Of a DNA stretch of 64,000 nucleotides, positions 1-64,000 are shown one piece after another. The notes beneath the pieces are model-generated. The model ran no database searches. It saw only the letters and a program-made list of their open reading frames with translations, and was not told where the DNA came from. Numbering within the stretch: position 1 is the first letter of the stretch; every line of letters begins with the position of its first letter. The position numbers and the translations under genes were made by a program. The stretch is from an uncultured Acidobacteriota bacterium (lineage in GTDB: Bacteria > Acidobacteriota > UBA4820 > DSQY01), in contig CAVRTJ010000003.1 in assembly GCA_963724125.1 (NCBI GenBank), positions 1,107-65,106 of the forward strand. The letters run 5' to 3'.

Positions 1-605
1 CCCTCAAGCCAGAGGACGTGGTGCGCGGCCAATACGCGGGCTATCGGAGGGAGCCTGGCGTGGCGAAGGACTCCGACATAGAGACCTTCTGCGCCCTGCG
101 GCTCTTTATCGACTCGTGGCGTTGGGAAGGGGTGCCGTGGTACCTCCGATCCGGCAAGTGCCTGGCCGATACGGTGGCCGAGGTCTTGGTCGAGCTGAAA
201 CCGCCGCCTCAAAGACTATTTGCCGATTCGACGCCGGCCATCGGCTTGGCAAACTACCTGCGCTTCAGGCTCTCCCCGAGCTCGGCCGTCGCCATCGCCG
301 CTCGCGTCAAGCGCGCGGGGAAGGAGTTCGTCGGCGAGCAGCGAGAGCTTTACCTGGCCGAAGAACAGCCGGGAGAGAAATCACCCTACGAAAGGCTCCT
401 GGGAGACGCCATGCGCGGAGATGGAGCACTCTTTACCCGCGAAGATTCGGTGGAAGCCGCGTGGGCGGCGGTCGATCCGGTCCTTAAGACCCACCAGCGG
501 GTCCACCCTTACAGGCGCGGCAGCTGGGGGCCGAAAGCGGCGGACACGCTGATCGCAAAAGATGGCGGCTGGCACAACCCCAAGCCTACGGAGGTGTCCC
601 GATGA
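1..605 (+). CDS. zwf: glucose-6-phosphate 1-dehydrogenase, C-terminal portion (5' end outside window)
   Basis: The frame of ORF 18..605 is open to the window edge. The translation (ETFCALRLFIDSWRWEGVPWYLRSGK, PYERLLGDAMRGDGALF, RGSWGP) is the conserved G6PD C-terminal domain. Confidence 0.85.
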   Translation, partial: LKPEDVVRGQYAGYRREPGVAKDSDIETFCALRLFIDSWRWEGVPWYLRSGKCLADTVAEVLVELKPPPQRLFADSTPAIGLANYLRFRLSPSSAVAIAARVKRAGKEFVGEQRELYLAEEQPGEKSPYERLLGDAMRGDGALFTREDSVEAAWAAVDPVLKTHQRVHPYRRGSWGPKAADTLIAKDGGWHNPKPTEVSR

Positions 606-654
606 CGCGGTCTGCCCCGTTTGCGGCCCGGCTCAGCGATACCGCAGGTGCCCA

Positions 655-2352
655 ATGAATGTCCCCAACGATATCCCCTCAAAGGTCAGCCCCCTGGCGG
701 GCAAGCCGGCCCCGCCGACAATCCTCGTCGACGTGCCAAGGCTCATCACGGCCTACTACACCGAGATGCCCGACGCCTCGGTACCCGAGCAGCGGGTGGC
801 CTTCGGTACCTCTGGGCACCGCGGCTCGGCCCTCGGCAGGTCCTTCAACGAAAGACATATCCTCGCCATCAGTCAGGCCATTTGCCTGTACCGCGAACGG
901 AAGAAGATCGACGGCCCGCTGTTTCTCGGCATGGACACGCACGCGCTGTCCGTGCCGGCTTCTGCCAGCGCGGTCGAGGTGTTTGCGGCCAACGGCGTGG
1001 ACCTCATGATCGCCGAGGGAGACGAATATACCCCGACTCCCGTGGTGTCTCATGCGATCCTCACTTACAACCGCGGGCGCAAGACGGGGTTCGCCGACGG
1101 CGTCGTGATCACGCCGTCGCACAATCCGCCGCACGACGGCGGGTTCAAATACAATTCTCCAAACGGCGGACCGGCGAAATCCGCCGTCACCGACTGGATC
1201 GAGACCAAGGCCAACGAGCTGCTGGAGAATGACCTTCGGGGCCTCAAGAGGATTCCCTTCGAGAGAGGGCTCCGCGCTCCTACGACGCACCGGCACGACT
1301 ATCTCAGTGCATACATCTCCGATCTCGCCAACGTGGTCGACATGGACGCCGTCCGCGCCGCGGATATCCGCATGGGTGTCGATCCGCTCGGCGGCGCCGG
1401 GGTTCACTACTGGGAACCCATTGCCGACCGCTACGGCTTGAACCTCACCGTGGTGAACAAGGCCGTCGATCCGACCTTTCGCTTCATGACGGTCGACTGG
1501 GACGGCCAGATCCGCATGGACCCGTCCTCCCCCTATGCCATGCAGAGCTTAATCGGCCTGAAGGATCGTTTTGACGTCGCCTTCGCCTGCGACACCGACC
1601 ACGACCGGCACGGAATCGTCACCCGAAGCACGGGCTTGCTTCCCCCCAACCATTACCTCGCCGTCGCCATCTCCTATCTCTTCCGGCACCGACCGGGGTG
1701 GAGCACCCATGCGGCGGTCGGGAAGACCGTGGTGAGCAGCCAGATGATCGATCGCGTCACCGCGAAGCTCGGGCGCAGGCTCTACGAGGTGCCCGTCGGC
1801 TTTAAGTGGTTCGTGGACGGCCTGCTCGACGGCTCGCTCGGCTTCGGCGGCGAAGAGAGCGCGGGGGCGTCCTTTGCCCGGCGGGATGGCAGCGTCTGGA
1901 CGACGGACAAGGACGGAATCATCCCCGCCTTGCTCGCAGCGGAGATAACGGCCCGGATGGACCGCGACACCGGCGAACTCTACCGCGACCTCACGGTCGA
2001 GTTCGGTGCGCCGGTGTACGACCGCGTTGAGGCGCCTGCCACTCCGGAACAAAAGAGACGGCTTGGGAAGCTCTCACCCGAGCAGGTCAAGCTATCCGAC
2101 CTGGCGGGCGAAAAAATCCAGGCGGTCCTCACCCGCGCGCCGGGCAACGGGGCACCCATCGGAGGGCTGAAGGTGATCGCCGAGAACGGATGGTTCGCGG
2201 CGCGCCCGTCGGGGACGGAAGACATCTACAAGATCTATGCGGAGAGCTTTCAGGGAGCCGATCATTTGCATCGTCTCCTGGAGGAGGCCCAGGCCATCGT
2301 CGATGAAGCATTGGCGGCCACGCCACGACCATCAGGGGAGGGACGAGGATGA
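655..2352 (+). CDS. pgm: phosphoglucomutase (alpha-D-glucose phosphate-specific)
   Basis: ORF 562..2352; the likely start is ATG 655 (MNVPNDIPSKVSPLAGKP). Motifs: TSGHRGS, phosphoserine loop TPSHNPPHDGGFKYN, GEESAG. The stop overlaps the next start (ATGA at 2349-2352). Confidence 0.9.
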   Translation: MNVPNDIPSKVSPLAGKPAPPTILVDVPRLITAYYTEMPDASVPEQRVAFGTSGHRGSALGRSFNERHILAISQAICLYRERKKIDGPLFLGMDTHALSVPASASAVEVFAANGVDLMIAEGDEYTPTPVVSHAILTYNRGRKTGFADGVVITPSHNPPHDGGFKYNSPNGGPAKSAVTDWIETKANELLENDLRGLKRIPFERGLRAPTTHRHDYLSAYISDLANVVDMDAVRAADIRMGVDPLGGAGVHYWEPIADRYGLNLTVVNKAVDPTFRFMTVDWDGQIRMDPSSPYAMQSLIGLKDRFDVAFACDTDHDRHGIVTRSTGLLPPNHYLAVAISYLFRHRPGWSTHAAVGKTVVSSQMIDRVTAKLGRRLYEVPVGFKWFVDGLLDGSLGFGGEESAGASFARRDGSVWTTDKDGIIPALLAAEITARMDRDTGELYRDLTVEFGAPVYDRVEAPATPEQKRRLGKLSPEQVKLSDLAGEKIQAVLTRAPGNGAPIGGLKVIAENGWFAARPSGTEDIYKIYAESFQGADHLHRLLEEAQAIVDEALAATPRPSGEGRG

Positions 2353-3185
2353 AGAGAGCGAACACGATCACCTGCATGTTTGTGGATATCGGCGGTGTCC
2401 TGCTCACCAACGGGTGGGATCATCTTGCCCGCAAGCGGGCGGCGATCCACTTCAAACTGGAGTGGACGGAGATGGAGGCCCGGCATCACCTGACCTTCGA
2501 CACCTACGAGGAGGGGAAGCTAACGCTCGACGAGTATCTGGGCCGTGTGGTCTTCTATCAGAAGCGACCGTTTACCCGAACCCAGTTCAGGAAATTCATG
2601 TTCGCGCAGTCAAAGCCCTACCCCGAAATGATCGAACTGGTCCACGCACTGAAAACAAAGTACGCCCTGAAGATCGCCGTGGTCAGCAACGAAGGGCGCG
2701 AACTGAATGCATACCGGATTCGCACCTTCAGGCTTGATGCGATCGCGGATTTCTTCGTTTCCTCCTGCTTTGTCCACCTCCGCAAGCCCGACGCGGACAT
2801 CTTTCGGCTTGCGCTGGACATAGCCCAGGTTCCCGCCGAAGAGATCGTCTATATCGAAAACACACACATGTTCGTCCAGGTCGCGGAGGGCTTGGGCATT
2901 CGGAGCATCCTTCACACGGATTGCGACTCCACGCGCGCGAAACTCGAATCCTGCGGGTTGCAGGCTAACGGGGGCATCTATGAATCAAGAAAAGGCTCCT
3001 CACAAGAATCTGTGCAAGAAATTCGGTTAAGCCGATGGCTAATCAAGAGAGAATTCAGAGGGTTGTGGATGCTGACGCCCCATGGAAAAGCCTGCGGCTT
3101 TCCCACCGGGCTTGGAGAACCCAGTTTGATGACCCGAGTGATGCCCTGGGTTCTCCACACCACCCACAACCGATGCTGCTACTGA
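2349..3185 (+). CDS. HAD-superfamily hydrolase (subfamily IA-like)
   Basis: Motifs: MFVDIGGVLLTNGW (motif I region), VVSNEG, HLRKPD, and IENT...LGI in the first ~200 aa. The last ~75 aa (from ~2960) run into lower-GC sequence and look like a non-native tail. Confidence 0.7.
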   Translation: MKRANTITCMFVDIGGVLLTNGWDHLARKRAAIHFKLEWTEMEARHHLTFDTYEEGKLTLDEYLGRVVFYQKRPFTRTQFRKFMFAQSKPYPEMIELVHALKTKYALKIAVVSNEGRELNAYRIRTFRLDAIADFFVSSCFVHLRKPDADIFRLALDIAQVPAEEIVYIENTHMFVQVAEGLGIRSILHTDCDSTRAKLESCGLQANGGIYESRKGSSQESVQEIRLSRWLIKREFRGLWMLTPHGKACGFPTGLGEPSLMTRVMPWVLHTTHNRCCY

Positions 3186-3361
3186 TTCATGCATGGTGCC
3201 TCCACTGGGATCATTGGCGAAGCGTAAGCACAGTGTTATCCGGTTGTTAGCCCCAGGTAGTGCCCTCATAGCGTGCACAGATTCTCAAGGGGAGCCCAAG
3301 AAAAAAACGAACGTGAGAAATATTGAAAACAAAGAACACAACGGCACAGGACGAGAAGAGC

Positions 3362-3545
3362 ATGGACAAGAACAGCTTCGTCGTGGCGATTTATCCAATT
3401 CGCACACGACCGCCGAAGCGGCGATCAAGGAGTTGGAGCGATCTGGCTTCGACATGAAAAAACTTTCGATTGTCGGACTCGACTATCACACGGACGAGCA
3501 TGTGGTCGGCTACTGCAACATCGGCGATCGGATGTGCGTCGCCAT
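3362..3545 (+). pseudogene. remnant of a YflT / general-stress-protein-17M-like domain gene (frame-shifted, truncated)
   Basis: ATG 3362 gives MDKNSFVVAIY in one frame. The sequence continues as HTTAEAAIKELERSGFDMKKLSIVGLDYHTDEHVVGY in the frame of ORF 3193..3669, then loses similarity. The family assignment is from memory of the motif pattern only. Confidence 0.3.
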
Positions 3546-3619
3546 CAACGTCCGTGGGCCTCACGGCTGGGCACCATCGCCCGCTGGTGCACGCGTCGAG
3601 GGCCTCAAACGGCGGATGA

Positions 3620-5023
3620 ATGGAGCCGCTCCTCATGAAAGGAGTGAGGCTGGTGAAGAATCGACCTGAGACGAACGGGAAGCGCTTTGTCTATCTTGCC
3701 GCCGCCACCACGGCGCTGGGCGGAATGCTGTTCGGCTATGACATCGGTGTCATCTCCGGAGCCATCCTGTTCATCAAGAAACAGTTCTCCCTTTCCTCGG
3801 GGATGGAGGGAATCGTCGTCAGCTCGGTCCTGTTGGGATGCGTTGCGGGCTCCTTGGTCGGAGGATTTCTGGCCGACCGTCTTGGACGTCGGAAATTGTT
3901 GCTGATTACCTCGGCAGTTTTCACTCTGGGCGCTATCGGGGCGGCTTTGGCACCAACCGTTGGATGGCTGGTGGCCGCCCGGGTCGTTGTCGGAGTCGCC
4001 ATAGGTATCGCTTCGTTTGTGTCGCCGCTTTACATTTCCGAAATCGCCCCGGTCGATATCCGCGGAAAACTCGTTTCGCTTAACCAACTCGCGATCACCA
4101 GCGGCATCGTCCTCTCCTACCTCGTTGACTACAGCTTTGCCGGATCTGAAGGATGGCGCTGGATGTTCGCGCTGGCGGTTGTTCCGGCCGGCGCCTTTGG
4201 AATCGGACTGATGCTCATTCCCAACAGCCCGCGATGGCTCGTCGGTCGCGAACGCATGGATCAAGCCCGGGCCGTGCTGAAACGGATGCGAGCCCCGGAA
4301 ACAGTCGAAGGCGAGCTCAGCGCCATACAGCAAAGCGCGGCGCAGCAAGAGGAACACTGGTCCGCACTGCTCAGTCCACACCTTCGCGTGGCGATGATCG
4401 TGGGTGTTGGACTGGCGATCGCACAGCAGATCACCGGCATCAACACGATCGTCTATTACGGCCCGACCATCTTCAAGCTTGCCGGAATGTCCTCGTCATC
4501 GGTGGCGATTCTTGCCAGCGTCGGCGTCGGACTTATCAACGTCGTAATGACCGTCGTATCCCTGCAGCTGATCGATCGGATCGGGCGGCGGCCGCTCCTG
4601 TTGATCAGCCTGGCGGGAATGACGCTGAGCCTTGTCGTGCTGGGGCTGGCCTTTTCGCTTCCACAATTGACCGGCAGCCTGGGGATGATTGCGCTGATCG
4701 TCGTTATGACCTACGTCGGATCGTTCGCGGTGGGGATGGGGCCGGTCTTCTGGCTGTTGATTTCGGAAATGTATCCGTTGCGCATCCGAGGCCGGGCCAT
4801 GAGCATTGCAACGGTCGCCAATTGGGGCGCCAATCTGATCGTGGCCCTGTCGTTTTTGACGCTCATGGAAGTCCTCGGCAAGGCCGCCACCTTCTGGTTG
4901 TACGGGGCCATTGGCATCGGCACGTGGACTTTTTCCTTTTTCCTGGTGCCGGAAACCAAGGGAAAAAGTCTCGAACAGATTGAAGCGCACTGGCGGTCGG
5001 AAGAGCAGCCACGGGCATTGTGA
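3620..5023 (+). CDS. MFS transporter, sugar porter family
   Basis: 467-aa ORF with about 12 hydrophobic segments. Sugar-porter signatures: GGMLFGYDIGVISGA, DRLGRRKLLL, PNSPRWL, PETKGKSLEQIE. An alternative start is ATG 3635 (MKGVRLVKN). Confidence 0.85.
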   Translation: MEPLLMKGVRLVKNRPETNGKRFVYLAAATTALGGMLFGYDIGVISGAILFIKKQFSLSSGMEGIVVSSVLLGCVAGSLVGGFLADRLGRRKLLLITSAVFTLGAIGAALAPTVGWLVAARVVVGVAIGIASFVSPLYISEIAPVDIRGKLVSLNQLAITSGIVLSYLVDYSFAGSEGWRWMFALAVVPAGAFGIGLMLIPNSPRWLVGRERMDQARAVLKRMRAPETVEGELSAIQQSAAQQEEHWSALLSPHLRVAMIVGVGLAIAQQITGINTIVYYGPTIFKLAGMSSSSVAILASVGVGLINVVMTVVSLQLIDRIGRRPLLLISLAGMTLSLVVLGLAFSLPQLTGSLGMIALIVVMTYVGSFAVGMGPVFWLLISEMYPLRIRGRAMSIATVANWGANLIVALSFLTLMEVLGKAATFWLYGAIGIGTWTFSFFLVPETKGKSLEQIEAHWRSEEQPRAL

Positions 5024-5054
5024 ATTGCCGATAGACCTGTACTGAGGTGCCACG

Positions 5055-6292
5055 ATGAAACCAAACAAGCCGCGCATCCTGACTCTCAACGGGGGCTCGT
5101 CGAGCATCAAGTTCGCGGTGTTCGAGGCCGGAGACCCGCTCCGCCTGGTTCTGGAGGGAGCGATCGAAAGCATTGGAGGGAACCGAGGCCACCTTTCGCG
5201 CGAAGGGCTCGAAGCCGGAGGATACCTTTTCGCGTCCACTGGCGGCGCACGGATCACGCGGCGGCGGTGGGCGCTCTCATGGATTGGATCGAGGACTTCG
5301 CCGCGAACACGACGCATTGGCCGCGGTGGGGCATCGCGTGGTTCAAGGCGGACCGAAGTACAGCGACCCGGAGCGAATCACTGCCGGAGATGATCGAGGA
5401 ACTGCGACGGCTCAGCCCCTTCGATCCCGAGCACTTGCCCGAAGAGATCCTCTTGACCGAGGCGTTCCATCGCCGTTTTCCCGATCTGCCCCAGGTCGCG
5501 TGTTTCGACACGGCGTTTCACCAGGACCTTCCGCGCGTGGCCCGGCTGCTGCCGATCCCGCGCCGCTATGAAGCTCAGGGTGTGCTCCGATACGGGTTCC
5601 ACGGGTTGTCCTACGCGTTTCTCATGGGAGAGCTGGCCCGCCTGGCCGGCGCGGAAGCGGCACGGGGCCGGGTCATCCTCGCCCACCTCGGCAGCGGCGC
5701 TAGCCTGGCAGCAGTGCGAGGCGGCAAGTCCATCGACACGAGCATGGGATTCACGCCGACATCCGGGATGATGATGAGCACCCGCTCCGGCGATCTGGAT
5801 CCGGGACTGGTCGGGTACCTGGCGCGCACCGAAGCCATGAGCGCCAAGCAGTTCAACGAGATGGCGAACCTCCGGTCCGGGCTGCTCGGCGTGTCGGAGA
5901 CCAGTTCGGACATGCGTGACCTTGTCGACCGGGAAACGAACGACGTGCGGGCGGCCGAGGCGGTCGCGCTCTTCTGCTACCAGGTCAAGAAGTGGATCGG
6001 CGCCTTCGCGGCGGCGCTGGGCGGACTGGACACGCTGGTGTTCGCGGGCGGCGTCGGGGAGAACGCACCCACGGTCCGCGCCCGCATCTGCGACGGTCTG
6101 GGATTCCTTGGTATAGAACTCGAAGAGGAGCGAAACGCCGCGAATGAGGGCGTGATCTCCGCACGGGCTAGTCGGGTCCCGGTGCGCGTCATTCCCACGG
6201 ACGAGGAGCGCGTGATCGCCGAGACGGTGTGTCGCGTTCTCGGCCTTGGCGTAACCCGAGAAGGAAGAAATTTCGGCCACGCGACAAAGTAA
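5055..6292 (+). pseudogene. ackA: acetate kinase, reading frame interrupted at least 3 times between ~5180 and ~5385
   Basis: ILTLNGGSSSIKFAVFE lies in the frame of ORF 5055. DHAAAVGALMDWIEDFAANTT (5252-5318) lies in a second frame and LAAVGHRVVQGGPKYSDPERIT (5317-5382) in a third. The remainder, from PEMIEELRRLSPFDPEHLP (5384) through ACFDTAFH and RYGFHGLSY to stop 6292, is in the frame of ORF 5267. Confidence 0.8.
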
Positions 6293-6366
6293 TCCTCGAA
6301 CACGGTGCCAATAGGGCAACCGCGGCAGGCAGGGAGCGAAACTCAAAGAACGAAAGGAGTTCCACC

Positions 6367-7111
6367 ATGTTGATCAAATCCGTAGCGCTGATGGGTTACA
6401 AGCTCCACAGCCTCGACGGGGAAATGGGGAAGGTCAAGGACTTCTACTTCGATGACCGCCACTGGGCGATTCGCTATCTGGTCGTCGACACGGGGCAGTG
6501 GATCTCGTTCAGGCAGGTGCTGATCTCCCCGTATGCGCTTCTCGCCGTGAATAGCAAGGCGCAGAGCATCGCCATCGATTTGACCAGAAAACAGATCGAG
6601 GACAGCCCGTCCCTGGACAGTGACAAGCCCGTCTCACGACAGTTCGAGGAGGCTTACCACGATCATTTCGGATGGCCCAACTATTGGAGCGGCCCCTACA
6701 TGTGGGGGTACTATCCTTACCCCATGCGCGAGCTTGACAAAGTTGACAGCGCCTACCCATGCAGAGAAGGCGTGGGATGCCCACTTGCGAAGCACGCACG
6801 ATGTCGCTGGCCATGACATTCAGGCCTCGGACGGCGAGATCGGTCACGTCAAGGACTTCATCATCGATGACGAGACGTGGGCGATCCGATATCTGGTCGT
6901 CGATACGGGGAAGTGGTGGCCGGGGAAGAAGGTCCTCCTGTCCCCGAGATGGATCGAGCGCGTCGGTTGGGGCGAGTCGAAGGTCTTCGTCAATCTTGCC
7001 CGTGAGGCTATCAGGCAGTCTCCGGAATACACCGACGAGACCACGCCGTCTCGGGATTACGAGGCGAAACTGCATCGCCACTATAAGGCCGACGGATATT
7101 GGAGCGCTTGA
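6367..7111 (+). pseudogene. double PRC-barrel domain protein, one frame change near 6755-6765
   Basis: RBS AAAGGAG precedes ATG 6367. The first PRC barrel (GEMGKVKDFYFDDRHWAIRYLVVDTG) is in ORF 6229..6816. The second (GEIGHVKDFIIDDETWAIRYLVVDTGKWWPGKKVL) is in ORF 6620..7111. The junction is ...YPMRELDKVDSAY / HAEKAWDAHLRST. Confidence 0.7.
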
Positions 7112-7135
7112 ACGGCTGCGCTGGAGGATCGAACT

Positions 7136-9517
7136 GTGAAGACTAGAACGCTTTCCCCTGAACTTCTGAAAAGGATGGACGCCTACTGGCGCGCCGCCAA
7201 CTATCTCTCGGTAGGCCAGATCTATCTCTACGACAACCCGCTTCTAAAGCGGCCTCTGGCGCTCTCGGACGTGAAGCACATGCTTCTGGGACACTGGGGC
7301 ACGACTCCCGGGCAGAACTTCATCTACGTGCACCTGAACCGGATCATCAAGAAGTACGACCTCGACATGATTTACGTCTCCGGCCCAGGGCACGGCGGGC
7401 CGGCGGTCGTGGGCAACACCTACCTCGAGGGCACATACAGCGAGATCTATCCGAACATCAGCCAGGACGAGGCCGGGCTCCGGAAGCTCTTTCTTCAGTT
7501 TTCGTTTCCCGGAGGCATCCCAAGCCACGCCTCGCCGGAGTGCCCGGGCTCCATCCACGAGGGCGGCGAACTGGGCTATTCGCTCAGCCATTCCTTCGGA
7601 GCGGTCTTCGACAACCCCGACCTCATCGTCGCCTGCTGTGTGGGCGACGGCGAGGCTGAGACCGGGCCGCTGGCCACATCGTGGCAGTCCAACAAGTTTC
7701 TCGATCCCGCCACGGACGGCGCCGTGCTGCCGATCTTGCATCTAAACGGCTACAAGATCGCCAACCCGACCGTGCCCGCCCGCATCACCCACGAGGAATT
7801 GGAGCAGTTTTTTCGGGGCTGCGGGTGGACCCCCATCTTCGTGGAGGGTCACGAGCCGGAGCCGATGCACCAGGCTATGGCCTCGGCGCTCGACATGGCG
7901 GTGGGGGAAATCAAGCAGATCCAGCACGACGCGCGCGGCAGATCCAATCCAGGGACTGACCTCGCCCGTCCGCGCTGGCCCATGATCGTCCTCAAGTCGC
8001 CCAAGGGCTGGACGGGGCCGAAGTGGTTGGATGGCCTGCAGATTGAGGGCACCTTCCGCGCCCACCAGGTCCCGATCGCCGTGGATGCCACCCATCCCGA
8101 ACACCTCAAGCTTCTGGAAGAATGGCTCCGAAGCTACCAAACCGAGGAACTCTTCGACGAGCAGGGCCGCCTGAAGCCGGAGTTGGCCGAATTGGCGCCC
8201 AAGGGCCAGCGACGCATGGGCGCTAATCCCCACGCCAACGGAGGATTGCTGCTGCGCGATTTGGCTATGCCCGACTTTCGGAAGTACGCGGTCGAGGTAC
8301 CGTCACCCGGGTCGGTTCAGGCCGCCGACACGCACGAACTCGGAGTGTTTCTGCGCGATGTGATCAAGCTCAACCAGGAGCAGCGCAATTTCCGGATCTT
8401 CGGCCCCGATGAGACCCTGTCCAACCGGTTGAACGCGGTGTTCGAGGCGACCGACCGGCAGTGGGACGCGCGGACGAAGGACAACGACGAGTTTCTCGCC
8501 CCGGAAGGCCGCGTCATGGAGATGCTGAGCGAACACCAGTGCGAGGGCTGGCTCGAGGGATACCTGCTCACCGGCCGGCACGGGCTGTTCAATTGCTACG
8601 AGGCGTTCATCCACATCATCGACTCAATGTTCAACCAGCACGCCAAGTGGCTCAAAGTCACGGCCGATCTGCCGTGGCGGAGGAAGATCGCGTCGCTGAA
8701 TTATCTCCTCGCATCCCACGTCTGGCAGCAGATGCATAACGGCTTCACCCACCAGGACCCCGGCTTCATCGACCACGTGGTCAACAAGAAGGCCTCCGTC
8801 GTGCGCGTCTATCTTCCGCCGGACGCCAACTGTCTGCTCTCGGTCTGGGACCACTGCCTGAGGAGCCGCCACTACGTCAACGTCGTGATCGCCGGCAAGT
8901 ACCAAGCGCCGCAGTGGCTGACCATGGACGCCGCCGTGAAGCACTGCACCGAAGGCATCGGCGTCTGGCCGTGGGCGAGCAGTGACCAGGGCGCGGCGCC
9001 CGACGTGGTCATGGCCTGCTGCGGCGACGTGCCGACGAGGGAGACCCTCGCCGCCGTCTCCATCATGCGCGAGCATCTGCCCGACCTGAAGGTCCGGGTC
9101 GTCAACGTCGTCGACCTCATGAAGCTGGAGCCCCAATCCGAGCACCCGCACGGGCTCTCCGATGTGGATTTCGACAATCTGTTCACCAAAGACAAACCTG
9201 TCATCTTCGCCTTCCACGGGTACCCGTGGTTGATCCACCGGCTGACCTACCGCCGTACCAACCACGACAATATCCACGTCCGCGGCTACAAGGAGGAAGG
9301 CACCATCACCACGCCCTTCGACATGACGGTGCTCAACGATCTGGACCGCTTCCACCTCGTGATGGACACCATCGACCGCCTGCCGCAGACAGGCGATAGG
9401 GGCGTAGCCCTGAAACGGCGGCTCGAAGACAAGCTGGTCGAACACAAGGCGTACATCGACAAGAACGGCCAGGACATGCCCGAAATCAGGAACTGGAAAT
9501 GGGGCGCCCGACAATGA
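7136..9517 (+). CDS. xfp: xylulose-5-phosphate/fructose-6-phosphate phosphoketolase
   Basis: 793-aa intact ORF (GTG start). Contains [45 protein letters not shown] and GDGEAETGP, typical of XFP. Confidence 0.95.
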
Positions 9518-10539
9518 ACGCGCAAGAGCTGATGGATACCGCGAGGGCGATGGTCGCGGGCGACAAGGGCCTGCTGGCGATAGATGAGAGCAACCCCACC
9601 TGCAACAAGCGGTTCACCGCCCTGGGGATCGCCCAGACCGAAGCGGCCCGACGAGCCTACCGGGAGCTGATCGTGACTGCGCCCGGCCTCGGCGAGTCCA
9701 TCAGCGGTGCGATCCTCTGCGACGAGACGATCCACCAACAGAAGGAGGACGGCACCCCCTTCATCGAAGTGCTCACCGGTGCGGGAGTAATTCCCGGCAT
9801 CAAAGTGGACGCGGGCGCCAAGGATATGGCGGGGCATCCGGGAGAGAAGATCACCGAAGGTCTCGACGGATTGCGCGAACGCCTGTCCGTGTACTGCAGA
9901 CTGGGCGCGCGTTTCGCCAAGTGGCGCGCGGTGATCGCCCTGGATGATGTCATCCCCACCCGGGGGTGCGTGGAGGCCAATGCGAACGCATTGGCCCGCT
10001 ATGCTGCGCTGTGCCAGGAGGCTGGACTCGTCCCCGTCGTCGAACCGGAAGTGCTCATGGACGGCGGCCATACCCTGGGACGGTGCCGCGAGGTGACGGA
10101 GGAGGTCCTGCGAACGGTTTTCGACCAGCTCTGCACGCAGCGCGTGATGCTGGAGGGCATGATTCTGAAGCCCAACATGGTGCTACCCGGATTGGACTGC
10201 CCACAGCAGGAAGAAGTGGACGAAGTGGTTGACGCCACGGTGGGCGGCCTCCTTCGAACCGTCCCCGCCGACGTTCCGGGAATCGCATTCCTGTCTGGGG
10301 GCCAATCCCCCGAGCTGGCTTCGGTCCGGTTGAACGCCATGAATGCCGGGTTCAAGTCGCGAGTGCCGTGGGCGCTGGCGTTTTCCTTTGCCCGCGCGAT
10401 CCAGCAGCCGGCCCTGGAGATCTGGAAAGGCGAAAAGGACAACGTACCGGCGGCACAGGAAGCCCTGCTTCATCGGGCCCGGTGCAATCGGGCCGCGCGC
10501 CGTGGCGACTACGTCGCCGCCACAGAATCGGCACGGTAA
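9514..10539 (+). CDS. fba: fructose-bisphosphate aldolase, class I
   Basis: ATG 9514 overlaps the xfp stop (ATGA). Contains [36 protein letters not shown] and FLSGGQS, the class I FBA pattern. Confidence 0.9.
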
Positions 10540-10603
10540 GGAGAGCGCGCCGCGTGGCGAATCACCTCGCAAGGATTGGGTGAACACCCACTGGAGGCCA
10601 GAC

Positions 10604-11388
10604 ATGCGAAAGAAATCCGTGGTCGGCAACTGGAAAATGTATACCACTGCCAAAGAGGCCGGACGGCTGGCCAAGGCGGTCGTGGAAGGCGTGGGCAACG
10701 ACGACCGCATATCCGTCACGCTCTGCCCGCCCTTTCCATATCTGGCCCTCGTCGGGAAGATTCTCAGGGGCAGCCGCGTCGCGCTCGGAGCGCAGAACCT
10801 CTATCCCGAAAAGGAAGGCGCGTTCACCGGCGAGGTCAGCCCGACCATGCTCCTCGATGTCGGCTGCAAGGTCGTCATAATCGGGCACAGCGAACGCCGG
10901 CATACGCAGGGTGAATCCAATGCGTTCATCAACCAGAAGGTTCTGGCTGCCCTGACCGCCGGCCTCGACGTAATCCTGTGCATCGGCGAGACCCTTAACC
11001 AGCGCAAGGCGAATCGGACCTATTCGGTGCTCGACCGGCAACTCATCCAGGGGCTGGCCGACCTGCCGGAGGACACCCTGCCCCGTCTGACCATCGCCTA
11101 CGAACCGGTCTGGGCGATCGGTGACAAAGGACACCGGGCCATCCCCCGGCAGGTCCAGGAGACACACGAACTCATTCGGGTCTCCATTGGCAAGCTGTTC
11201 GGGGAGAAGTCGGCCCTTGCGCTCGGCGTGCTTTACGGAGGAAGCGTCAAGCCCGCTAGTGCGGACGCGCTGCTCCATCGTCCCGGCGTGGACGGCGCCC
11301 TCATCGGCGGTGCCAGCCTGAAGGCCGACCAATTTCTCGCCATCGCCCGGGCTGGGATCTGCGAGCCGAAAACCAAGAAAGTTTCACC

Positions 11389-11392
<4 letters not shown>
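10604..11392 (+). CDS. tpiA: triose-phosphate isomerase
   Basis: [37 protein letters not shown]. The upstream part of ORF 10343..11392 is treated as non-coding. Confidence 0.9.
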
Positions 11393-13035
<1,643 letters not shown>

Positions 13036-13163
13036 AACCCGTTCCCCGCTGGCGCGTTCAATCGGGAGGTCTACGAGAAGTTGCTGACCGACATCGACTC
13101 CCTGCCTGCAGCGGCTCGAATCGGGCGGGGTTCATTTGGGGTTATGCTCTGGGTTGGTTCCTC

Positions 13164-13472
13164 GTGAATGACAGCGTGAAACTGCTCGCCTACCGAATAT
13201 TTGATCCCGTGAAAGCGGAGGCCAAGCCCGCAGTCCCGCCCGAGGTGGAGGCTAAACCCGAGCCCGCAGCTGACGCTAAAGCGGAGCCCGGGCCTGAGGC
13301 CACGACCGAACCGAAGCCTGATGCCCAGGCCGCGAAGCCGTCCGATGTGACACCAGCGCTGGTCAAACGGGCCCACGAACTCTACGAGGACTTGGGGCGC
13401 GAGGACGTTCGGGCCGTAGAGAACTGGGAAAAATCAAACCAGAAGGCTCAGAAAGACGAGCCTCCCGGATGA
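13164..13472 (+). CDS. DUF2934-like small protein with Pro/Glu/Ala/Lys-rich linker
   Basis: 102-aa ORF (GTG start). The C-terminal VKRAHELYEDLGREDVRAVENWEKS resembles the DUF2934 motif (RAYELYE..G...G....DW..AE). Confidence 0.45.
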   Translation: MNDSVKLLAYRIFDPVKAEAKPAVPPEVEAKPEPAADAKAEPGPEATTEPKPDAQAAKPSDVTPALVKRAHELYEDLGREDVRAVENWEKSNQKAQKDEPPG

Positions 13473-14089
13473 ACGTACGAGAACACCGCGGACAAAGTCC
13501 CAGGTTGCTGACCCCGGGCGCTGCAGGGCGGTGCGGGCCGCCCTGGGCGCCCCAGGGATGATCGTCGGCCCGATCCCCCGGCCGGCGCTTGTCCCGGAGA
13601 ACGCCATCTCCTTGCCAGCTTCTCCTGCAAAGACCGTCCCCTTCGACTCGTCCGGTGCGGAGTCGGATTCAGCGGTGGGTGTCGTTGGCAGCGCATGGGG
13701 CCAACCGCCACGTGCTCTCCGCAAGAAGTACGGATACCCACCCTTGTTGCCGCAGTTCCCCGACGTCCGGTGCGGCATCAAAGTGCGTAGCCAATACGCT
13801 GTTCAGCACTCCAGGCAGAAGATAAGTTGTACATGAGGACGGATTCGACCCGCCTGCCCACGGTCTGAAACCGCGTCAGGGGCGAGGCGGGATCACCACG
13901 AGCCGGTCACGTTGCAGTCTTTAGATCGGCCCTGCACTCTTTTCCCTCGGGCGCGGCGACCGCGCTCACCTTCAAGTCCGGACCGGTAATGGCGCGGCTC
14001 TTGCCCGCGAAGGGGGCGTAGAAGGCTGATGGCTACGCCAGAGGGGACGAACACGATCCGACCATTGGCTAGTGAACGGAGGCAAGACG

Positions 14090-14275
14090 ATGAAGAGACT
14101 CCTATTTTACGTTGCGGCCATCGGGCTACTGGTTCTCATGGCGGGGTGCTGGGTCCGGGGCCCCGAACGCCGAGGGTTACACCATGATCGTGGCAATCAT
14201 GGCCAGCATCAGGACAACCGCCACAACCGTGACAACCGCGGACGCCACCAGGACAACAACAACGACCACAGGTGA
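14090..14275 (+). CDS. small lipoprotein with His/Asp/Asn/Arg-rich tail
   Basis: GGAGG lies 7 nt upstream of ATG 14090. It has a signal peptide plus lipobox (LLVLMAGC), followed by HHDRGNHGQHQDNRHNRDNRGRHQDNNNDHR. Confidence 0.4.
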   Translation: MKRLLFYVAAIGLLVLMAGCWVRGPERRGLHHDRGNHGQHQDNRHNRDNRGRHQDNNNDHR

Positions 14276-14369
14276 GGTACCACGTGAGTGAACGAGCTTC
14301 CATCATCGGCTCCGGCCCGGTGGAGCGCGCGAGAACACGACAGAGCCACGACCTCCTGTCGAGCTGGTC

Positions 14370-16742
14370 ATGAGCGCGTCATGGCAGGGCGGTGACGAGC
14401 CGGTACCAAGCAGCGAGTCAGCCGCGAGTCCGGACCAAGGGGCGGGACCTGGTCTTCCTATCCAGCCAGGCGCCGCCGAGCCGGCGAACCCACTCCCCCC
14501 GGCTCACGAGCGGATGAAGGCACTCTACGCGCGCCTGCTCGTGTCCAGACGCCTGGCCGCACGGCTGAAGGCCACGCGCCGTCGCGTTCTCATGCTTCTC
14601 TGCCTTGCGCTCTTTTTCCTGGCGCTGCCGCTCTTTCCGGCGGCGTGGCTGGTTTACCACGTGTACCTCGACCGCACCAACCTTCCCGACCTCGAGTCCT
14701 TCGTCCAGTTCGAACCCCCCACGACCGGCATCGTCCGCGACGTGCACGGCAAGGTGCTGATCAAGCTTGCGCGCGAGTACCGTCAAATCGTGACCTACAA
14801 CCAAGTGCCGCCCATCCTGCGGCAGGCGATTCTGAGTGCCGAGGACAAGCGCTTCTTCACCCATTCCGGTGTGGATTACCGCGTGTTGCCGAGGGTCGCC
14901 GAGAAGACGGTGGCGCGATCGCTGGATGAATGGTGGAAGGGCGGTCACGGGATGAGGCTGCTCCTGCCGCAGGGAGGCTCGACGCTCACGCAGCAACTCG
15001 TCCGCTGTTACTTCCTTCAGGATATGGCGAACCGCACCAACCGCGATGCGATCTTCCATGCCGGTCTGGGCGCACCCAGGCTCCTCTCCCTGTTCCTGGG
15101 CGCCTCCGCCACCAACAAGCTGCTTCGAAAGGTGGAGGAGGTGCGCCTGACGCTCTGGCTCGAGCGCGAGATGCGCAGGCGTTACGGCTCAAAGGAACAG
15201 GCCAAGCGCCAAATATTCGCCCGGTACGCCAGCTTCATTTACCTGGGCAACGGGCGCTACGGCTTCGCCGCCGCCTCCGAGTACTACTTTAACAAGCCCC
15301 TGGCGAGCTATTCGTCCGCCGATGCGGGCACTGCGGCCCTCCTGGCTGCGATCGGCAAGTCGCCCGAGGTCTATGCGCCCAAGCCCCGCAGCCGGCGGGC
15401 GCGCATCCGCCGCAACCAGATTCTCGCCATGATGGCTCGCAACGGCTACATTACCGAGCGCCTCGCAAAGCGCTGCCAGGGCGAACCGATCCGCGTCGTT
15501 CCCCGCAGCCCGATCAAGACCAATGCTCCCGCAGCGATAGAGCAGGTCCTCGACGATTTGCGCAAGCGGGGCGGGAGCCGCTGCCGGGTCGAAGACCTTT
15601 TCCAGGGACGGATTTCGGTCAACTCGACGATCGACGAGCGCGTGCAGACGATCGTCAACGAGGCCCTCGAGCACGGTCTTGCCAGGTACGAGAAGCGCAA
15701 CCCAAAGGGGAAAGGCGTGATCCAGGGCTCGGTGGTCGTGCTCGGAAACGCGGACGCGGCGATCCTCGCGGAAACGGGTGGACGGCGGGTCTACCAGGAT
15801 CGCGACGTCCGCTACTCCGACTTCAATCGCGTCACGGACTCGCTGCGACAGCCGGGCTCGGCGATGAAGCCGCTGGTGTACCTGGCCGCATTCGAGTCGG
15901 GAATGGGTCTCGATACTCCAGTGCCCGACGAGCCCATCGCCGTCCCGCTCGGAAGCGCAGGCGGTGTCAAGTGGATCGCCAACTACGACAACCAGTTCAA
16001 GGGCACGATTCCTATACGGCAGGCCCTGGCCGAGTCGCGCAATGCCGCGGCCGTCTGGATCGCGCGTGAGATCGGCGTGAAGGCCGTGATCCAGAGCGCC
16101 AATGAGATGGGGATCCGCACGCCGCTGCAACCGTACCTTTCCACCGCGCTCGGAGCATCGGAGGTGCGGCTGCTGGAGTTAGCGGATGCCTATCGGGCCA
16201 TCGCCTCGGGCGTCGTCGCGGAACCCCACGTCATCGATCGCGTGACAGACATCTCCGGGGATGTGCTGTACGCGCCGCCGCAGGGTAAGCGGGCGATCGA
16301 CTCCGCGGCCCTGCGCTCTATCCAGGAGGGGCTCCGGGGCGTTGTTCGGCTCCCCGGTGGAACCGCCCACAGCCTCGACCGCCGCGATTTCCCGGTCCCA
16401 GTGATGGGCAAGACCGGAACGACGAGCAATTTTCGCGATGCGCTCTTCGTGGGGTCCACCTACGGAACCCAGGGGATCACCGTGGCGGTCCGGATCGGCT
16501 TCGACGACGATCGCCCCCTGGGACAGAGGGAGACCGGCGCGCGCACCGCGCTGCCGATTTTCCGCGAGATCATGCTCCGCGTTTACCAGGACAAACTCCT
16601 CGGGAGTGTGCCGTCCTTTCCCCGTGAAATCGAGGACGGGATCGACCAGTACCTGGCCAGGGAGGACATACCGCTCGTGAGCCGGGCCTCGCGGCCGGGA
16701 TCGAGCCGCGGAACGCCATCGGGTGCGAAACCGGCGCCCTAG
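14370..16742 (+). CDS. penicillin-binding protein 1A family (transglycosylase/transpeptidase)
   Basis: 790-aa intact ORF. GT51 motifs: ILSAEDKRFFTHSGVD, GGSTLTQQL, RKVEE. Transpeptidase motifs: SAMKP, SRN, KTGTT. Confidence 0.9.
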   Translation: MSASWQGGDEPVPSSESAASPDQGAGPGLPIQPGAAEPANPLPPAHERMKALYARLLVSRRLAARLKATRRRVLMLLCLALFFLALPLFPAAWLVYHVYLDRTNLPDLESFVQFEPPTTGIVRDVHGKVLIKLAREYRQIVTYNQVPPILRQAILSAEDKRFFTHSGVDYRVLPRVAEKTVARSLDEWWKGGHGMRLLLPQGGSTLTQQLVRCYFLQDMANRTNRDAIFHAGLGAPRLLSLFLGASATNKLLRKVEEVRLTLWLEREMRRRYGSKEQAKRQIFARYASFIYLGNGRYGFAAASEYYFNKPLASYSSADAGTAALLAAIGKSPEVYAPKPRSRRARIRRNQILAMMARNGYITERLAKRCQGEPIRVVPRSPIKTNAPAAIEQVLDDLRKRGGSRCRVEDLFQGRISVNSTIDERVQTIVNEALEHGLARYEKRNPKGKGVIQGSVVVLGNADAAILAETGGRRVYQDRDVRYSDFNRVTDSLRQPGSAMKPLVYLAAFESGMGLDTPVPDEPIAVPLGSAGGVKWIANYDNQFKGTIPIRQALAESRNAAAVWIAREIGVKAVIQSANEMGIRTPLQPYLSTALGASEVRLLELADAYRAIASGVVAEPHVIDRVTDISGDVLYAPPQGKRAIDSAALRSIQEGLRGVVRLPGGTAHSLDRRDFPVPVMGKTGTTSNFRDALFVGSTYGTQGITVAVRIGFDDDRPLGQRETGARTALPIFREIMLRVYQDKLLGSVPSFPREIEDGIDQYLAREDIPLVSRASRPGSSRGTPSGAKPAP

Positions 16743-17316
16743 CCCCGAGCGAGCGCCACGACACCGCAGGCCGGGGCAGAGACCGCCCGAGAGGGGCGCG
16801 CCGGGTGCCGTTTGCCCAGGGGCCATGCTCAGGCCCCACTTTTGGTAACAGACCGCGTGAAGCCGCCCGACCACCGGGTGTTCGATTCGACTGTCGCGCC
16901 CGTGATGGCCGGAAAGCCCGCGATCCAGCGCTGCGGGTCTTCATGTGAGCCCGGCAAGGTCATGGATGCCGAGGCGGCTGGGCGTGTGCGTAATTCACGA
17001 GGACGCTTTCCGGGCAGACGCGGTGAAGAAAAATTCGGCTCCGATCATCCCCGGTGGCCGGGGAGCCTGCTCCAATGCGGGGAGCACGGCCAGGATGCTC
17101 GGACCCGCGAGGGGTTTGTCACGACCCGTCGACTCTCCGTAGTCCTTGCGGATGCTCCGACTGCACTCTGCGATTTCCCGACACGCCCCGCGGCACCCTT
17201 ATCCGTAGTCTGTACCCTGATCGGGAGAACGGATGGAGGTTAGATTGGGTAAGGCGGAAAAGTAAATTTGGTTCTGACACCTCCAGCGGGTCCGTGGGGA
17301 AGGAGGACGGGGCACC

Positions 17317-18150
17317 ATGAAGAAGAAAGGCATACCCCCCATTCCAAAGGACACTGCCTCCGCAGGCAAGGCCCTCTTCAAGAAGGCCACCTTCTACCGG
17401 AGCGTGGGGGACCAACTCGGGGAACTATGCAGAGATTGCGAACCGGAGCCCGGTCACAACGGGCTTGAGTCGCACGCCACAATTCCTCTTCTCTTTCTCG
17501 TAACCGTTTTTCAGTACCTGGAGAGTCTGTCCAATTCCCAAGCGACATCCGCCGTGCTGAACCGGGTGGATTGGAAGTACGCATTGCACCTCCCGCTCGT
17601 CAGCCTGGGGTTCGCTGAGAGCGATCTGAACAAGTACCACGGGAAACTGATCGAGGATCCCGCGATCCTGGAGTGTTTGAATGGTCTGCTGGAAAGGATT
17701 CGCGACCTCTACGAATCGCAGTCGTCAGATAAAAAGAAGGTGGACGCGACTTCGATGCTGGAAACCGTCTCCGCGCTGAACCGCTACTCCGCCGTGGTAA
17801 GGGCCATGCACCTCGCGCTGGATGAACTCGCGATTTACCACCCGGCCTGGCTCAAAGAAACCGTGCTTCCGCATTGGTTTGTAAGGTATGCCAGAAGCGG
17901 GGTGGACGGGAAGGCGCCGGAACAACGCGAGGAGAGGGACGCGCTCGCGTTGGCGGTGGGTGAGGACGGCTTCTTTCTGCTCGACGCCCTGGAGAGGGAC
18001 GACGCACCCCCCCAGGCCTCCCACCTGCCCGAAGTCGACTATCTTCGCGAGGTTTGGAACAAAGAGTTTAACAGGAGCGAGGGCCAAGTGAGCTGGCGCC
18101 GCCCTGTCGACTCTGAATCCGGGCCGAAATCTGACACGCAGGGCGCATGA
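17317..18150 (+). mobile_element. IS1182/IS5-like transposase N-terminal fragment (no DDE domain present)
   Basis: LLFLVTVFQYLESLSNSQATSAVLNRVDWKYALHLPLVSLGFAESDL and ...AIYHPAWLKETVLPHWFVRY match the N-terminal region of IS1182-family transposases. The ORF stops after 277 aa. The 257 bp before ispG cannot hold a catalytic domain. I saw no terminal inverted repeats. Confidence 0.5.
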
Positions 18151-18407
18151 ACCTCATGGGCGTTGGCGAATCGGCCCGCTCACCCTCCCCCACTCCGAAG
18201 TAGCTCTCCGCCAGCTAACCCAATGAATAATAAACCACTTACGAGAGATCTGAGATCCCTCATGGTGCGGCCTCTCCGCTGCCCGTTTCGGCCATGTGTA
18301 TCGATCTTTACCAGAGTAGCTCAGTGCGGGCGCGGCCTCCTCGGCGGTCCCATTTTCCCTGCGGGCCTGGCGCCTTGAAAACGCCGAATCCCGCACGACG
18401 GCGTCCA

Positions 18408-19646
18408 TCAGGCCTCGGATCCTCTTCGGGGGTACTTCTGGGTGACGTAATCCTCGACGAGGGCGCGAAAGGCCTCGGCGAGCTCGTCGTAGGTGCCCTG
18501 AAGCGTGGTGAAGGGCTTTCCATCGATGTAGACGGGACACTTGGGGGCCTCGCCCGTGCCGGGCAGGCTGATTCCGATGTTGGCGGCTTTCGACTCCCCG
18601 GGGCCGTTCACGACGCACCCCATGACGGCTAGGGTCAGGTTCTCCACGCCCTCGTAGCGGGTCTTCCAGTCGGGCATGCGCTCGCGGACGTACCCTTCGA
18701 CCTTCTCGGCCAGCTTCTGGAAGGTGGTGCTGGTGGTTCGGCCGCATCCCGGGCAGGAGGTCACGCTGGGCGCGAATGCACGGAGACCGAGAGCCTGCAG
18801 GAGTTCGCAGCAGGCGTAGACCTCTTCCCGCCGGTCGCCGCCGGGCCTCGGGGTGATGGAGATGCGGATCGTGTCCCCGATGCCTTCGGAGAGGAGAACG
18901 GCCATGGCCGACGCCGACCACACGAGGCCCTTGAGCCCCATGCCCGCTTCCGTCAGCCCAAGGTGGAGGGGCTGGTCGGTCTTCGAGGACAGGGCGCGGT
19001 AGAGGTCGATGAGATCCCTCGGCCTCGAGGTCTTGCAGGAGATGATGATCTGGTCCTTGCGAAGGCCCGTCTGAAGAGCGAGGTCCGTGGATTCCAGCGC
19101 CGAGAGGACCATGCACTCGCCGAGGACCGCCTCGGAGGTCTTCCCGAGGTTCCTGTCCGTATTCTCCTGCATTTTCTGCACCACCAGTTCCTGGTTGAGC
19201 GACCCGGCGTTCACGCCGATCCTTACCGGCTTGTCGTTGTCCACGGCCACTTTGCATATGGTGGTGAACTGCTCGTCCCTGCGCCTGCCGTGCCCCACGT
19301 TGCCCGGGTTGATGCGGTATTTGTCGAGCGCGGTGGCGCACTCGGGAAACTGCGTCAACAGGAGGTGTCCGTTGTAGTGAAAATCCCCTATCAGCGGCGC
19401 ATCGCAGCCCGCTTCCAGCATGCGTTGCTTGATCTCGGGCACGGCCTTCGCGGCTTCGGGTACGTTCACGGTCACGCGAACCATCTCCGATCCGGCGCGC
19501 GCCAGTTCTATGCACTGGGCGGCCGTCGTCTCCGCGTCCGCCGTATCCGTGTTGGCCATCGACTGGACGACGATGGGGGCCCCGTCCCCGACCGTCACTT
19601 TTCCGACTTTGACGCCGACGGTTGGCCGGCGGTGAATATCCGACAT
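18408..19646 (-). CDS. ispG: 4-hydroxy-3-methylbut-2-en-1-yl diphosphate synthase
   Basis: [39 protein letters not shown] and the C-terminal SCPGCGRT cluster motif. The ORF extends to 19676, but ATG 19646 fits homologous N-termini better. Confidence 0.95.
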
Positions 19647-19740
19647 TTCGCGCACTCCTTCGCTCGGACGGTCCATGGATCATGATAGCACCCAGGGTAA
19701 CCAGTACAAGAAGCCGGGAGGATGATTCCACGACGGGAGG

Positions 19741-21427
19741 TCAGCCTCCGGTGCGGCGGATCATGACGATGGTGCGGTCGTCGGCGAACGGCACGCCCTC
19801 GACGAAGGCGGTCAGGTCGCCTTCGATGGCCGCGTTGAGGTCCATCAGGGATGCCTCGAGGTTCTCCGCACAGACGCGGGCCAGCCGGTCCTGTCCGTAC
19901 TCCTCTTCCTGCGGATTCCGGGCCTCGGTGATGCCGTCGCTGTAGAGTACGAGAAGGTCGCCCTTACAGAATGCGAATTCGGTCTGCTCGTATCGCGCGT
20001 CGGGGAACATGCCCAGTGGAAGGCCGGTAGCGGAAAGCCATCGGAAGGACTTCGATCGCTCGAGGAAGAACACACGGCTGTGGCCCGCGTTGGCGTACCT
20101 CATTTTCGCCGTCTCGCAATCCAGCGCCACCATGACCGCCGTTGCGTACTTTTCGGGCGGACGTCCGATCGAAAAGCAGTTTCGAAACTCTCGAGAAAAT
20201 CTCGCCGGGTGGCAGCCCCTCCTGGATGGGCGCCGCGGAGAGCGCCTCCAGCGAAGCGGTGAGCAGGGACGCGGCGATGCCCTTTCCGGAGACATCCGCC
20301 ATCCAGGCCAGGCATTCGCGCCCGCCGAGCCTTTCGACAAATTCGTAGAAGTCCCCCGAGACGCCGCGCGAAGGGATGTTCCCGCAGAAGAACTCGAAGC
20401 CCGGGACCGCCGGAAGCCTGTCCGGAAGCAGGGCCACCTGAATGCGGCGGGCCAGTTCGACTTCCTTTTCGAGCTGGCGCCGGGCGGCCGCCTCCTCGGT
20501 CAGAGCCACGTTGCGGATGCGAAGAGCCGCCACCGAAGCCATGCAGACGAGAAGGTCCATGTCTTCCTCTGTGAACTGCCTGAGGGCGCTTCGCGATGTG
20601 AGGACGACGATGCCCAGGACTCCGCCGGGGTCGATGAGAGGCGCCGCCACGAGGCTTTTGACGCCGGCGTCTATGAGGCTGAGTGCCTGCGAGAAGCGCG
20701 CGTCCGTCCGGGCGTCGAGCACGAGCGCCGCCGCGCCCTTTTCCGCGACCTCCCGGATCAGGCTCCTTGAACAGGTGAACTCCTTTTCGCCGAAAGCCAC
20801 GGACCGCACGGCCGCGAGCCTGTAATCGTCATCGCCCTGCTTGAGAAAGATGGCGCCCTGCTCGGGCGTGAGATGTTCGAAGACCTTGTCGAGAATCACG
20901 TCAAAAAGGCCCTGCAGTTCCACCGTGCTGCTCAGCGCGTGGTGCACGTCGTTCATGATCTTGAGCCCGTCGACGTAGCGCCTCAGAGAGAACTCGTCCC
21001 GGGCGTCGGGATCGCCGTGGGTGGCCAGATCGTCCCTCATCACCTGGTTCACCGGCCTGAAGATCGGCTCTCCCGCCGGTGACGCTTTCACCGGGGCTGA
21101 TGAGCCGGAACTCGAACCCGAATCCCATTCCCGGCCGCGTATGGAGAGAACCCTGATGGTGCTGTTGCCCATGCTGATGAGGTCTCCAGGCTTCAGTTGG
21201 CTGGGGTGTCTCACGCGGTCCCCGTTCACGTAGGTTCCGTTCCTGGACCCGAGATCTTCTATGAACCAGCCTTCGACGGTGCCGAAGATTCTGGCGTGAC
21301 TCCGGGACATGGACGAGTCCACGAGAACCAGGTCGGCCTTGGAAGAGCGTCCGGCCACCAGGGAGTCCTCGCGTACCTTCCTGTCGAACGGGCGCCCGTC
21401 CGCCGGAAAAACGTGCAGTTTGATCAT
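19741..21427 (-). pseudogene. FHA-GAF-PP2C (SpoIIE-type) phosphatase, one frame change near 20160
   Basis: The N-terminus has an FHA domain (GRSSKADLVLVDSSMSRSHARI...GSRNGTYVNG). A GAF-like middle region and SGDFYEF...ADVSGKGIAASL lie in ORF 19964..21427. The C-terminus, PEKYATAVMVALD...ANAGH...LYSDGITEA...DDRTIVMIRR, lies in ORF 19741..20340. It is collinear with the intact paralog 53838..55478. Confidence 0.8.
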
Positions 21428-21757
21428 TGATTGCCCTTGATCAGGTGCGTCTTCACCGCAGAAAGCCCCATCGAACCTCCACGCCTGCCACGGCGGAGCC
21501 GGCCCCCACCGGGCCCCGTGGCCACCTCACCCTCGACTGACAACACGTCCGCCTTTTCAGGATGCAGGCGCGTTGGCGTTCGCTTCTTAAAACCGGAAAA
21601 AGCCGGCTGGGATCACTGCGCACGAGTTCTGCTGAAACATTACGTCCGCAGGCCTCGCGTGTCAACGGAGGCACACGATTGTCCAGTCCCGGCAGGCCTG
21701 CTTACCCGCGCTGAGAGTCTGCGAATTCCGCTCGGATGCGTAGACGGCTGTGGGCTG

Positions 21758-22321
21758 TCAGCCCCCGTGCCCCGCGGCCCGGCGCACCGTCTCCCAGAGG
21801 TCGTGGAAGTGTTGAATGGCCAGGGGATCCTTGACGGTCGGGCTCCAGACGTGGACGCCGACACCGACCTGCGCGAGCACGTAGTAGCCGAAGGCGATCT
21901 GTCCGATGGCCGTCATGCCCGTTGCGATCTGGCCCGCGCCGAAGTACGCCCCGAGCGCGACCTGTCCCACGGCCGTGAAACCAAGGACGCACTGGCCGAA
22001 ACCGAACAGGAGTCCGATCCCGAACTGCGCGACGGTGACGATTCCGATCGCGAACTGACCGACGGCGATGATGCCGCGGGCCACGCGCAGCCTTCCCGTG
22101 CGGGGATCCCGGCCTACGGCCACGTGTACGAGGGGAATGCCCAGGACCTCCGTTGCGCTCCGCCATTCGAAGCCCCAGGCCCGCCTCGCCCGAACCGGCG
22201 GCGCCTGCATCGCGGCTCCGCACACGGAACAGGCCGAAGCGCCTGCATCAACGGGTGCCCCGCAGACGGGACAGGACCCCGGCTCCGAGGCCGTTGAAGC
22301 GAGAGAAGGTTTTCCGCCCAT
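21758..22321 (-). CDS. zinc-ribbon plus Gly-rich membrane protein
   Basis: Only the last 187 aa of ORF 21758..23104 look coding (ATG 22321). They contain CPVCGAPV...CSVCGAAM followed by hydrophobic GQFAIG/GQVALG/GQIAFG repeats. Confidence 0.5.
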   Translation of the reverse strand: MGGKPSLASTASEPGSCPVCGAPVDAGASACSVCGAAMQAPPVRARRAWGFEWRSATEVLGIPLVHVAVGRDPRTGRLRVARGIIAVGQFAIGIVTVAQFGIGLLFGFGQCVLGFTAVGQVALGAYFGAGQIATGMTAIGQIAFGYYVLAQVGVGVHVWSPTVKDPLAIQHFHDLWETVRRAAGHGG

Positions 22322-22480
22322 AAGTCCTCCCCGGCCGGGACGCTCGATCGTCCCTCGCGTGCTGCGAGGTCCCGTCGGCCCGGCCTCCCTCGCATCCCAG
22401 GCTTCCGGTTGCCGCCAGTCCGCGGTACACTTAAAGTATACTGCTCGAAGCAGTGTCGCAAAGACCGGAGGTCGAGAATC

Positions 22481-22963
22481 ATGAAAGGACTGAAGACGGC
22501 GGCTTTCCTGATCGGAGGCCTGTGGATTCTCTTCGAACTGGGGTGGATGACCTTCATGGGACCCTCGGTCCCGGTCGGACCGGCGAACATCCTCTTCGAT
22601 TCGCTCATACTCCTGGGCGGCCCGGTGGCCCTCGTCCTGGGCACCCTGGTCGCCATAAAGTGGGACAGACCGGCCGGCGCCTTCCTGTGGCTGGGAGCAG
22701 CCGTTGCCTCGCTGGGCCTCGGGTTCAAGAGCGGCGCCCACGTGGGCCTCTATTTCCTTGCCATGGCCGTTCTGGTCCTGCCCCAGGTCATCGAAGGCTC
22801 CCTCTTTCTCATGGCCGCCAAGAAGCGCGAGGCGGCGGCGCGAAGAAACGCGCGAGGCGCTGACCACCCGCTTCCGTCTTGCCGAGGCAACGGAACCTCG
22901 CGCAACTTTCCCTCCCGATGTTACGTAAATATATTTTGGGGTTCGGCGGGAGCGCGCTGGTGA
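22481..22963 (+). CDS. small integral membrane protein
   Basis: ATG 22481 (MKGLKTAAFLIGGLWILF). There are four hydrophobic segments. The C-terminal ~40 aa look like read-through. Confidence 0.4.
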   Translation: MKGLKTAAFLIGGLWILFELGWMTFMGPSVPVGPANILFDSLILLGGPVALVLGTLVAIKWDRPAGAFLWLGAAVASLGLGFKSGAHVGLYFLAMAVLVLPQVIEGSLFLMAAKKREAAARRNARGADHPLPSCRGNGTSRNFPSRCYVNIFWGSAGARW

Positions 22964-23121
22964 GCCCCGCCCCGGTCGAGGAAGAGGACCGTCGACCGGC
23001 TGAGGAAGATCCCGATGCTGGAGGGCGGACCGGCTTAGACGCATCCTGGCGCACATCAACAGTTCCTTCCGCGTGACCGTGGGGTTTTGGGGCGGCCGGT
23101 TCATCGCACGGGAGGTAAGGC

Positions 23122-26100
23122 ATGAAAATCAAGGTCGTAATGGTAGCCGCCTGTTTCATGGCGGCCGGGGTCCTGGCGGGTGCGCAGAAGGACCAGAGCC
23201 ACCTGATGCGCTTCGCGGACGTGCACCGGGGCGCCATCGTCTTCACCTACGAGGGCGACCTGTGGCGGGTTCCGAGCCAGGGCGGGGATGCCGTGCGGAT
23301 CACCAGCGATCCCGGGCAGGAGCAATTCGCGAAGTTCAGTCCGGACGGGACCATGATCGCCTTCACGGCCAATTACGACGGCGGCACGGACGTCTACGTC
23401 ATGGACGCACGGGGCGGCGTCCCCACCCGCCTGACCTACCACCCGGCCGGCGACTACGTCCTGGGCTGGTACCCGGACGGCAGGCACATCCTCTTCAGGT
23501 CGAACCGGGAGTACCCCGACCGGGGCATGGAGATCTACAAGGTCTCCGTCGACGGGGGAATGCCCGAAAAGCTGCCGGTGGACCGGGCGGGCCTGACGGC
23601 CCTCTCGCCGGACGCCTCCATGATCGCCTACAACCGCATCAACCGCGAATTCCGCACGTGGAAGCGCCACCAGGGCGGCACGGCCCAGGACATCTGGATG
23701 GGAAGCCTCGCGAAGGGTGACTTCCACAGGATCACGGACTGGAAGGGAACGGACAGCTTCCCCATGTGGCAGGGAGATTTCATCTACTTCCTCTCCGACC
23801 GGGACGCGGGCACGCTCAACATTTTCAAATACGACGTAAAAACCGGGCAGACCACCGCGGTCACGCACTACACCGACTACGACGTGAAGTATCCGTCCAT
23901 CGGCCCCGGCGCGATCGTCTACCAGTACGGCGAGAGCCTGCACCTGCTGGACCTGGCCTCCGGGAAGAGCCGGAAGATCGACGTCCGCATCCCCAGCGAC
24001 CGGGTCCCCTTGAAAGCCGAGTACATAGATCCCGCCAAGAACACGGGCGCTTTCGGCCTGTCCCCCGACGGTAAGGGCCTGCTCCTCGAAAGCCGTGGGG
24101 AGATCCTCGTCGTCCCCGCGGACAAGGAGGACGGCCCCGCCGAGAACCTGACGCGCACCTCGGGCTCGCGCGAGAAGGACTGCGCCTGGTCGCCGGACGG
24201 AAAACACGTGGCCTTCATCTCCGACAAGACCGGCGAGGAGGAGCTTTACCTGGCCGATCCGGGCAAGCCGGGCCAGTGGAAGCAGTTGACGAAGGGCAAC
24301 AAGGGCTACCGCATGCACCTGGTCTGGTCGCCCGACTCGAAGTACATCCTCTTCGGCGACAAGTTCATGCGGCTGAACCTGCTTGACATGGCCACGGGGG
24401 CGCTGACCGTCGTGGACCGGGGGCACACGGACGACGGCTGGGACCGCTGGGGCATCCAGGACTACGTCTTCTCGCCGGACAGCCGCTGGATCGCCTATAC
24501 CAAGATGGTGGACAACACCAACGAGGTCATCTACCTATACTCGCTCGACAGCAGGAAATCCACGCCCGTGACGGACGACACGAGCGAATCGTGGAGCCCC
24601 TCCTTCGACCCCGGGGGCCGCTACCTCTATTTCCTGTCCAACCGCAGCTTCAAGCCCCTCATGGGAACCATCGACCAGGACCACGTCTTCCTGAAGCCCA
24701 CGCTGCCCTACGTCGTCATCCTCAAGAAGGGACAGGCTTCACCGTTCGATCCGCAGGCCGGAGAGACGGCTGAGAAGGCCGAAAAGGGCAAGGCCCCGGC
24801 CACGGTGGTCGACCTCGGCGACTTCAGCCGGCGGACGGTGCCCGCCGAAGGCGTCGAGCCGGGGAGTTACTTCCGCCTTGAGGCCACCGCGAACGGATTC
24901 CTCTACCTCTCCATGCCCGAGGCCGAGTTCCCCCAGCGCTACGCCGTGGTGACCGACGAGACCGCCGTGCCCAACGACCTCTTCGCCTACGATCTCAAAG
25001 ACAAGAAAGCCGCCCCGGTCATGAAGGGCATCCAGAACTACCACCTGTCCGCCGACGGCAAGAAGCTCGTCTACCACGCCGGCAAGGCCTTCGGCGTGGT
25101 CAAGGCCGGCGCCAAGGCCAAGGCCGGAGACGGCGCCGTGAACCTCTCCGCGGCCCGCTTCCGCATCGAACGGATGCCCGAATTCCGGCAGATGTTCAAC
25201 GAGGCCTGGCGCATCGAGCGCGACTGGTTCTACGACCCGGGCATGCAGGGCAACGACTGGAAGGCGATCCACGACAAGTACGGCCGCTACCTGGAAGATT
25301 GCGGCAACCGCAGCGATCTGAACTACCTCATCGGCGAGATGATCTCGGAGCTGAACATCGGCCACACCTACGTCGGGGGCGGGGACTACGGAAAACGCCC
25401 CGAGCGCGTCGGCACCGGCCTGCTGGGCTGCGACTTCAACACGCCGGCGGGCGCCGCCTTCCACAGGATCGCGCACGTCGTACCCGGCAAGCCGTGGTCC
25501 GCGTCGCTCCGCTCGCCGCTGGCCGACCCGGGGTGCCCCATTAGAGAAGGGGACTACCTGATCGCCGTGGACGGCGAAAATGTGCCCGCATCGGACAACG
25601 TGTACCGCTACCTCGACGACCGGGCGGGGCGGCTGGTCACGCTCACCTACAACTCGAAGCCCAGCGCCGAAGGGGCGAAGACCTGGCGCGTCAGGACGCT
25701 GCAGGAGCGAGTGGCCCATCCGGTACCAGCAGTGGGTGGACGGGCGCGCGGCCGAGGTGGCGAAGCTCTCGAAGGGGACCGTGGGCTACGTCCACCTGCC
25801 CGACATGATGGAGGGCGGCCTCATCCAGTTTGCGAAGGGATTCTACCCCCAGCGCAACATGAAGGCCCTACTGATCGACGTCCGCTACAACGGCGGCGGC
25901 TTCGTGGGCGACATGCTCATCGACCGGCTGGAACGGGCCGTCTGGGCCTTTACCCAGCCGCGTGAGGGCAGAACCGGGGACCAACCCGGAGATGGCCTTC
26001 CGGGGCCACCTCGCACTGCTCATCAACGCGGACACGGGCTCGAACGGCGAGTTTTTCGCGGAGGCGATCAAGGTCCGCAAGCTCGCGCGCGTCTTCGGCA

Positions 26101-26405
26101 TGCGCACCTGGGGCGGCGCGGTAGGCATCGAACCCCACCAGGACCTCGTGGACGGCGGCGGCGTCACCTCGCCTCAGTTCGGGCTCTACGGCTCGAATGG
26201 AAGGTGGCTCATCGAAGGTCACGGCGTCGATCCAGATGTCACGGTCGAGAACATGCCCGCCGACGTGCTGAGGGGCCGCGATCCCCAGCTCGAGGCCGCC
26301 GTCACGTACCTGCTGGAGGAGCTGAAGAAGGCCCCCATGGCCATCCCCGCGCACCCTCCCTACCCCGACAAGGCCCGCCCGCGCGGCTCCGACCAGACCC
26401 GCTGA
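23122..26405 (+). pseudogene. tricorn-like protease (TolB-type beta-propellers + S41 peptidase), two frame changes (~25703 and ~25965-26000)
   Basis: The gene starts with a signal peptide. FSPDG.../WSPDG... propeller repeats fill ORF 23122..25965. SEWPIRYQQWVDGRAAEVAKLSKGTVGYVHLPDM...IDVRYNGGG lies in the frame of ORF 25580. LLINADTGSNGEFFAEAIK...GVDPDV lies in ORF 25962..26405. Confidence 0.85.
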
Positions 26406-26446
26406 GCAGCGTCAATACGCGACGGCCTCAAGGAGGCCGCAACAAA

Positions 26447-26470
26447 GGGGGCGCCACGCGCCCCCTTTTC
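26447..26470 (+). terminator. Rho-independent terminator after the tricorn-like gene
   Basis: GGGGGCGC-CAC-GCGCCCCC hairpin (26447-26465) followed by TTTTC. Confidence 0.6.
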
Positions 26471-26537
26471 GCGCGTGTGCGATTACTCAAAACAGCTTTT
26501 CACAGTGAGGCGATGAGGCGGGGAGAAAAGAAATTTC

Positions 26538-26620
26538 GGAATTGGGATTTTGGATTTGGGATTTGAACTACGGCCGACGGGAGGCCGTTGTAACGGCCGA
26601 TTCCCATCGGAGAAAAGCAG
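26538..26620. repeat. mosaic intergenic repeat (GGGATTT-type heptads + GC hairpin module)
   Basis: ggaattgggattttggatttgggatttga followed by ctacggccgacgggaggccgttgtaacggccgattccc. Its reverse complement aligns with 53765-53838. Confidence 0.65.
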
Positions 26621-26627
26621 TGGGGGG

Positions 26628-27128
26628 TCACCCATTAGTCAGTAAAGGGCTTCGCAGAAGCCTGTTAAAATCCGCCGAAAGGCGGATTTTAGCGGCATCA
26701 CCCTTCTTGTCGTGCTTCCAGAGAAAGACTGCGTCTTGGAAAAACCTGTAGAACTGCTGGATGGCCGACGGCGCACCCCATATGCCTCTAGGCATAAAAT
26801 GGGAGAGAGGCTCCCATGGCCCCCAATGCGGCTTCACATCAACAGGGCATTTCCTTTTGATGGTGTAGTATGTGTAGTCTTCACCTGCCGTTTTGTCGAA
26901 CAAACCACGCTGGGGCTTGCCCGCGCCGGCAATGATGGATTGAACGATCGGGCCGTTGAGCGACGGGTTTTGCAAGTGGACGTTCCCTGTCAAGCCGTGG
27001 GCTCCGTTGAGCGAAGCGACGTAGGCCGCCTGAAGCGACAACCGCTGATGCGTCAAATCCTCGTATGAATTAACAGACATGCAGAACAACAATAAGAGAC
27101 CTACGACCAATAGTTTCCCGATTTTCAT
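26628..27128 (-). CDS. secreted hypothetical protein (166 aa)
   Basis: Signal peptide MKIGKLLVVGLLLLFCMSV. The start overlaps the stop of the upstream gene (ATGA at 27125-27128). G+C is lower than in the flanks. The last ~20 codons are encoded by the repeat hairpin at 26667-26690, so the true C-terminus is uncertain. Confidence 0.55.
   Translation of the reverse strand: MKIGKLLVVGLLLLFCMSVNSYEDLTHQRLSLQAAYVASLNGAHGLTGNVHLQNPSLNGPIVQSIIAGAGKPQRGLFDKTAGEDYTYYTIKRKCPVDVKPHWGPWEPLSHFMPRGIWGAPSAIQQFYRFFQDAVFLWKHDKKGDAAKIRLSADFNRLLRSPLLTNG
26667..26690. repeat. perfect hairpin module AAAATCCGCC-GAAA-GGCGGATTTT
   Basis: 10-bp stem. Related hairpins occur at 29826-29848 (AATTCGGCG-TTC-CGCCGAATT) and 30079-30106. 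Confidence 0.6.
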
Positions 27129-28159
27129 TCTTTCCCCCTCATACAGTCATCAACTTCGCCGCGATAGCGGGACCATTCCTTGTAATCCCAGATCAGCCAA
27201 CCTCTGGGATTCTCTTTCTCAGATCCTGAAATTGGTTCGTCAGGCAATGAAAGGGCCTCGCGTGGTGAGACTCCGAAATTCGCTAGCTTCTGTTCCATCC
27301 AGTGTCCGAGAAAGTTGAACTTCCTCAGAAAGTTCTTTTGCTCCTGAAGGCCAGCCGCATGGAACTCGGCACAGTCCAAGCTGTATTCCATTGTAGACGG
27401 GGCAAGCTTTCTGTAACCGCCTAAGAAATTAGGAAGCCGAGCATCTTGGAAGGGGGTTTCCGGCCACCGTTCCAGGTACCCGGTCAGGTCGTCGAAGAGC
27501 CTCTGCTGTTCCTGCTCGTCGCGCTTCACGCCGCCTCCGAGGTCGACGCTGCTGATTTTGACCTGCCATTCGGCCTCCGTAGCCGGCTTCTTCAGGAGGA
27601 TCCTGTAGCGGTAGCCTAGAAACGGGATGCGATAGCGCTCTACGCGGCAGTACCCTTCACTGCGCTCCGGCGACTCCCTGAACCACCACATGCCTATTTT
27701 GAAAGAGGAGGCGCCGATGTAGTCCCGCTGCCACACGCTGAGGTCGATGGAATCGAGCCACTGGAAGGGCCAGTAGACGTCTGACGCTGAAGTGTCTTTC
27801 AGCGTTGGATGGGCGAAGGCACCGGGGAATGAAAAGCGGCCGTCCGGCCCGGTCACCATCTGGGCATCGGCGCCACCGGTCCGTGCTCCATATGGACTTT
27901 CGGAATAAGTCAGGATCGGGCCGCTCGCCGATTTCTGCACGATGGCTCCCCGAATGGGCTTACCCGTGTCGATGTCGACGACCACGCCCCGCACGGGCGG
28001 GCACCACATAAAGATAAACGCGATGACGTTGTACAGGATCAGGGCCACAAGAGTGAGCTTCAGCGTCTTTGCCCACCAGCGCCCCTTGAAGGGCCACAAA
28101 AACAGCGCGGCCAGGCATCCCGGCCGGCGCTTCTTCGCGTGCGCAGTCTTGTCGCTCAT
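27125..28159 (-). CDS. membrane-anchored hypothetical protein, paralog A (344 aa from ATG 28159)
   Basis: Basic N-terminus, one TM segment (LKLTLVALILYNVIAFIFMW), then a beta-sandwich-like stretch (GVVVDIDTGKPIRGAIV...TGPDGRFSF) reminiscent of carboxypeptidase-regulatory-like domains. It has a unique 111-aa C-terminus. The start was chosen by alignment with paralog B (MSDK...). Confidence 0.6.
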   Translation of the reverse strand: MSDKTAHAKKRRPGCLAALFLWPFKGRWWAKTLKLTLVALILYNVIAFIFMWCPPVRGVVVDIDTGKPIRGAIVQKSASGPILTYSESPYGARTGGADAQMVTGPDGRFSFPGAFAHPTLKDTSASDVYWPFQWLDSIDLSVWQRDYIGASSFKIGMWWFRESPERSEGYCRVERYRIPFLGYRYRILLKKPATEAEWQVKISSVDLGGGVKRDEQEQQRLFDDLTGYLERWPETPFQDARLPNFLGGYRKLAPSTMEYSLDCAEFHAAGLQEQKNFLRKFNFLGHWMEQKLANFGVSPREALSLPDEPISGSEKENPRGWLIWDYKEWSRYRGEVDDCMRGKE

Positions 28160-28190
28160 CGATCGCCCCCTCTTGAATGGCATTGCCGGC
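27461..28190. repeat. copy A of a ~730-bp near-identical direct duplication
   Basis: Long runs are identical to 28639-29370, for example ccggtcaggtcgtcgaagagcctctgctgttcctgctcg...gatgcgatagcgctctacgcggcagtacccttcactgcgctccggcgactccctgaaccaccacatgcctattttgaaaga. Confidence 0.85.
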
Positions 28191-28424
28191 TGTCCGCCCG
28201 TCGATATCGGAACCGAAACGGCCGAGTCAGCCACTCCTCCTCAAAGCCTGCGGTCAGCCTGCGAAGAGACCGTACCCCGGACGAACACTAAACCTAAAGA
28301 CCTGACCCCATTTTCCCCATGCAATGATGGCTAGCCAGGTGCGCAAAGAACGGAACTTCATTTTGTGTCCCCCTCCTCCAGAAGAGCATTGATGATGGCC
28401 TAAATTGGTCCGCAGTTGCTGCAC

Positions 28425-29335
28425 CTAATGGTCGTAAAACTGCGCATCTATTTGCGAAAGCGCTGGCCGGGCAACCTTTTGCGAGAGAGCAACTAGAATC
28501 TCATTTCGCTTTGCATATTCTCTTAGCTGGGCCTGGTTGAATTGGCCTTCCCTCATGAGTTCCTTAATTCTTGCTGGACTGTATAGAAGGCCTGTCTTGA
28601 AGGCTCTGTACATATACTCTCCTGCCTTCTCTCCCTTTGGCCATCGTTCCAGGTAACCGGTCAGGTCGTCGAAGAGCCTCTGCTGTTCCTGCTCGTTGCG
28701 CTTCACGCCGCCTCCGAGGTCGACGCTGCTGATTTTGACCTGCCATTCGGCCTCCGTAGCCGGCTTCTTCAGGAGGATCCTGTAGCGGTAGCCTAGAAAC
28801 GGGATGCGATAGCGCTCTACGCGGCAGTACCCTTCACTGCGCTCCGGCGACTCCCTGAACCACCACATGCCTATTTTGAAAGAAGAGGCGCCGATGTAGT
28901 CCCGCTGCCACACGCTTAGGTCGATGGAGTCGAGCCATTGAAAGGGCCAGTAGACGTCGAACGCCGAAGTGTCTTTCCGCGTGGGATGGGCGAAGGCACC
29001 GGGGAAGGAGAAGCGGCCGTCCGGCCCGGTGACCATCTGGGCGTCTGCGCCGCCGGTCCTGCCCCATCCGGACTCTCCGAATAAATCAGGAACGGTCCGC
29101 TCGCCGATTTCTGCACGATGGCGCCCTGAATGGGCTTGCCCGTGTTGATGTCCACGACCACGCCCCGCACGGGCGGGCACCACATAAAGATAAACGCGAT
29201 GACGTTGTACAGGATCACGGCCACCAGGGTGAGCTTGAGGGTCTTGACCCACCAGCGGCCTCGAAAAGGCCACAAGAACAGCGCGGCCAGGCATCCCGGC
29301 CGGCGCTTCTCTTCGTGCGCAGATTTGTCGCTCAT
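28425..29335 (-). pseudogene. membrane-anchored hypothetical protein, paralog B, one frame change near 29065
   Basis: The N-terminus (MSDKSAHEEKRRPGCLAALFLWPF...KSASGPFLIYSESP) lies in ORF 28916..29335. The rest (GRTGGADAQMVTGPDGRFSF...LERWP plus a unique 70-aa tail) lies in ORF 28425..29342. There is a 1-nt length difference relative to paralog A at ~29060-29075. Confidence 0.6.
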
Positions 29336-29370
29336 CGATCACCCCTCCCTCAATGGCGTTGCGAACTCCC
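28639..29370. repeat. copy B of the ~730-bp direct duplication
   Basis: See copy A. The copies are offset by 1178 bp. The duplication covers the 5' two-thirds of both genes plus about 30 bp of leader. Confidence 0.85.
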
Positions 29371-29699
29371 CCGTCCGTTGCTGTCTTGCCGTCAGATGCG
29401 GCTCCCCTTCAATGTGTCTTGCCTACCCCCGAGAAGACGTCTACTCCGGTGATGATCAGAGAGGTTGACTGCCTTTACGCTAACCCACCGCTGTCATGTT
29501 GGCAACACAGGATGTTTATCCGGACGATGGCAGCATGTCGATGGAGAGATTGAAAGGGGATAGTGACTCTCGCAAAGACGCCGAGGGCGCAAAGGATGGA
29601 ATGGAAAAGAGGCGAGCGGGATTCTTCCGGACCGCCGGTACGAGCCCGGCCGGGCGCATTCGGCGGACGCTCGGGTCCACCCTGCGGAAGGACTCATCG

Positions 29700-29855
29700 C
29701 CGGAGAAACCGGTGCAGGGAAAGTGGATTCCCGCCTTCGCGGGAACGACGGGCGGGGTCACCGCCTTCGAAGGCCCGTCCCCAGGCGTCTTTTCCAAAAA
29801 GGAACGGCTTCGAAGAAGCCCATTTTAAAATTCGGCGTTCCGCCGAATTCCAGGG
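29700..29855. repeat. composite intergenic repeat, tandem copy 1
   Basis: gtggattcccgccttcgcgggaacgacgggcggggtcaccgccttcgaaggcccgtcccc...ttttaaaattcggcgttccgccgaattc aligns with 29955-30106. Confidence 0.65.
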
Positions 29856-29954
29856 CCTATCCGCGGATAAGGCGTGGCCGCGACGGAGGCCAACCGGGAC
29901 GTAGGGCAAGGAAAAGAAAGGTCGATGTCGGAGATCTCGGACAAGCGAGATGAC

Positions 29955-30106
29955 GCAGCCAGACGCCCGGGTGGATCCCGCCCTTGGCGCGGGTGACACG
30001 CCGGGCGGAGTCGCCGCCTTCGAAGGCAGCCGTCCCCAGTCGGCGTCTTGCCCTTCCAAAAGGGACCGGCTCGAGACCCGTTTTAAAATTCGGAGGAAGG
30101 CCGATT
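29955..30106. repeat. composite intergenic repeat, tandem copy 2
   Basis: gtggatcccgcccttggcgcgggtgacacgccgggcggagtcgccgccttcgaaggcagccgtcccc...ttttaaaattcggaggaaggccgatttta. It ends at the stop of the KamA-like gene. Confidence 0.65.
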
Positions 30107-32011
30107 TTAATAGTAGTACCAGATATTCCGATACTCGCGGATGTCCTCGCCGGCCTCCTGGAGCTGCTTGAGGTAGTCCCAGATGGCCACGTCGGTGTAG
30201 GAGTAGGGCGGGATCGCCTTGATGTTCTTCTCCCAGGGGTGGAACTCGTAGACGCGCCGGCCGTCGGGCAGGATCATCACCACCCTGTGGTCCTGCCAGG
30301 ACCGCAGGTGGTTCTTGCCCAGGCGCGGCACGTTGAAGACGGGCTCGTCGGTCCGGTCCAGGCCGGGCAGGAGCCTGGCCTCCTCCTTGCGCTCCTGGAG
30401 CAGGCGGGCGATGGGCACGCGGTAGTCCCGCGTCTCCTCCTTGCCCTTGGCGTTGAAGGTGTAGTAGGGGTCGACCCCGATGGACCTGAGCGCGCGCCTT
30501 AAGGCCACGAGTTCGAACCGGCGGCTGTTGGAGAAGGTGAAGACGGTCTGGTTGTAGACGCCGATACCCTTCCGCAGGATGCGCTGGACGGCCTCGCAAG
30601 CCTCGGGCGTCACCTCGTAGGAGTGTTCGAAGTGGGTGACCACCGCGATCTCGCGCTTGCCGAGTTCGTGATAGCGCTCGAGGATGGCGCACCAGTCGTC
30701 GGTGATCCTCTGGGGCAGAACCACGGGCACGCGGGTCCCGATGCGGATGCGCCGCACGTGCGGCATGGAAGCGACCTCGGACAGGATCCATTCCATCATG
30801 TCGTCGGCCATGACGCCCGGGTCGCCGCCCGTGATCAGAACGTCGGCGATGGAGGGGTGGTCGCCCAGCCAGGCCAGGGCCTCGGCGATTCTCTTCTTCG
30901 GCGACAGCGCGTTCTCGTCGAGGACGTCCTGGATCTCCCAGTTGCGCTGGCAATAGACGCAGATCTGGGCGCACGTGTTGTAGGGCTTCACGATGGCGAT
31001 CTTGGGATAGCGGCGAGTGATCAGGTCGATGGGCGAGGTGTCGTGTTCGCCCATGAAGTCGAGCGCCTGGTTCAAGTCCTGCCTGTGCGTCTTCACGCCT
31101 CTGACGTACGAGGCCGGAGGAATGACCTGCATTCGCACGGCGTAATCGAACCGGCGGCTCGTGTCGTTGTCCATGAGGTGGGCGTAATAGGGCGTGACCC
31201 CAAAGGGGATGTGGAGTTCCCTGGCCTCCTTGACGGCCGTTTTCTCTTCCGCCGTGAGAGGCGTGACCGACGCCAGGGTATCGGCGTCCCTGATCACGTG
31301 CTTCAGGTGCCAGTGGTAGTCGTTCCAGTCTTCCTCCGTGCCCCCGAAGTGTTCGAGGATCTTGCGCTTGCGCTCCTTGCGGAGCTGGACCACCCCGGGA
31401 TCGTAGCCGGACGGAAACCGCCGGATCTGCATCTCGATGGACCGGCCCTCCTCGTCCAGCACCTCGCTGCGGACCTGGGCGGCTTCCCGGCCGTTCATGG
31501 AAATGAAGGCGGGCACTTCCTTCCTGCATACGCCGGAAGGCGAATAGATCCCCGAGAGGCCCGCCACCCCCTTGAACAGGTGGATGAACTCCAGGACGAA
31601 GCCCCTGGAGAGGTCCGCCTCGGACCGGTCGAGCTCGCCCCGCGCGAGCATCCACAGCGTTCTTATCGCGCTGAATCCCGTCCTCTTTTCATTGATGGGT
31701 CCGATAACGCTCATGAAGACGCGGATGCACTCCCTGACGTTGGCCTTCTCCAGGGGGTGGATGTCGTTGTCCAGGGCGAAAACCCATCGTTCCTGGTCGT
31801 TCAGGTAGTCAAAGAGCCTCTCGCGCGCAGATTCGACGGATCGGGCACGCTTCAGAAGCCGGTAGATTCTGGGATTGGCCATCCAGAGTTCGCTGAGGTC
31901 CTCGGACTTGATGGCTTCGATCTCGCCGGGGGGGAGTTCGAAACGGTCGTGAAACACGTCTCCGGCAAGAACCTCTGTAGACACAATCTCATTATACAAG
32001 TCGATGGCCAT
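30107..32011 (-). CDS. KamA-family radical SAM aminomutase-like protein (long form, 634 aa)
   Basis: Radical SAM motif NTCAQICVYCQRNW. Also ITGGDPGVM, HVRRIRIGTRVPVVLPQRI, THFEHSYE, VYNQTVF, DPYYTF and VFNVPRLGKN, typical of lysine/glutamate 2,3-aminomutase relatives. There is a ~290-aa N-terminal extension of unknown function. Confidence 0.85.
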   Translation of the reverse strand: MAIDLYNEIVSTEVLAGDVFHDRFELPPGEIEAIKSEDLSELWMANPRIYRLLKRARSVESARERLFDYLNDQERWVFALDNDIHPLEKANVRECIRVFMSVIGPINEKRTGFSAIRTLWMLARGELDRSEADLSRGFVLEFIHLFKGVAGLSGIYSPSGVCRKEVPAFISMNGREAAQVRSEVLDEEGRSIEMQIRRFPSGYDPGVVQLRKERKRKILEHFGGTEEDWNDYHWHLKHVIRDADTLASVTPLTAEEKTAVKEARELHIPFGVTPYYAHLMDNDTSRRFDYAVRMQVIPPASYVRGVKTHRQDLNQALDFMGEHDTSPIDLITRRYPKIAIVKPYNTCAQICVYCQRNWEIQDVLDENALSPKKRIAEALAWLGDHPSIADVLITGGDPGVMADDMMEWILSEVASMPHVRRIRIGTRVPVVLPQRITDDWCAILERYHELGKREIAVVTHFEHSYEVTPEACEAVQRILRKGIGVYNQTVFTFSNSRRFELVALRRALRSIGVDPYYTFNAKGKEETRDYRVPIARLLQERKEEARLLPGLDRTDEPVFNVPRLGKNHLRSWQDHRVVMILPDGRRVYEFHPWEKNIKAIPPYSYTDVAIWDYLKQLQEAGEDIREYRNIWYYY

Positions 32012-32270
32012 GGGTCACTCCTTTCCAGGGTGGTTTTTCGGTGCGCCGCGGATAATACGTGGTAGCTACTGCCGAAAGGTGCGGCCGAGGCAATTAGATC
32101 ACTGTAATAATATAACACCCGCACGCCGCCTGTGTCGACCCGACGGAGCCCTTTTCCAGGGACCATCGCGGAAAAAAAGCCTCAGCAACCATTGACCATT
32201 CTTAGATCCTAAAAGGCCGGATCCAAGAAGAATGACCACCCCAGCGATGTTCCGAACGGGCAGGCGGGCC

Positions 32271-34463
32271 TCATCCCCGGTCGAGCAGACGCGAGAGGAA
32301 AGCTCGCGCGGCGGCCGGGCCCGCGAGGCGATAGGCGCCCCGGCTCGGCCGCGGCCCCACGTGAACCGCAAATCCATCCGGAGGCAGTGCCGCAAAGAGA
32401 TCCTCGTCGGTCAGGTCGTCGCCCATGGCCAGGACCGGCGGGAGGCCGCCGTACGCCGCTTCCAGTCCCTTTACGATGACGCCCTTGTGGAGTCCTCGCA
32501 TGCGGACCTCCAGAAACTTGTTCCCCGGCAGCACCTCCACCGGCAGGCTCTCCAGCTCCTTGCCGAGGGTCCGCCCCAGTTCCATGGACTGCCGGGCGCC
32601 GAACTCGGGATCCGCCATGCGGTGGTGCCAGGTGATGGCCGCCGTCTTCTCTTCGATCAGGGAGCCGGGGGTGGCGGTCGTGTAGCGTTCAAGAACGGGC
32701 ATGGCTATGTCCTTCCAGTCGAGCGATTCCAGACCGAGGGGCAACCACGTTCCCCCGGGCGTCGGCTTGGACCAGAACCCGTGTTCCGCGTGCAGCCCCA
32801 CGGGCAGTTCGCCGAACCACTGGTCCATGATGTCCCGCGCCCGACCGCTGACCACGTGGACACGCGTGCCGGGACGGGCGGCCAGGGCCTTCAGGAGCTT
32901 CATGAGATCGGGGTCGGGCGCCGCGATGAGGGGCGAGCTGGCGAACGGCACGAGGCTCCCGTCGTAATCGAGCAACAAGACGAGTTCCCGTTTCCTCAGA
33001 ACCTGGGCGACGAGGGCATCGATCTCTTTGGCGGAGGACACCCCCCGGGGCGCGCCGCCCCTGTCCTTCCTCGTATCATCGAGGGTTTCGAGGAAGGCGT
33101 TGGCCCAGTGGAATGAGTCGTTGGACTGTACGCGGCGGCGCAGGCCCCTGATCCGAGTCGCCCGTTCCTCTTTCGACATGTCGAAGGCCCTCAAGATGGC
33201 GGTGGCGACGCCGTCGCTGTCATACGGGTTGACAATGAGGGCCTCCGCCAGTTCCGAGGCGGCGCCCGCGAACTCGCTGAGGATCAGGACGCCGTCCTCG
33301 TCCGTCCGGGACGCCACAAATTCCTTGGCGACAAGGTTCATGCCGTCGCGTAGCGGTGTCACGAGCATCACGTCCGCGGCCTTGTAGAGGGCCACGAGCT
33401 GCTCTTGGGAGATGGAGTGGTACAGGTAGTGGACCGGCACGGCATTGACGGTCCCGTGAGCGCCGTTGATGCGCCCGACCATTTCATCCAGTTCCTGCCT
33501 GTAGGCCTTGTACGACTCGACCTTGCTGCGGGAGGGCACAACTACCTGCACGAGCCGCACCTTGCCCCGCAGTGAGGGCTCGCGGGTCAGAAGCCTGTCG
33601 ATGGCCAGCAGGCGCCTGGGCAGGCCCTTCGTGTAGTCCAGCCTGTCGATGCCCAGAAGGAGCTTCTGGCCTGAGGACTCGCTGCGGATCTTCCGCACCT
33701 CGGCAACGACGTCTTCGCTGTCGGCGACGCGACTGAACTCGGTCGCGTCGATACCCATGGGAAAGACGCCGAGCCGGACATCCCGGTCCGAATAATGGAG
33801 ATGGTCGCCATCCACGTCCAGGCCCAGGATCAAATTGACCGACCGGCTGAAGTGGCGCAGGTATGTGTAAGTGTGAAAACCAACCAGGTCGGCCCCCAGC
33901 ATGCCCTCGAGGATCTCCGTCCGCCAGGGCAGGATGCGAAAGACGTCCGAAGAGGGAAAGGGTATGTGGAGGAAAAACCCGATGGTGGCTTCGGGGATGA
34001 GCTGGCGGAGGAGAACCGGAACCAGGGCGAGCTGATAGTCGTGTACCCACACCGTGTCGCCGGGCTCGTAGTGCTCCGCGATGGTTTCCGCGAAGAGTTG
34101 GTTCACCTCCGCGTAGGTCTTCCAGTCTCGCCAGACGTCGCTATCCAGCCGGTCGGTGAGGTAGTGGAAGAGCGGCCACAGAATGCCGTTCGCAAAGCCT
34201 TCGTAATAACGCCTTATCTGCGTCTGGGTGAGGAAGACGGGAACCGTTCTCAGTTCGGCGAGCATTTTGCCCAGGCTCGCCCGTTCCCTGTCGTCGCGCC
34301 GCCCCACGTCGCCCGGCCAGCCGAACCACAGGGAATCGGACCGTTCGTGCGGTCCCTTCATGCCCGTGGCGAGCCCCCCCGAAGATTTCGTAATACTGAA
34401 CTCACCGTGATTTCTGTGGACGGTAACGGGCAACCGATTAGAAACGATCAGAAGTCTGCTCAT
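32271..34463 (-). CDS. bifunctional trehalose-6-phosphate synthase / trehalose-6-phosphate phosphatase (OtsA-OtsB fusion)
   Basis: The N-terminus carries a GT20 domain ([45 protein letters not shown]). The C-terminus carries a HAD phosphatase ([13 protein letters not shown]...[10 protein letters not shown]). Confidence 0.9.
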
Positions 34464-35037
34464 GTCGATAGTCCCTTTTCAAGATGGCCCGTCGTGGACG
34501 GGCCGATGGGCTCCTGCCCGCGCCGGGTCCGGGCGATTCCCCGGCCGCGCCTCGAGGCTCGCGGCGCGTATCCGGTGAATCTCCAACCTTCCGTGCGTAC
34601 GCCGGGGGACGAGGAAGATCCAGGTCCCATCGCAAGCGCCAAGAGTTGCAGAAGGTCATCGCTGGCATTTCTTGTCTGTTACTTAACCTATCATACGCAA
34701 TCGGGTACGGGCAAACACAAAGGCCGTCATGGCCCCCTGCCCGGACCATTCCTGCGCGTCTCTGGAAAGGCATGGATCGCCTTCTCCCACGTCAACAATC
34801 CCTGACGTCCATTTGTTCGGCAGGCGAGACGTGCGGTGAGGCTTTCGTCGGGGGAAGGACGCGCCCTCCGGGCCTCCGGGACGTGTCAAACGGGTCCCGC
34901 TGCCGCCGGGAGAATTTTCGGCGGCAAGGGCCTCACGGCGATTCCCGTAAGGTCCGAAGAACGATACCGGCCCGGCGAATCACAGACCGGGCCCGCGTCG
35001 CCTTTCGGAATGTCGTCGATCCCCTTGTCCGCCCGCC

Positions 35038-35850
35038 TTACCAGCGGAAGACGAGAGAAACGGTGGTCGTCGTGTCGGTCTTTTTGAAGCCGGGCTGGGG
35101 CTCGTTGTCGTACCGCACCTGCACGCCGGCCTTGAGGGCCAGGTGGTCGTTCACCGCGGCCTGCAGGGCTGTCTCGGATTCGAAACGCCAGTTCGTCGTC
35201 ATGTCGAAATCCGGAAAGTACGAGAGATTCTGGGTGAACTTCGACCCCTTGGAGAAAATCCAGTCGTAGCGCGCACCCAGGAGCCCGCCGAAGAAGTCCC
35301 GCCTGGTCCGGTCGGTGTACTCCTCCCGTGTCTGCGTGAGGCCCGCGTCGAAGGACAGGTGCTGCCTCGGCCCGATGAGCGCATTGTACGTCCCGCCCGT
35401 CTCGACGAAATATCGGCGGTGGATGCCGGAGAAACGGTCGCTCATGCCCGCCACGCCGACGAAAGCCTCCCAGCGTTTTCCGAAGGCTCTGTTCCCGCGA
35501 ACCTGGCCCGAAGTACGCTCGGCCGTCGTTTCTCCCGTGTTCCTGGCTTGCATGTAGCTGAACTTGCCCGTTATGCCCCACGGATCGGGCTTTCTCTTGA
35601 AGACGAAGTCCGTGCCGCCTGTCTGGGTGTCGCTGTTACCGCTCGTCGCCACGTAGGAAAGGCTCAAAGACATGTCCCAGAGCTTTGTTTTCCCGGGCCC
35701 GGCTGCGCGGACGGGCGCCAGCCAGAGAAGCGCCAGCGGGATGGTGAGAAGCGCAAGCCGACTGCGGCCGGTCCGTTTGGCGCTCCGCGCGTGTCGGGGC
35801 GACGCCGGAGGGGTGCCTGTCCCAGCGTTAAAAAGTTGATCGTGCGTCAT
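35038..35850 (-). CDS. DUF481-family outer-membrane beta-barrel protein
   Basis: Signal peptide, then alternating beta-strand pattern (LSLSYVATSGNSDTQT...) ending in ...VSLVFRW (aromatic C-terminus). Start taken at ATG 35850. Confidence 0.7.
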   Translation of the reverse strand: MTHDQLFNAGTGTPPASPRHARSAKRTGRSRLALLTIPLALLWLAPVRAAGPGKTKLWDMSLSLSYVATSGNSDTQTGGTDFVFKRKPDPWGITGKFSYMQARNTGETTAERTSGQVRGNRAFGKRWEAFVGVAGMSDRFSGIHRRYFVETGGTYNALIGPRQHLSFDAGLTQTREEYTDRTRRDFFGGLLGARYDWIFSKGSKFTQNLSYFPDFDMTTNWRFESETALQAAVNDHLALKAGVQVRYDNEPQPGFKKTDTTTTVSLVFRW

Positions 35851-36061
35851 GGTCTTCTTTCTCCTCCCGTCTCGACAGATGGAGGAGCCTCCCCGGCCGG
35901 GTAGCGGCCTGAAGGCCCTCACCGCTTACAGTTGGACTGACCGCCTGAGACCGTACTCTACCACGAGACGACACTCGTTCTTCCCCGAGGATTCGGGTAA
36001 GCTGTTGAACCGGGCACAAAGACAGCAGGCCTCATCGATACCGGTCGATCTGGAGGAGACC

Positions 36062-37006
36062 ATGGAAGAATCGAAGAGAGAACCCTCGCTGACAGGGGGC
36101 TTGTTCGCCCTCACGGCGGGCCTTCTGTCGGCCGCCATCTTGTCGACCCTGGTCGGGTGCTGCGCGTGCAGGCGCTCGAGCATTCCCGATCTCCAACCGG
36201 CGACGCTCTCCTGGGTGCAGGGCCGGGAAGGCAGGCTGCGGGTGGAAGACGCCGGAAGAGGCGGACTGCCCGTCCTGCTCGTTCACGGGCTGGGCGGCAA
36301 CCGAAGCGCGTGGTCGGCCCAGGTCGAGCATCTCGCGGCGCGCAGGCGCGTGGTGACTTTCGACCTGAGGGGGCACGGGGAATCCGCCCCGGCGCAGGAC
36401 GGCGACTACTCGGTCCAGGGCTTTGCCGACGACGTGGAATCCGTCGCCGACGCCTTGCACCTGAAGCGGTTCGTTCTGGTCGGACACAGTCTCGGCGGCG
36501 CGGTGATCGGAGCCTACGCCGGACGCCATCCCGACAGGGTGGCGGGCCTCCTCTTCGTGGACCCTGTCGGCGACCTTACGCGCCTGCCCGCGAAGGACAC
36601 CAAGGCCTGGCTTTCAGGGCTCGAACCCGCTCATTACGAAGCCTTTACCGACAAGTGGTTCGGCCAGATGCTGTCCGCCGCGCGGCCCCCGGTCCGCCGC
36701 ATGGTCATGGCGGCCTTCAGGCAGACATCCCCCTTTGTGATCGCGGGGACGGTCCGGGGCTTGATCGCCTACCGTCCCGAGGACGCCCTCGAATGCTACC
36801 GGGGACCCATGCTGACCGTCATCACACCCGAGAACAACGAGCCCTACAGTCTGCAGAACCTTGTCCCCGGCCTGGCTTCCAGAGAGATAAGGGGAACGAG
36901 CCACTGGGTCATGATGGACGAACCCCGGGTCTTCAACGGGATCATGGACGGCTTTCTGGCATCGCTCGAGCGAGGAAGCGCAGAGGTCCCCGTTCCGCAA
37001 GGCTAG
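36062..37006 (+). CDS. alpha/beta-fold hydrolase (possible lipoprotein)
   Basis: ATG 36062 with an LVGC lipobox-like motif. LPVLLVHGLGGN, nucleophile elbow GHSLGG, C-terminal GTSHWVMMDEP. Confidence 0.8.
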   Translation: MEESKREPSLTGGLFALTAGLLSAAILSTLVGCCACRRSSIPDLQPATLSWVQGREGRLRVEDAGRGGLPVLLVHGLGGNRSAWSAQVEHLAARRRVVTFDLRGHGESAPAQDGDYSVQGFADDVESVADALHLKRFVLVGHSLGGAVIGAYAGRHPDRVAGLLFVDPVGDLTRLPAKDTKAWLSGLEPAHYEAFTDKWFGQMLSAARPPVRRMVMAAFRQTSPFVIAGTVRGLIAYRPEDALECYRGPMLTVITPENNEPYSLQNLVPGLASREIRGTSHWVMMDEPRVFNGIMDGFLASLERGSAEVPVPQG

Positions 37007-37007
37007 G

Positions 37008-37787
37008 TCATTTGCCGCCCGGTTCGAGTGCCTCGCCGGTCATGGGCACGAAGCGAACGGGGTGCATTTCGTACCTTCGCAGGCGCCCGTCTTCGGTTTT
37101 CTCGATGAGGACCAGGTTCTGAAACTCCGTTCCCAGCGGTATGACCAATCGACCGCCGGGAGCAAGCTGCTCGACCAGCGGTGGTGGAACGCGGACGGAG
37201 GCCGCCGTCACCAGGATGGCCTGGAAGGGTCCCGCCCCGGGCCATCCCCGGTAGCCGTCTCCGCACTTTACCCTCACCTTGTTGTAGCCGAGAGACCTCA
37301 GGCGCTCTCGGGCCTGCGCCGCCAGGGCGCAGATGATCTCCACGCTCCAGACCTCGGACCCCATTTCGGCGAGCACGGCTGCCTGGTAGCCGGACCCCGT
37401 ACCCACTTCCAGGACGCGCGTCCCCCTCTTGACGCCCGCGAGCTGAGTCATGAGCGCCACGACGTAGGGCTGGGAAATGGTCTGGCCGTGGCTGATGGGC
37501 AGGGCGCAATCGGAATAGGCGTAGGCCCTGACCTGGGCGGGTACGAAAAGGTGCCTGGGGACCCGTTCCATGGCCGTAAGCACGCTCCTGTCGGTGATAT
37601 CGCGGGTCTTCAGTTGATCGCCGACCATGGCGAGCCTGCGCGCCCTGTAGCCGTCGTTGCCGCAGCTTGATGCGCTTCCGCCGCTGCACGCGCCAAAGGC
37701 AAGCCAGCACATGCCCAGCAGCATCCCCCCGATCAGGCATGCCGGCGCACTGCTCATTCGGGAAGTCAATGGTTCCGACATGGTCAT
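37008..37787 (-). CDS. pcm: protein-L-isoaspartate O-methyltransferase
   Basis: VPRHLFVP, GQTISQPYVVALM, LEVGTGSGYQAAVLA, GGRLVIP. The N-terminus has a signal or lipobox-like segment (AFGAC). Confidence 0.85.
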   Translation of the reverse strand: MTMSEPLTSRMSSAPACLIGGMLLGMCWLAFGACSGGSASSCGNDGYRARRLAMVGDQLKTRDITDRSVLTAMERVPRHLFVPAQVRAYAYSDCALPISHGQTISQPYVVALMTQLAGVKRGTRVLEVGTGSGYQAAVLAEMGSEVWSVEIICALAAQARERLRSLGYNKVRVKCGDGYRGWPGAGPFQAILVTAASVRVPPPLVEQLAPGGRLVIPLGTEFQNLVLIEKTEDGRLRRYEMHPVRFVPMTGEALEPGGK

Positions 37788-37962
37788 CTCTCCGTTCCCT
37801 GACCAAAATATAGGGCCTCCAATAAAGTCGGGCACCCCGTACCGGGCACACGAAACAAGGCGGTCTTTGAACCCGTACCACTGTTCACATGCGGTCGAGC
37901 GATCCAGCAGGGGGTCCATTCGGCCCGTTCACGAAACCGTACCGCCGGCCCAGGAGGGATCT

Positions 37963-38601
37963 ATGAAAAAGAGCCTGATTGTCCTGATCGTTCTTTTCGC
38001 CCTGACGCTTCCGGCCCTGGCATCGGAGAAGGTCAGGACCATCAAGAAAAGCTACCCCTCGGCGCAGGCGAGCGAACTGAGTCTCGACGTGCCCGTGGGC
38101 GATGTCCACCTCAAGACCTACGACGGGCAGGACGTTCAAGTTGAAATGACCATCACCTGTCGCTCGCCGGGCTGGAAATGCAAGGACAAGGCCGAGCGCA
38201 TCGAACTCGTCTCGCGCGTGACGGGCCGGGAACTGAAGGTCGAGGTGAAGGGTTATCCCAAGCACTCGAGCCATGGGCTGAATCTTGACCTCGAGGTGAG
38301 ACTTCCCGCCCAGATGGCTTTCCACCTGGAGCTGGGTGTGGGAGACGTGAAAATTTCCGGCGTCAAGAAGGACCTCTCCCTGAAAGTCGGCGTGGGCGAT
38401 GTAACCGTGGACATGCCTTCGCCGGCCGTGCGCTCCGTTGAACTCGACGCGGGCGTCGGCGATGCCGATCTCAGAGTGGACGGGCGGCACACGGAGGGGT
38501 CCGGTTTCATCGGAAAGAGCCTGTCGTGGTCGGCCGGCAAGGGGGCGGCGCGGATCAAGGTCGAAGTCGGCGTCGGCGACGTGAACGTCCGGCTTCGCTG
38601 A
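37963..38601 (+). CDS. secreted beta-helix/adhesin-like protein (DUF4097-like)
   Basis: ATG 37963 with signal peptide MKKSLIVLIVLFALTLPALA. Repeated VGDV/GVGDV strands (VGDVHLKT, GVGDVKISG, GVGDVTVDM, GVGDADLRV, GVGDVNVRL). Confidence 0.6.
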   Translation: MKKSLIVLIVLFALTLPALASEKVRTIKKSYPSAQASELSLDVPVGDVHLKTYDGQDVQVEMTITCRSPGWKCKDKAERIELVSRVTGRELKVEVKGYPKHSSHGLNLDLEVRLPAQMAFHLELGVGDVKISGVKKDLSLKVGVGDVTVDMPSPAVRSVELDAGVGDADLRVDGRHTEGSGFIGKSLSWSAGKGAARIKVEVGVGDVNVRLR

Positions 38602-38624
38602 AGCGGCTATTCGGTCACGGTGAA

Positions 38625-38646
38625 AGGGGACCGCGGGAACGGTCCC
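38625..38646. terminator. hairpin between convergent genes (possible bidirectional terminator)
   Basis: GGGGACCG-CGGGAA-CGGTCCCC, flanked by a short T-rich run on each strand. Confidence 0.5.
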
Positions 38647-38670
38647 CTTCTCCATGACTGCTGAATCGGC

Positions 38671-39768
38671 TCAGATTTCGGACGCGTGTACCGGCTTACC
38701 AAAGAGATAGCCCTGGGCGTATTGGAAACCGATGCGCTTACACACCTCGCGTTCCTCTTCGCACTCGATGCCCTCCGCCAGGGGCGTAATCCCAAGATCG
38801 CAGGCCATCTTGACGAGAGTCTCGACCATTTGGAGCAGCCGCTTGTGCCGGGTGTGAATCTGGTGGATGAGCGACGCATCGAACTTCAGATAGTGGGGCG
38901 GGACTTCTATCAACTCCAGAAACCGGGCCTGCCCGGCGCCGAAATCGTCGTAGGCCAGGTAGATGTTCAAGTTCTGGAGTTCCACCCTGAGGCGCTTCAT
39001 GCGAACGAGGTCCGTAACCGCCTTCTCGCTGAGCTCCACGGTGATCGGCAGGCTCGGCCAGGTGGTGCGGATACTTTCGAGGGACTCGATAAGCCCCGGC
39101 TGGGCTGTTTCGGCGGGGTGAATGTTGATGAAGAGGTGGGGGCTTCCCGGCAGCCTGGCGCCTTCGAGCAGGCCCTGCTGCCAGAAGAGACGGCTCAGCT
39201 TGGCCTCGTACCCAAGGGGCTCCGCCAGGCTGAAGAGCTCGAGAGGGCGCGTGGGGAGGCCCTCCAATCGTCCCCTGCTGAGAATCTCGTACCCGAGAAG
39301 GCTTCCGTCGTCGATCCTGACTATGGGCTGAAAAAGCGGGGTGACGGCCTTCTTGTCGAGGAGAGATTTGAATTCGGGCTCGCAATACGGGAGCTGCAGA
39401 GGTATCAGATTCAGAGAAGTGCTCGTCTCTTCCATCTTTTCCTCCAGCTCTTGCCCCCTACTGAAAACGCGGAATTGCACGTTTCCGAACTGCACGACAT
39501 CGCCGGTTCTGAGCTGCTCCAGGCCCGAAACGCGCCTGCCGTTGACGAAGGTGCCGTTCTTGCTCCCGAGGTCCCGGAGCCAGAGACACGATTCCTGTTG
39601 AAGAATCTCCGCGTGCCGCCTGGATATGGACCGGGTCGAGATGGAGAGATCGCACCCTTCCTTCCTTCCGATGGTGAAGGGAAGAGGGTCGATCGTAATG
39701 AGCCAAGTCTTGCCATCGTTGAGCAGACCCTCAAGGTACCAGGCCACGTCATACTCGATCTCTATCAT
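38671..39768 (-). CDS. FHA domain - EAL domain protein (putative c-di-GMP phosphodiesterase)
   Basis: FHA domain: TIGRKEGCDLSISTRSISRRHAEI...LGSKNGTFVNG. EAL domain: FQPIV...GYEILSRG, FINIHP, VELSE, YDDFGAG, KFD, LAEGIE, AQGYLFGKP. Confidence 0.85.
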   Translation of the reverse strand: MIEIEYDVAWYLEGLLNDGKTWLITIDPLPFTIGRKEGCDLSISTRSISRRHAEILQQESCLWLRDLGSKNGTFVNGRRVSGLEQLRTGDVVQFGNVQFRVFSRGQELEEKMEETSTSLNLIPLQLPYCEPEFKSLLDKKAVTPLFQPIVRIDDGSLLGYEILSRGRLEGLPTRPLELFSLAEPLGYEAKLSRLFWQQGLLEGARLPGSPHLFINIHPAETAQPGLIESLESIRTTWPSLPITVELSEKAVTDLVRMKRLRVELQNLNIYLAYDDFGAGQARFLELIEVPPHYLKFDASLIHQIHTRHKRLLQMVETLVKMACDLGITPLAEGIECEEEREVCKRIGFQYAQGYLFGKPVHASEI

Positions 39769-40077
39769 GCCCTGACCTTTCGCGCCGCGCGCGAGAACGA
39801 GAAGCGGGGCTCTTCGTTTCCAATATCAATGCCTGATCGCAAAACCCGATCCCTCCCGTCGTAAAGGAGGCATTACGGCATGCGTTCGCCCCTTCCCATT
39901 CTTATACGCCATGTCGCCGATTCTGTCACGTCTGTCCACTTCGCCCGTGGTCGCAGAGATCCGCCGAACAGGTGATCCGGTGATCGGGTAAGCCGTCGCG
40001 GGATTACTCTTCGAAGGTTCGTCCCGGGTGGTCGTCTGAATCCGGAATACCAAAACGGTCCCTCCCGACTTCCGCCT

Positions 40078-40112
40078 TTAGCCCTTGGCCTTTCGTCCTT
40101 TGCCCTTCCCCA
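40078..40112. repeat. heptamer-phased CCTTTNG tract
   Basis: cctttag cccttgg cctttcg tcctttg cccttcc. Related tracts occur at 49330-49362, 56803-56835 and 63752-63808. Confidence 0.5.
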
Positions 40113-40125
40113 CGCCCCCCACGAA

Positions 40126-40151
40126 GAAAAAGGTCCCGCGCGAGCGGGACC
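40126..40151 (-). terminator. Rho-independent terminator of sod
   Basis: On the minus strand, GGTCCCGC-TCGC-GCGGGACC is followed by TTTTTC, about 30 nt after the sod stop. Confidence 0.6.
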
Positions 40152-40182
40152 TGACAGAGTTGATCGGACTTTCGTCGCTTTT

Positions 40183-40791
40183 CTAGCCGAGTGCCTTTTT
40201 GAAGCGGTCTTCGACGGCCTTCCAGTTGACGACGTTCCACCAGGCCTTGATGTAATCGGGCCTGCGGTTCTGATATTTGAGGTAATAAGCGTGCTCCCAG
40301 ACATCCAGCCCGAGGATCGGGACCTTGTTCTCCATGTACGGACTGTCCTGGTTCGCGGTCGAGTACACGTCCAGCTTGCCGTCGTTCACGATCAGCCAGG
40401 CCCAGCCCGAGCCGAAGCGCGTGGCCGCGGCGCTGGTGAACTTCTCGTGAAAGGCCTCGAAGCTACCGAAGGTCTTGTCGATGGCGCCCGCGAGGTCGCC
40501 GGAGGGCTTGCCGCCGCCGTTCGGGTCCATGATCTCCCAGAAGAGGCTGTGGTTGGCGTGGCCGCCGCCGTTGTTTCGGACGGCCGTCCGGATAGCCTCG
40601 GGCACGGCGTCGATGGCCCTCAGCAGGTCCTTCACGTCCTTGTTCTTGAGATCGTCGTAGCTTTCGACGGCGCCGTTGAGCTTCTTCACATAACCGCCGT
40701 GGTGCTTGTCGTGGTGGATCTGCATGGTCTGCGCGTCGATGTGGGGTTCCAGCGCGTCGAACGCGTAAGGCAGTTTGGGTACTTCGTGCAT
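40183..40791 (-). CDS. sod: Fe/Mn superoxide dismutase
   Basis: [55 protein letters not shown]. Confidence 0.95.
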
Positions 40792-40959
40792 GGTCTTCTC
40801 CTTTTGTCTCTATCTCATTTCGAGGCCTTGAGGCCCGTTTCCCGAGGTCCCGCCCTCGACTCGTTCCTCAGGACCGGGACTTTGCGTGCGAATGCCTAAC
40901 ATCTATCTAACCCGCGGGCGGGTTATTTATTGCACATGAGCAGATGTTCACATTTCTCT

Positions 40960-41742
40960 TCAGCGGAAGAGGTCCTGCAAAAAGGTGCGCATGGCCCGCC
41001 ACGACCGTTCGTCGGCCCGTGCGTTGTAGGCGGCCCCTCTTGAATTGTCGTGGCCGGCATCGGGGTCCGTGAAGCTGTGGACGGCGCCTCCGTAGTACAC
41101 CATCTCCCAGTCCACGGACGCCTTTCGGAGTTCGTCCCGGAAGGCGGCTACGTCCGCCGCGGACATGGTGGGGTCGTCTGCCCCGTGAAGGACCAGGACC
41201 CTGCCTTTGATGTTGCGGGCATCTTCAGGGTGCAGGCTGTCGAGCCCGCCGTGAAAGCTGACCGTTCCCCGAACGTCCGCCCCGCTTCTCGCAAGCTCGA
41301 GGACCGCCGTTCCCCCGAAACAATACCCTATGGCAGCGAGTTTTCCCGGATCCACGCGGGGCTTCTCAGCCAGTTGTTCGAGAGCGACCCGGACCCTCCT
41401 GCGCAAGAGAGGGCGATCCGCTTTGTAGCCCCCCGCCAGTTTCGCCGCTTCCTCCCTCGTGGACGGCCTGACGCCCTTTCCGTAGACGTCGGCCGCGAAG
41501 GCCACGTAGCCCAGTTCCGCGAGCATGCGGCAGCGCCGCTTCACCTGTTCGCCCAGCCCCATCCATGCGTGGACGACCAGAACGCCCGGCCGGGGGCCCT
41601 TCATGGAGTCGTCGTAGGCCAGAAAACCTTCCAGGGTCGTATCTCCGTCCTTGTAAACCACGTCCTTTGTGACGATCTTTGCCTGGATTCCCAGCGACAT
41701 CAGCAACACTCCCATGGCGATCAAAAGAACTCTCGTTTTCAT
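40960..41742 (-). CDS. dienelactone hydrolase family protein (secreted)
   Basis: Signal peptide. PGVLVVHAWMG, nucleophile region GYCFGG, LVLHGADDP, AVHSF. Confidence 0.85.
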   Translation of the reverse strand: MKTRVLLIAMGVLLMSLGIQAKIVTKDVVYKDGDTTLEGFLAYDDSMKGPRPGVLVVHAWMGLGEQVKRRCRMLAELGYVAFAADVYGKGVRPSTREEAAKLAGGYKADRPLLRRRVRVALEQLAEKPRVDPGKLAAIGYCFGGTAVLELARSGADVRGTVSFHGGLDSLHPEDARNIKGRVLVLHGADDPTMSAADVAAFRDELRKASVDWEMVYYGGAVHSFTDPDAGHDNSRGAAYNARADERSWRAMRTFLQDLFR

Positions 41743-41954
41743 CTCCCATCTTCCTCACTTCTATAAACGTGCACGAGGCGCAATTCTTTCCTTCACCGTG
41801 TTCTCTCCCGCCGAAGCCGCAATTGCCGAGGGAGATGCCGTGTTACAGTTCACACGTGGGAAGGAAACCACCGGCCGGTCGTCGAAGCCGGCTTCGGGCA
41901 TCCGGCCCGCCGATGGAGGCCCGACCGGGCCGACGGAAGGAGAAAGAAACGGAC

Positions 41955-42521
41955 ATGGGATTCGGAACCGTCCTGGCCGTCGCCGTAGCCCTCGCCATGG
42001 ACGCGTTCGCCGTGGCCGTCGCGTCGGGCATCAACCTGCGGACCGTCACGGGACGCCAGACCTTTCGGCTCGCGTGGCACTTCGGGCTTTTCCAGGCCGT
42101 CATGCCGGTCCTGGGATGGCTTGGGGGCGAAACGATCACGGTCTTCATGCGCCGTTTCGACCACTGGATAGCTTTCGCCCTGCTGACGGCCATCGGTGCC
42201 CGGATGATCTACGGCGCCTTTTCGAAAAGGGACGAGACCGGGCGGCGCGTCGATCCGACCCGTGGCGGCACCATGGTCATGCTCTCCGTGGCCACGAGCC
42301 TCGACGCCCTGGCCGTGGGGTTGAGCCTGTCCCTCTTGCGGGTGTCCATCTGGTGGCCGGCCCTCGCAATAGGGCTGGTCGCAGGCCTCTTCACGATCGC
42401 AGGACTCCACCTCGGGCGGCTGATCGGTCGCTCCTCCCGCCTGGGACCCGTCGCCGAGTGCGCGGGCGGGCTCGTGTTGGTCGCCATCGGCGCCGACATT
42501 CTCCTCCGTCACGGTCTGTAA
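41955..42521 (+). CDS. mntP: manganese efflux pump MntP
   Basis: ATG 41955 preceded by GGAAGGAG. The translation MGFGTVLAVAVALAMDAFAVAVASG...LSVATSLDALAVGLSL shows the duplicated MntP motif. Confidence 0.85.
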   Translation: MGFGTVLAVAVALAMDAFAVAVASGINLRTVTGRQTFRLAWHFGLFQAVMPVLGWLGGETITVFMRRFDHWIAFALLTAIGARMIYGAFSKRDETGRRVDPTRGGTMVMLSVATSLDALAVGLSLSLLRVSIWWPALAIGLVAGLFTIAGLHLGRLIGRSSRLGPVAECAGGLVLVAIGADILLRHGL

Positions 42522-42545
42522 CGTCCGGACGGGGCCATGTCAAAG

Positions 42546-42571
42546 AAAACGGGCGGCCCGCAGGCCGCCCG
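42546..42571. terminator. hairpin terminator between convergent mntP and the BNR gene
   Basis: CGGGCGGCC-CGCA-GGCCGCCCG (42550-42571). On the minus strand it is followed by TTTTCTTTG. Confidence 0.55.
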
Positions 42572-42595
42572 TCGAACACCCACCTCACAAGGCGT

Positions 42596-45500
42596 CTATT
42601 CAGGTTTCCAGGCAGGCACGCGCCCGGGGGTCCAGGGCGATCCGGCGGCGTTCATGGCGTCCTCCAGCTTCTTCAGTTTGACCGTGTAGAGATCGGCCAA
42701 CTGCTTCAGCACCGGCCCGAACTCCTCTGCGGCGATGCGGTACTGATCGCGCTGGGTTTGGGTCGGGGCGGACGTGCAGGACCATTCCCCGTAGACGATG
42801 CCTTGGACCCGTCCCACTATGGACGGCGGGACGGGCTCGTTGTGCGAAGCGACGACCTTGTCGCCCGACAGGGTGCGGTCTATTTCAGTGAGTTCCAGGT
42901 CAATCGCGCGCGCCTGCTGCAGCATGGCCTCGTCCGGATGGGGCGTGTTCTCCAAGGCCTTGTTGATGTAGGCCAGCCGCTCCCTGATCTCGTGCGTCAG
43001 TTTGACGGAGCCCAGCACGGCGCGCTGCAGGCGCTGGGTCTTCCGCTCGAAGGCGAGCAACGCCGCCTTGTCCCCGGCGGGAAGCGTGGCTGTTCCGAGC
43101 GGCGCGGTTTCGAAGGTCCTTGCTTTTCCAAGGGCCGTCAGGGCGCCGTCGTGCCGCTCGTAGAGAGTAACCGTGTAGGTCCCCGGCGCGGCCATGGGGC
43201 CCATGGGCTTGGGTTCCCAGGGATTATATTCATCGTTTTCCTTGATTTCTGTCGGATCGGCCGGCGGGAAACGGAGGTCCCAGGCGACCCTGTGCATCCC
43301 TTTCTTGGCCGGGCTTTCAACGCGACGGACGACGTCGCCTTGCTCGTTCCTGACGATCAGGACGATGGACGGCCCCTGCTCTTCGTCTTCCTTCCGCAGT
43401 TCGCTCCAGGGCGGGTAGAAGGTGTCGCCGCCCTTCTTCTCGATCTTCTTTTCTTCCTTCCGGCGCTTTTCCTTCAGGGTCTCCAGGGAGTCCTTCAGGT
43501 AGTACGTGAAGACCGCGCCGAAGGGCGGGTTGGGCGCCGTGTAGTAGCTGTCGCCCTCGGCGGCCTTACCGGGAAGACCGAGGGGCGTGGAGGGGATGAA
43601 CATCCATGCCTTCTTCACGGGGAAGAGCGCGCCCTTCTCCTGCAGGAGCGCAGGGGTGAGCTCGCGCAGGGGGCTGTAGTCGTCCAGGATGTAAAACCCG
43701 CGGCCGAAGGTGGCAAGCACCAGGTCGTTTTCGCGAGCCTGGATCGCCATGTCGCGGACGGCGATGGTGGGCATGCCGCCCTTGAGCTGCACCCAGTGTT
43801 CGCCTCCGTCGATTGTGAAGTAGACGCCGTACTCGGTGCCCGCAAAGAGCAGCTTCGCGTCCCTGGGGTCCTGGATGAAGCTGTAGACCGTGCCCTTCTT
43901 GGGGAGGTCGCCGGCGATGCTCTTCCAGGTCCGGCCCCGGTCGGTGCTCTTCACGCAGATAGGGCTTGAAATCGCCCATCTTGTGGTTGTCGAAAGCGGC
44001 GTAGACCGTGTCCGCGTCTTCCTTCGAGGCGGCCAGCGCGGACACGTAACTCAGTTCAGGTACCCCGGGAAAACGGTCGACCTTGCGCCAGTGGGCGCCG
44101 TCGTCTTCCGTGACCTGGATCAGCCCGTCGTCGGTGCCGGCATAGAGGAGGCCCTTTTTGAGCGGGGAGGCGGACAGGGAAACGATGGTGCCGTAAAAAG
44201 AGGTCGAGTCGTTCTTCGCGACTGCGTCCACGCCCCACACGCGTCCCATGACCTTGAGCTTGTTGCGGTCCAGCCCCCTCGACAGGTCGGGGCTGATGGC
44301 CTTCCACGAATTCCCCATGTCCCTGCTCTCGAAGAGCCTGTCGGCGCCGAAGTAGAGCGTGGTGTGGGAGAAGGGGCCGATGATCAGGGGCGCGTTCCAG
44401 TTCCAGCGCAGGGGTGCTTCGTCCTTGCCCGCCTTGGGCTGGATGTCCATCATCTGACCCGAAGGCTTGTCGAAGCGGACCAGCCCGCCGTACTGGGATT
44501 CGGAATAGACGACATTCGGGTTCTCGGGGTCCACCTGGCTCCAGAAGCCGTCGCCGCCCACCGTGACGTACCAGTCGGAGTTTACGATACCGCTCGAGGA
44601 GACGGTCTGGGAGGGCCCTCCCAGGGTGTTGTTGTCCTGGGTTCCGCCGTAGACGTGGTAGAAGGGACGGGCGTTATCCACCGCCACGCGGTAGAACTGG
44701 GTAATCGGGAGATTGGCCTTGAAATGCCACGTCCTTCCCCGGTCGTAGGTTTCGTAGAGCCCGCCGTCGCAGCCGGCCAGCAGGTAGCGGGTGTCGTGGG
44801 GATCGACGTAGAGCGCGTGGTTGTCCACGTGCTTCCAGTGCTCGCCCACCCGGCGGAAGGTCTTGCCGCCGTCGTCCGTCACCTGCATCCAGGTATCCAT
44901 GGCGTAGACGCGGTTCACGACCTTCGGGTCGCAGATGATCTCGTTGAAGTACTGCGGGCTGGACGTCATGTAGTCTCCGCGCTTCGTCCAGCTCGCGCCG
45001 CGGTTCGTCGAGCGGAAGAACCCGCCCTTGTCGCCGGCGGCTTCGACCATCGCGTAAACCACGTCGGGGTCCGCGGGGGACACGGCCAGCCCGATCCGTC
45101 CCATGTCTACCTTGGGCAGGCCAGTCGTGAGCTTGGTCCAGTGCGTGCCGCCGTCCGTCGTCTTGTAGATTCCCGAGCCGGGGCCGCCGTCCACCAGGCC
45201 CCAGACGTGGCGCTGGCGCTGGTAGGCGGCCGCGTAGAGAACATCGGGGTTGCGCGGATCCATGGCCACGTCGGTGACGCCCGTGACCTTGTCCACGGTG
45301 AGAACGGCCTTCCAGGTTTTTCCGCCGTCGGTGGTCTTGTAGAGGCCGCGCTGGCCGCCGGCGTTCCACAGCGGTCCCTGGGCCGCGGCGTAAACGACGT
45401 TCGAGTCCTTCGGGTCGACGAGGATCCTGGCGATGTGCTGCGAATCCTTCAAGCCCACGTTCTTCCAGGTGCGACCGTCGTCGTCGGAGCGGTAAATCCC

Positions 45501-45905
45501 GTCGCCGTACCCCACGCTGCGCTGGCTGTTGTTTTCACCGGTCCCCACCCAGATGACGTGCGGGTTGCCGGGATCGATGGTGACGCACCCGATGGAGTAG
45601 GAGCCCTCCTTGTCGAAGACGGGCGTCCAGGTCGTGCCGTCGTTCACCGTACGCCAGACGCCTCCCGAGGCCGCCGCCACAAAATACCGTGCACGGTTGT
45701 GCGGATCGACGGCGATGTCTGAGACACGCCCCGAGGTCAGGGCCGGGCCGATGGACCGCAATTCCAGGCCATCGAAGGTCTTCGCCGACATGGGACCCTG
45801 ATCGACCGTCTTCTTTTCATGGGACACCCGTTCAGCCGCCAATGGGGCGAAGCCAAGGGCGCCGCACATCGCCGCTACCATAAAAATCGACAGAAAACGC
45901 TTCAT
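42596..45905 (-). pseudogene. large secreted BNR/Asp-box (sortilin/VPS10-like) repeat protein, one frame change near 43955
   Basis: ATG 45905 with a signal peptide. There are many SxDxGxTW boxes (SDDDGRTW, TTDGGKTW, TDDGGKTF, TYDRGRTW, SRDMGNSW, TEDDGAHW in ORF 43566..45995; STDRGRTW, TIDGGEHW in ORF 42596..43954). The junction is ...FDNHKMGDFKPYL / KSTDRGRTWKSI. Confidence 0.8.
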
Positions 45906-45972
45906 CGTCTGTCCTCTCCCGGTCGGCGGCAACGACGACGATCGCTGCCGCAGTGCGTCAGAAAAGAGAAAA

Positions 45973-45991
45973 GGCCGCCCGGCGGACGGCC
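45973..45991 (-). terminator. possible terminator after the 46031..46369 gene
   Basis: On the minus strand, GGCCG...CGGCC forms an imperfect hairpin followed by TTTTCTCTTTTC. Confidence 0.4.
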
Positions 45992-46030
45992 TCACAGGTC
46001 ATGGATAAACGGGCGCGCCGAAGCCGGCAT

Positions 46031-46369
46031 TCATTGCTGCGTGGGGCGGTTCGAGACCTCTATGGCCTTCAGCAGTTCGGCGGCCTCCCTCTGGACGACG
46101 GCGTTACCCCGCTTGCGCCCGGGATCCTGGTCCTCGATGAGTTCCAGAAAGGCCCAGATCCGGCAGTGGTTCTCCCAGGCCCTGGCGTCGGGATTTCCCC
46201 ACGTGCAGACGGGGCAGTTTTCGTTGCAGCCGATTTGTTTGAGCGCCTCCGTCCTGTCCAGTTCCCGCAGCATGTCCCTCAAGGTAAACATGGATTCGGG
46301 CTTGGCGTTTTTGGCGTAGGCGCCCAGGACTTTTTTGATCTCTTCGATCAGCGTCATGGCTCCGGGCAT
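46031..46369 (-). CDS. hypothetical cytoplasmic protein (112 aa)
   Basis: AAGGAGG lies 8 nt upstream of ATG 46369 (MPGAMTLIEEIKK). Contains CNENCPVC. No family recognised. Confidence 0.45.
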   Translation of the reverse strand: MPGAMTLIEEIKKVLGAYAKNAKPESMFTLRDMLRELDRTEALKQIGCNENCPVCTWGNPDARAWENHCRIWAFLELIEDQDPGRKRGNAVVQREAAELLKAIEVSNRPTQQ

Positions 46370-46449
46370 CTGGGCATCCTCCTTGGTTAGATGCAAGGGA
46401 GTAATCTAGCCAGCACGGGCACGAAAAACAAGGGCCGGGCCGGGAGCCG

Positions 46450-46830
46450 TCAGTCTACCACTCTCTTTCGGTCCAGGAGGGTCAGCACCTTCTGAATCTG
46501 CCCTCTGTGGTGGTCGACGATGTCCTCCGGCGTCCCCCAGTTGGCGGATTTCCTGGCCAGAATGCCTACGACCCCGGCCAGGTCCTCTCGCGTCGGCGCC
46601 TCGTAGCGCCCATCGCACTCCTTGAAGGCCAGCCTCACGGCCCCTTCCACGCTCAGCTTTATTTCTTCGTCCGAGGGTACCTGGCCGAGCAGCCTCTTCG
46701 CCCTTTCGAATGTCTCCTTCTTGGCCTCGAAGAAGCACTGGCGGATGAGGTCCCGCGCCTTGCAGACATCAAGCTGTTCAAGTTCCGCCTCCGGAATGCT
46801 CCACTTGACGTAGCCGACTGATGCGTTCAT
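46450..46830 (-). CDS. hypothetical cytoplasmic protein (126 aa)
   Basis: GAGGAGG lies upstream of ATG 46830 (MNASVGYVKWSIPEAELEQLD). Coding-like composition. No family recognised. Confidence 0.5.
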   Translation of the reverse strand: MNASVGYVKWSIPEAELEQLDVCKARDLIRQCFFEAKKETFERAKRLLGQVPSDEEIKLSVEGAVRLAFKECDGRYEAPTREDLAGVVGILARKSANWGTPEDIVDHHRGQIQKVLTLLDRKRVVD

Positions 46831-47294
46831 GGTTCCCAAACCTCCTCTGATGCCCCCCATAGCCGGTGGCCGGAAAAGGCCGGGAATACTGTACATTCAC
46901 CGTAATTGACGGGTCAACCGAAAAGAACAGCGGGATCAGGCGGTTGCGCCGGATGGCCCGGCGAGGATGCGGCCGCTGCGTGCAACGCTGGGCGGTCAGG
47001 GCCGGGGCAATTGGGAAGCTCTTCCAGAAGCTGTTCCCTGCCGGTTTCGCGAGTTGCGATGGTTTGGCCGCCCTTGACGTGCCGCAGACATCGGCGTGGT
47101 CGATCCCATTTCACAGGCACTGCGTCTTTCTTCTGCGTCCTCTGCCCTTCCGCCGGCCGGCGGGGATAAAGAGGCTGAGGGCCTGGCCGACTTTCGTCGG
47201 CCGCCTCAAAGGCAGACTTCGCCGTAGTTCGAATACCGAATACAAACATCCTGCGGGCCTAAATCCCTGTTTGCCCGTTTTTATTCACCGCCGT

Positions 47295-48984
47295 TCACGG
47301 GCAGGCCGGGTTGCAGGCCTTGATGTTGATCCGCCAAACGACCTTGTAGTTGCCCTTTGCGTCCGCGGCGGTCCGGGTGAACGTCCTCTCTATGGTGGAG
47401 GTCTGTCCGTTCACGACGATCGGGAACGAGGGTTTGCCGTGCGTGCCGCGGGAGAGGATGAACTGTGCCTTCACCATCGGCAGGTCCGTTTTCATGATGT
47501 ACGGAATAGGCGTGGGCGACGTGGGGTCCATCAGGACGTACCACACCCGGCCCTTGACCAGGTCGCCGTAGTCCTTCGTTGCCTTGTCCACTTCCAGGAT
47601 CATGTGATCGCCGTCGATGATGCCGTGCACGGGCACGAGGAACGAGTAGGGGCCAGCGAAGGTGCGTCCCACCTTGCCGAACTCGTTGGCGATCTCCTTC
47701 TGACCGACCGGGGCGGGCGGCGGCGGGAGCGTGAGGTGGAACAGGACGTACTGGCGCATGGCGGGGGTCGCCCTCATGAGATCGTCCCACACCCTGAAGT
47801 CGTCGGCGTTGCCCTCGAATTCGCCGGACACGCGGATGGGACCTCCGCCGGACCCTTTCTGGTACCGGAGGGTCAGCTTTCCCGTCAGGTCGATGTTATA
47901 CGCCCACCACTTCTTCCCGTAGGCGAAGTACTGGGCGCCGAAGTGGGCCTTGAAGTCGCCCTTGAACTGTTCGCAGTAGACTCCCAGGAACTTCCCCGCA
48001 AACCAGGACACGCTCGATGCCATCAGGCCCGCCGAGTCGTCGCCCCAGGCCTTCCATCCTTCGGTAATGCCCTTCTCCGCCGTCTTCAGCACCGACTTCG
48101 CGTACATGACATCCTCGGGCGTCACCTTCGGGGTGGGGATCAGCTTCAGCCTGTCCATGACGGTCTTCTCCGCCACGTCGACGGCGATGTCCTTCCACGC
48201 GTTGGTCATAAACTGGACGACGCCCGAATAGAACTCCAGGCCCGCCACGGCGGTGTCCAGGTCGTCGCAGGTGGAGGGCTTCTTGTTGCCCCAGAGGCGC
48301 AACTTTTCCTCGAGCTGGGCCTGCGCCGCCTCGGCGCCGGCCGCTTCTTCTCCCATCTTCTCGTAGGCGGGCTCGAGGGCCTGCTGGATGGCCGCGGATC
48401 TCTGTGCAAGCTTGTCTACCGGGGCAAGGCTGTTTCTGAGCTGTCCCGCCCGGCCGGTGCCTTCCTGGAGCTTGGCACGGATGCTCTTGAGGCGGTTCAC
48501 CGCCTCCTCCCTGCCGGGCGACGCGGGCAGCAGCATGACCTGGTGCTCGAGCGTCGGAACGCCCGCCGCCAGGGCGCTGATCAGCCCCGCCGTCTTGTCC
48601 ACCGCGTGGTCGCTCATTCCGGCGGCACCGACCACGCGGAACGTGCCCTCGGCGGTCGGCCTTGCCATCGGGGGCCACGGCGCGTATTCGGTACAGGCCC
48701 TCCTTTTCCGTGCCCGTAAATTCGGTTGAGAAGGTCCCCGTGCCGCCTATGGGGGCGGACAGCGCCACCGTTTTCCCGGACGGATTTCTGATGCTCAGGC
48801 TGACCCGCTTGCCGCCCATGGGAACGCTCACGCCGGTGATGTGCGCGGACTGGTTGATCAGAACCCAGCCGGGAACATCCACGCTGATCGGCGCCGATCC
48901 CTTCTCGAGGTCCTGAGCCGATATGCAAGGGGAAAACGACACCACGGCGACTGCCGCCAGAACGCACGCCAAGACCTTCCTCAT
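47295..48984 (-). pseudogene. secreted hypothetical protein (~563 aa), one frame change near 48665
   Basis: GGAGGG precedes ATG 48984. The signal peptide MRKVLACVLAAVAVVSFSPCISA and an Ig-like N-terminal domain lie in ORF 47896..48996. The remainder (ARPTAEGTFRVVGAAG..., a coiled-coil-like stretch, and a C-terminal domain ending CNPACP) lies in ORF 47295..48668. Confidence 0.6.
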
Positions 48985-49075
48985 CAGTCCCTCCAAGGAT
49001 TATGGGGCCACCCTACCAGAATGGGGGTCCGCCCGTCCATCGGCGCGGCGGCTAGGGGGCGCAGACGATGTTGCG

Positions 49076-49414
49076 GGTCGATCGTCGGAAGTCGGAAGTC
49101 GGTCGTCGATGGAAGGGCGAAGACAGCGGACGGCAGGCCGCCAAAGAATCCGTGCCGTGTCGGATGTCCGGTAGGAGCGACCTTCGGGACGCGATCCTCC
49201 GAAGGCTCGGTCACCGTGTCTCTGGGGTGTGCGCCTTGAAGTGCCGTGAGTAGGGGATTCCGTGAGTGGGTGAGTAGGGCGTGTGCAGACCTTCGAAGGC
49301 CCGGCCCCCGCTGTTTCTGTTTTTCATTTAGGCCTTAGGCTTTCGCCCCTGGCCCTTGGGGAACGAGCACTTCTTTTTTTCTTCTTTCAAATCCGAAATC
49401 CCAATTCCCAAATG
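49076..49414. repeat. mosaic intergenic repeat locus
   Basis: Modules present: gtcggaagtcggaagtcggtcgtcgatgg heptads; gtaggagcgaccttcgggacgcgatc (49171-49197); cgtgagt repeats; ccttcgaaggcccggcccc (49288-49309); tttaggccttaggctttcgcccctggcccttgggg; tcaaatccgaaatcccaattcccaaatg (49387-49414). Confidence 0.65.
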
Positions 49415-49419
49415 CCTTC

Positions 49420-51783
49420 TTACTCCACCCCGTGCTCGGTCCTGGCGATGATCTCGTCCTGGAGGGCACGTCGACAGATCGCAGAAGTAGTCGCTGTACC
49501 CTGCCACCCGGACGATCAGGTCGCGGTGGGAGTCGGGATCGGCCTGGGCCGCGCGCAGGGTCTCGGCGCCGACCACGTTGAACTGCACGTGGTGGCCGTC
49601 CATTTTGAAATAGCCGCGCACGAGCCGCGCCAGGTTGTCGATGCCCGCTTCGCCCTCCAGGAGGGAGGGCGTGAACTTCATGTTCAGCAGCGTCCCGCCC
49701 GTCATGACGTGGTCCATCTTCCCCGCCGAGCGCATGACCGCCGTCGGACCCTTCCGGTCCGCCCCCTGCACGGGCGAGATGCCTTCCGAGAGAGGCGCGC
49801 CGGCCCTGCGGCCGTCGGGCGTGGCCCCGGTCATGGTGCCGAAATAGACGTGGCTCGTGGTGGGCAGCATCTCCACCCGGTAGTGGCCGCCCTTGCCGTT
49901 GGGCCGCCCGTCCACGAGGGCGACGAGTTCGTCGAAGACCCGCTTCATGAGGCCGTCCGCGTAGTCGTCGTCGTTGCCGTACCTGTGCGTCTTGTTTAGA
50001 AGGCGTTGCCGCAGGGCTTCGCGGCCTTTGAAGTCGTCGTCCAGGGCCGAGACGAAGGCCGCCATGTCGAGGATCTTCTCGTCGAAGACCATTTGCCTGA
50101 GGGCCGCCAGGCTGTCCGTGATGGTGCCGATGCCCACGAACTGGATGAAGGTGTTGTTGTAGCGCGCACCGCCCGCGTTGTAGTCCCGGCCCTTCTCGAT
50201 GCAGTCGTCGGTCAGCACGGAGAGGAAGGGGGCGGGCATGAGCGCGGCGTACATGCGCTCCACGAGCATGTTGCCCGCGATCTTGATTTCGAGGACGTGG
50301 CGGAGCTGCGCGGCGAAGGCGTCGAACAGGTCGTCGAAGGTCCGGAAACCGGCTGGGTCGCCCGTGCCGGTCCCAGGCGCCTGCCCGTCAGCGGGTCGGT
50401 CCCGTCGTGAAGCGCCAGTTCCAGGATCTTGGGCAGGCTGACGTAGCCCGTGAGGATGTAGGCCTCCTTGCCGAAGGCCCCCGTCTCCACACACCCGCTG
50501 CAGCCGCCCGCGCGTGCGTCCTCCAGGCTCTTGCCCATGCGGACCTGCTCCCGGACCACGGCGTCTGCGTTGAAGATCGGACGGGAACCCATAGCCCATG
50601 CGGACGACCCGGAGGGCGTGCTTGAGAACGCGTCAGGCGTCCTTGCCGAGATCTGCACGTTGTTGCTCGGCTGGACCATGTGCATGGTCTCGATCACGTC
50701 GAGCAGCAGGTGGGAGACCTCGCTGGAGCCGTCGGACCCGTCGGCGAGCAGGCCCGCCAGGTTGATGTTGGCGAAGTCCGTGTAGGTCCCGCTCTCGGCG
50801 GCCGTCACGCCGACCTTGGGCGGCGCCGGGTGGTTGTTGAATTTCACGAAGAAGGCCTCGAGCAGTTCCCTCGCCTTCTCTGCGGTCAGCGAACCCTCCG
50901 CCATGCCCTTCCTGTAGAAGGGCAGGAGGTGCTGGTCCAGGTGCCCGGGGCTGAAGGCGTCCCAGCCGTTGAGTTCGGTGATGACGGCGAGGTGGCAGAA
51001 CCAGTAGGCCTGCAGCGCCTCGTGGAAGTCGCGGGGGGCGCTGGGCCGGCACGCGGCGGCAGACCTCGGCGATCTTCGACAGCTCGCGCCTGCGCTCGGG
51101 ATCCGCGCTCGTCGCCGGCCATCTCTTCGGCGAGGTCCGCATGGCGCTCGCGCGAAGAGGATCGACCGCGTCGCAGGCGATGGCCATGGCCCTGAGTTCC
51201 TCCCGCTTGTCCCAGGCTTCGGGGTCGGCGGCGAAGTCCAGCGCCTCCAAAGCCGCGGCGATGCCGGCCTTGAAATCGTCCAGTCCCGCTCGTAGATCTT
51301 GCCGTCCAGGACGGTGTGCCCCGGGGCGCGCTGTTCCATGAACTCGGTGAAGAGTCCGGCCCCGTAGGCATCGTGCCACTCCGGCGGCAGCTCGGCGAAG
51401 AGCCGGTCGCGCATGGACCGTCCTCTCCAGTAGGGGATGACGGTCTCTTCGTAGGCCCGGATGCAGACCTCGTCTGCGAGGTAGCGCGTCTTGCCACGCG
51501 TGGACAGGATGCGCAGGTCCTCGACGCTGTGGCAGGTCAGTTCGGGATAGGTGGGCACGGCCTTGGGGCGGGGGCCCCGCTCGCCGACGATCAGTTCGTC
51601 CTCACCGATCCAGATGGTCTTTCTTTCGCACAGGTGCCTGAAGCAGAGCGCCCGCATGACGGGGGGCGAGTACCGTCCTTCGTTGGCCCTGTAGAACCCG
51701 GTCACTAGCAGGGCGCGTTCCTCGGAGAGGGTCACCGGGGCCTCCAGGCTCTCGCGGCGCAGGCGTTCGGTTCGCGCATTCAT
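49420..51783 (-). pseudogene. glycyl radical enzyme (PFL2/PflD-like family), at least 6 and probably about 8 frame changes
   Basis: The N-terminus (LVTGFYRANEG...ELIVGERGP...FTEFMEQRAPGHTVLDGKIY) lies in ORF 50212..51783. Segments in other frames: GLDDFKAGIAAALEALDFAADPEAWDKREELRAMAIACDAV, ADPERRRELSKIAEVCRRVPA and PRDFHEALQAYWFCHL. The catalytic-Cys region is GGCSGCVETGAFGKE. The glycyl motif is LIVRVAGYSDYFCDLS. The C-terminus reads ALQDEIIARTEHGVE-stop (TAA 49420-49422) only after a further shift near 49470. Confidence 0.85.
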
Positions 51784-51787
51784 GATT

Positions 51788-52654
51788 TCATCCTCCGACG
51801 AAGACGGCCAGTCCTTCCCGTTTGAAGGGACCGGCCAGCCGCGCGAGGGTTTCTCCCGACGGCGAGGCGGCGCGAAAACCTTCCGCGGAGCGTCCCAGGC
51901 GTGCGGCCTTGTCCCCGCCGAGCGCGTGGTAGGGGAGCAGGTGAACGCGCCGGACGCCGGGCAGGCGCGCGGCGAGAGCCGACACGGCAGCCATTTCGGC
52001 TTCGTTGTCGTTGACGCCCGGCACGACGGGAATCCTCAGCCATATGTTGTCGTGGGCCCGGGCCAGGGCCCCCAGATTGTTGAGAATGGTCTCGTTCGAA
52101 ACCCCGGTCCACCGGAGGTGACACTCCGGCTCTACGGCCTTTACGTCATAGAGAACCAGGTCCGACAGCGCCGCCGCCTCAAGCAGAAGGTCCTGGCCGC
52201 CGAAGCCGCACGTATCCAGGGCCGTGTGAAGGCCCTCCGCGCGGCACGATTCAAGGCATCCGATCAGGAAATCCGGTTGCGCCAGCGGCTCCCCGCCCGA
52301 GAAGGTGACGCCGCCACCGCCCTCGTAGAAATCCCGGTCCTTGAGGACTTCCAGTAGGATCTCCGACACCGTCATCGTCGTCCCGGCGACGGTCCGGGCC
52401 CCGGTTGGGCACGCCTCGGCGCACAGGCCGCACGCCTCGCAGGCCCCCACGCCTCCCGCCGCGCCCGTGGGACACGCCCCTTCGCAGGCCCCGCAGCGGA
52501 TGCATCGCTCACCGGCCACCATGAGCTGCGGCGCGGCCTCCTGGCTCTCGGGGTTGTGGCACCACGCGCAGCGCAGGGGGCAGCCCTTCAGAAACACGGT
52601 GGTCCGGATGCCCGGGCCGTCGTGGACCGAGGACCTCTGGATGTTCAGCACCAT
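51788..52654 (-). CDS. glycyl-radical enzyme activating protein (with two ferredoxin-like clusters)
   Basis: MVLNIQRSSVHDGPGIRTTVFLKGCPLRCAWCHNPE, CIRCGACEGACPTGA, CEACGLCAEACPTGA, FSGGEP. The ORF is intact. ATG 52654 is preferred over the TTG at 52666. Confidence 0.9.
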   Translation of the reverse strand: MVLNIQRSSVHDGPGIRTTVFLKGCPLRCAWCHNPESQEAAPQLMVAGERCIRCGACEGACPTGAAGGVGACEACGLCAEACPTGARTVAGTTMTVSEILLEVLKDRDFYEGGGGVTFSGGEPLAQPDFLIGCLESCRAEGLHTALDTCGFGGQDLLLEAAALSDLVLYDVKAVEPECHLRWTGVSNETILNNLGALARAHDNIWLRIPVVPGVNDNEAEMAAVSALAARLPGVRRVHLLPYHALGGDKAARLGRSAEGFRAASPSGETLARLAGPFKREGLAVFVGG

Positions 52655-52662
52655 GCCTTCGG

Positions 52663-53370
52663 TCAAGCTCCGCGTCCCTCCTCACAGCGGCCGCCGTCGT
52701 GCCCGTTGCGCTTCGCGGCCTCGTAGTACCGCCTGATGAAGGGTTCCTGGACCGCAAAGGACCAGTGGACGTCCCGCAGGGCGTCGGCCGCCCCGTGCGC
52801 ATCGCCCGCCTCCAGCCGCTCGAGCACCGCGTCGTGTTCCAGGACGGATGCCTCCTCCCACGCCTTGACGAAGCCCTTCCTCCGCGGGAAGTCGTAGAGC
52901 CGCTCCTTGAGGAGGCGCACCGTCTCGACGAGGCGCGCGTTGCCGCACCGGTCGAGAAAGGCGTCGTGGAAGGCGAGGTTGTGGTCGTAGTACGCTTCGA
53001 AATCGTCACGGATCAAGGCCTTTTTCATAGCCTCGTTGTGCACCTTCATCCCGTCGAAGACCGCCCCGGACAGGCGTGGCGTGGCCGACAGGACGGCCGT
53101 GGCCTCCAGAGCCCCGACGATCTCGTAAATCGAGCGGATCTCCTCCAGCGAAAGCCCGTTTACGACCACGCCCCGCCGGGGCAGAATGGTCACGAATCCC
53201 TCGTGGGCGAGCTGCAGGAGAGCCTCGCGGAGGGGCGTCCGGCTCGTGCCGAGTTCCGCCGCGAGGCGGTTGACGTCGAGCTGCCGGCCGGCCTCCAGGG
53301 CGCCGCGGTTGAGTTCGGCTTTGAGGTGCTCGTAGACCTGCTGTCTGAGGGACTTGGTATTAAGTGCCAT
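52663..53370 (-). CDS. GntR-family transcriptional regulator (FCD-type C-terminal domain)
   Basis: LAAELGTSRTPLREALLQLAHEGFVTILPRRGVVV followed by a helical FCD-like domain. The ORF is intact. Confidence 0.85.
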   Translation of the reverse strand: MALNTKSLRQQVYEHLKAELNRGALEAGRQLDVNRLAAELGTSRTPLREALLQLAHEGFVTILPRRGVVVNGLSLEEIRSIYEIVGALEATAVLSATPRLSGAVFDGMKVHNEAMKKALIRDDFEAYYDHNLAFHDAFLDRCGNARLVETVRLLKERLYDFPRRKGFVKAWEEASVLEHDAVLERLEAGDAHGAADALRDVHWSFAVQEPFIRRYYEAAKRNGHDGGRCEEGRGA

Positions 53371-53443
53371 GGACCCCCCATGCCGGTCCCGTCCGGTTTC
53401 CCCCGCGAGACTGATATCTAATATATCACATGCGCATGGCGGC

Positions 53444-53838
53444 GCGGTGATCGGTGATCCAGTGATGGAGGGGGCGTTGGATGTCGATGGATGGTCGACC
53501 GCAGACCGCTGTGGACAGGGGAGAATCGCCGCTAGGGAGCATGGGGGATCGCATGCCGGCTTTCGAAGGCCCCGCCCGCCTTACGACGGGGGTAAAAGGA
53601 GTCAGGGAGTGAAGGGATTAAGTCGATGGTCGATGGTCGGCGTCGAGGCAAACCGGACCGCCGACCGCCAATGCCGTAGGAGCGACCTTCAGGTCGCGAT
53701 CTTGGAGGGCCTTCCGCCTGCCGTTCTTCGTAGCGGCCGCATCCTTGCGGCCGTTTTCGGCCGGTGGGAACCGGCCGCTACAACGGCCCGTCCCTCGCCG
53801 TTTTCAAATCCAAAATCCAAAATCCCAATTCCCAAATC
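53444..53838. repeat. mosaic intergenic repeat locus
   Basis: Modules present: ggtgatcggtgatccagtgatgg; gatgtcgatggatggtcga; ggctttcgaaggccccgcccgcc (53558-53580); gtcgatggtcgatggtcgg; gtaggagcgaccttcaggtcgcgatc (53676-53701); GTAGCGGCCG...CGGCCGCTAC inverted repeat (53730-53781); tcaaatccaaaatccaaaatcccaattcccaaatc (53804-53838), which abuts the stop codon of the next gene. Confidence 0.65.
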
Positions 53839-55478
53839 TATTTCTTCCTCTTGATCATGACCAGGGTGCGGTCGTCGCCGAAGGGCGTACCGGCGGCAAA
53901 GGCGTCGAGCTCCCGAACCAGGGCCGCCGCGGCATCGGCGGGGGACTCCTTCCCTTGCGCGCGAAGAACCTCGGCGAGCCGGTCCTTGCCGAATTCTTCT
54001 TCATCCGGCGAATTGGCTTCGGTGATCCCGTCGGTGTAGATGGTGAGCAGGTCGCCCGGTTCGAGGGTCACCGTCTCCTCGGTGTACTCACCGACGGGCA
54101 TCAGACCGAGCGGCATGCCCGTGGCACCGAGCCATTCCAGTTCGCCCGACGCCCGCACGAGCAGTGGGGGGTTGTGCCCGGCGTTGGCGAAGGTCACCCG
54201 GCCCGAGGCGACGTCGAGCACGGCCAGGAAGGCCGTTGCGTATTTCTCAGGCGTGGTCCGCGCGTACAGGCGGCGCGAAACCCGGTTGAACGTCTCGCCG
54301 GGGCCGAGACCCGTCTCGAGGGGGCCGGCCGAAAGCGACTCCAGCGCCCCCGTCACCAGAGCGGCGGGAAGCCCCTTGCCCGAAACGTCCGCCAGGAAGA
54401 GGATGCACTCCTTTCCGTCGAGGCGCTCGACGGCCTTGTAGAAGTCGCCCGATGTGACGCGCGAAGGTACACTGTCCCCGTACATTTCGTAGCCGGCAAT
54501 CTCGGGGAGGCGGTCCGGCAGGAGAGCGAGCTGGATCCGGCGGGCGAGGGTCACCTCGGCCTCGAGCCGCTTGCGCTCGGAGGCCTCCGCGGCGAGAGCG
54601 ATGTTGCGCAGGCGGAGCGCGGCCACTGAAGCGAGCGACACGAGCAGCTCCATGTCCTCTTCCGTAAATTTTCGAACCGTCGCGTTCGAGCTCAGGGCGA
54701 TCATGCCCAGGGAGCCCTCCGGCCCGAGGAGCGGGGCGGCGACGAGGCTGCGGACGCCCGCACCCAGTATGCTGGCGGCCTCGGCGAAACGCTCGTCCGT
54801 GCGCACGTCGATGGCCAGAGCGGCGAGCCCCTTGCCCGCCACCTCACGGATCAGACTCGTGGAAAGGACGAACTCCGTTCCGCCGGGAACCGCCGACCGG
54901 CTCGCGGCCCTGCGGAACTCGCCTCCGGCGGTCTTGAGGAAAACGGCGCCCTGCTCGGGCTTGAGGTGATTGAAGACGCCGGCGAGCATCTGATCGAGCA
55001 GATCGTCGATGGACTCGGACCGGGCAAGGCTCTGCTGGACGTCGAAGACGAGCTTGAGGCGCTCGGCGTATCGCCTGAGCGCCAGGTCGCCCGCCGCTTC
55101 GCTCTCCGTCGGCACGAACCGGCTCTGGTCCAGGAGTTCCTCGGCCGGGCGGAAGATGGTCCCGTCCACGATACCGCCGCCGCTGGTCGCCGACCTGGCC
55201 TTTTCCTCGATGGCCACCGTGCACCCGCCCATCCGGAGCGACTGGCCCGGCCCGAGGGGCGCGGATGCTTCCAGGCGCCGTCCCTCCAGATAGGTCCCGT
55301 TGCGCGATCCGAGGTCCTCCACAAACCACCGTCCGTCTTCCTGAAAAAGGCGGGCGTGCTCCCGGGAGAGAGAAGGATCGGGCAGGGGCAGGTCCGCCTT
55401 GGAAGACCGCCCGATCACGAGAGCCTCACCTGTCAATTCGTGCTCCAAGAGCTTTCCGTCGGGCGTGATGATGCGCAT
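53838..55478 (-). CDS. FHA-GAF-PP2C (SpoIIE-type) phosphatase, intact paralog
   Basis: ATG 55478 (MRIITPDGKLLEHEL). FHA domain: IGRSSKADLPLPDPSLSREHARL...GSRNGTYLEG. A GAF-like region follows. Then SGDFYKAV...ADVSGKGLPAAL, ANAGHNPPLL, IYTDGITEA, DDRTLVMIKRKK. Confidence 0.85.
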   Translation of the reverse strand: MRIITPDGKLLEHELTGEALVIGRSSKADLPLPDPSLSREHARLFQEDGRWFVEDLGSRNGTYLEGRRLEASAPLGPGQSLRMGGCTVAIEEKARSATSGGGIVDGTIFRPAEELLDQSRFVPTESEAAGDLALRRYAERLKLVFDVQQSLARSESIDDLLDQMLAGVFNHLKPEQGAVFLKTAGGEFRRAASRSAVPGGTEFVLSTSLIREVAGKGLAALAIDVRTDERFAEAASILGAGVRSLVAAPLLGPEGSLGMIALSSNATVRKFTEEDMELLVSLASVAALRLRNIALAAEASERKRLEAEVTLARRIQLALLPDRLPEIAGYEMYGDSVPSRVTSGDFYKAVERLDGKECILFLADVSGKGLPAALVTGALESLSAGPLETGLGPGETFNRVSRRLYARTTPEKYATAFLAVLDVASGRVTFANAGHNPPLLVRASGELEWLGATGMPLGLMPVGEYTEETVTLEPGDLLTIYTDGITEANSPDEEEFGKDRLAEVLRAQGKESPADAAAALVRELDAFAAGTPFGDDRTLVMIKRKK

Positions 55479-55613
55479 GCGGATCACGGTCGGTCCTCCT
55501 AGAGAAATCGGATGCACCTAGCCTCCACGTTGTATCCTAGCACGGCGGGCCGCTGGCGAAGAAGGAAAGAAAGCGAAGGATTCGGTCGGGTCCCGGCCGA
55601 GAAAACGGGGATG

Positions 55614-56384
55614 TCAATCCGTTTCGGCCCTGAACCGCTCGCCCGCGATCACGCCGTACCGCACAACGTCGAGGTCGCCTCCCACGACGTCCTCCCGCGC
55701 GCCGGTCGTGTCCAGAGAAAGCCTCCAGATGTGCAGGCTGGACAGGGTCCCGCGCAGATGCTCCGTCAGATCGTCAAAAACGCCGCTGAGTTCGTAACGG
55801 ACGGCATCCTCATCCCGCTCCCAGAGCGTCACGGAGAGAGCCTGGTTGGGACGCGTCACGCCCTCGACCAGGTAGGCGGCCAGGCAACCCTTGAATGTCA
55901 GGAGCTTCGGGATGATCGTCCGTCTGTAGCGTTCGGCGAGCTCGTCCGCTTGTCCTTCCCTGACAAGCAGCGACACGATGCGAACGTGCAATTGGGGCAG
56001 CGAGGCCGGACCGCCATCGTTCGCCCCCGTACTCGTCACCACTTCGTAAGCCTTCGCCTCGGGGGACTTGAGCGGGACTTCGAGGCCTACCCCAGACTCG
56101 TCCGACAGTACGGCCTTCCATTCGCCCGAAGGGGTGAGAAACGCGCCCGCTTCGTTCATCATGTCGTCGAACAGGTTGCTGTCCTCGTGCTCCTCCAGCG
56201 CCTCCCGCCCTTCCCAAAGGGTCAGGGACAGGCACTCCCCGGACGGGAGGGCCGGCTGGAGAAGCCTCGCCGAGAGACATCCACCCGTCTCGCGAAGCGC
56301 GGGGATAACCCGCGACCGGTACCATTGCGCCAGTTCCTTGAGCTTGTCCTCCCTGACTTTGAGCGGCAAAAATCGCATGTACAT
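55614..56384 (-). CDS. hypothetical protein, two tandem ABM/Dabb-like (ferredoxin-fold) halves
   Basis: Internal duplication: ...LSLTLWEGREALEEHEDSNLFDD... and ...LSVTLWERDEDAVRYELSGVFDD... The function assignment is weak. Confidence 0.5.
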   Translation of the reverse strand: MYMRFLPLKVREDKLKELAQWYRSRVIPALRETGGCLSARLLQPALPSGECLSLTLWEGREALEEHEDSNLFDDMMNEAGAFLTPSGEWKAVLSDESGVGLEVPLKSPEAKAYEVVTSTGANDGGPASLPQLHVRIVSLLVREGQADELAERYRRTIIPKLLTFKGCLAAYLVEGVTRPNQALSVTLWERDEDAVRYELSGVFDDLTEHLRGTLSSLHIWRLSLDTTGAREDVVGGDLDVVRYGVIAGERFRAETD

Positions 56385-56616
56385 GATAGGCCTCTCTACT
56401 TTGACATCCGATTCCTTCGGACGGAGGGGAAGCCTGAAGCCCGGAGAGAACCGCCCGAGTCTCCCTTCTCCCTCGTTCGCGCCCGGTGCCCCGCGCTGCC
56501 CCGCGCAGAAAGAAATCCGTTGAGAAGACCCGGTTGCGTAATCACTTCTGGTAACAACTTGCTACGTCACATTGTTTCCTATCCAATATAGCGACGGTGC
56601 GCGGCGGAGGCAATTA

Positions 56617-56835
56617 GGTGGGAATTTAGGATTTTGGTTCGGGATTGGGGATTTTAAGGACAAAAAGAGGAACTGAGGAAAGAACTTCTCCCTAAGGCTA
56701 AGGGCTAAAGGTACTGCCCATGATATCTCCCCTGCTACGTAACGGTAGCTTTACCTGGCTTCCGACCCGGCGGTAGGCCTTCGAAGGTCGCCTGCCGACC
56801 GTTTAGCCTTTTGGCTTTAGGCCTTGGCCCTTCAC
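56617..56835. repeat. mosaic intergenic repeat locus
   Basis: Modules present: ggtgggaatttaggattttggttcgggattggggattttaagg (56617-56659); cctaaggctaagggctaaagg; ggccttcgaaggtcgcctgcc (56776-56795); tttagccttttggctttaggccttggccc; cttcacttcactcgatcac. Confidence 0.6.
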
Positions 56836-56873
56836 TTCACTCGATCACTAGCAGGCTGCAAGACCACCGATCT

Positions 56874-57347
56874 TCAAAAAAGGAAAGGGACCATCCGTTT
56901 CGTCCGGCGGGCGTAGGCCGGGTACTCGGGGAACTCGCGGAGGAGGCAGCGTTCCTCGCACCCGATCCGCACCAGCGCGCCGACGGTGACCAGCAGCGCG
57001 AGGAGCGCCGTGAGGTGTGACGGCGTCCCGAAGAACGCGGCCCAGACGAAGAGACAGACCGCCGTGTAGATCGGGTGCCGGATGAACCGGTAGGGCCCCG
57101 TCGTGACAAGTCCGCCCTCGGTGGGTTCGGCGCTGAGATGGAAACTCCGGCCCTTGAACGTGACGCGCGCCCACACCATGAGGGCGAACGCGGCGACCTG
57201 CACGGCGATGACCGCCGGGAGGGGGGAGACAATCGTCCGGGTGACGACAAACCCCACCGCGCCCCCGGCCATCAGCGCATACCCGAAGATGGACAACATC
57301 TTCAACATGGTGGAAACCTCGATGAGACGATCCGCCGGACGGCGCAC
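56874..57347 (-). CDS. isoprenylcysteine carboxyl methyltransferase (ICMT/PEMT-like) family membrane protein
   Basis: LVTTGPYRFIRHPIYTAVCLFVWAAFF...EERCLLREFPEYPAYARRTKRMVPF. An alternative start is ATG 57308. Confidence 0.75.
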   Translation of the reverse strand: MRRPADRLIEVSTMLKMLSIFGYALMAGGAVGFVVTRTIVSPLPAVIAVQVAAFALMVWARVTFKGRSFHLSAEPTEGGLVTTGPYRFIRHPIYTAVCLFVWAAFFGTPSHLTALLALLVTVGALVRIGCEERCLLREFPEYPAYARRTKRMVPFLF

Positions 57348-57433
57348 CGCCCCGACGCGCCGCCCCTGGACCAGAAGTCAGCCTAGGTCGGCCCCGTGGT
57401 TGAGTCAAACCTGTGTGCGGGAAAGGGAAGAAA

Positions 57434-57997
57434 TCAGGTCCCGCGGTACCCGCCGCCCTCTTCGGCGGTCCGGATGGCACTCTCCTGCGCCATCATCGAC
57501 CGGGGCAGATACACGGCCATCAAGACGCCTACGACGAAGAATATCAATCCGGCCCCCGGCAGCACTAAAGATTGTCCCATCAGGCCGGGCTCGAGCAGGC
57601 ATTCATCCGGATGGCCCGGCATGTAGTGAACGGTGACGGGCGTCCCCTTCGGGTAGCGGTTGACGATGCGCCGTGCGTGCGACGTACTGCTGGAGCCGTA
57701 GTCCCCGTAAGCAACGCGCGTCCCGTCGTAGGTGGCGCCGTTCACTCTGAACTCGTAGCGGATGCCCGCGTGATAGGTCACCCTGGTGCCCTTGCTCCCG
57801 CTGGTGACGTGGCGTTCGACCGAGGACGCCAGCACCGTGCCGGGGGCCGTGGGCCAGTTCACGCTGGCCCGGGCCTTGAGAAGGCCGCGGATCCCAGTGA
57901 GCATCACGATCGCACCGGCCACCACGAAAATGAGTGGGAAAACCCGCGAGAAGAAGAACCGCATACCCGGCGACATCTGTCTCCTGGACGACGGCAT
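57434..57997 (-). CDS. DUF3592-like membrane protein
   Basis: A TM segment, then WPTAPGTVLASSVERH...YHAGIRYEFRVNGATYDGTRV...GTPVTVHYMPGHPDECLLEPG, then a second TM segment. Confidence 0.6.
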   Translation of the reverse strand: MPSSRRQMSPGMRFFFSRVFPLIFVVAGAIVMLTGIRGLLKARASVNWPTAPGTVLASSVERHVTSGSKGTRVTYHAGIRYEFRVNGATYDGTRVAYGDYGSSSTSHARRIVNRYPKGTPVTVHYMPGHPDECLLEPGLMGQSLVLPGAGLIFFVVGVLMAVYLPRSMMAQESAIRTAEEGGGYRGT

Positions 57998-58194
57998 GAT
58001 CTCACCCCCTGCCGCGCTCGGACGGGGCCGCACGGCCTGGCCCCGCCCTTCGCCGGCACACTGGCAATTCGAAATACGTTGGATGCTCTCTCCCCGGATG
58101 TCGGACCGGCTTCAGGTTCGGGGCCAGTGTATGCTTGCACCGGGCGCGGATCAATCCACGCGAGCGGGCCGCGACGGCGGGTAGCTTGCCGCGC

Positions 58195-59034
58195 CTACTT
58201 TTTCATCTCCTGCTTTTCCGCCATTGAGGAGGGCGAACGGTAGGAGAGTTCGGGGACGTACCACTGGCCCTCGCCTTTGTACTTGCGGGTTATTGCCATG
58301 ATCTCATCCACGAGCTTCATTCCATCTTCCCCTATGGCCTTGTTGAAGGCTTGCATCTCCGTCTCGTAATCGCCGGGGTTCTTGGCGACCGAAATGACCA
58401 CGAAGAGCGGCATCTCTTCTCCGAAGACGACCGAGTAGGCCATCCAGGGGTCCGCGAAGCCCCCCTTGGCCGCGGCGTCGGCCAGCTTCCGGCTGAGGTC
58501 CATGAAGGCCTTTTCCTTGCCCGGCTGCACGTAGAAGTAGTCGTACCAGCGGTATCTGGCCTCGTCGAGCTTGAGCCTGGGCTCCTTGGGATGGTAGGAG
58601 GCCTTGTCGATCCGCATGGCGATGATCCGCTCCATGCACACCAGGGTCTCGGCCATGCGCTTTTCCAGCGCCTCCCACTTCGCCTTGTCCGGTCCCTGGC
58701 CCAGCTTCATCCACGCCTCGTACATGGTGTCCAGGTCGGCCATGTTCTTGGCGGGGGTGACGTAGCTGTAGGTCAGGGAGTTTTCGCTCTTGAAGCCCCA
58801 GAAATCGAACGCCGGGGCATCGAGCTTCTCCTCCTTCATCAGGGCCACCATGTCCAGGGCGCCCGCTTTGTACGCCTTCAGCATGGACGGCTTCACGTGG
58901 TCCATGTAGACCACGACCAGCCCGGGCTCCTTGGCTTCCTCCGTTACTTTGGGTTTTTCCTGAGCCCACAGGGCCAGGGACGACAGTGCGAGCAGTACGC
59001 TCGCGGCGGCGACGAAACCTCTCTTCCACGTCAT
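58195..59034 (-). CDS. secreted hypothetical protein (279 aa)
   Basis: GGGAGGA precedes ATG 59034. Signal peptide MTWKRGFVAAASVLLALSSLALWAQ. The ORF is intact. No family recognised. Confidence 0.6.
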   Translation of the reverse strand: MTWKRGFVAAASVLLALSSLALWAQEKPKVTEEAKEPGLVVVYMDHVKPSMLKAYKAGALDMVALMKEEKLDAPAFDFWGFKSENSLTYSYVTPAKNMADLDTMYEAWMKLGQGPDKAKWEALEKRMAETLVCMERIIAMRIDKASYHPKEPRLKLDEARYRWYDYFYVQPGKEKAFMDLSRKLADAAAKGGFADPWMAYSVVFGEEMPLFVVISVAKNPGDYETEMQAFNKAIGEDGMKLVDEIMAITRKYKGEGQWYVPELSYRSPSSMAEKQEMKK

Positions 59035-59404
59035 GGGGTCCTCCCTCGGGCTTCGCCCGATCGAAACTCTAACTGGTTTAATGCCAATAAGTTAGAGCCT
59101 GGAGGCCCCACCGTCCACCGGCGCACGGCTTAGTCGCGAATGGCCGTGGATTCCGGCCTTTTGTGGAAGATAGAAGAGGCAAGGCGGGGGGAACGGAGAT
59201 TCGGCATGCCCGGGCAACGTGATCAGATGGGAACGGACCGGCGGCGGCTGGCCCGCAGGTTTCCGAGAGGGTTTAAAAGGTTGAGAATGACCGCGGGGAC
59301 CAGGGCACGGCGGAAAGCGACCCCAGAGGCCTGCCCCCAACGTGCTTCATGGCCGGTGCCCCGGCGTGGCCGAGCGCAGGGTGCCGCAGGCACCGGCGCG
59401 ACCG

Positions 59405-59471
<67 letters not shown>

Positions 59472-59482
59472 GCGCACCGCCG

Positions 59483-61102
59483 TCAGCCTTCGAACCCCTC
59501 CGTGACGTACCGGCCGCCGCGGGTTTTCAGCCATTCTTCCTTGGGCACGCTGTGGGCCCGTTCCACGTCCGTCCTGAACACACGGCCCGAGTTGTAGGTG
59601 CAGAAGGGGTAGATGCGTCCATCCGGGGCCGAGTAGTGGATGGTGCAGCGCTTCACGCGGTCCACCTGGAAATTGTAGGCGTCCATGAAGTGCATGGAGG
59701 CGACCAGCAGGAGCCGCCAGTGGTAGCGGCGCTTTTTTGCGATACCCATGATGCGCTTGCCCGAGATGGCGTCGATGGTCTTGGCAAGCTCCAGGAACCG
59801 GAGGCCCTCGGGAGCGCGCTCCGGGCGGAAGGTCTTGAGCAGGATCGAGAAAAACTGGGCGGTGGCGTAGAGCCGCGACGGATGCGCCCCCGTCTTGCGT
59901 CCGAGTTCGTCGATGAGCCTCAAGGTCCGGTCGATCTCGAAAAGTTCGTTCACCGGCACCGAGACCCCCGTCTCCTGGTTCACCAGGAGGAACGCCGATA
60001 CGCCGCAGTCGGGGTGGGAGTTGCAGACCATGGGCAGGAAGCCGTTGGAGTCCTCGCCGAGGACGTTGTCGACGACCCGGGCGAAGGGGGCGGTAATGGA
60101 GAAGGGATACCAGTCCCGGTTGGCCACCAGGAGTCCCGTCTGCCGTTCGATGTCCACGGCCAGGTCGCTGGAGGTGTACCTCCGGGCGACTGAGCTCGGC
60201 CTCGTCCACCCGCCCGTAAAGGCGACGGGCTGGGGCGCCACCCCCACCACGACGTCCAGGTTGCGGATGGCGAAGCGGAGAATGTCCCCAACCTGGTGGT
60301 CGTTGACCCCCTTGACCAGGGTCGGAACCAGAGTCACGCGGATGCCCGCCCGGCGGCAGGCGTCGACGGCCCGGAGCTTCGGGAGCCGAGCCCCTTCACG
60401 CCTCGCGTGGCCTCGTAGATCTCGTCGGTCACGCCGTCGAACTGCAGGTAGATCGCGTTCGATCCCGCGGCGGCGGACTGTTCCGCAAAACCCTCCTCCG
60501 GGGCGAACCGGATGCCGTTGGTGGCGGCCTGGATCATCTTGGCATCGCGCTCCTTCGCCATCCGGCAGGCGTCAAAAAAGTGGGGGGAGAGGGTCGGTTC
60601 GCCGCCCGAGAACTGGATGGCCTGCATCCGCTTGGGGCGCACCGCCAGGGCCCGGTCCATCATGTCGCGGATCTGATCCAGGCCGGGCTCGTAGACGTAT
60701 GGCTGAACGTTGGCGTTGGCGAAGCACACGGGGCACTTCAGGTTGCACCGGTTGGTCAGATCGAGGATGGTCATGCTGGCGTTCGAGAGGTGGCCGGCGC
60801 AGAGACCGCACCCCGAAGGGCAGTTCCCCACCTCCTCGACGGGTGTCGAGGTCACTGGTCGACGCGTCCACCTCGTACCGCTCCATCCTCAGGAAAACCT
60901 CGGCGTTTCCGGCCACGACATCATCGAAGGAACCGTGCTCGGGGCAGCTCTTGCGCATGAGCACCCGTCCGTCCTGCTCGAAAAGCTGTGCGGGAAGCAC
61001 CGACAGGCACTCGGGGCAGAGCGACTCCACCGATCTGGGCAGCCCCAGCGGCATCCTTGGCGTCTCCTTGCAGAAAAACGGCTGCGGCTTCCCTTTTTTC
61101 AC
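59483..61102 (-). pseudogene. COG1964-type radical SAM protein (Tes / GDGT-MAS-like architecture), at least 2 frame changes (~60850, ~60340)
   Basis: GGAGGTGA plus a GTG start at 61102. LCPECLSVLPAQLF...KSCPEHG (ORF 60572..61186). CPSGCGLCAGH...LDLTNRCNLKCPVCFANA...IQFSGGEPT (ORF 60334..60855). TLVPTLVKGVNDHQV...CTIHYSAPDGRIYPFCTYNSG (ORF 59483..60337). Confidence 0.75.
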
Positions 61103-61246
61103 GATTTCACCTCCATGCTGTCCTTCATTTTCAGGCCCGTCACGAGCCCGGATACCATCGTGGTCGCACCTGACCGTTCCCGCCACGCGCCAACCAAATT
61201 CTATGGCGGAGGGGCGGCCCGGCTCAAGGTGCCGACTGCCGGCGAC

Positions 61247-62590
61247 TCAGTTTACAGCCTTCTCCTTCGGGAAGGCGCGCCGGGTGTCGGGACGGTAGCG
61301 GCGGTAGGTCCCGTCCTCGACCTCCCGCCGGACCACGGTCTTGAAGAGATCGGCCATCTTGAGCGCGTGATCGCTGCCCCGGTAAAAGGTATCCCAGGCA
61401 TAGAAGTACATCTCCTGCAGCTTTTCGGGGGTCATGCGTTTGGGCCTGAAGACGACCTTGTCGCAGGTGTAGAGCCGCCAGTCGTTGCTCAGGATCCTGT
61501 CTTGCGCCTCGAGCTGCTCGCGGATGGGGGAGTGCGGGAAGGGCGTCATCACCGTGAACTCCGCCACGTCCAGCTTGATCTCCAGAAGGAAATCCACGAG
61601 CTCTCCTGATGTAGTCTTCGTCCTGTTCGTCCGTCCCGAGGATGACGGTCGCCTCCACCGCGATGCCGTGGTCCTTGAGGCGCCGTATCCGATTGCGGAT
61701 GAAGTCCGAGTTATCGAAGACCGCCTGGTAGACGTAGCAGGCCCCCGCCCGCCCGCCAGGTCCAGGATCTCGTCGTCGTCCAGGATGGGGTGGACACCCA
61801 CTTTTCTTGAGCGGGCCATTGCCGTCAAGAGGTCCACCAGCGACTCCCGGTCCTGGGCCAGGGAGTGTCGACGATGAACATCCGGTTGTTCGGGATGGTC
61901 TCCTTTTCTTCTATGACCTGGGAGTTCGGCCTTGGACAGGAGAGCGCCTCCGACCAGTCGCCCGTCCAGCACAGGAAAGCCGTTGAACTACAGCCCGCGA
62001 GGCATGGACCAGATCGGCATCTCGGTCCCGCGGTCGGTCTCGAGCCCGCGCTTCAGGATCGCCCCAGAGCGCACCGTCGCCAGCGAGGGCGATCTCAGGC
62101 GGGGCGTCCATGTCGTCGTTGAGCCGCTTCGACAGCCAGCCGGGAATACCTCCAGGACCACAACAGAAGCGCCTTCCACCTTGGCCAGGAGGACCAAGTT
62201 CGGCGTGGAGCACGACCTCCTCCGCGTGGAGCATGACGACGATCCCGCCGAGAAGATGACTCGGCACGCCGCTTGCCCTGAACCGGTCCGCGATGGCGAA
62301 GGCACGCGGGAGCTGACTCGTGAGCATGACGCTGAGAGCCACGATGTCGGCACCTTCCGTCGTCCACCTCCTGGAGGTTCTCGTCCATGAAGCTCAACTC
62401 CACCTCTTCGGCACCTCGGCGGCGAAACCGCGGGGCCATGAGGCGGCAGCTGGAGACTCCGTCTGGCGCTCCAGCTTCGGCCGACTCGGGTCAGTCGGCT
62501 CCCGGTCCGATCACGCCGCGTCTACGGTCTGTCGGCCCGCTGACTCGGCCCTCCGAGGCGGGGTGAAGGACGACTCCGCGCTTCTGTCCT
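61247..62590 (-). pseudogene. B12-binding-domain (class B) radical SAM protein, many frame changes
   Basis: Fragments in three frames: RRRGAEEVELSFMDENLQEVDDG; ALSVMLTSQLPRAFAIADRFRASGVP; and the C-terminal VDFLLEIKLDVAEFTVMTPFPHSPIREQLEAQDRILSNDWRLYTCDKVVFRPKRMTPEKLQEMYFYAWDTFY (ORF 61247..61972). The 5' boundary is uncertain. Confidence 0.6.
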
Positions 62591-62605
62591 CTGAATTAAT
62601 CGTAT

Positions 62606-63663
62606 CACAGCGTGGCGCCGGTTAACTCGACGCGCCGCCGCCGACGGCTTCTGCCAATCCAGAACCGAAGGGCGGGCGAGGACCCGGCGGGAGCCGCCGC
62701 TGCCGATCTGGCTGCCCAGGTGACGGCGGCGGGCAGACCGAGAAGGAGGCGGGCGGGCTGAGGGTCGAAGCCACGTCCGCGGCGTCGGCCACCGCACCCA
62801 GCACCTCCCCCACGCCCCGTCTAGAGGCCGACCATAATAGGTGCCCACCACGGCGTAGACGTCCCTGAGGAGCCCCGTAAACGTTACCGGTTGTGGTTCC
62901 GCCGACCTTACATCAGCCCGCCAGAATACTCCCCGAGGAAGTATGCACCCGCGTGGGCCCGCGCCTTTGTCCACGCCAAGCCCACCAAATAGGAGCCGAG
63001 TGCGCGTTGTTGACCCACCCGCTTTGCGTCCGGGGACAGCGCCTCGCCGCGGCGACCCAGCACAACTTGGCCACCGGCCGGTTATCCAGTTCAGGCGCGG
63101 CGCCGTTGAGGCCCTCCACGTGTGTGAGGAGCCCCCGGCAGGTCTGCAATGTAGGCCTGTAAGGGACTCTGGCCGAGGTGCGGTTGGAAGGGATCGTCCA
63201 GCGCGCACAGGAGCCCGCGTTCCCGGCAGTAAGCCACCACCTCGCGGACGTCCCCCCTGAGCGCCTGAAGACGCCGATGGTCCTCTCCGTGATGTCAAGG
63301 ACGTGGACGTGCACCCCTGCTCCATTTCGGGAAAGGCGGCTCCGCCTCCTCGCCCGCGATGACCAGGGCGAGATCCACCCCCGGCTGGTCCAGGAGGCGC
63401 AGCGCGCCTTCTATGGCATTGTCGTCAGTAATGGCCACGAAGCGCATCCCGCGCGCCAGCGCTGCGTCGTAGACGGCCCGGGGCTCGCTGTAGCAGTCGC
63501 GAGGGTGGATGAAGCGGAGGTGCCTCCAGCCTGAATAGCGGGTATGCACGTGCAGTCGGCCAGGGCCTCGGGCAGTGTGCTCCCATGGGCATGGATTGTC
63601 CCACGGGTGAGGACCTGCGCGAAGGACGGCGCACGCGCATCTGCCCCCCTCCGCGTGCGGCAT
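62606..63663 (-). pseudogene. PHP-domain phosphoesterase, many frame changes
   Basis: GRLHVHTRYSG...AVYDAALARGMRFVAITDDNAIEGAL (ORF 63295..63906). VHVHVLDITER (ORF 62913..63314). DHRRLQALRGDVREVVAYCRERGL lies in a third frame. Both boundaries are uncertain. Confidence 0.5.
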
Positions 63664-63751
63664 CGTGAGGAGCTCCGGGAGAATTGAGCAGACCCCACGC
63701 ACGACGGACGCGAACCGGCGTGCGTCAAGGGAGCGCCCACCGTGCTCGTGA

Positions 63752-63808
63752 ACCTTCCCTTTTCTTGGCCTTTCGCCTCTCACCCTTTGCCCTTTCCCCC
63801 CTGTGACC
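63752..63808. repeat. heptamer-phased CCTTTNN tract
   Basis: cccttttcttggcctttcgcctctcaccctttgccctttcccccc, related to 40078-40112 and the other tracts listed there. Confidence 0.45.
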
Positions 63809-63835
63809 TTTTCCGTCCTGCGGTACTCTCTAACC

Positions 63836-64000
63836 ATGGAGATGGAAGCGACTCTGACCGCCATCACGCCCGGACTTCTTCGGCTGGCCCTAGGCCTGAC
63901 GGGCAACCGCCCCGACGCGGAGGATCTCGTGCAGGAGGCGCTCGCGGCGCTCGTACGGTTCTGGCGGACGAAGGGCCCGCCCGAGTCCCCGGCCGCCTTC
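63836..64000 (+). CDS. ECF-type RNA polymerase sigma-70 family factor, N-terminal part (3' end outside window)
   Basis: ATG 63836. The frame stays open to the window end. MEMEATLTAITPGLLRLALGLTGNRPDAEDLVQEALAALVRFWR is a typical sigma region 2.1-2.2. It is absent from the ORF track because there is no stop in the window. Confidence 0.6.
   Translation, partial: MEMEATLTAITPGLLRLALGLTGNRPDAEDLVQEALAALVRFWRTKGPPESPAAF

Follow-up and report, generated by a model that had tools for sequence, protein, structure and literature searches.

The minus strand of a 64,000-nt stretch of DNA from an uncultured Acidobacteriota bacterium (hereafter the window, meaning the whole stretch analyzed) carries three neighbouring genes that encode, in the direction of transcription, a PHP phosphoesterase, a B12-binding radical SAM protein, and a radical SAM protein of the Tes family. 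Taken as a whole, the block is probably best explained as a PHP-B12 radical SAM-Tes locus whose indels are assembly errors, with a Tes protein that would couple lipid tails, an accessory B12 radical SAM enzyme, and a PHP protein tied to Tes. As a representative of a gene family already discussed in the literature, it is useful but unremarkable.

Identity of the Three Genes

The Tes/GDGT-MAS-family gene (59483..61102, minus strand, with an alternative start at Met 61054) encodes a protein of about 540 aa once four frameshifts, at positions 60853, 60385, 60217, and 60193, are corrected; its open reading frame is interrupted in the window. The frame-corrected protein scored 491.2 bits against the NCBIfam Tes equivalog model NF045702 (cutoff 450), aligned end to end (residues 7-511, E 6e-114) with the GDGT-MAS crystal structure (PDB 7TOL), and fell, in an NJ tree, into an acidobacterial clade of the Tes family. 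A frameshift-aware alignment with the intact protein of the metagenome contig L009 gave 513 identical residues out of 524, and the frame is uninterrupted in orthologues that are 97%, 87%, and 81% identical. At the sequence level, the gene is thus a member of the Tes/GDGT-MAS family, as the initial annotation had proposed for this COG1964-type protein.

The motifs on which that proposal was built (CPEC...CPEHG, CPSGCGLCAGH, LTNRCNLKCPVCFA, and RCTIHYSAPDGRIYPFCTYN) were all found in the translations, and the matches held in profile searches, with the raw fragments (PF23545 Zn_ribbon_HMPTM, 2e-18; PF04055, 1.6e-16) as well as with the stitched protein (NF045702). Every metal-ligand motif defined for GDGT-MAS (CX2CX20CX2H, CX3CX2C..H, CX3CX2C, the MHFMD methionine, and the C-terminal cysteines; PMC9433317) is kept in the corrected protein, which contains CPEC-x20-CPEH (rubredoxin-like), CPSGCGLCAGH (N-terminal auxiliary cluster), and CNLKCPVC (radical SAM). 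Its C-terminal SMHFMDAYNF, RCTIHY, PFCTYN, and HPDCG segments align with 7TOL residues, a correspondence of sequences only.

A role other than lipid tail coupling, such as pterin methylation (the former annotation of the family) or a TrsS-like function, would agree with the names still used by Pfam and JGI ("HMPTM / dihydro-6-hydroxymethylpterin dimethyltransferase"), with a partial match to the TrsS model (321 bits), and with the standing of the bacterial Tes homologues as candidates for lipid-tail coupling (PMC11868695, PMC13459092). We nevertheless consider such a role very unlikely: the score of the protein exceeds the cutoff of the Tes equivalog model but not that of TrsS (490), the ligands of the lipid cluster are retained, the labile Met among them, and MJ0619 was itself shown to be a lipid synthase for which the earlier pterin assignment was not corroborated (PMC9433317).

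The middle gene (61247..62510, minus strand, start approximate) belongs to a class-B (B12-binding) radical SAM family whose proteins are about 421 aa long. The window copy is heavily broken, with at least 15 frameshifts, and 311 of 415 residues are identical to the intact protein P0121 of locus L013. Its CxxxCxxC motif is kept in L013 (RGCKFNCFPC) but destroyed in the window (ASRAV!FNGFPV versus ASRGCKFNCFPC in L013). The class assignment made initially was supported by intact homologues, which contain PF02310 (36.2 bits in P0121 versus 29.2 bits in the stitched, frame-broken window protein, cutoff 32.1) and PF04055 (30.2 bits in P0150, cutoff 29.5). A homologue search returned 5811 matches, the best at 75% identity. 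The protein did not reach any named NCBIfam family: the best score was obtained with TIGR04013 (51-57 bits, cutoff 251), and the scores were also below the cutoffs of the ladderane-type family TIGR04072 (41-48 versus 360) and of HpnJ, and far below those of HpnR (37 versus 650) and BchE (38 versus 481).

The spacer between the B12 and Tes genes contains a promoter-like hexamer pair, TTGAGC-18-TAGAAT (61198..61227, minus strand), a consensus match only, whose sequence is also kept in the L009 alignment. Neither a cobalamin riboswitch, nor other Rfam families, nor tRNAs were found within the window.

The third gene (62625..63590, minus strand, both ends approximate) shares 208 of 309 residues (67%) with the PHP protein of L013. 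It starts near 63590 and not at 63663, as first annotated; the three genes otherwise lie adjacent on the minus strand at approximately the coordinates initially assigned. Relatives are about 319 aa long, whereas the window copy is broken by at least nine frameshifts and one in-frame stop at 62915, probably with one more interruption around 63556, judged by eye against the N-termini of relatives. The raw, frame-broken fragments gave no Pfam match, but the proposed PHP/PHP_C metal-dependent phosphoesterase identity is borne out by intact relatives, which share an N-terminal HxH motif (LHVHTRYS) and a PHP_C domain. The intact L001 protein, 66% identical to that of the window, passes both PF13263 (35.6 versus 21.3) and PF02811 (27.3 versus 26.4). 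A sequence search against solved structures gave no match for the PHP protein.

Frame Interruptions and the 60-nt Homopolymer

When aligned with their nearest intact homologues by a method that allows for frameshifts, all three genes showed the frame interruptions previously noted, in the numbers given above. Because the genes are intact in close relatives, the broken frames, together with the homopolymer described below, are most likely consensus indel errors of the assembly and not the product of gene decay. Three independent, short contigs from public metagenomes (L009, L097, and L098), 96.5-97.8% identical to the window, are intact where they overlap it. L009 and L097 cover the Tes frameshift sites, L009 also covers the 3′ part of the B12 gene, and L098 overlaps the last 200 nt of Tes only, which are clean. 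Downstream of Tes, L098 has an additional gene of 342 aa.

Substitutions relative to L009 are biased toward third codon positions (14/23 and 18/27). Indels occur in the block at about one per 3-5 substitutions, and eight out of ten are deletions; only about half of them fall in short homopolymers, and the indels are thus without a clean platform signature. Their density is uneven, with none in the 700 nt beside the homopolymer and the highest in the B12 gene, and fits no simple model. In the 4.35 kb next to the block, which are equally diverged (96.9%), only four gap events were seen, none of which lies within coding ORFs as judged from ORF coordinates. Isolated frame breaks were also observed in other conserved genes of the window, namely a tricorn-like protease split over three frames and a glycyl-radical enzyme, whose break looks like a 1-nt deletion when compared with the usual sequence of this enzyme.

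The main rival view, that the three genes are real pseudogenes, that the Tes pathway was lost in this strain, and that both the indels and the expansion to A60 arose by mutation, would account for the concentration of damage in three adjacent genes (at least 28 events in about 4 kb, next to a clean 4.35 kb) and for the deletion bias, which fits natural decay. The locus is also structurally variable between strains, as illustrated by the extra gene of L098 and by the nuo operon, which comes after Tes in most relatives but is absent from the window (tblastn). However, divergence is not raised over that of the control region, the third-position bias of substitutions persists, there is a single in-frame stop, and the ratio of indels to substitutions was judged far above that of natural decay. 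Moreover, unrelated conserved genes of the window carry frameshifts as well, and the close relatives, from three samples, are intact. Genuine decay therefore appears unlikely. Indel error of the assembly provides the best explanation given the intact contigs, the third-position bias, the clean 4.35 kb, and the frameshifts elsewhere in the window. Such errors would cluster in a stretch that varies between strains and was poorly resolved, and the genes are very probably intact in the organism itself.

The poly(A) reported at the end of the block was found to be exactly 60 nt long (59409..59468, T on the plus strand and A on the minus strand). It lies 14 nt below the Tes stop codon and is the only run of at least 8 nt in the window. 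At this site, L009 and L097 have CAAAA, with flanks collinear on both sides. This collinearity ruled out a chimeric join or a transcript tail, and L098 also joins the 3′ end of Tes to the downstream genes of the window. An overwritten 60-column FASTA line was likewise ruled out, since the tract replaces only CAAAA, with a net gain of 55 nt. The stitched frames and the poly(A) that made the block look odd are thus most likely assembly artefacts and should not be taken as biology.

Conservation of the Locus in Relatives

The PHP-B12-Tes trio, in the same order and on the same strand, is intact in two uncultured Acidobacteriota lineages (L013 and L101), and the synteny initially called for is thus found elsewhere. 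The PHP-Tes pair is present in L001-4, L010-13, and L016, and the B12 gene is missing from the PHP-Tes loci of L001, L010, L011, and L016; the spacer separating PHP from Tes in L001 showed no remnants of it. In L101, whose contig edge falls at the C-terminus of PHP, the gap between the B12 and Tes genes is only 8 nt, which suggests co-transcription, whereas the intergenic spacers of 120-350 nt in L013 and L001 would allow separate transcription. About 79 more distant Tes loci (at most 47% identity) have neither a PHP nor a B12 neighbour within 7 kb. The PHP-Tes pair is confined to one acidobacterial clade (Tes identity of at least 64%), within which the B12 gene is patchy.

Outside this clade, the B12 radical SAM family was found inside aryl-polyene-like lipid clusters of Geoalkalibacter, Desulfuromonas versatilis, and a Nitrospirota MAG. 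These clusters contain KS, ACP, and an LpxL-like acyltransferase, but no Tes, and their B12 radical SAM orthologues are 61-64% identical. It could be argued that the genes are adjacent without functional significance, the B12 gene being a stray paralogue from such a cluster inserted between PHP and Tes, and PHP a mere neighbour. This is what would be expected from the PHP-Tes loci of equally close relatives that are devoid of the B12 gene (L001 at 81%, L010 and L011 at 72%), from L015, where the B12 gene occurs alone, from its usual context in other phyla without Tes, and from the distant Tes loci lacking both neighbours. On the other hand, the PHP-B12-Tes order recurs where Tes is only 67-81% identical to that of the window, the B12-Tes gap in L101 is very short, and the PHP-Tes gaps in L010 and L011 are 25-48 nt. 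We regard meaningless adjacency as rather unlikely. The tetraether-lipid module suggested in the initial annotation is thus supported in part, by the synteny of the trio and by the occurrence of the B12 family in lipid-type clusters of other phyla, but it is not general, PHP-Tes being restricted to one clade and the B12 gene being patchy.

Proposed Function

Branched GDGTs are widely used as temperature and pH proxies. To our knowledge, neither their synthesis nor their decoration has a proven enzyme, and the bacterial Tes homologues are the leading candidates. The Tes homologue would use radical SAM chemistry, together with its conserved auxiliary [4Fe-4S] clusters, to link two lipid tails through their terminal carbons. 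The products may be membrane-spanning lipids of iso-diabolic-acid or brGDGT type, a hypothesis already published for the bacterial homologues (PMC8941075, PMC11868695). Since the host is bacterial, the substrate would be fatty-acid-derived tails and not phytanyl chains as for archaeal Tes. The B12 radical SAM protein may act as an accessory enzyme on the alkyl chain, though its candidacy as a modifier of lipid chains is weak; methylation is the commonest chemistry of its class. The PHP protein might perform some phosphoester hydrolysis tied to Tes in the acidobacterial clade.

A more specific idea, which we regard as quite unlikely, is that the B12 enzyme is a mid-chain modifier of bacterial membrane-spanning lipids, carrying out for example the C5/C6 methylation or the ring formation on which brGDGT palaeothermometry is based, with PHP as a clade-specific, phosphate-processing partner of Tes. 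Its setting is the presence or absence of the B12 gene between otherwise similar PHP-Tes loci. With this locus, the Tes family gains a divergent acidobacterial clade of uncultured members in which two neighbours are conserved, and the intact orthologues of L013, L101, and L005 offer concrete expression constructs.

Comparison with Known Systems

PHP metallophosphoesterases of the CehA/McbA type (PF02811 and PF13263) share the HxH motif and the PHP_C domain with the intact relatives of the window protein, which scores below the cutoff of the CehA/McbA domain model (68 versus 80 bits). The N-terminal B12-binding domain and radical SAM core of the intact homologues also occur in the B12 radical SAM proteins of aryl-polyene/ladderane-type clusters (TIGR04072 neighbours) and in the archaeal GDGT methylases and GrsA/B, but the window protein differs from these in being linked to Tes; we know of no characterized member of its family.

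The functionally closest demonstrated bacterial analogue of Tes is Mss, reportedly described by Sahonero-Canavesi et al. in 2022 as a Thermotoga/Thermoanaerobacter radical SAM enzyme making diabolic-acid-type membrane-spanning lipids, and this description sets it apart from Tes. Archaeal Tes/GDGT-MAS (MJ0619, PDB 7TOL/7TOM) has the same four-domain layout as the window protein, consisting of a rubredoxin-like domain, an N-terminal auxiliary cluster, the radical SAM domain, and a C-terminal cluster with the MHFMD Met and conserved Cys. The window Tes differs in its bacterial (acidobacterial) host, in being frame-broken as assembled, and in that its activity is predicted. Bacterial Tes homologues, for example from Ca. 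Solibacter usitatus and Ca. Koribacter versatilis, were proposed to synthesize brGDGTs (Zeng et al. 2022; PMC8941075), and they share with the window protein the family, the phylum, and the hypothesis of an iso-branched tail-to-tail coupling. However, the window Tes is only 43-47% identical to the Terriglobia and Bryobacterales copies and belongs to a separate uncultured clade with conserved neighbours of its own: PHP, sometimes the B12 radical SAM gene, and usually the nuo operon.

Identity of the Three Genes

Three adjacent minus-strand genes with broken frames, ending at a 60-nt poly(A), had been described in the initial annotation. The ORF listing, Pfam matches and a frameshift-aware protein-to-DNA alignment to the nearest intact homologues, by which the breaks were located, confirmed this description. 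The ORF listing showed long ORFs for the most part over window positions 1-59034, and broken minus-strand ORFs, also evident in the raw sequence, from 59483 to ~63600. The first gene, Tes (aligned over 61054-59486, minus strand), was identical at 513/524 positions to that of L009, a short metagenome contig, with four frame breaks at 60853, 60385, 60217, and 60193. The B12 radical SAM gene (62489-61256, minus strand; 311/415 identical to P0121, the intact protein of the related locus L013) contained at least 15 breaks and its CxxxCxxC motif was gone, and the PHP gene (63555-62633, minus strand; 208/309 identical to the L013 PHP) contained at least nine, together with a stop at 62915. The poly(A) measured exactly 60 nt (59409-59468).

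Raw fragments of the first gene matched Pfam PF23545 (Zn_ribbon_HMPTM, 2e-18) and PF04055 (1.6e-16). The frame-corrected protein passed the NCBIfam model NF045702 "tetraether lipid synthase Tes" (491 bits, cutoff 450) but not that of the neighbouring TrsS family (321 vs. 490), and its residues 7-511 aligned with the archaeal synthase GDGT-MAS (PDB 7TOL, E 6e-114). Compared with the GDGT-MAS cluster ligands (PMC9433317), the corrected protein retained CX2CX20CX2H at the rubredoxin site, CX3CX2C..H for the N-terminal cluster, CX3CX2C for the radical SAM cluster, and, for the C-terminal cluster, residues that include the MHFMD methionine. A homologue search returned 7411 matches, with intact homologues at 97% (P0001), 86% (P0002), and 80% (P0003) identity, and in a rough NJ tree the window sequence fell inside the family, within a clade of acidobacterial proteins beside archaeal Tes. 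The proposed assignment to the Tes family is upheld at the sequence level by the profile, the alignment to 7TOL, and the tree.

The two other assignments, a class-B radical SAM enzyme and a PHP phosphoesterase, were supported by PF02310 with PF04055 in intact members of the former, and by PF13263 with PF02811 in intact orthologues of the latter. The B12 family is conserved (~421 aa; 5811 matches), and the window gene shared 75% identity with a protein from an Acidobacteriota MAG and 60-65% with proteins from Desulfuromonas, Geobacter, Geoalkalibacter, Syntrophus, and Nitrospirota. Its intact members reached no named NCBIfam family, and no solved structure was related by sequence to the PHP orthologues.

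Elsewhere in the window, a sugar-catabolism cluster (7136-13035, plus strand: phosphoketolase (XFP), class-I fructose-bisphosphate aldolase, triosephosphate isomerase, glucose-6-phosphate isomerase) lies downstream of a phosphoglucomutase (562-2352) and a sugar MFS transporter (3620-5023). On the minus strand, a trehalose-6-phosphate synthase/phosphatase fusion (OtsA-OtsB; 32271-34463) adjoins a gene whose 634-aa product matches radical SAM weakly (30107-32011).

Origin of the Frame Breaks

Over window positions 59464-61898, L009 was 96.5% identical with 13 gap positions, and its genes are intact; a second contig, L097 (97.8% identical), supported the L009 reading where Tes is frameshifted in the window. 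Substitutions relative to L009 were third-position biased (14/23 in Tes, 18/27 in the 3' half of the B12 gene), and four and six indel events were counted in these regions, respectively, of which 8/10 were deletions. A third contig, L098, overlaps Tes in its clean last 200 nt only and provided a control stretch (54772-59121, 96.9% identity) with only four gap events; as judged from ORF coordinates, two of these fall within a spacer and the other two precede likely start codons. By this comparison, substitution divergence in the block is normal, whereas indels are enriched roughly thirty-fold.

Frame breaks were also found in other window genes. A glycyl-radical (PFL-like) enzyme (49328-51783, minus strand), followed by its radical SAM activase (51788-52666) and a GntR/FCD regulator (52663-53370), is split into two overlapping ORFs near 50365-50390, apparently by a 1-nt deletion when read against the usual enzyme sequence. 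The Peptidase_S41 domain of a tricorn-like protease (23122-26566, plus strand; PD40 propellers, Tricorn_C1, PDZ) is spread over two further frames, indicating at least two frameshifts around 25700-25980. Taken together, the intact relatives, the substitution pattern, the clean control stretch, and these additional breaks make it likely that the assembly carries background indel errors with a local hot spot at the block; that the block genes, with their many breaks, are real pseudogenes is improbable.

Two BNR/sortilin-repeat ORFs on the same strand (42596-45995, minus strand), overlapping by ~390 nt, may be another single frameshifted gene. In the related locus L010 (ENA ERZ25039480 contig_31290), nuoF, nuoG, and nuoH beside Tes are each in fragments, suggesting that this public assembly likewise contains indel errors.

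Poly(A) Tract and Downstream Spacer

The tract is the only homopolymer of at least 8 nt in the window (63% G+C) and sits where clean sequence gives way to the indel-dense stretch. The window reads CCTT-A60-GCTACGG where L009 and L097 read CCTT-CAAAA-GCTACGG, with collinear flanks on both sides, while L098 has a different 1.4-kb spacer followed by the same downstream genes. In this 97% identical strain, a 342-aa gene (L098 526-1554), absent from the window and from L009/L097, lies between Tes and a 279-aa gene; the spacer structure is therefore strain-variable, and the tract is a short A run expanded within it. The collinear flanks and the shared downstream genes of L098 rule out both a transcript tail and a chimeric join. 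The location of the tract at the edge of an error-dense stretch favours an artefact.

The 279-aa gene (58195-59034) had no Pfam or NCBIfam match. It separates Tes from two genes lying 2 kb downstream (56874-57347 and 57434-58033, minus strand), which encode a small membrane methyltransferase of the PEMT/ICMT family and a DUF3592 protein, respectively.

Gene Order in Relatives

Synteny of the trio was recovered within the window's acidobacterial clade but not across the family. The trio is intact in L013, in the order PHP, B12, Tes, and is also present in L101, with a C-terminal PHP fragment at the contig edge and an 8-nt B12-Tes gap; B12 precedes Tes at the contig ends of L005 and L009. Relatives with Tes at 64-86% identity (L001-L004, L010-L012, L016) have the order PHP, Tes, nuoA-N. 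The B12 gene is patchy within the clade, being present in L005, L013, and L101 (Tes 87%, 81%, and 67% identical to the window, respectively) and absent from L001 (81%), L010, and L011 (both 72%). Among 80 species-representative Tes loci, PHP was found only at the close locus L016, and those at ≤47% identity had neither PHP nor a gene of this B12 family within 7 kb, except for a weak match 2 kb downstream in L059.

In the window, the N-terminal part of a sigma factor of the ECF type (Sigma70_r2; 63845-64000, plus strand) diverges from PHP; relatives carry a CCA-adding enzyme (PolyA_pol/HD) at this place instead. In four Acidobacteriaceae, Terriglobales, or Acidobacteriota MAGs (L022, L030, L031, L032), the main Tes gene is preceded, 2-4 kb upstream, by another Tes-like ORF that is more divergent (332-448 bits with the Tes HMM).

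B12 orthologues also occur within large aryl-polyene-like lipid clusters in Geoalkalibacter halelectricus (L014), Desulfuromonas versatilis (L099), and a Nitrospirota MAG (L100), with KS pairs, ACP, LpxL-like acyltransferase, MMPL, LolA, aromatic ammonia-lyase, ApeP/ApeI-like proteins, and GT2-DUF2062, alongside one or two additional B12-rSAMs. In locus L015, the B12 gene stands alone.

Discussion

With the family memberships and synteny of its genes established, the block is a bacterial Tes locus, of a kind already known and discussed, whose pair of partner genes is clade-restricted. The stitched frames and the poly(A) are most likely technical in origin. The two independent lipid-related contexts of the B12 enzyme suggest that it probably modifies an alkyl chain. 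C5/C6 methylation of iso-diabolic acid and branched GDGTs (brGDGTs) is reported in Acidobacteria, in papers that name no enzyme for it (PMC13274423). The sole forward-looking element of the locus is the Tes-linked B12 radical SAM as a long-shot candidate for a brGDGT chain modifier.

Bacterial Tes activity was still awaiting confirmation in the literature of 2025-2026 (PMC11868695, PMC13459092), and tail coupling by bacterial homologues is a published hypothesis (PMC8941075). Under this hypothesis and by analogy with GDGT-MAS (PMC9433317), the homologue would act by hydrogen abstraction at the terminal carbon of a tail and would couple two tails through a cluster-bound intermediate, yielding membrane-spanning lipids.
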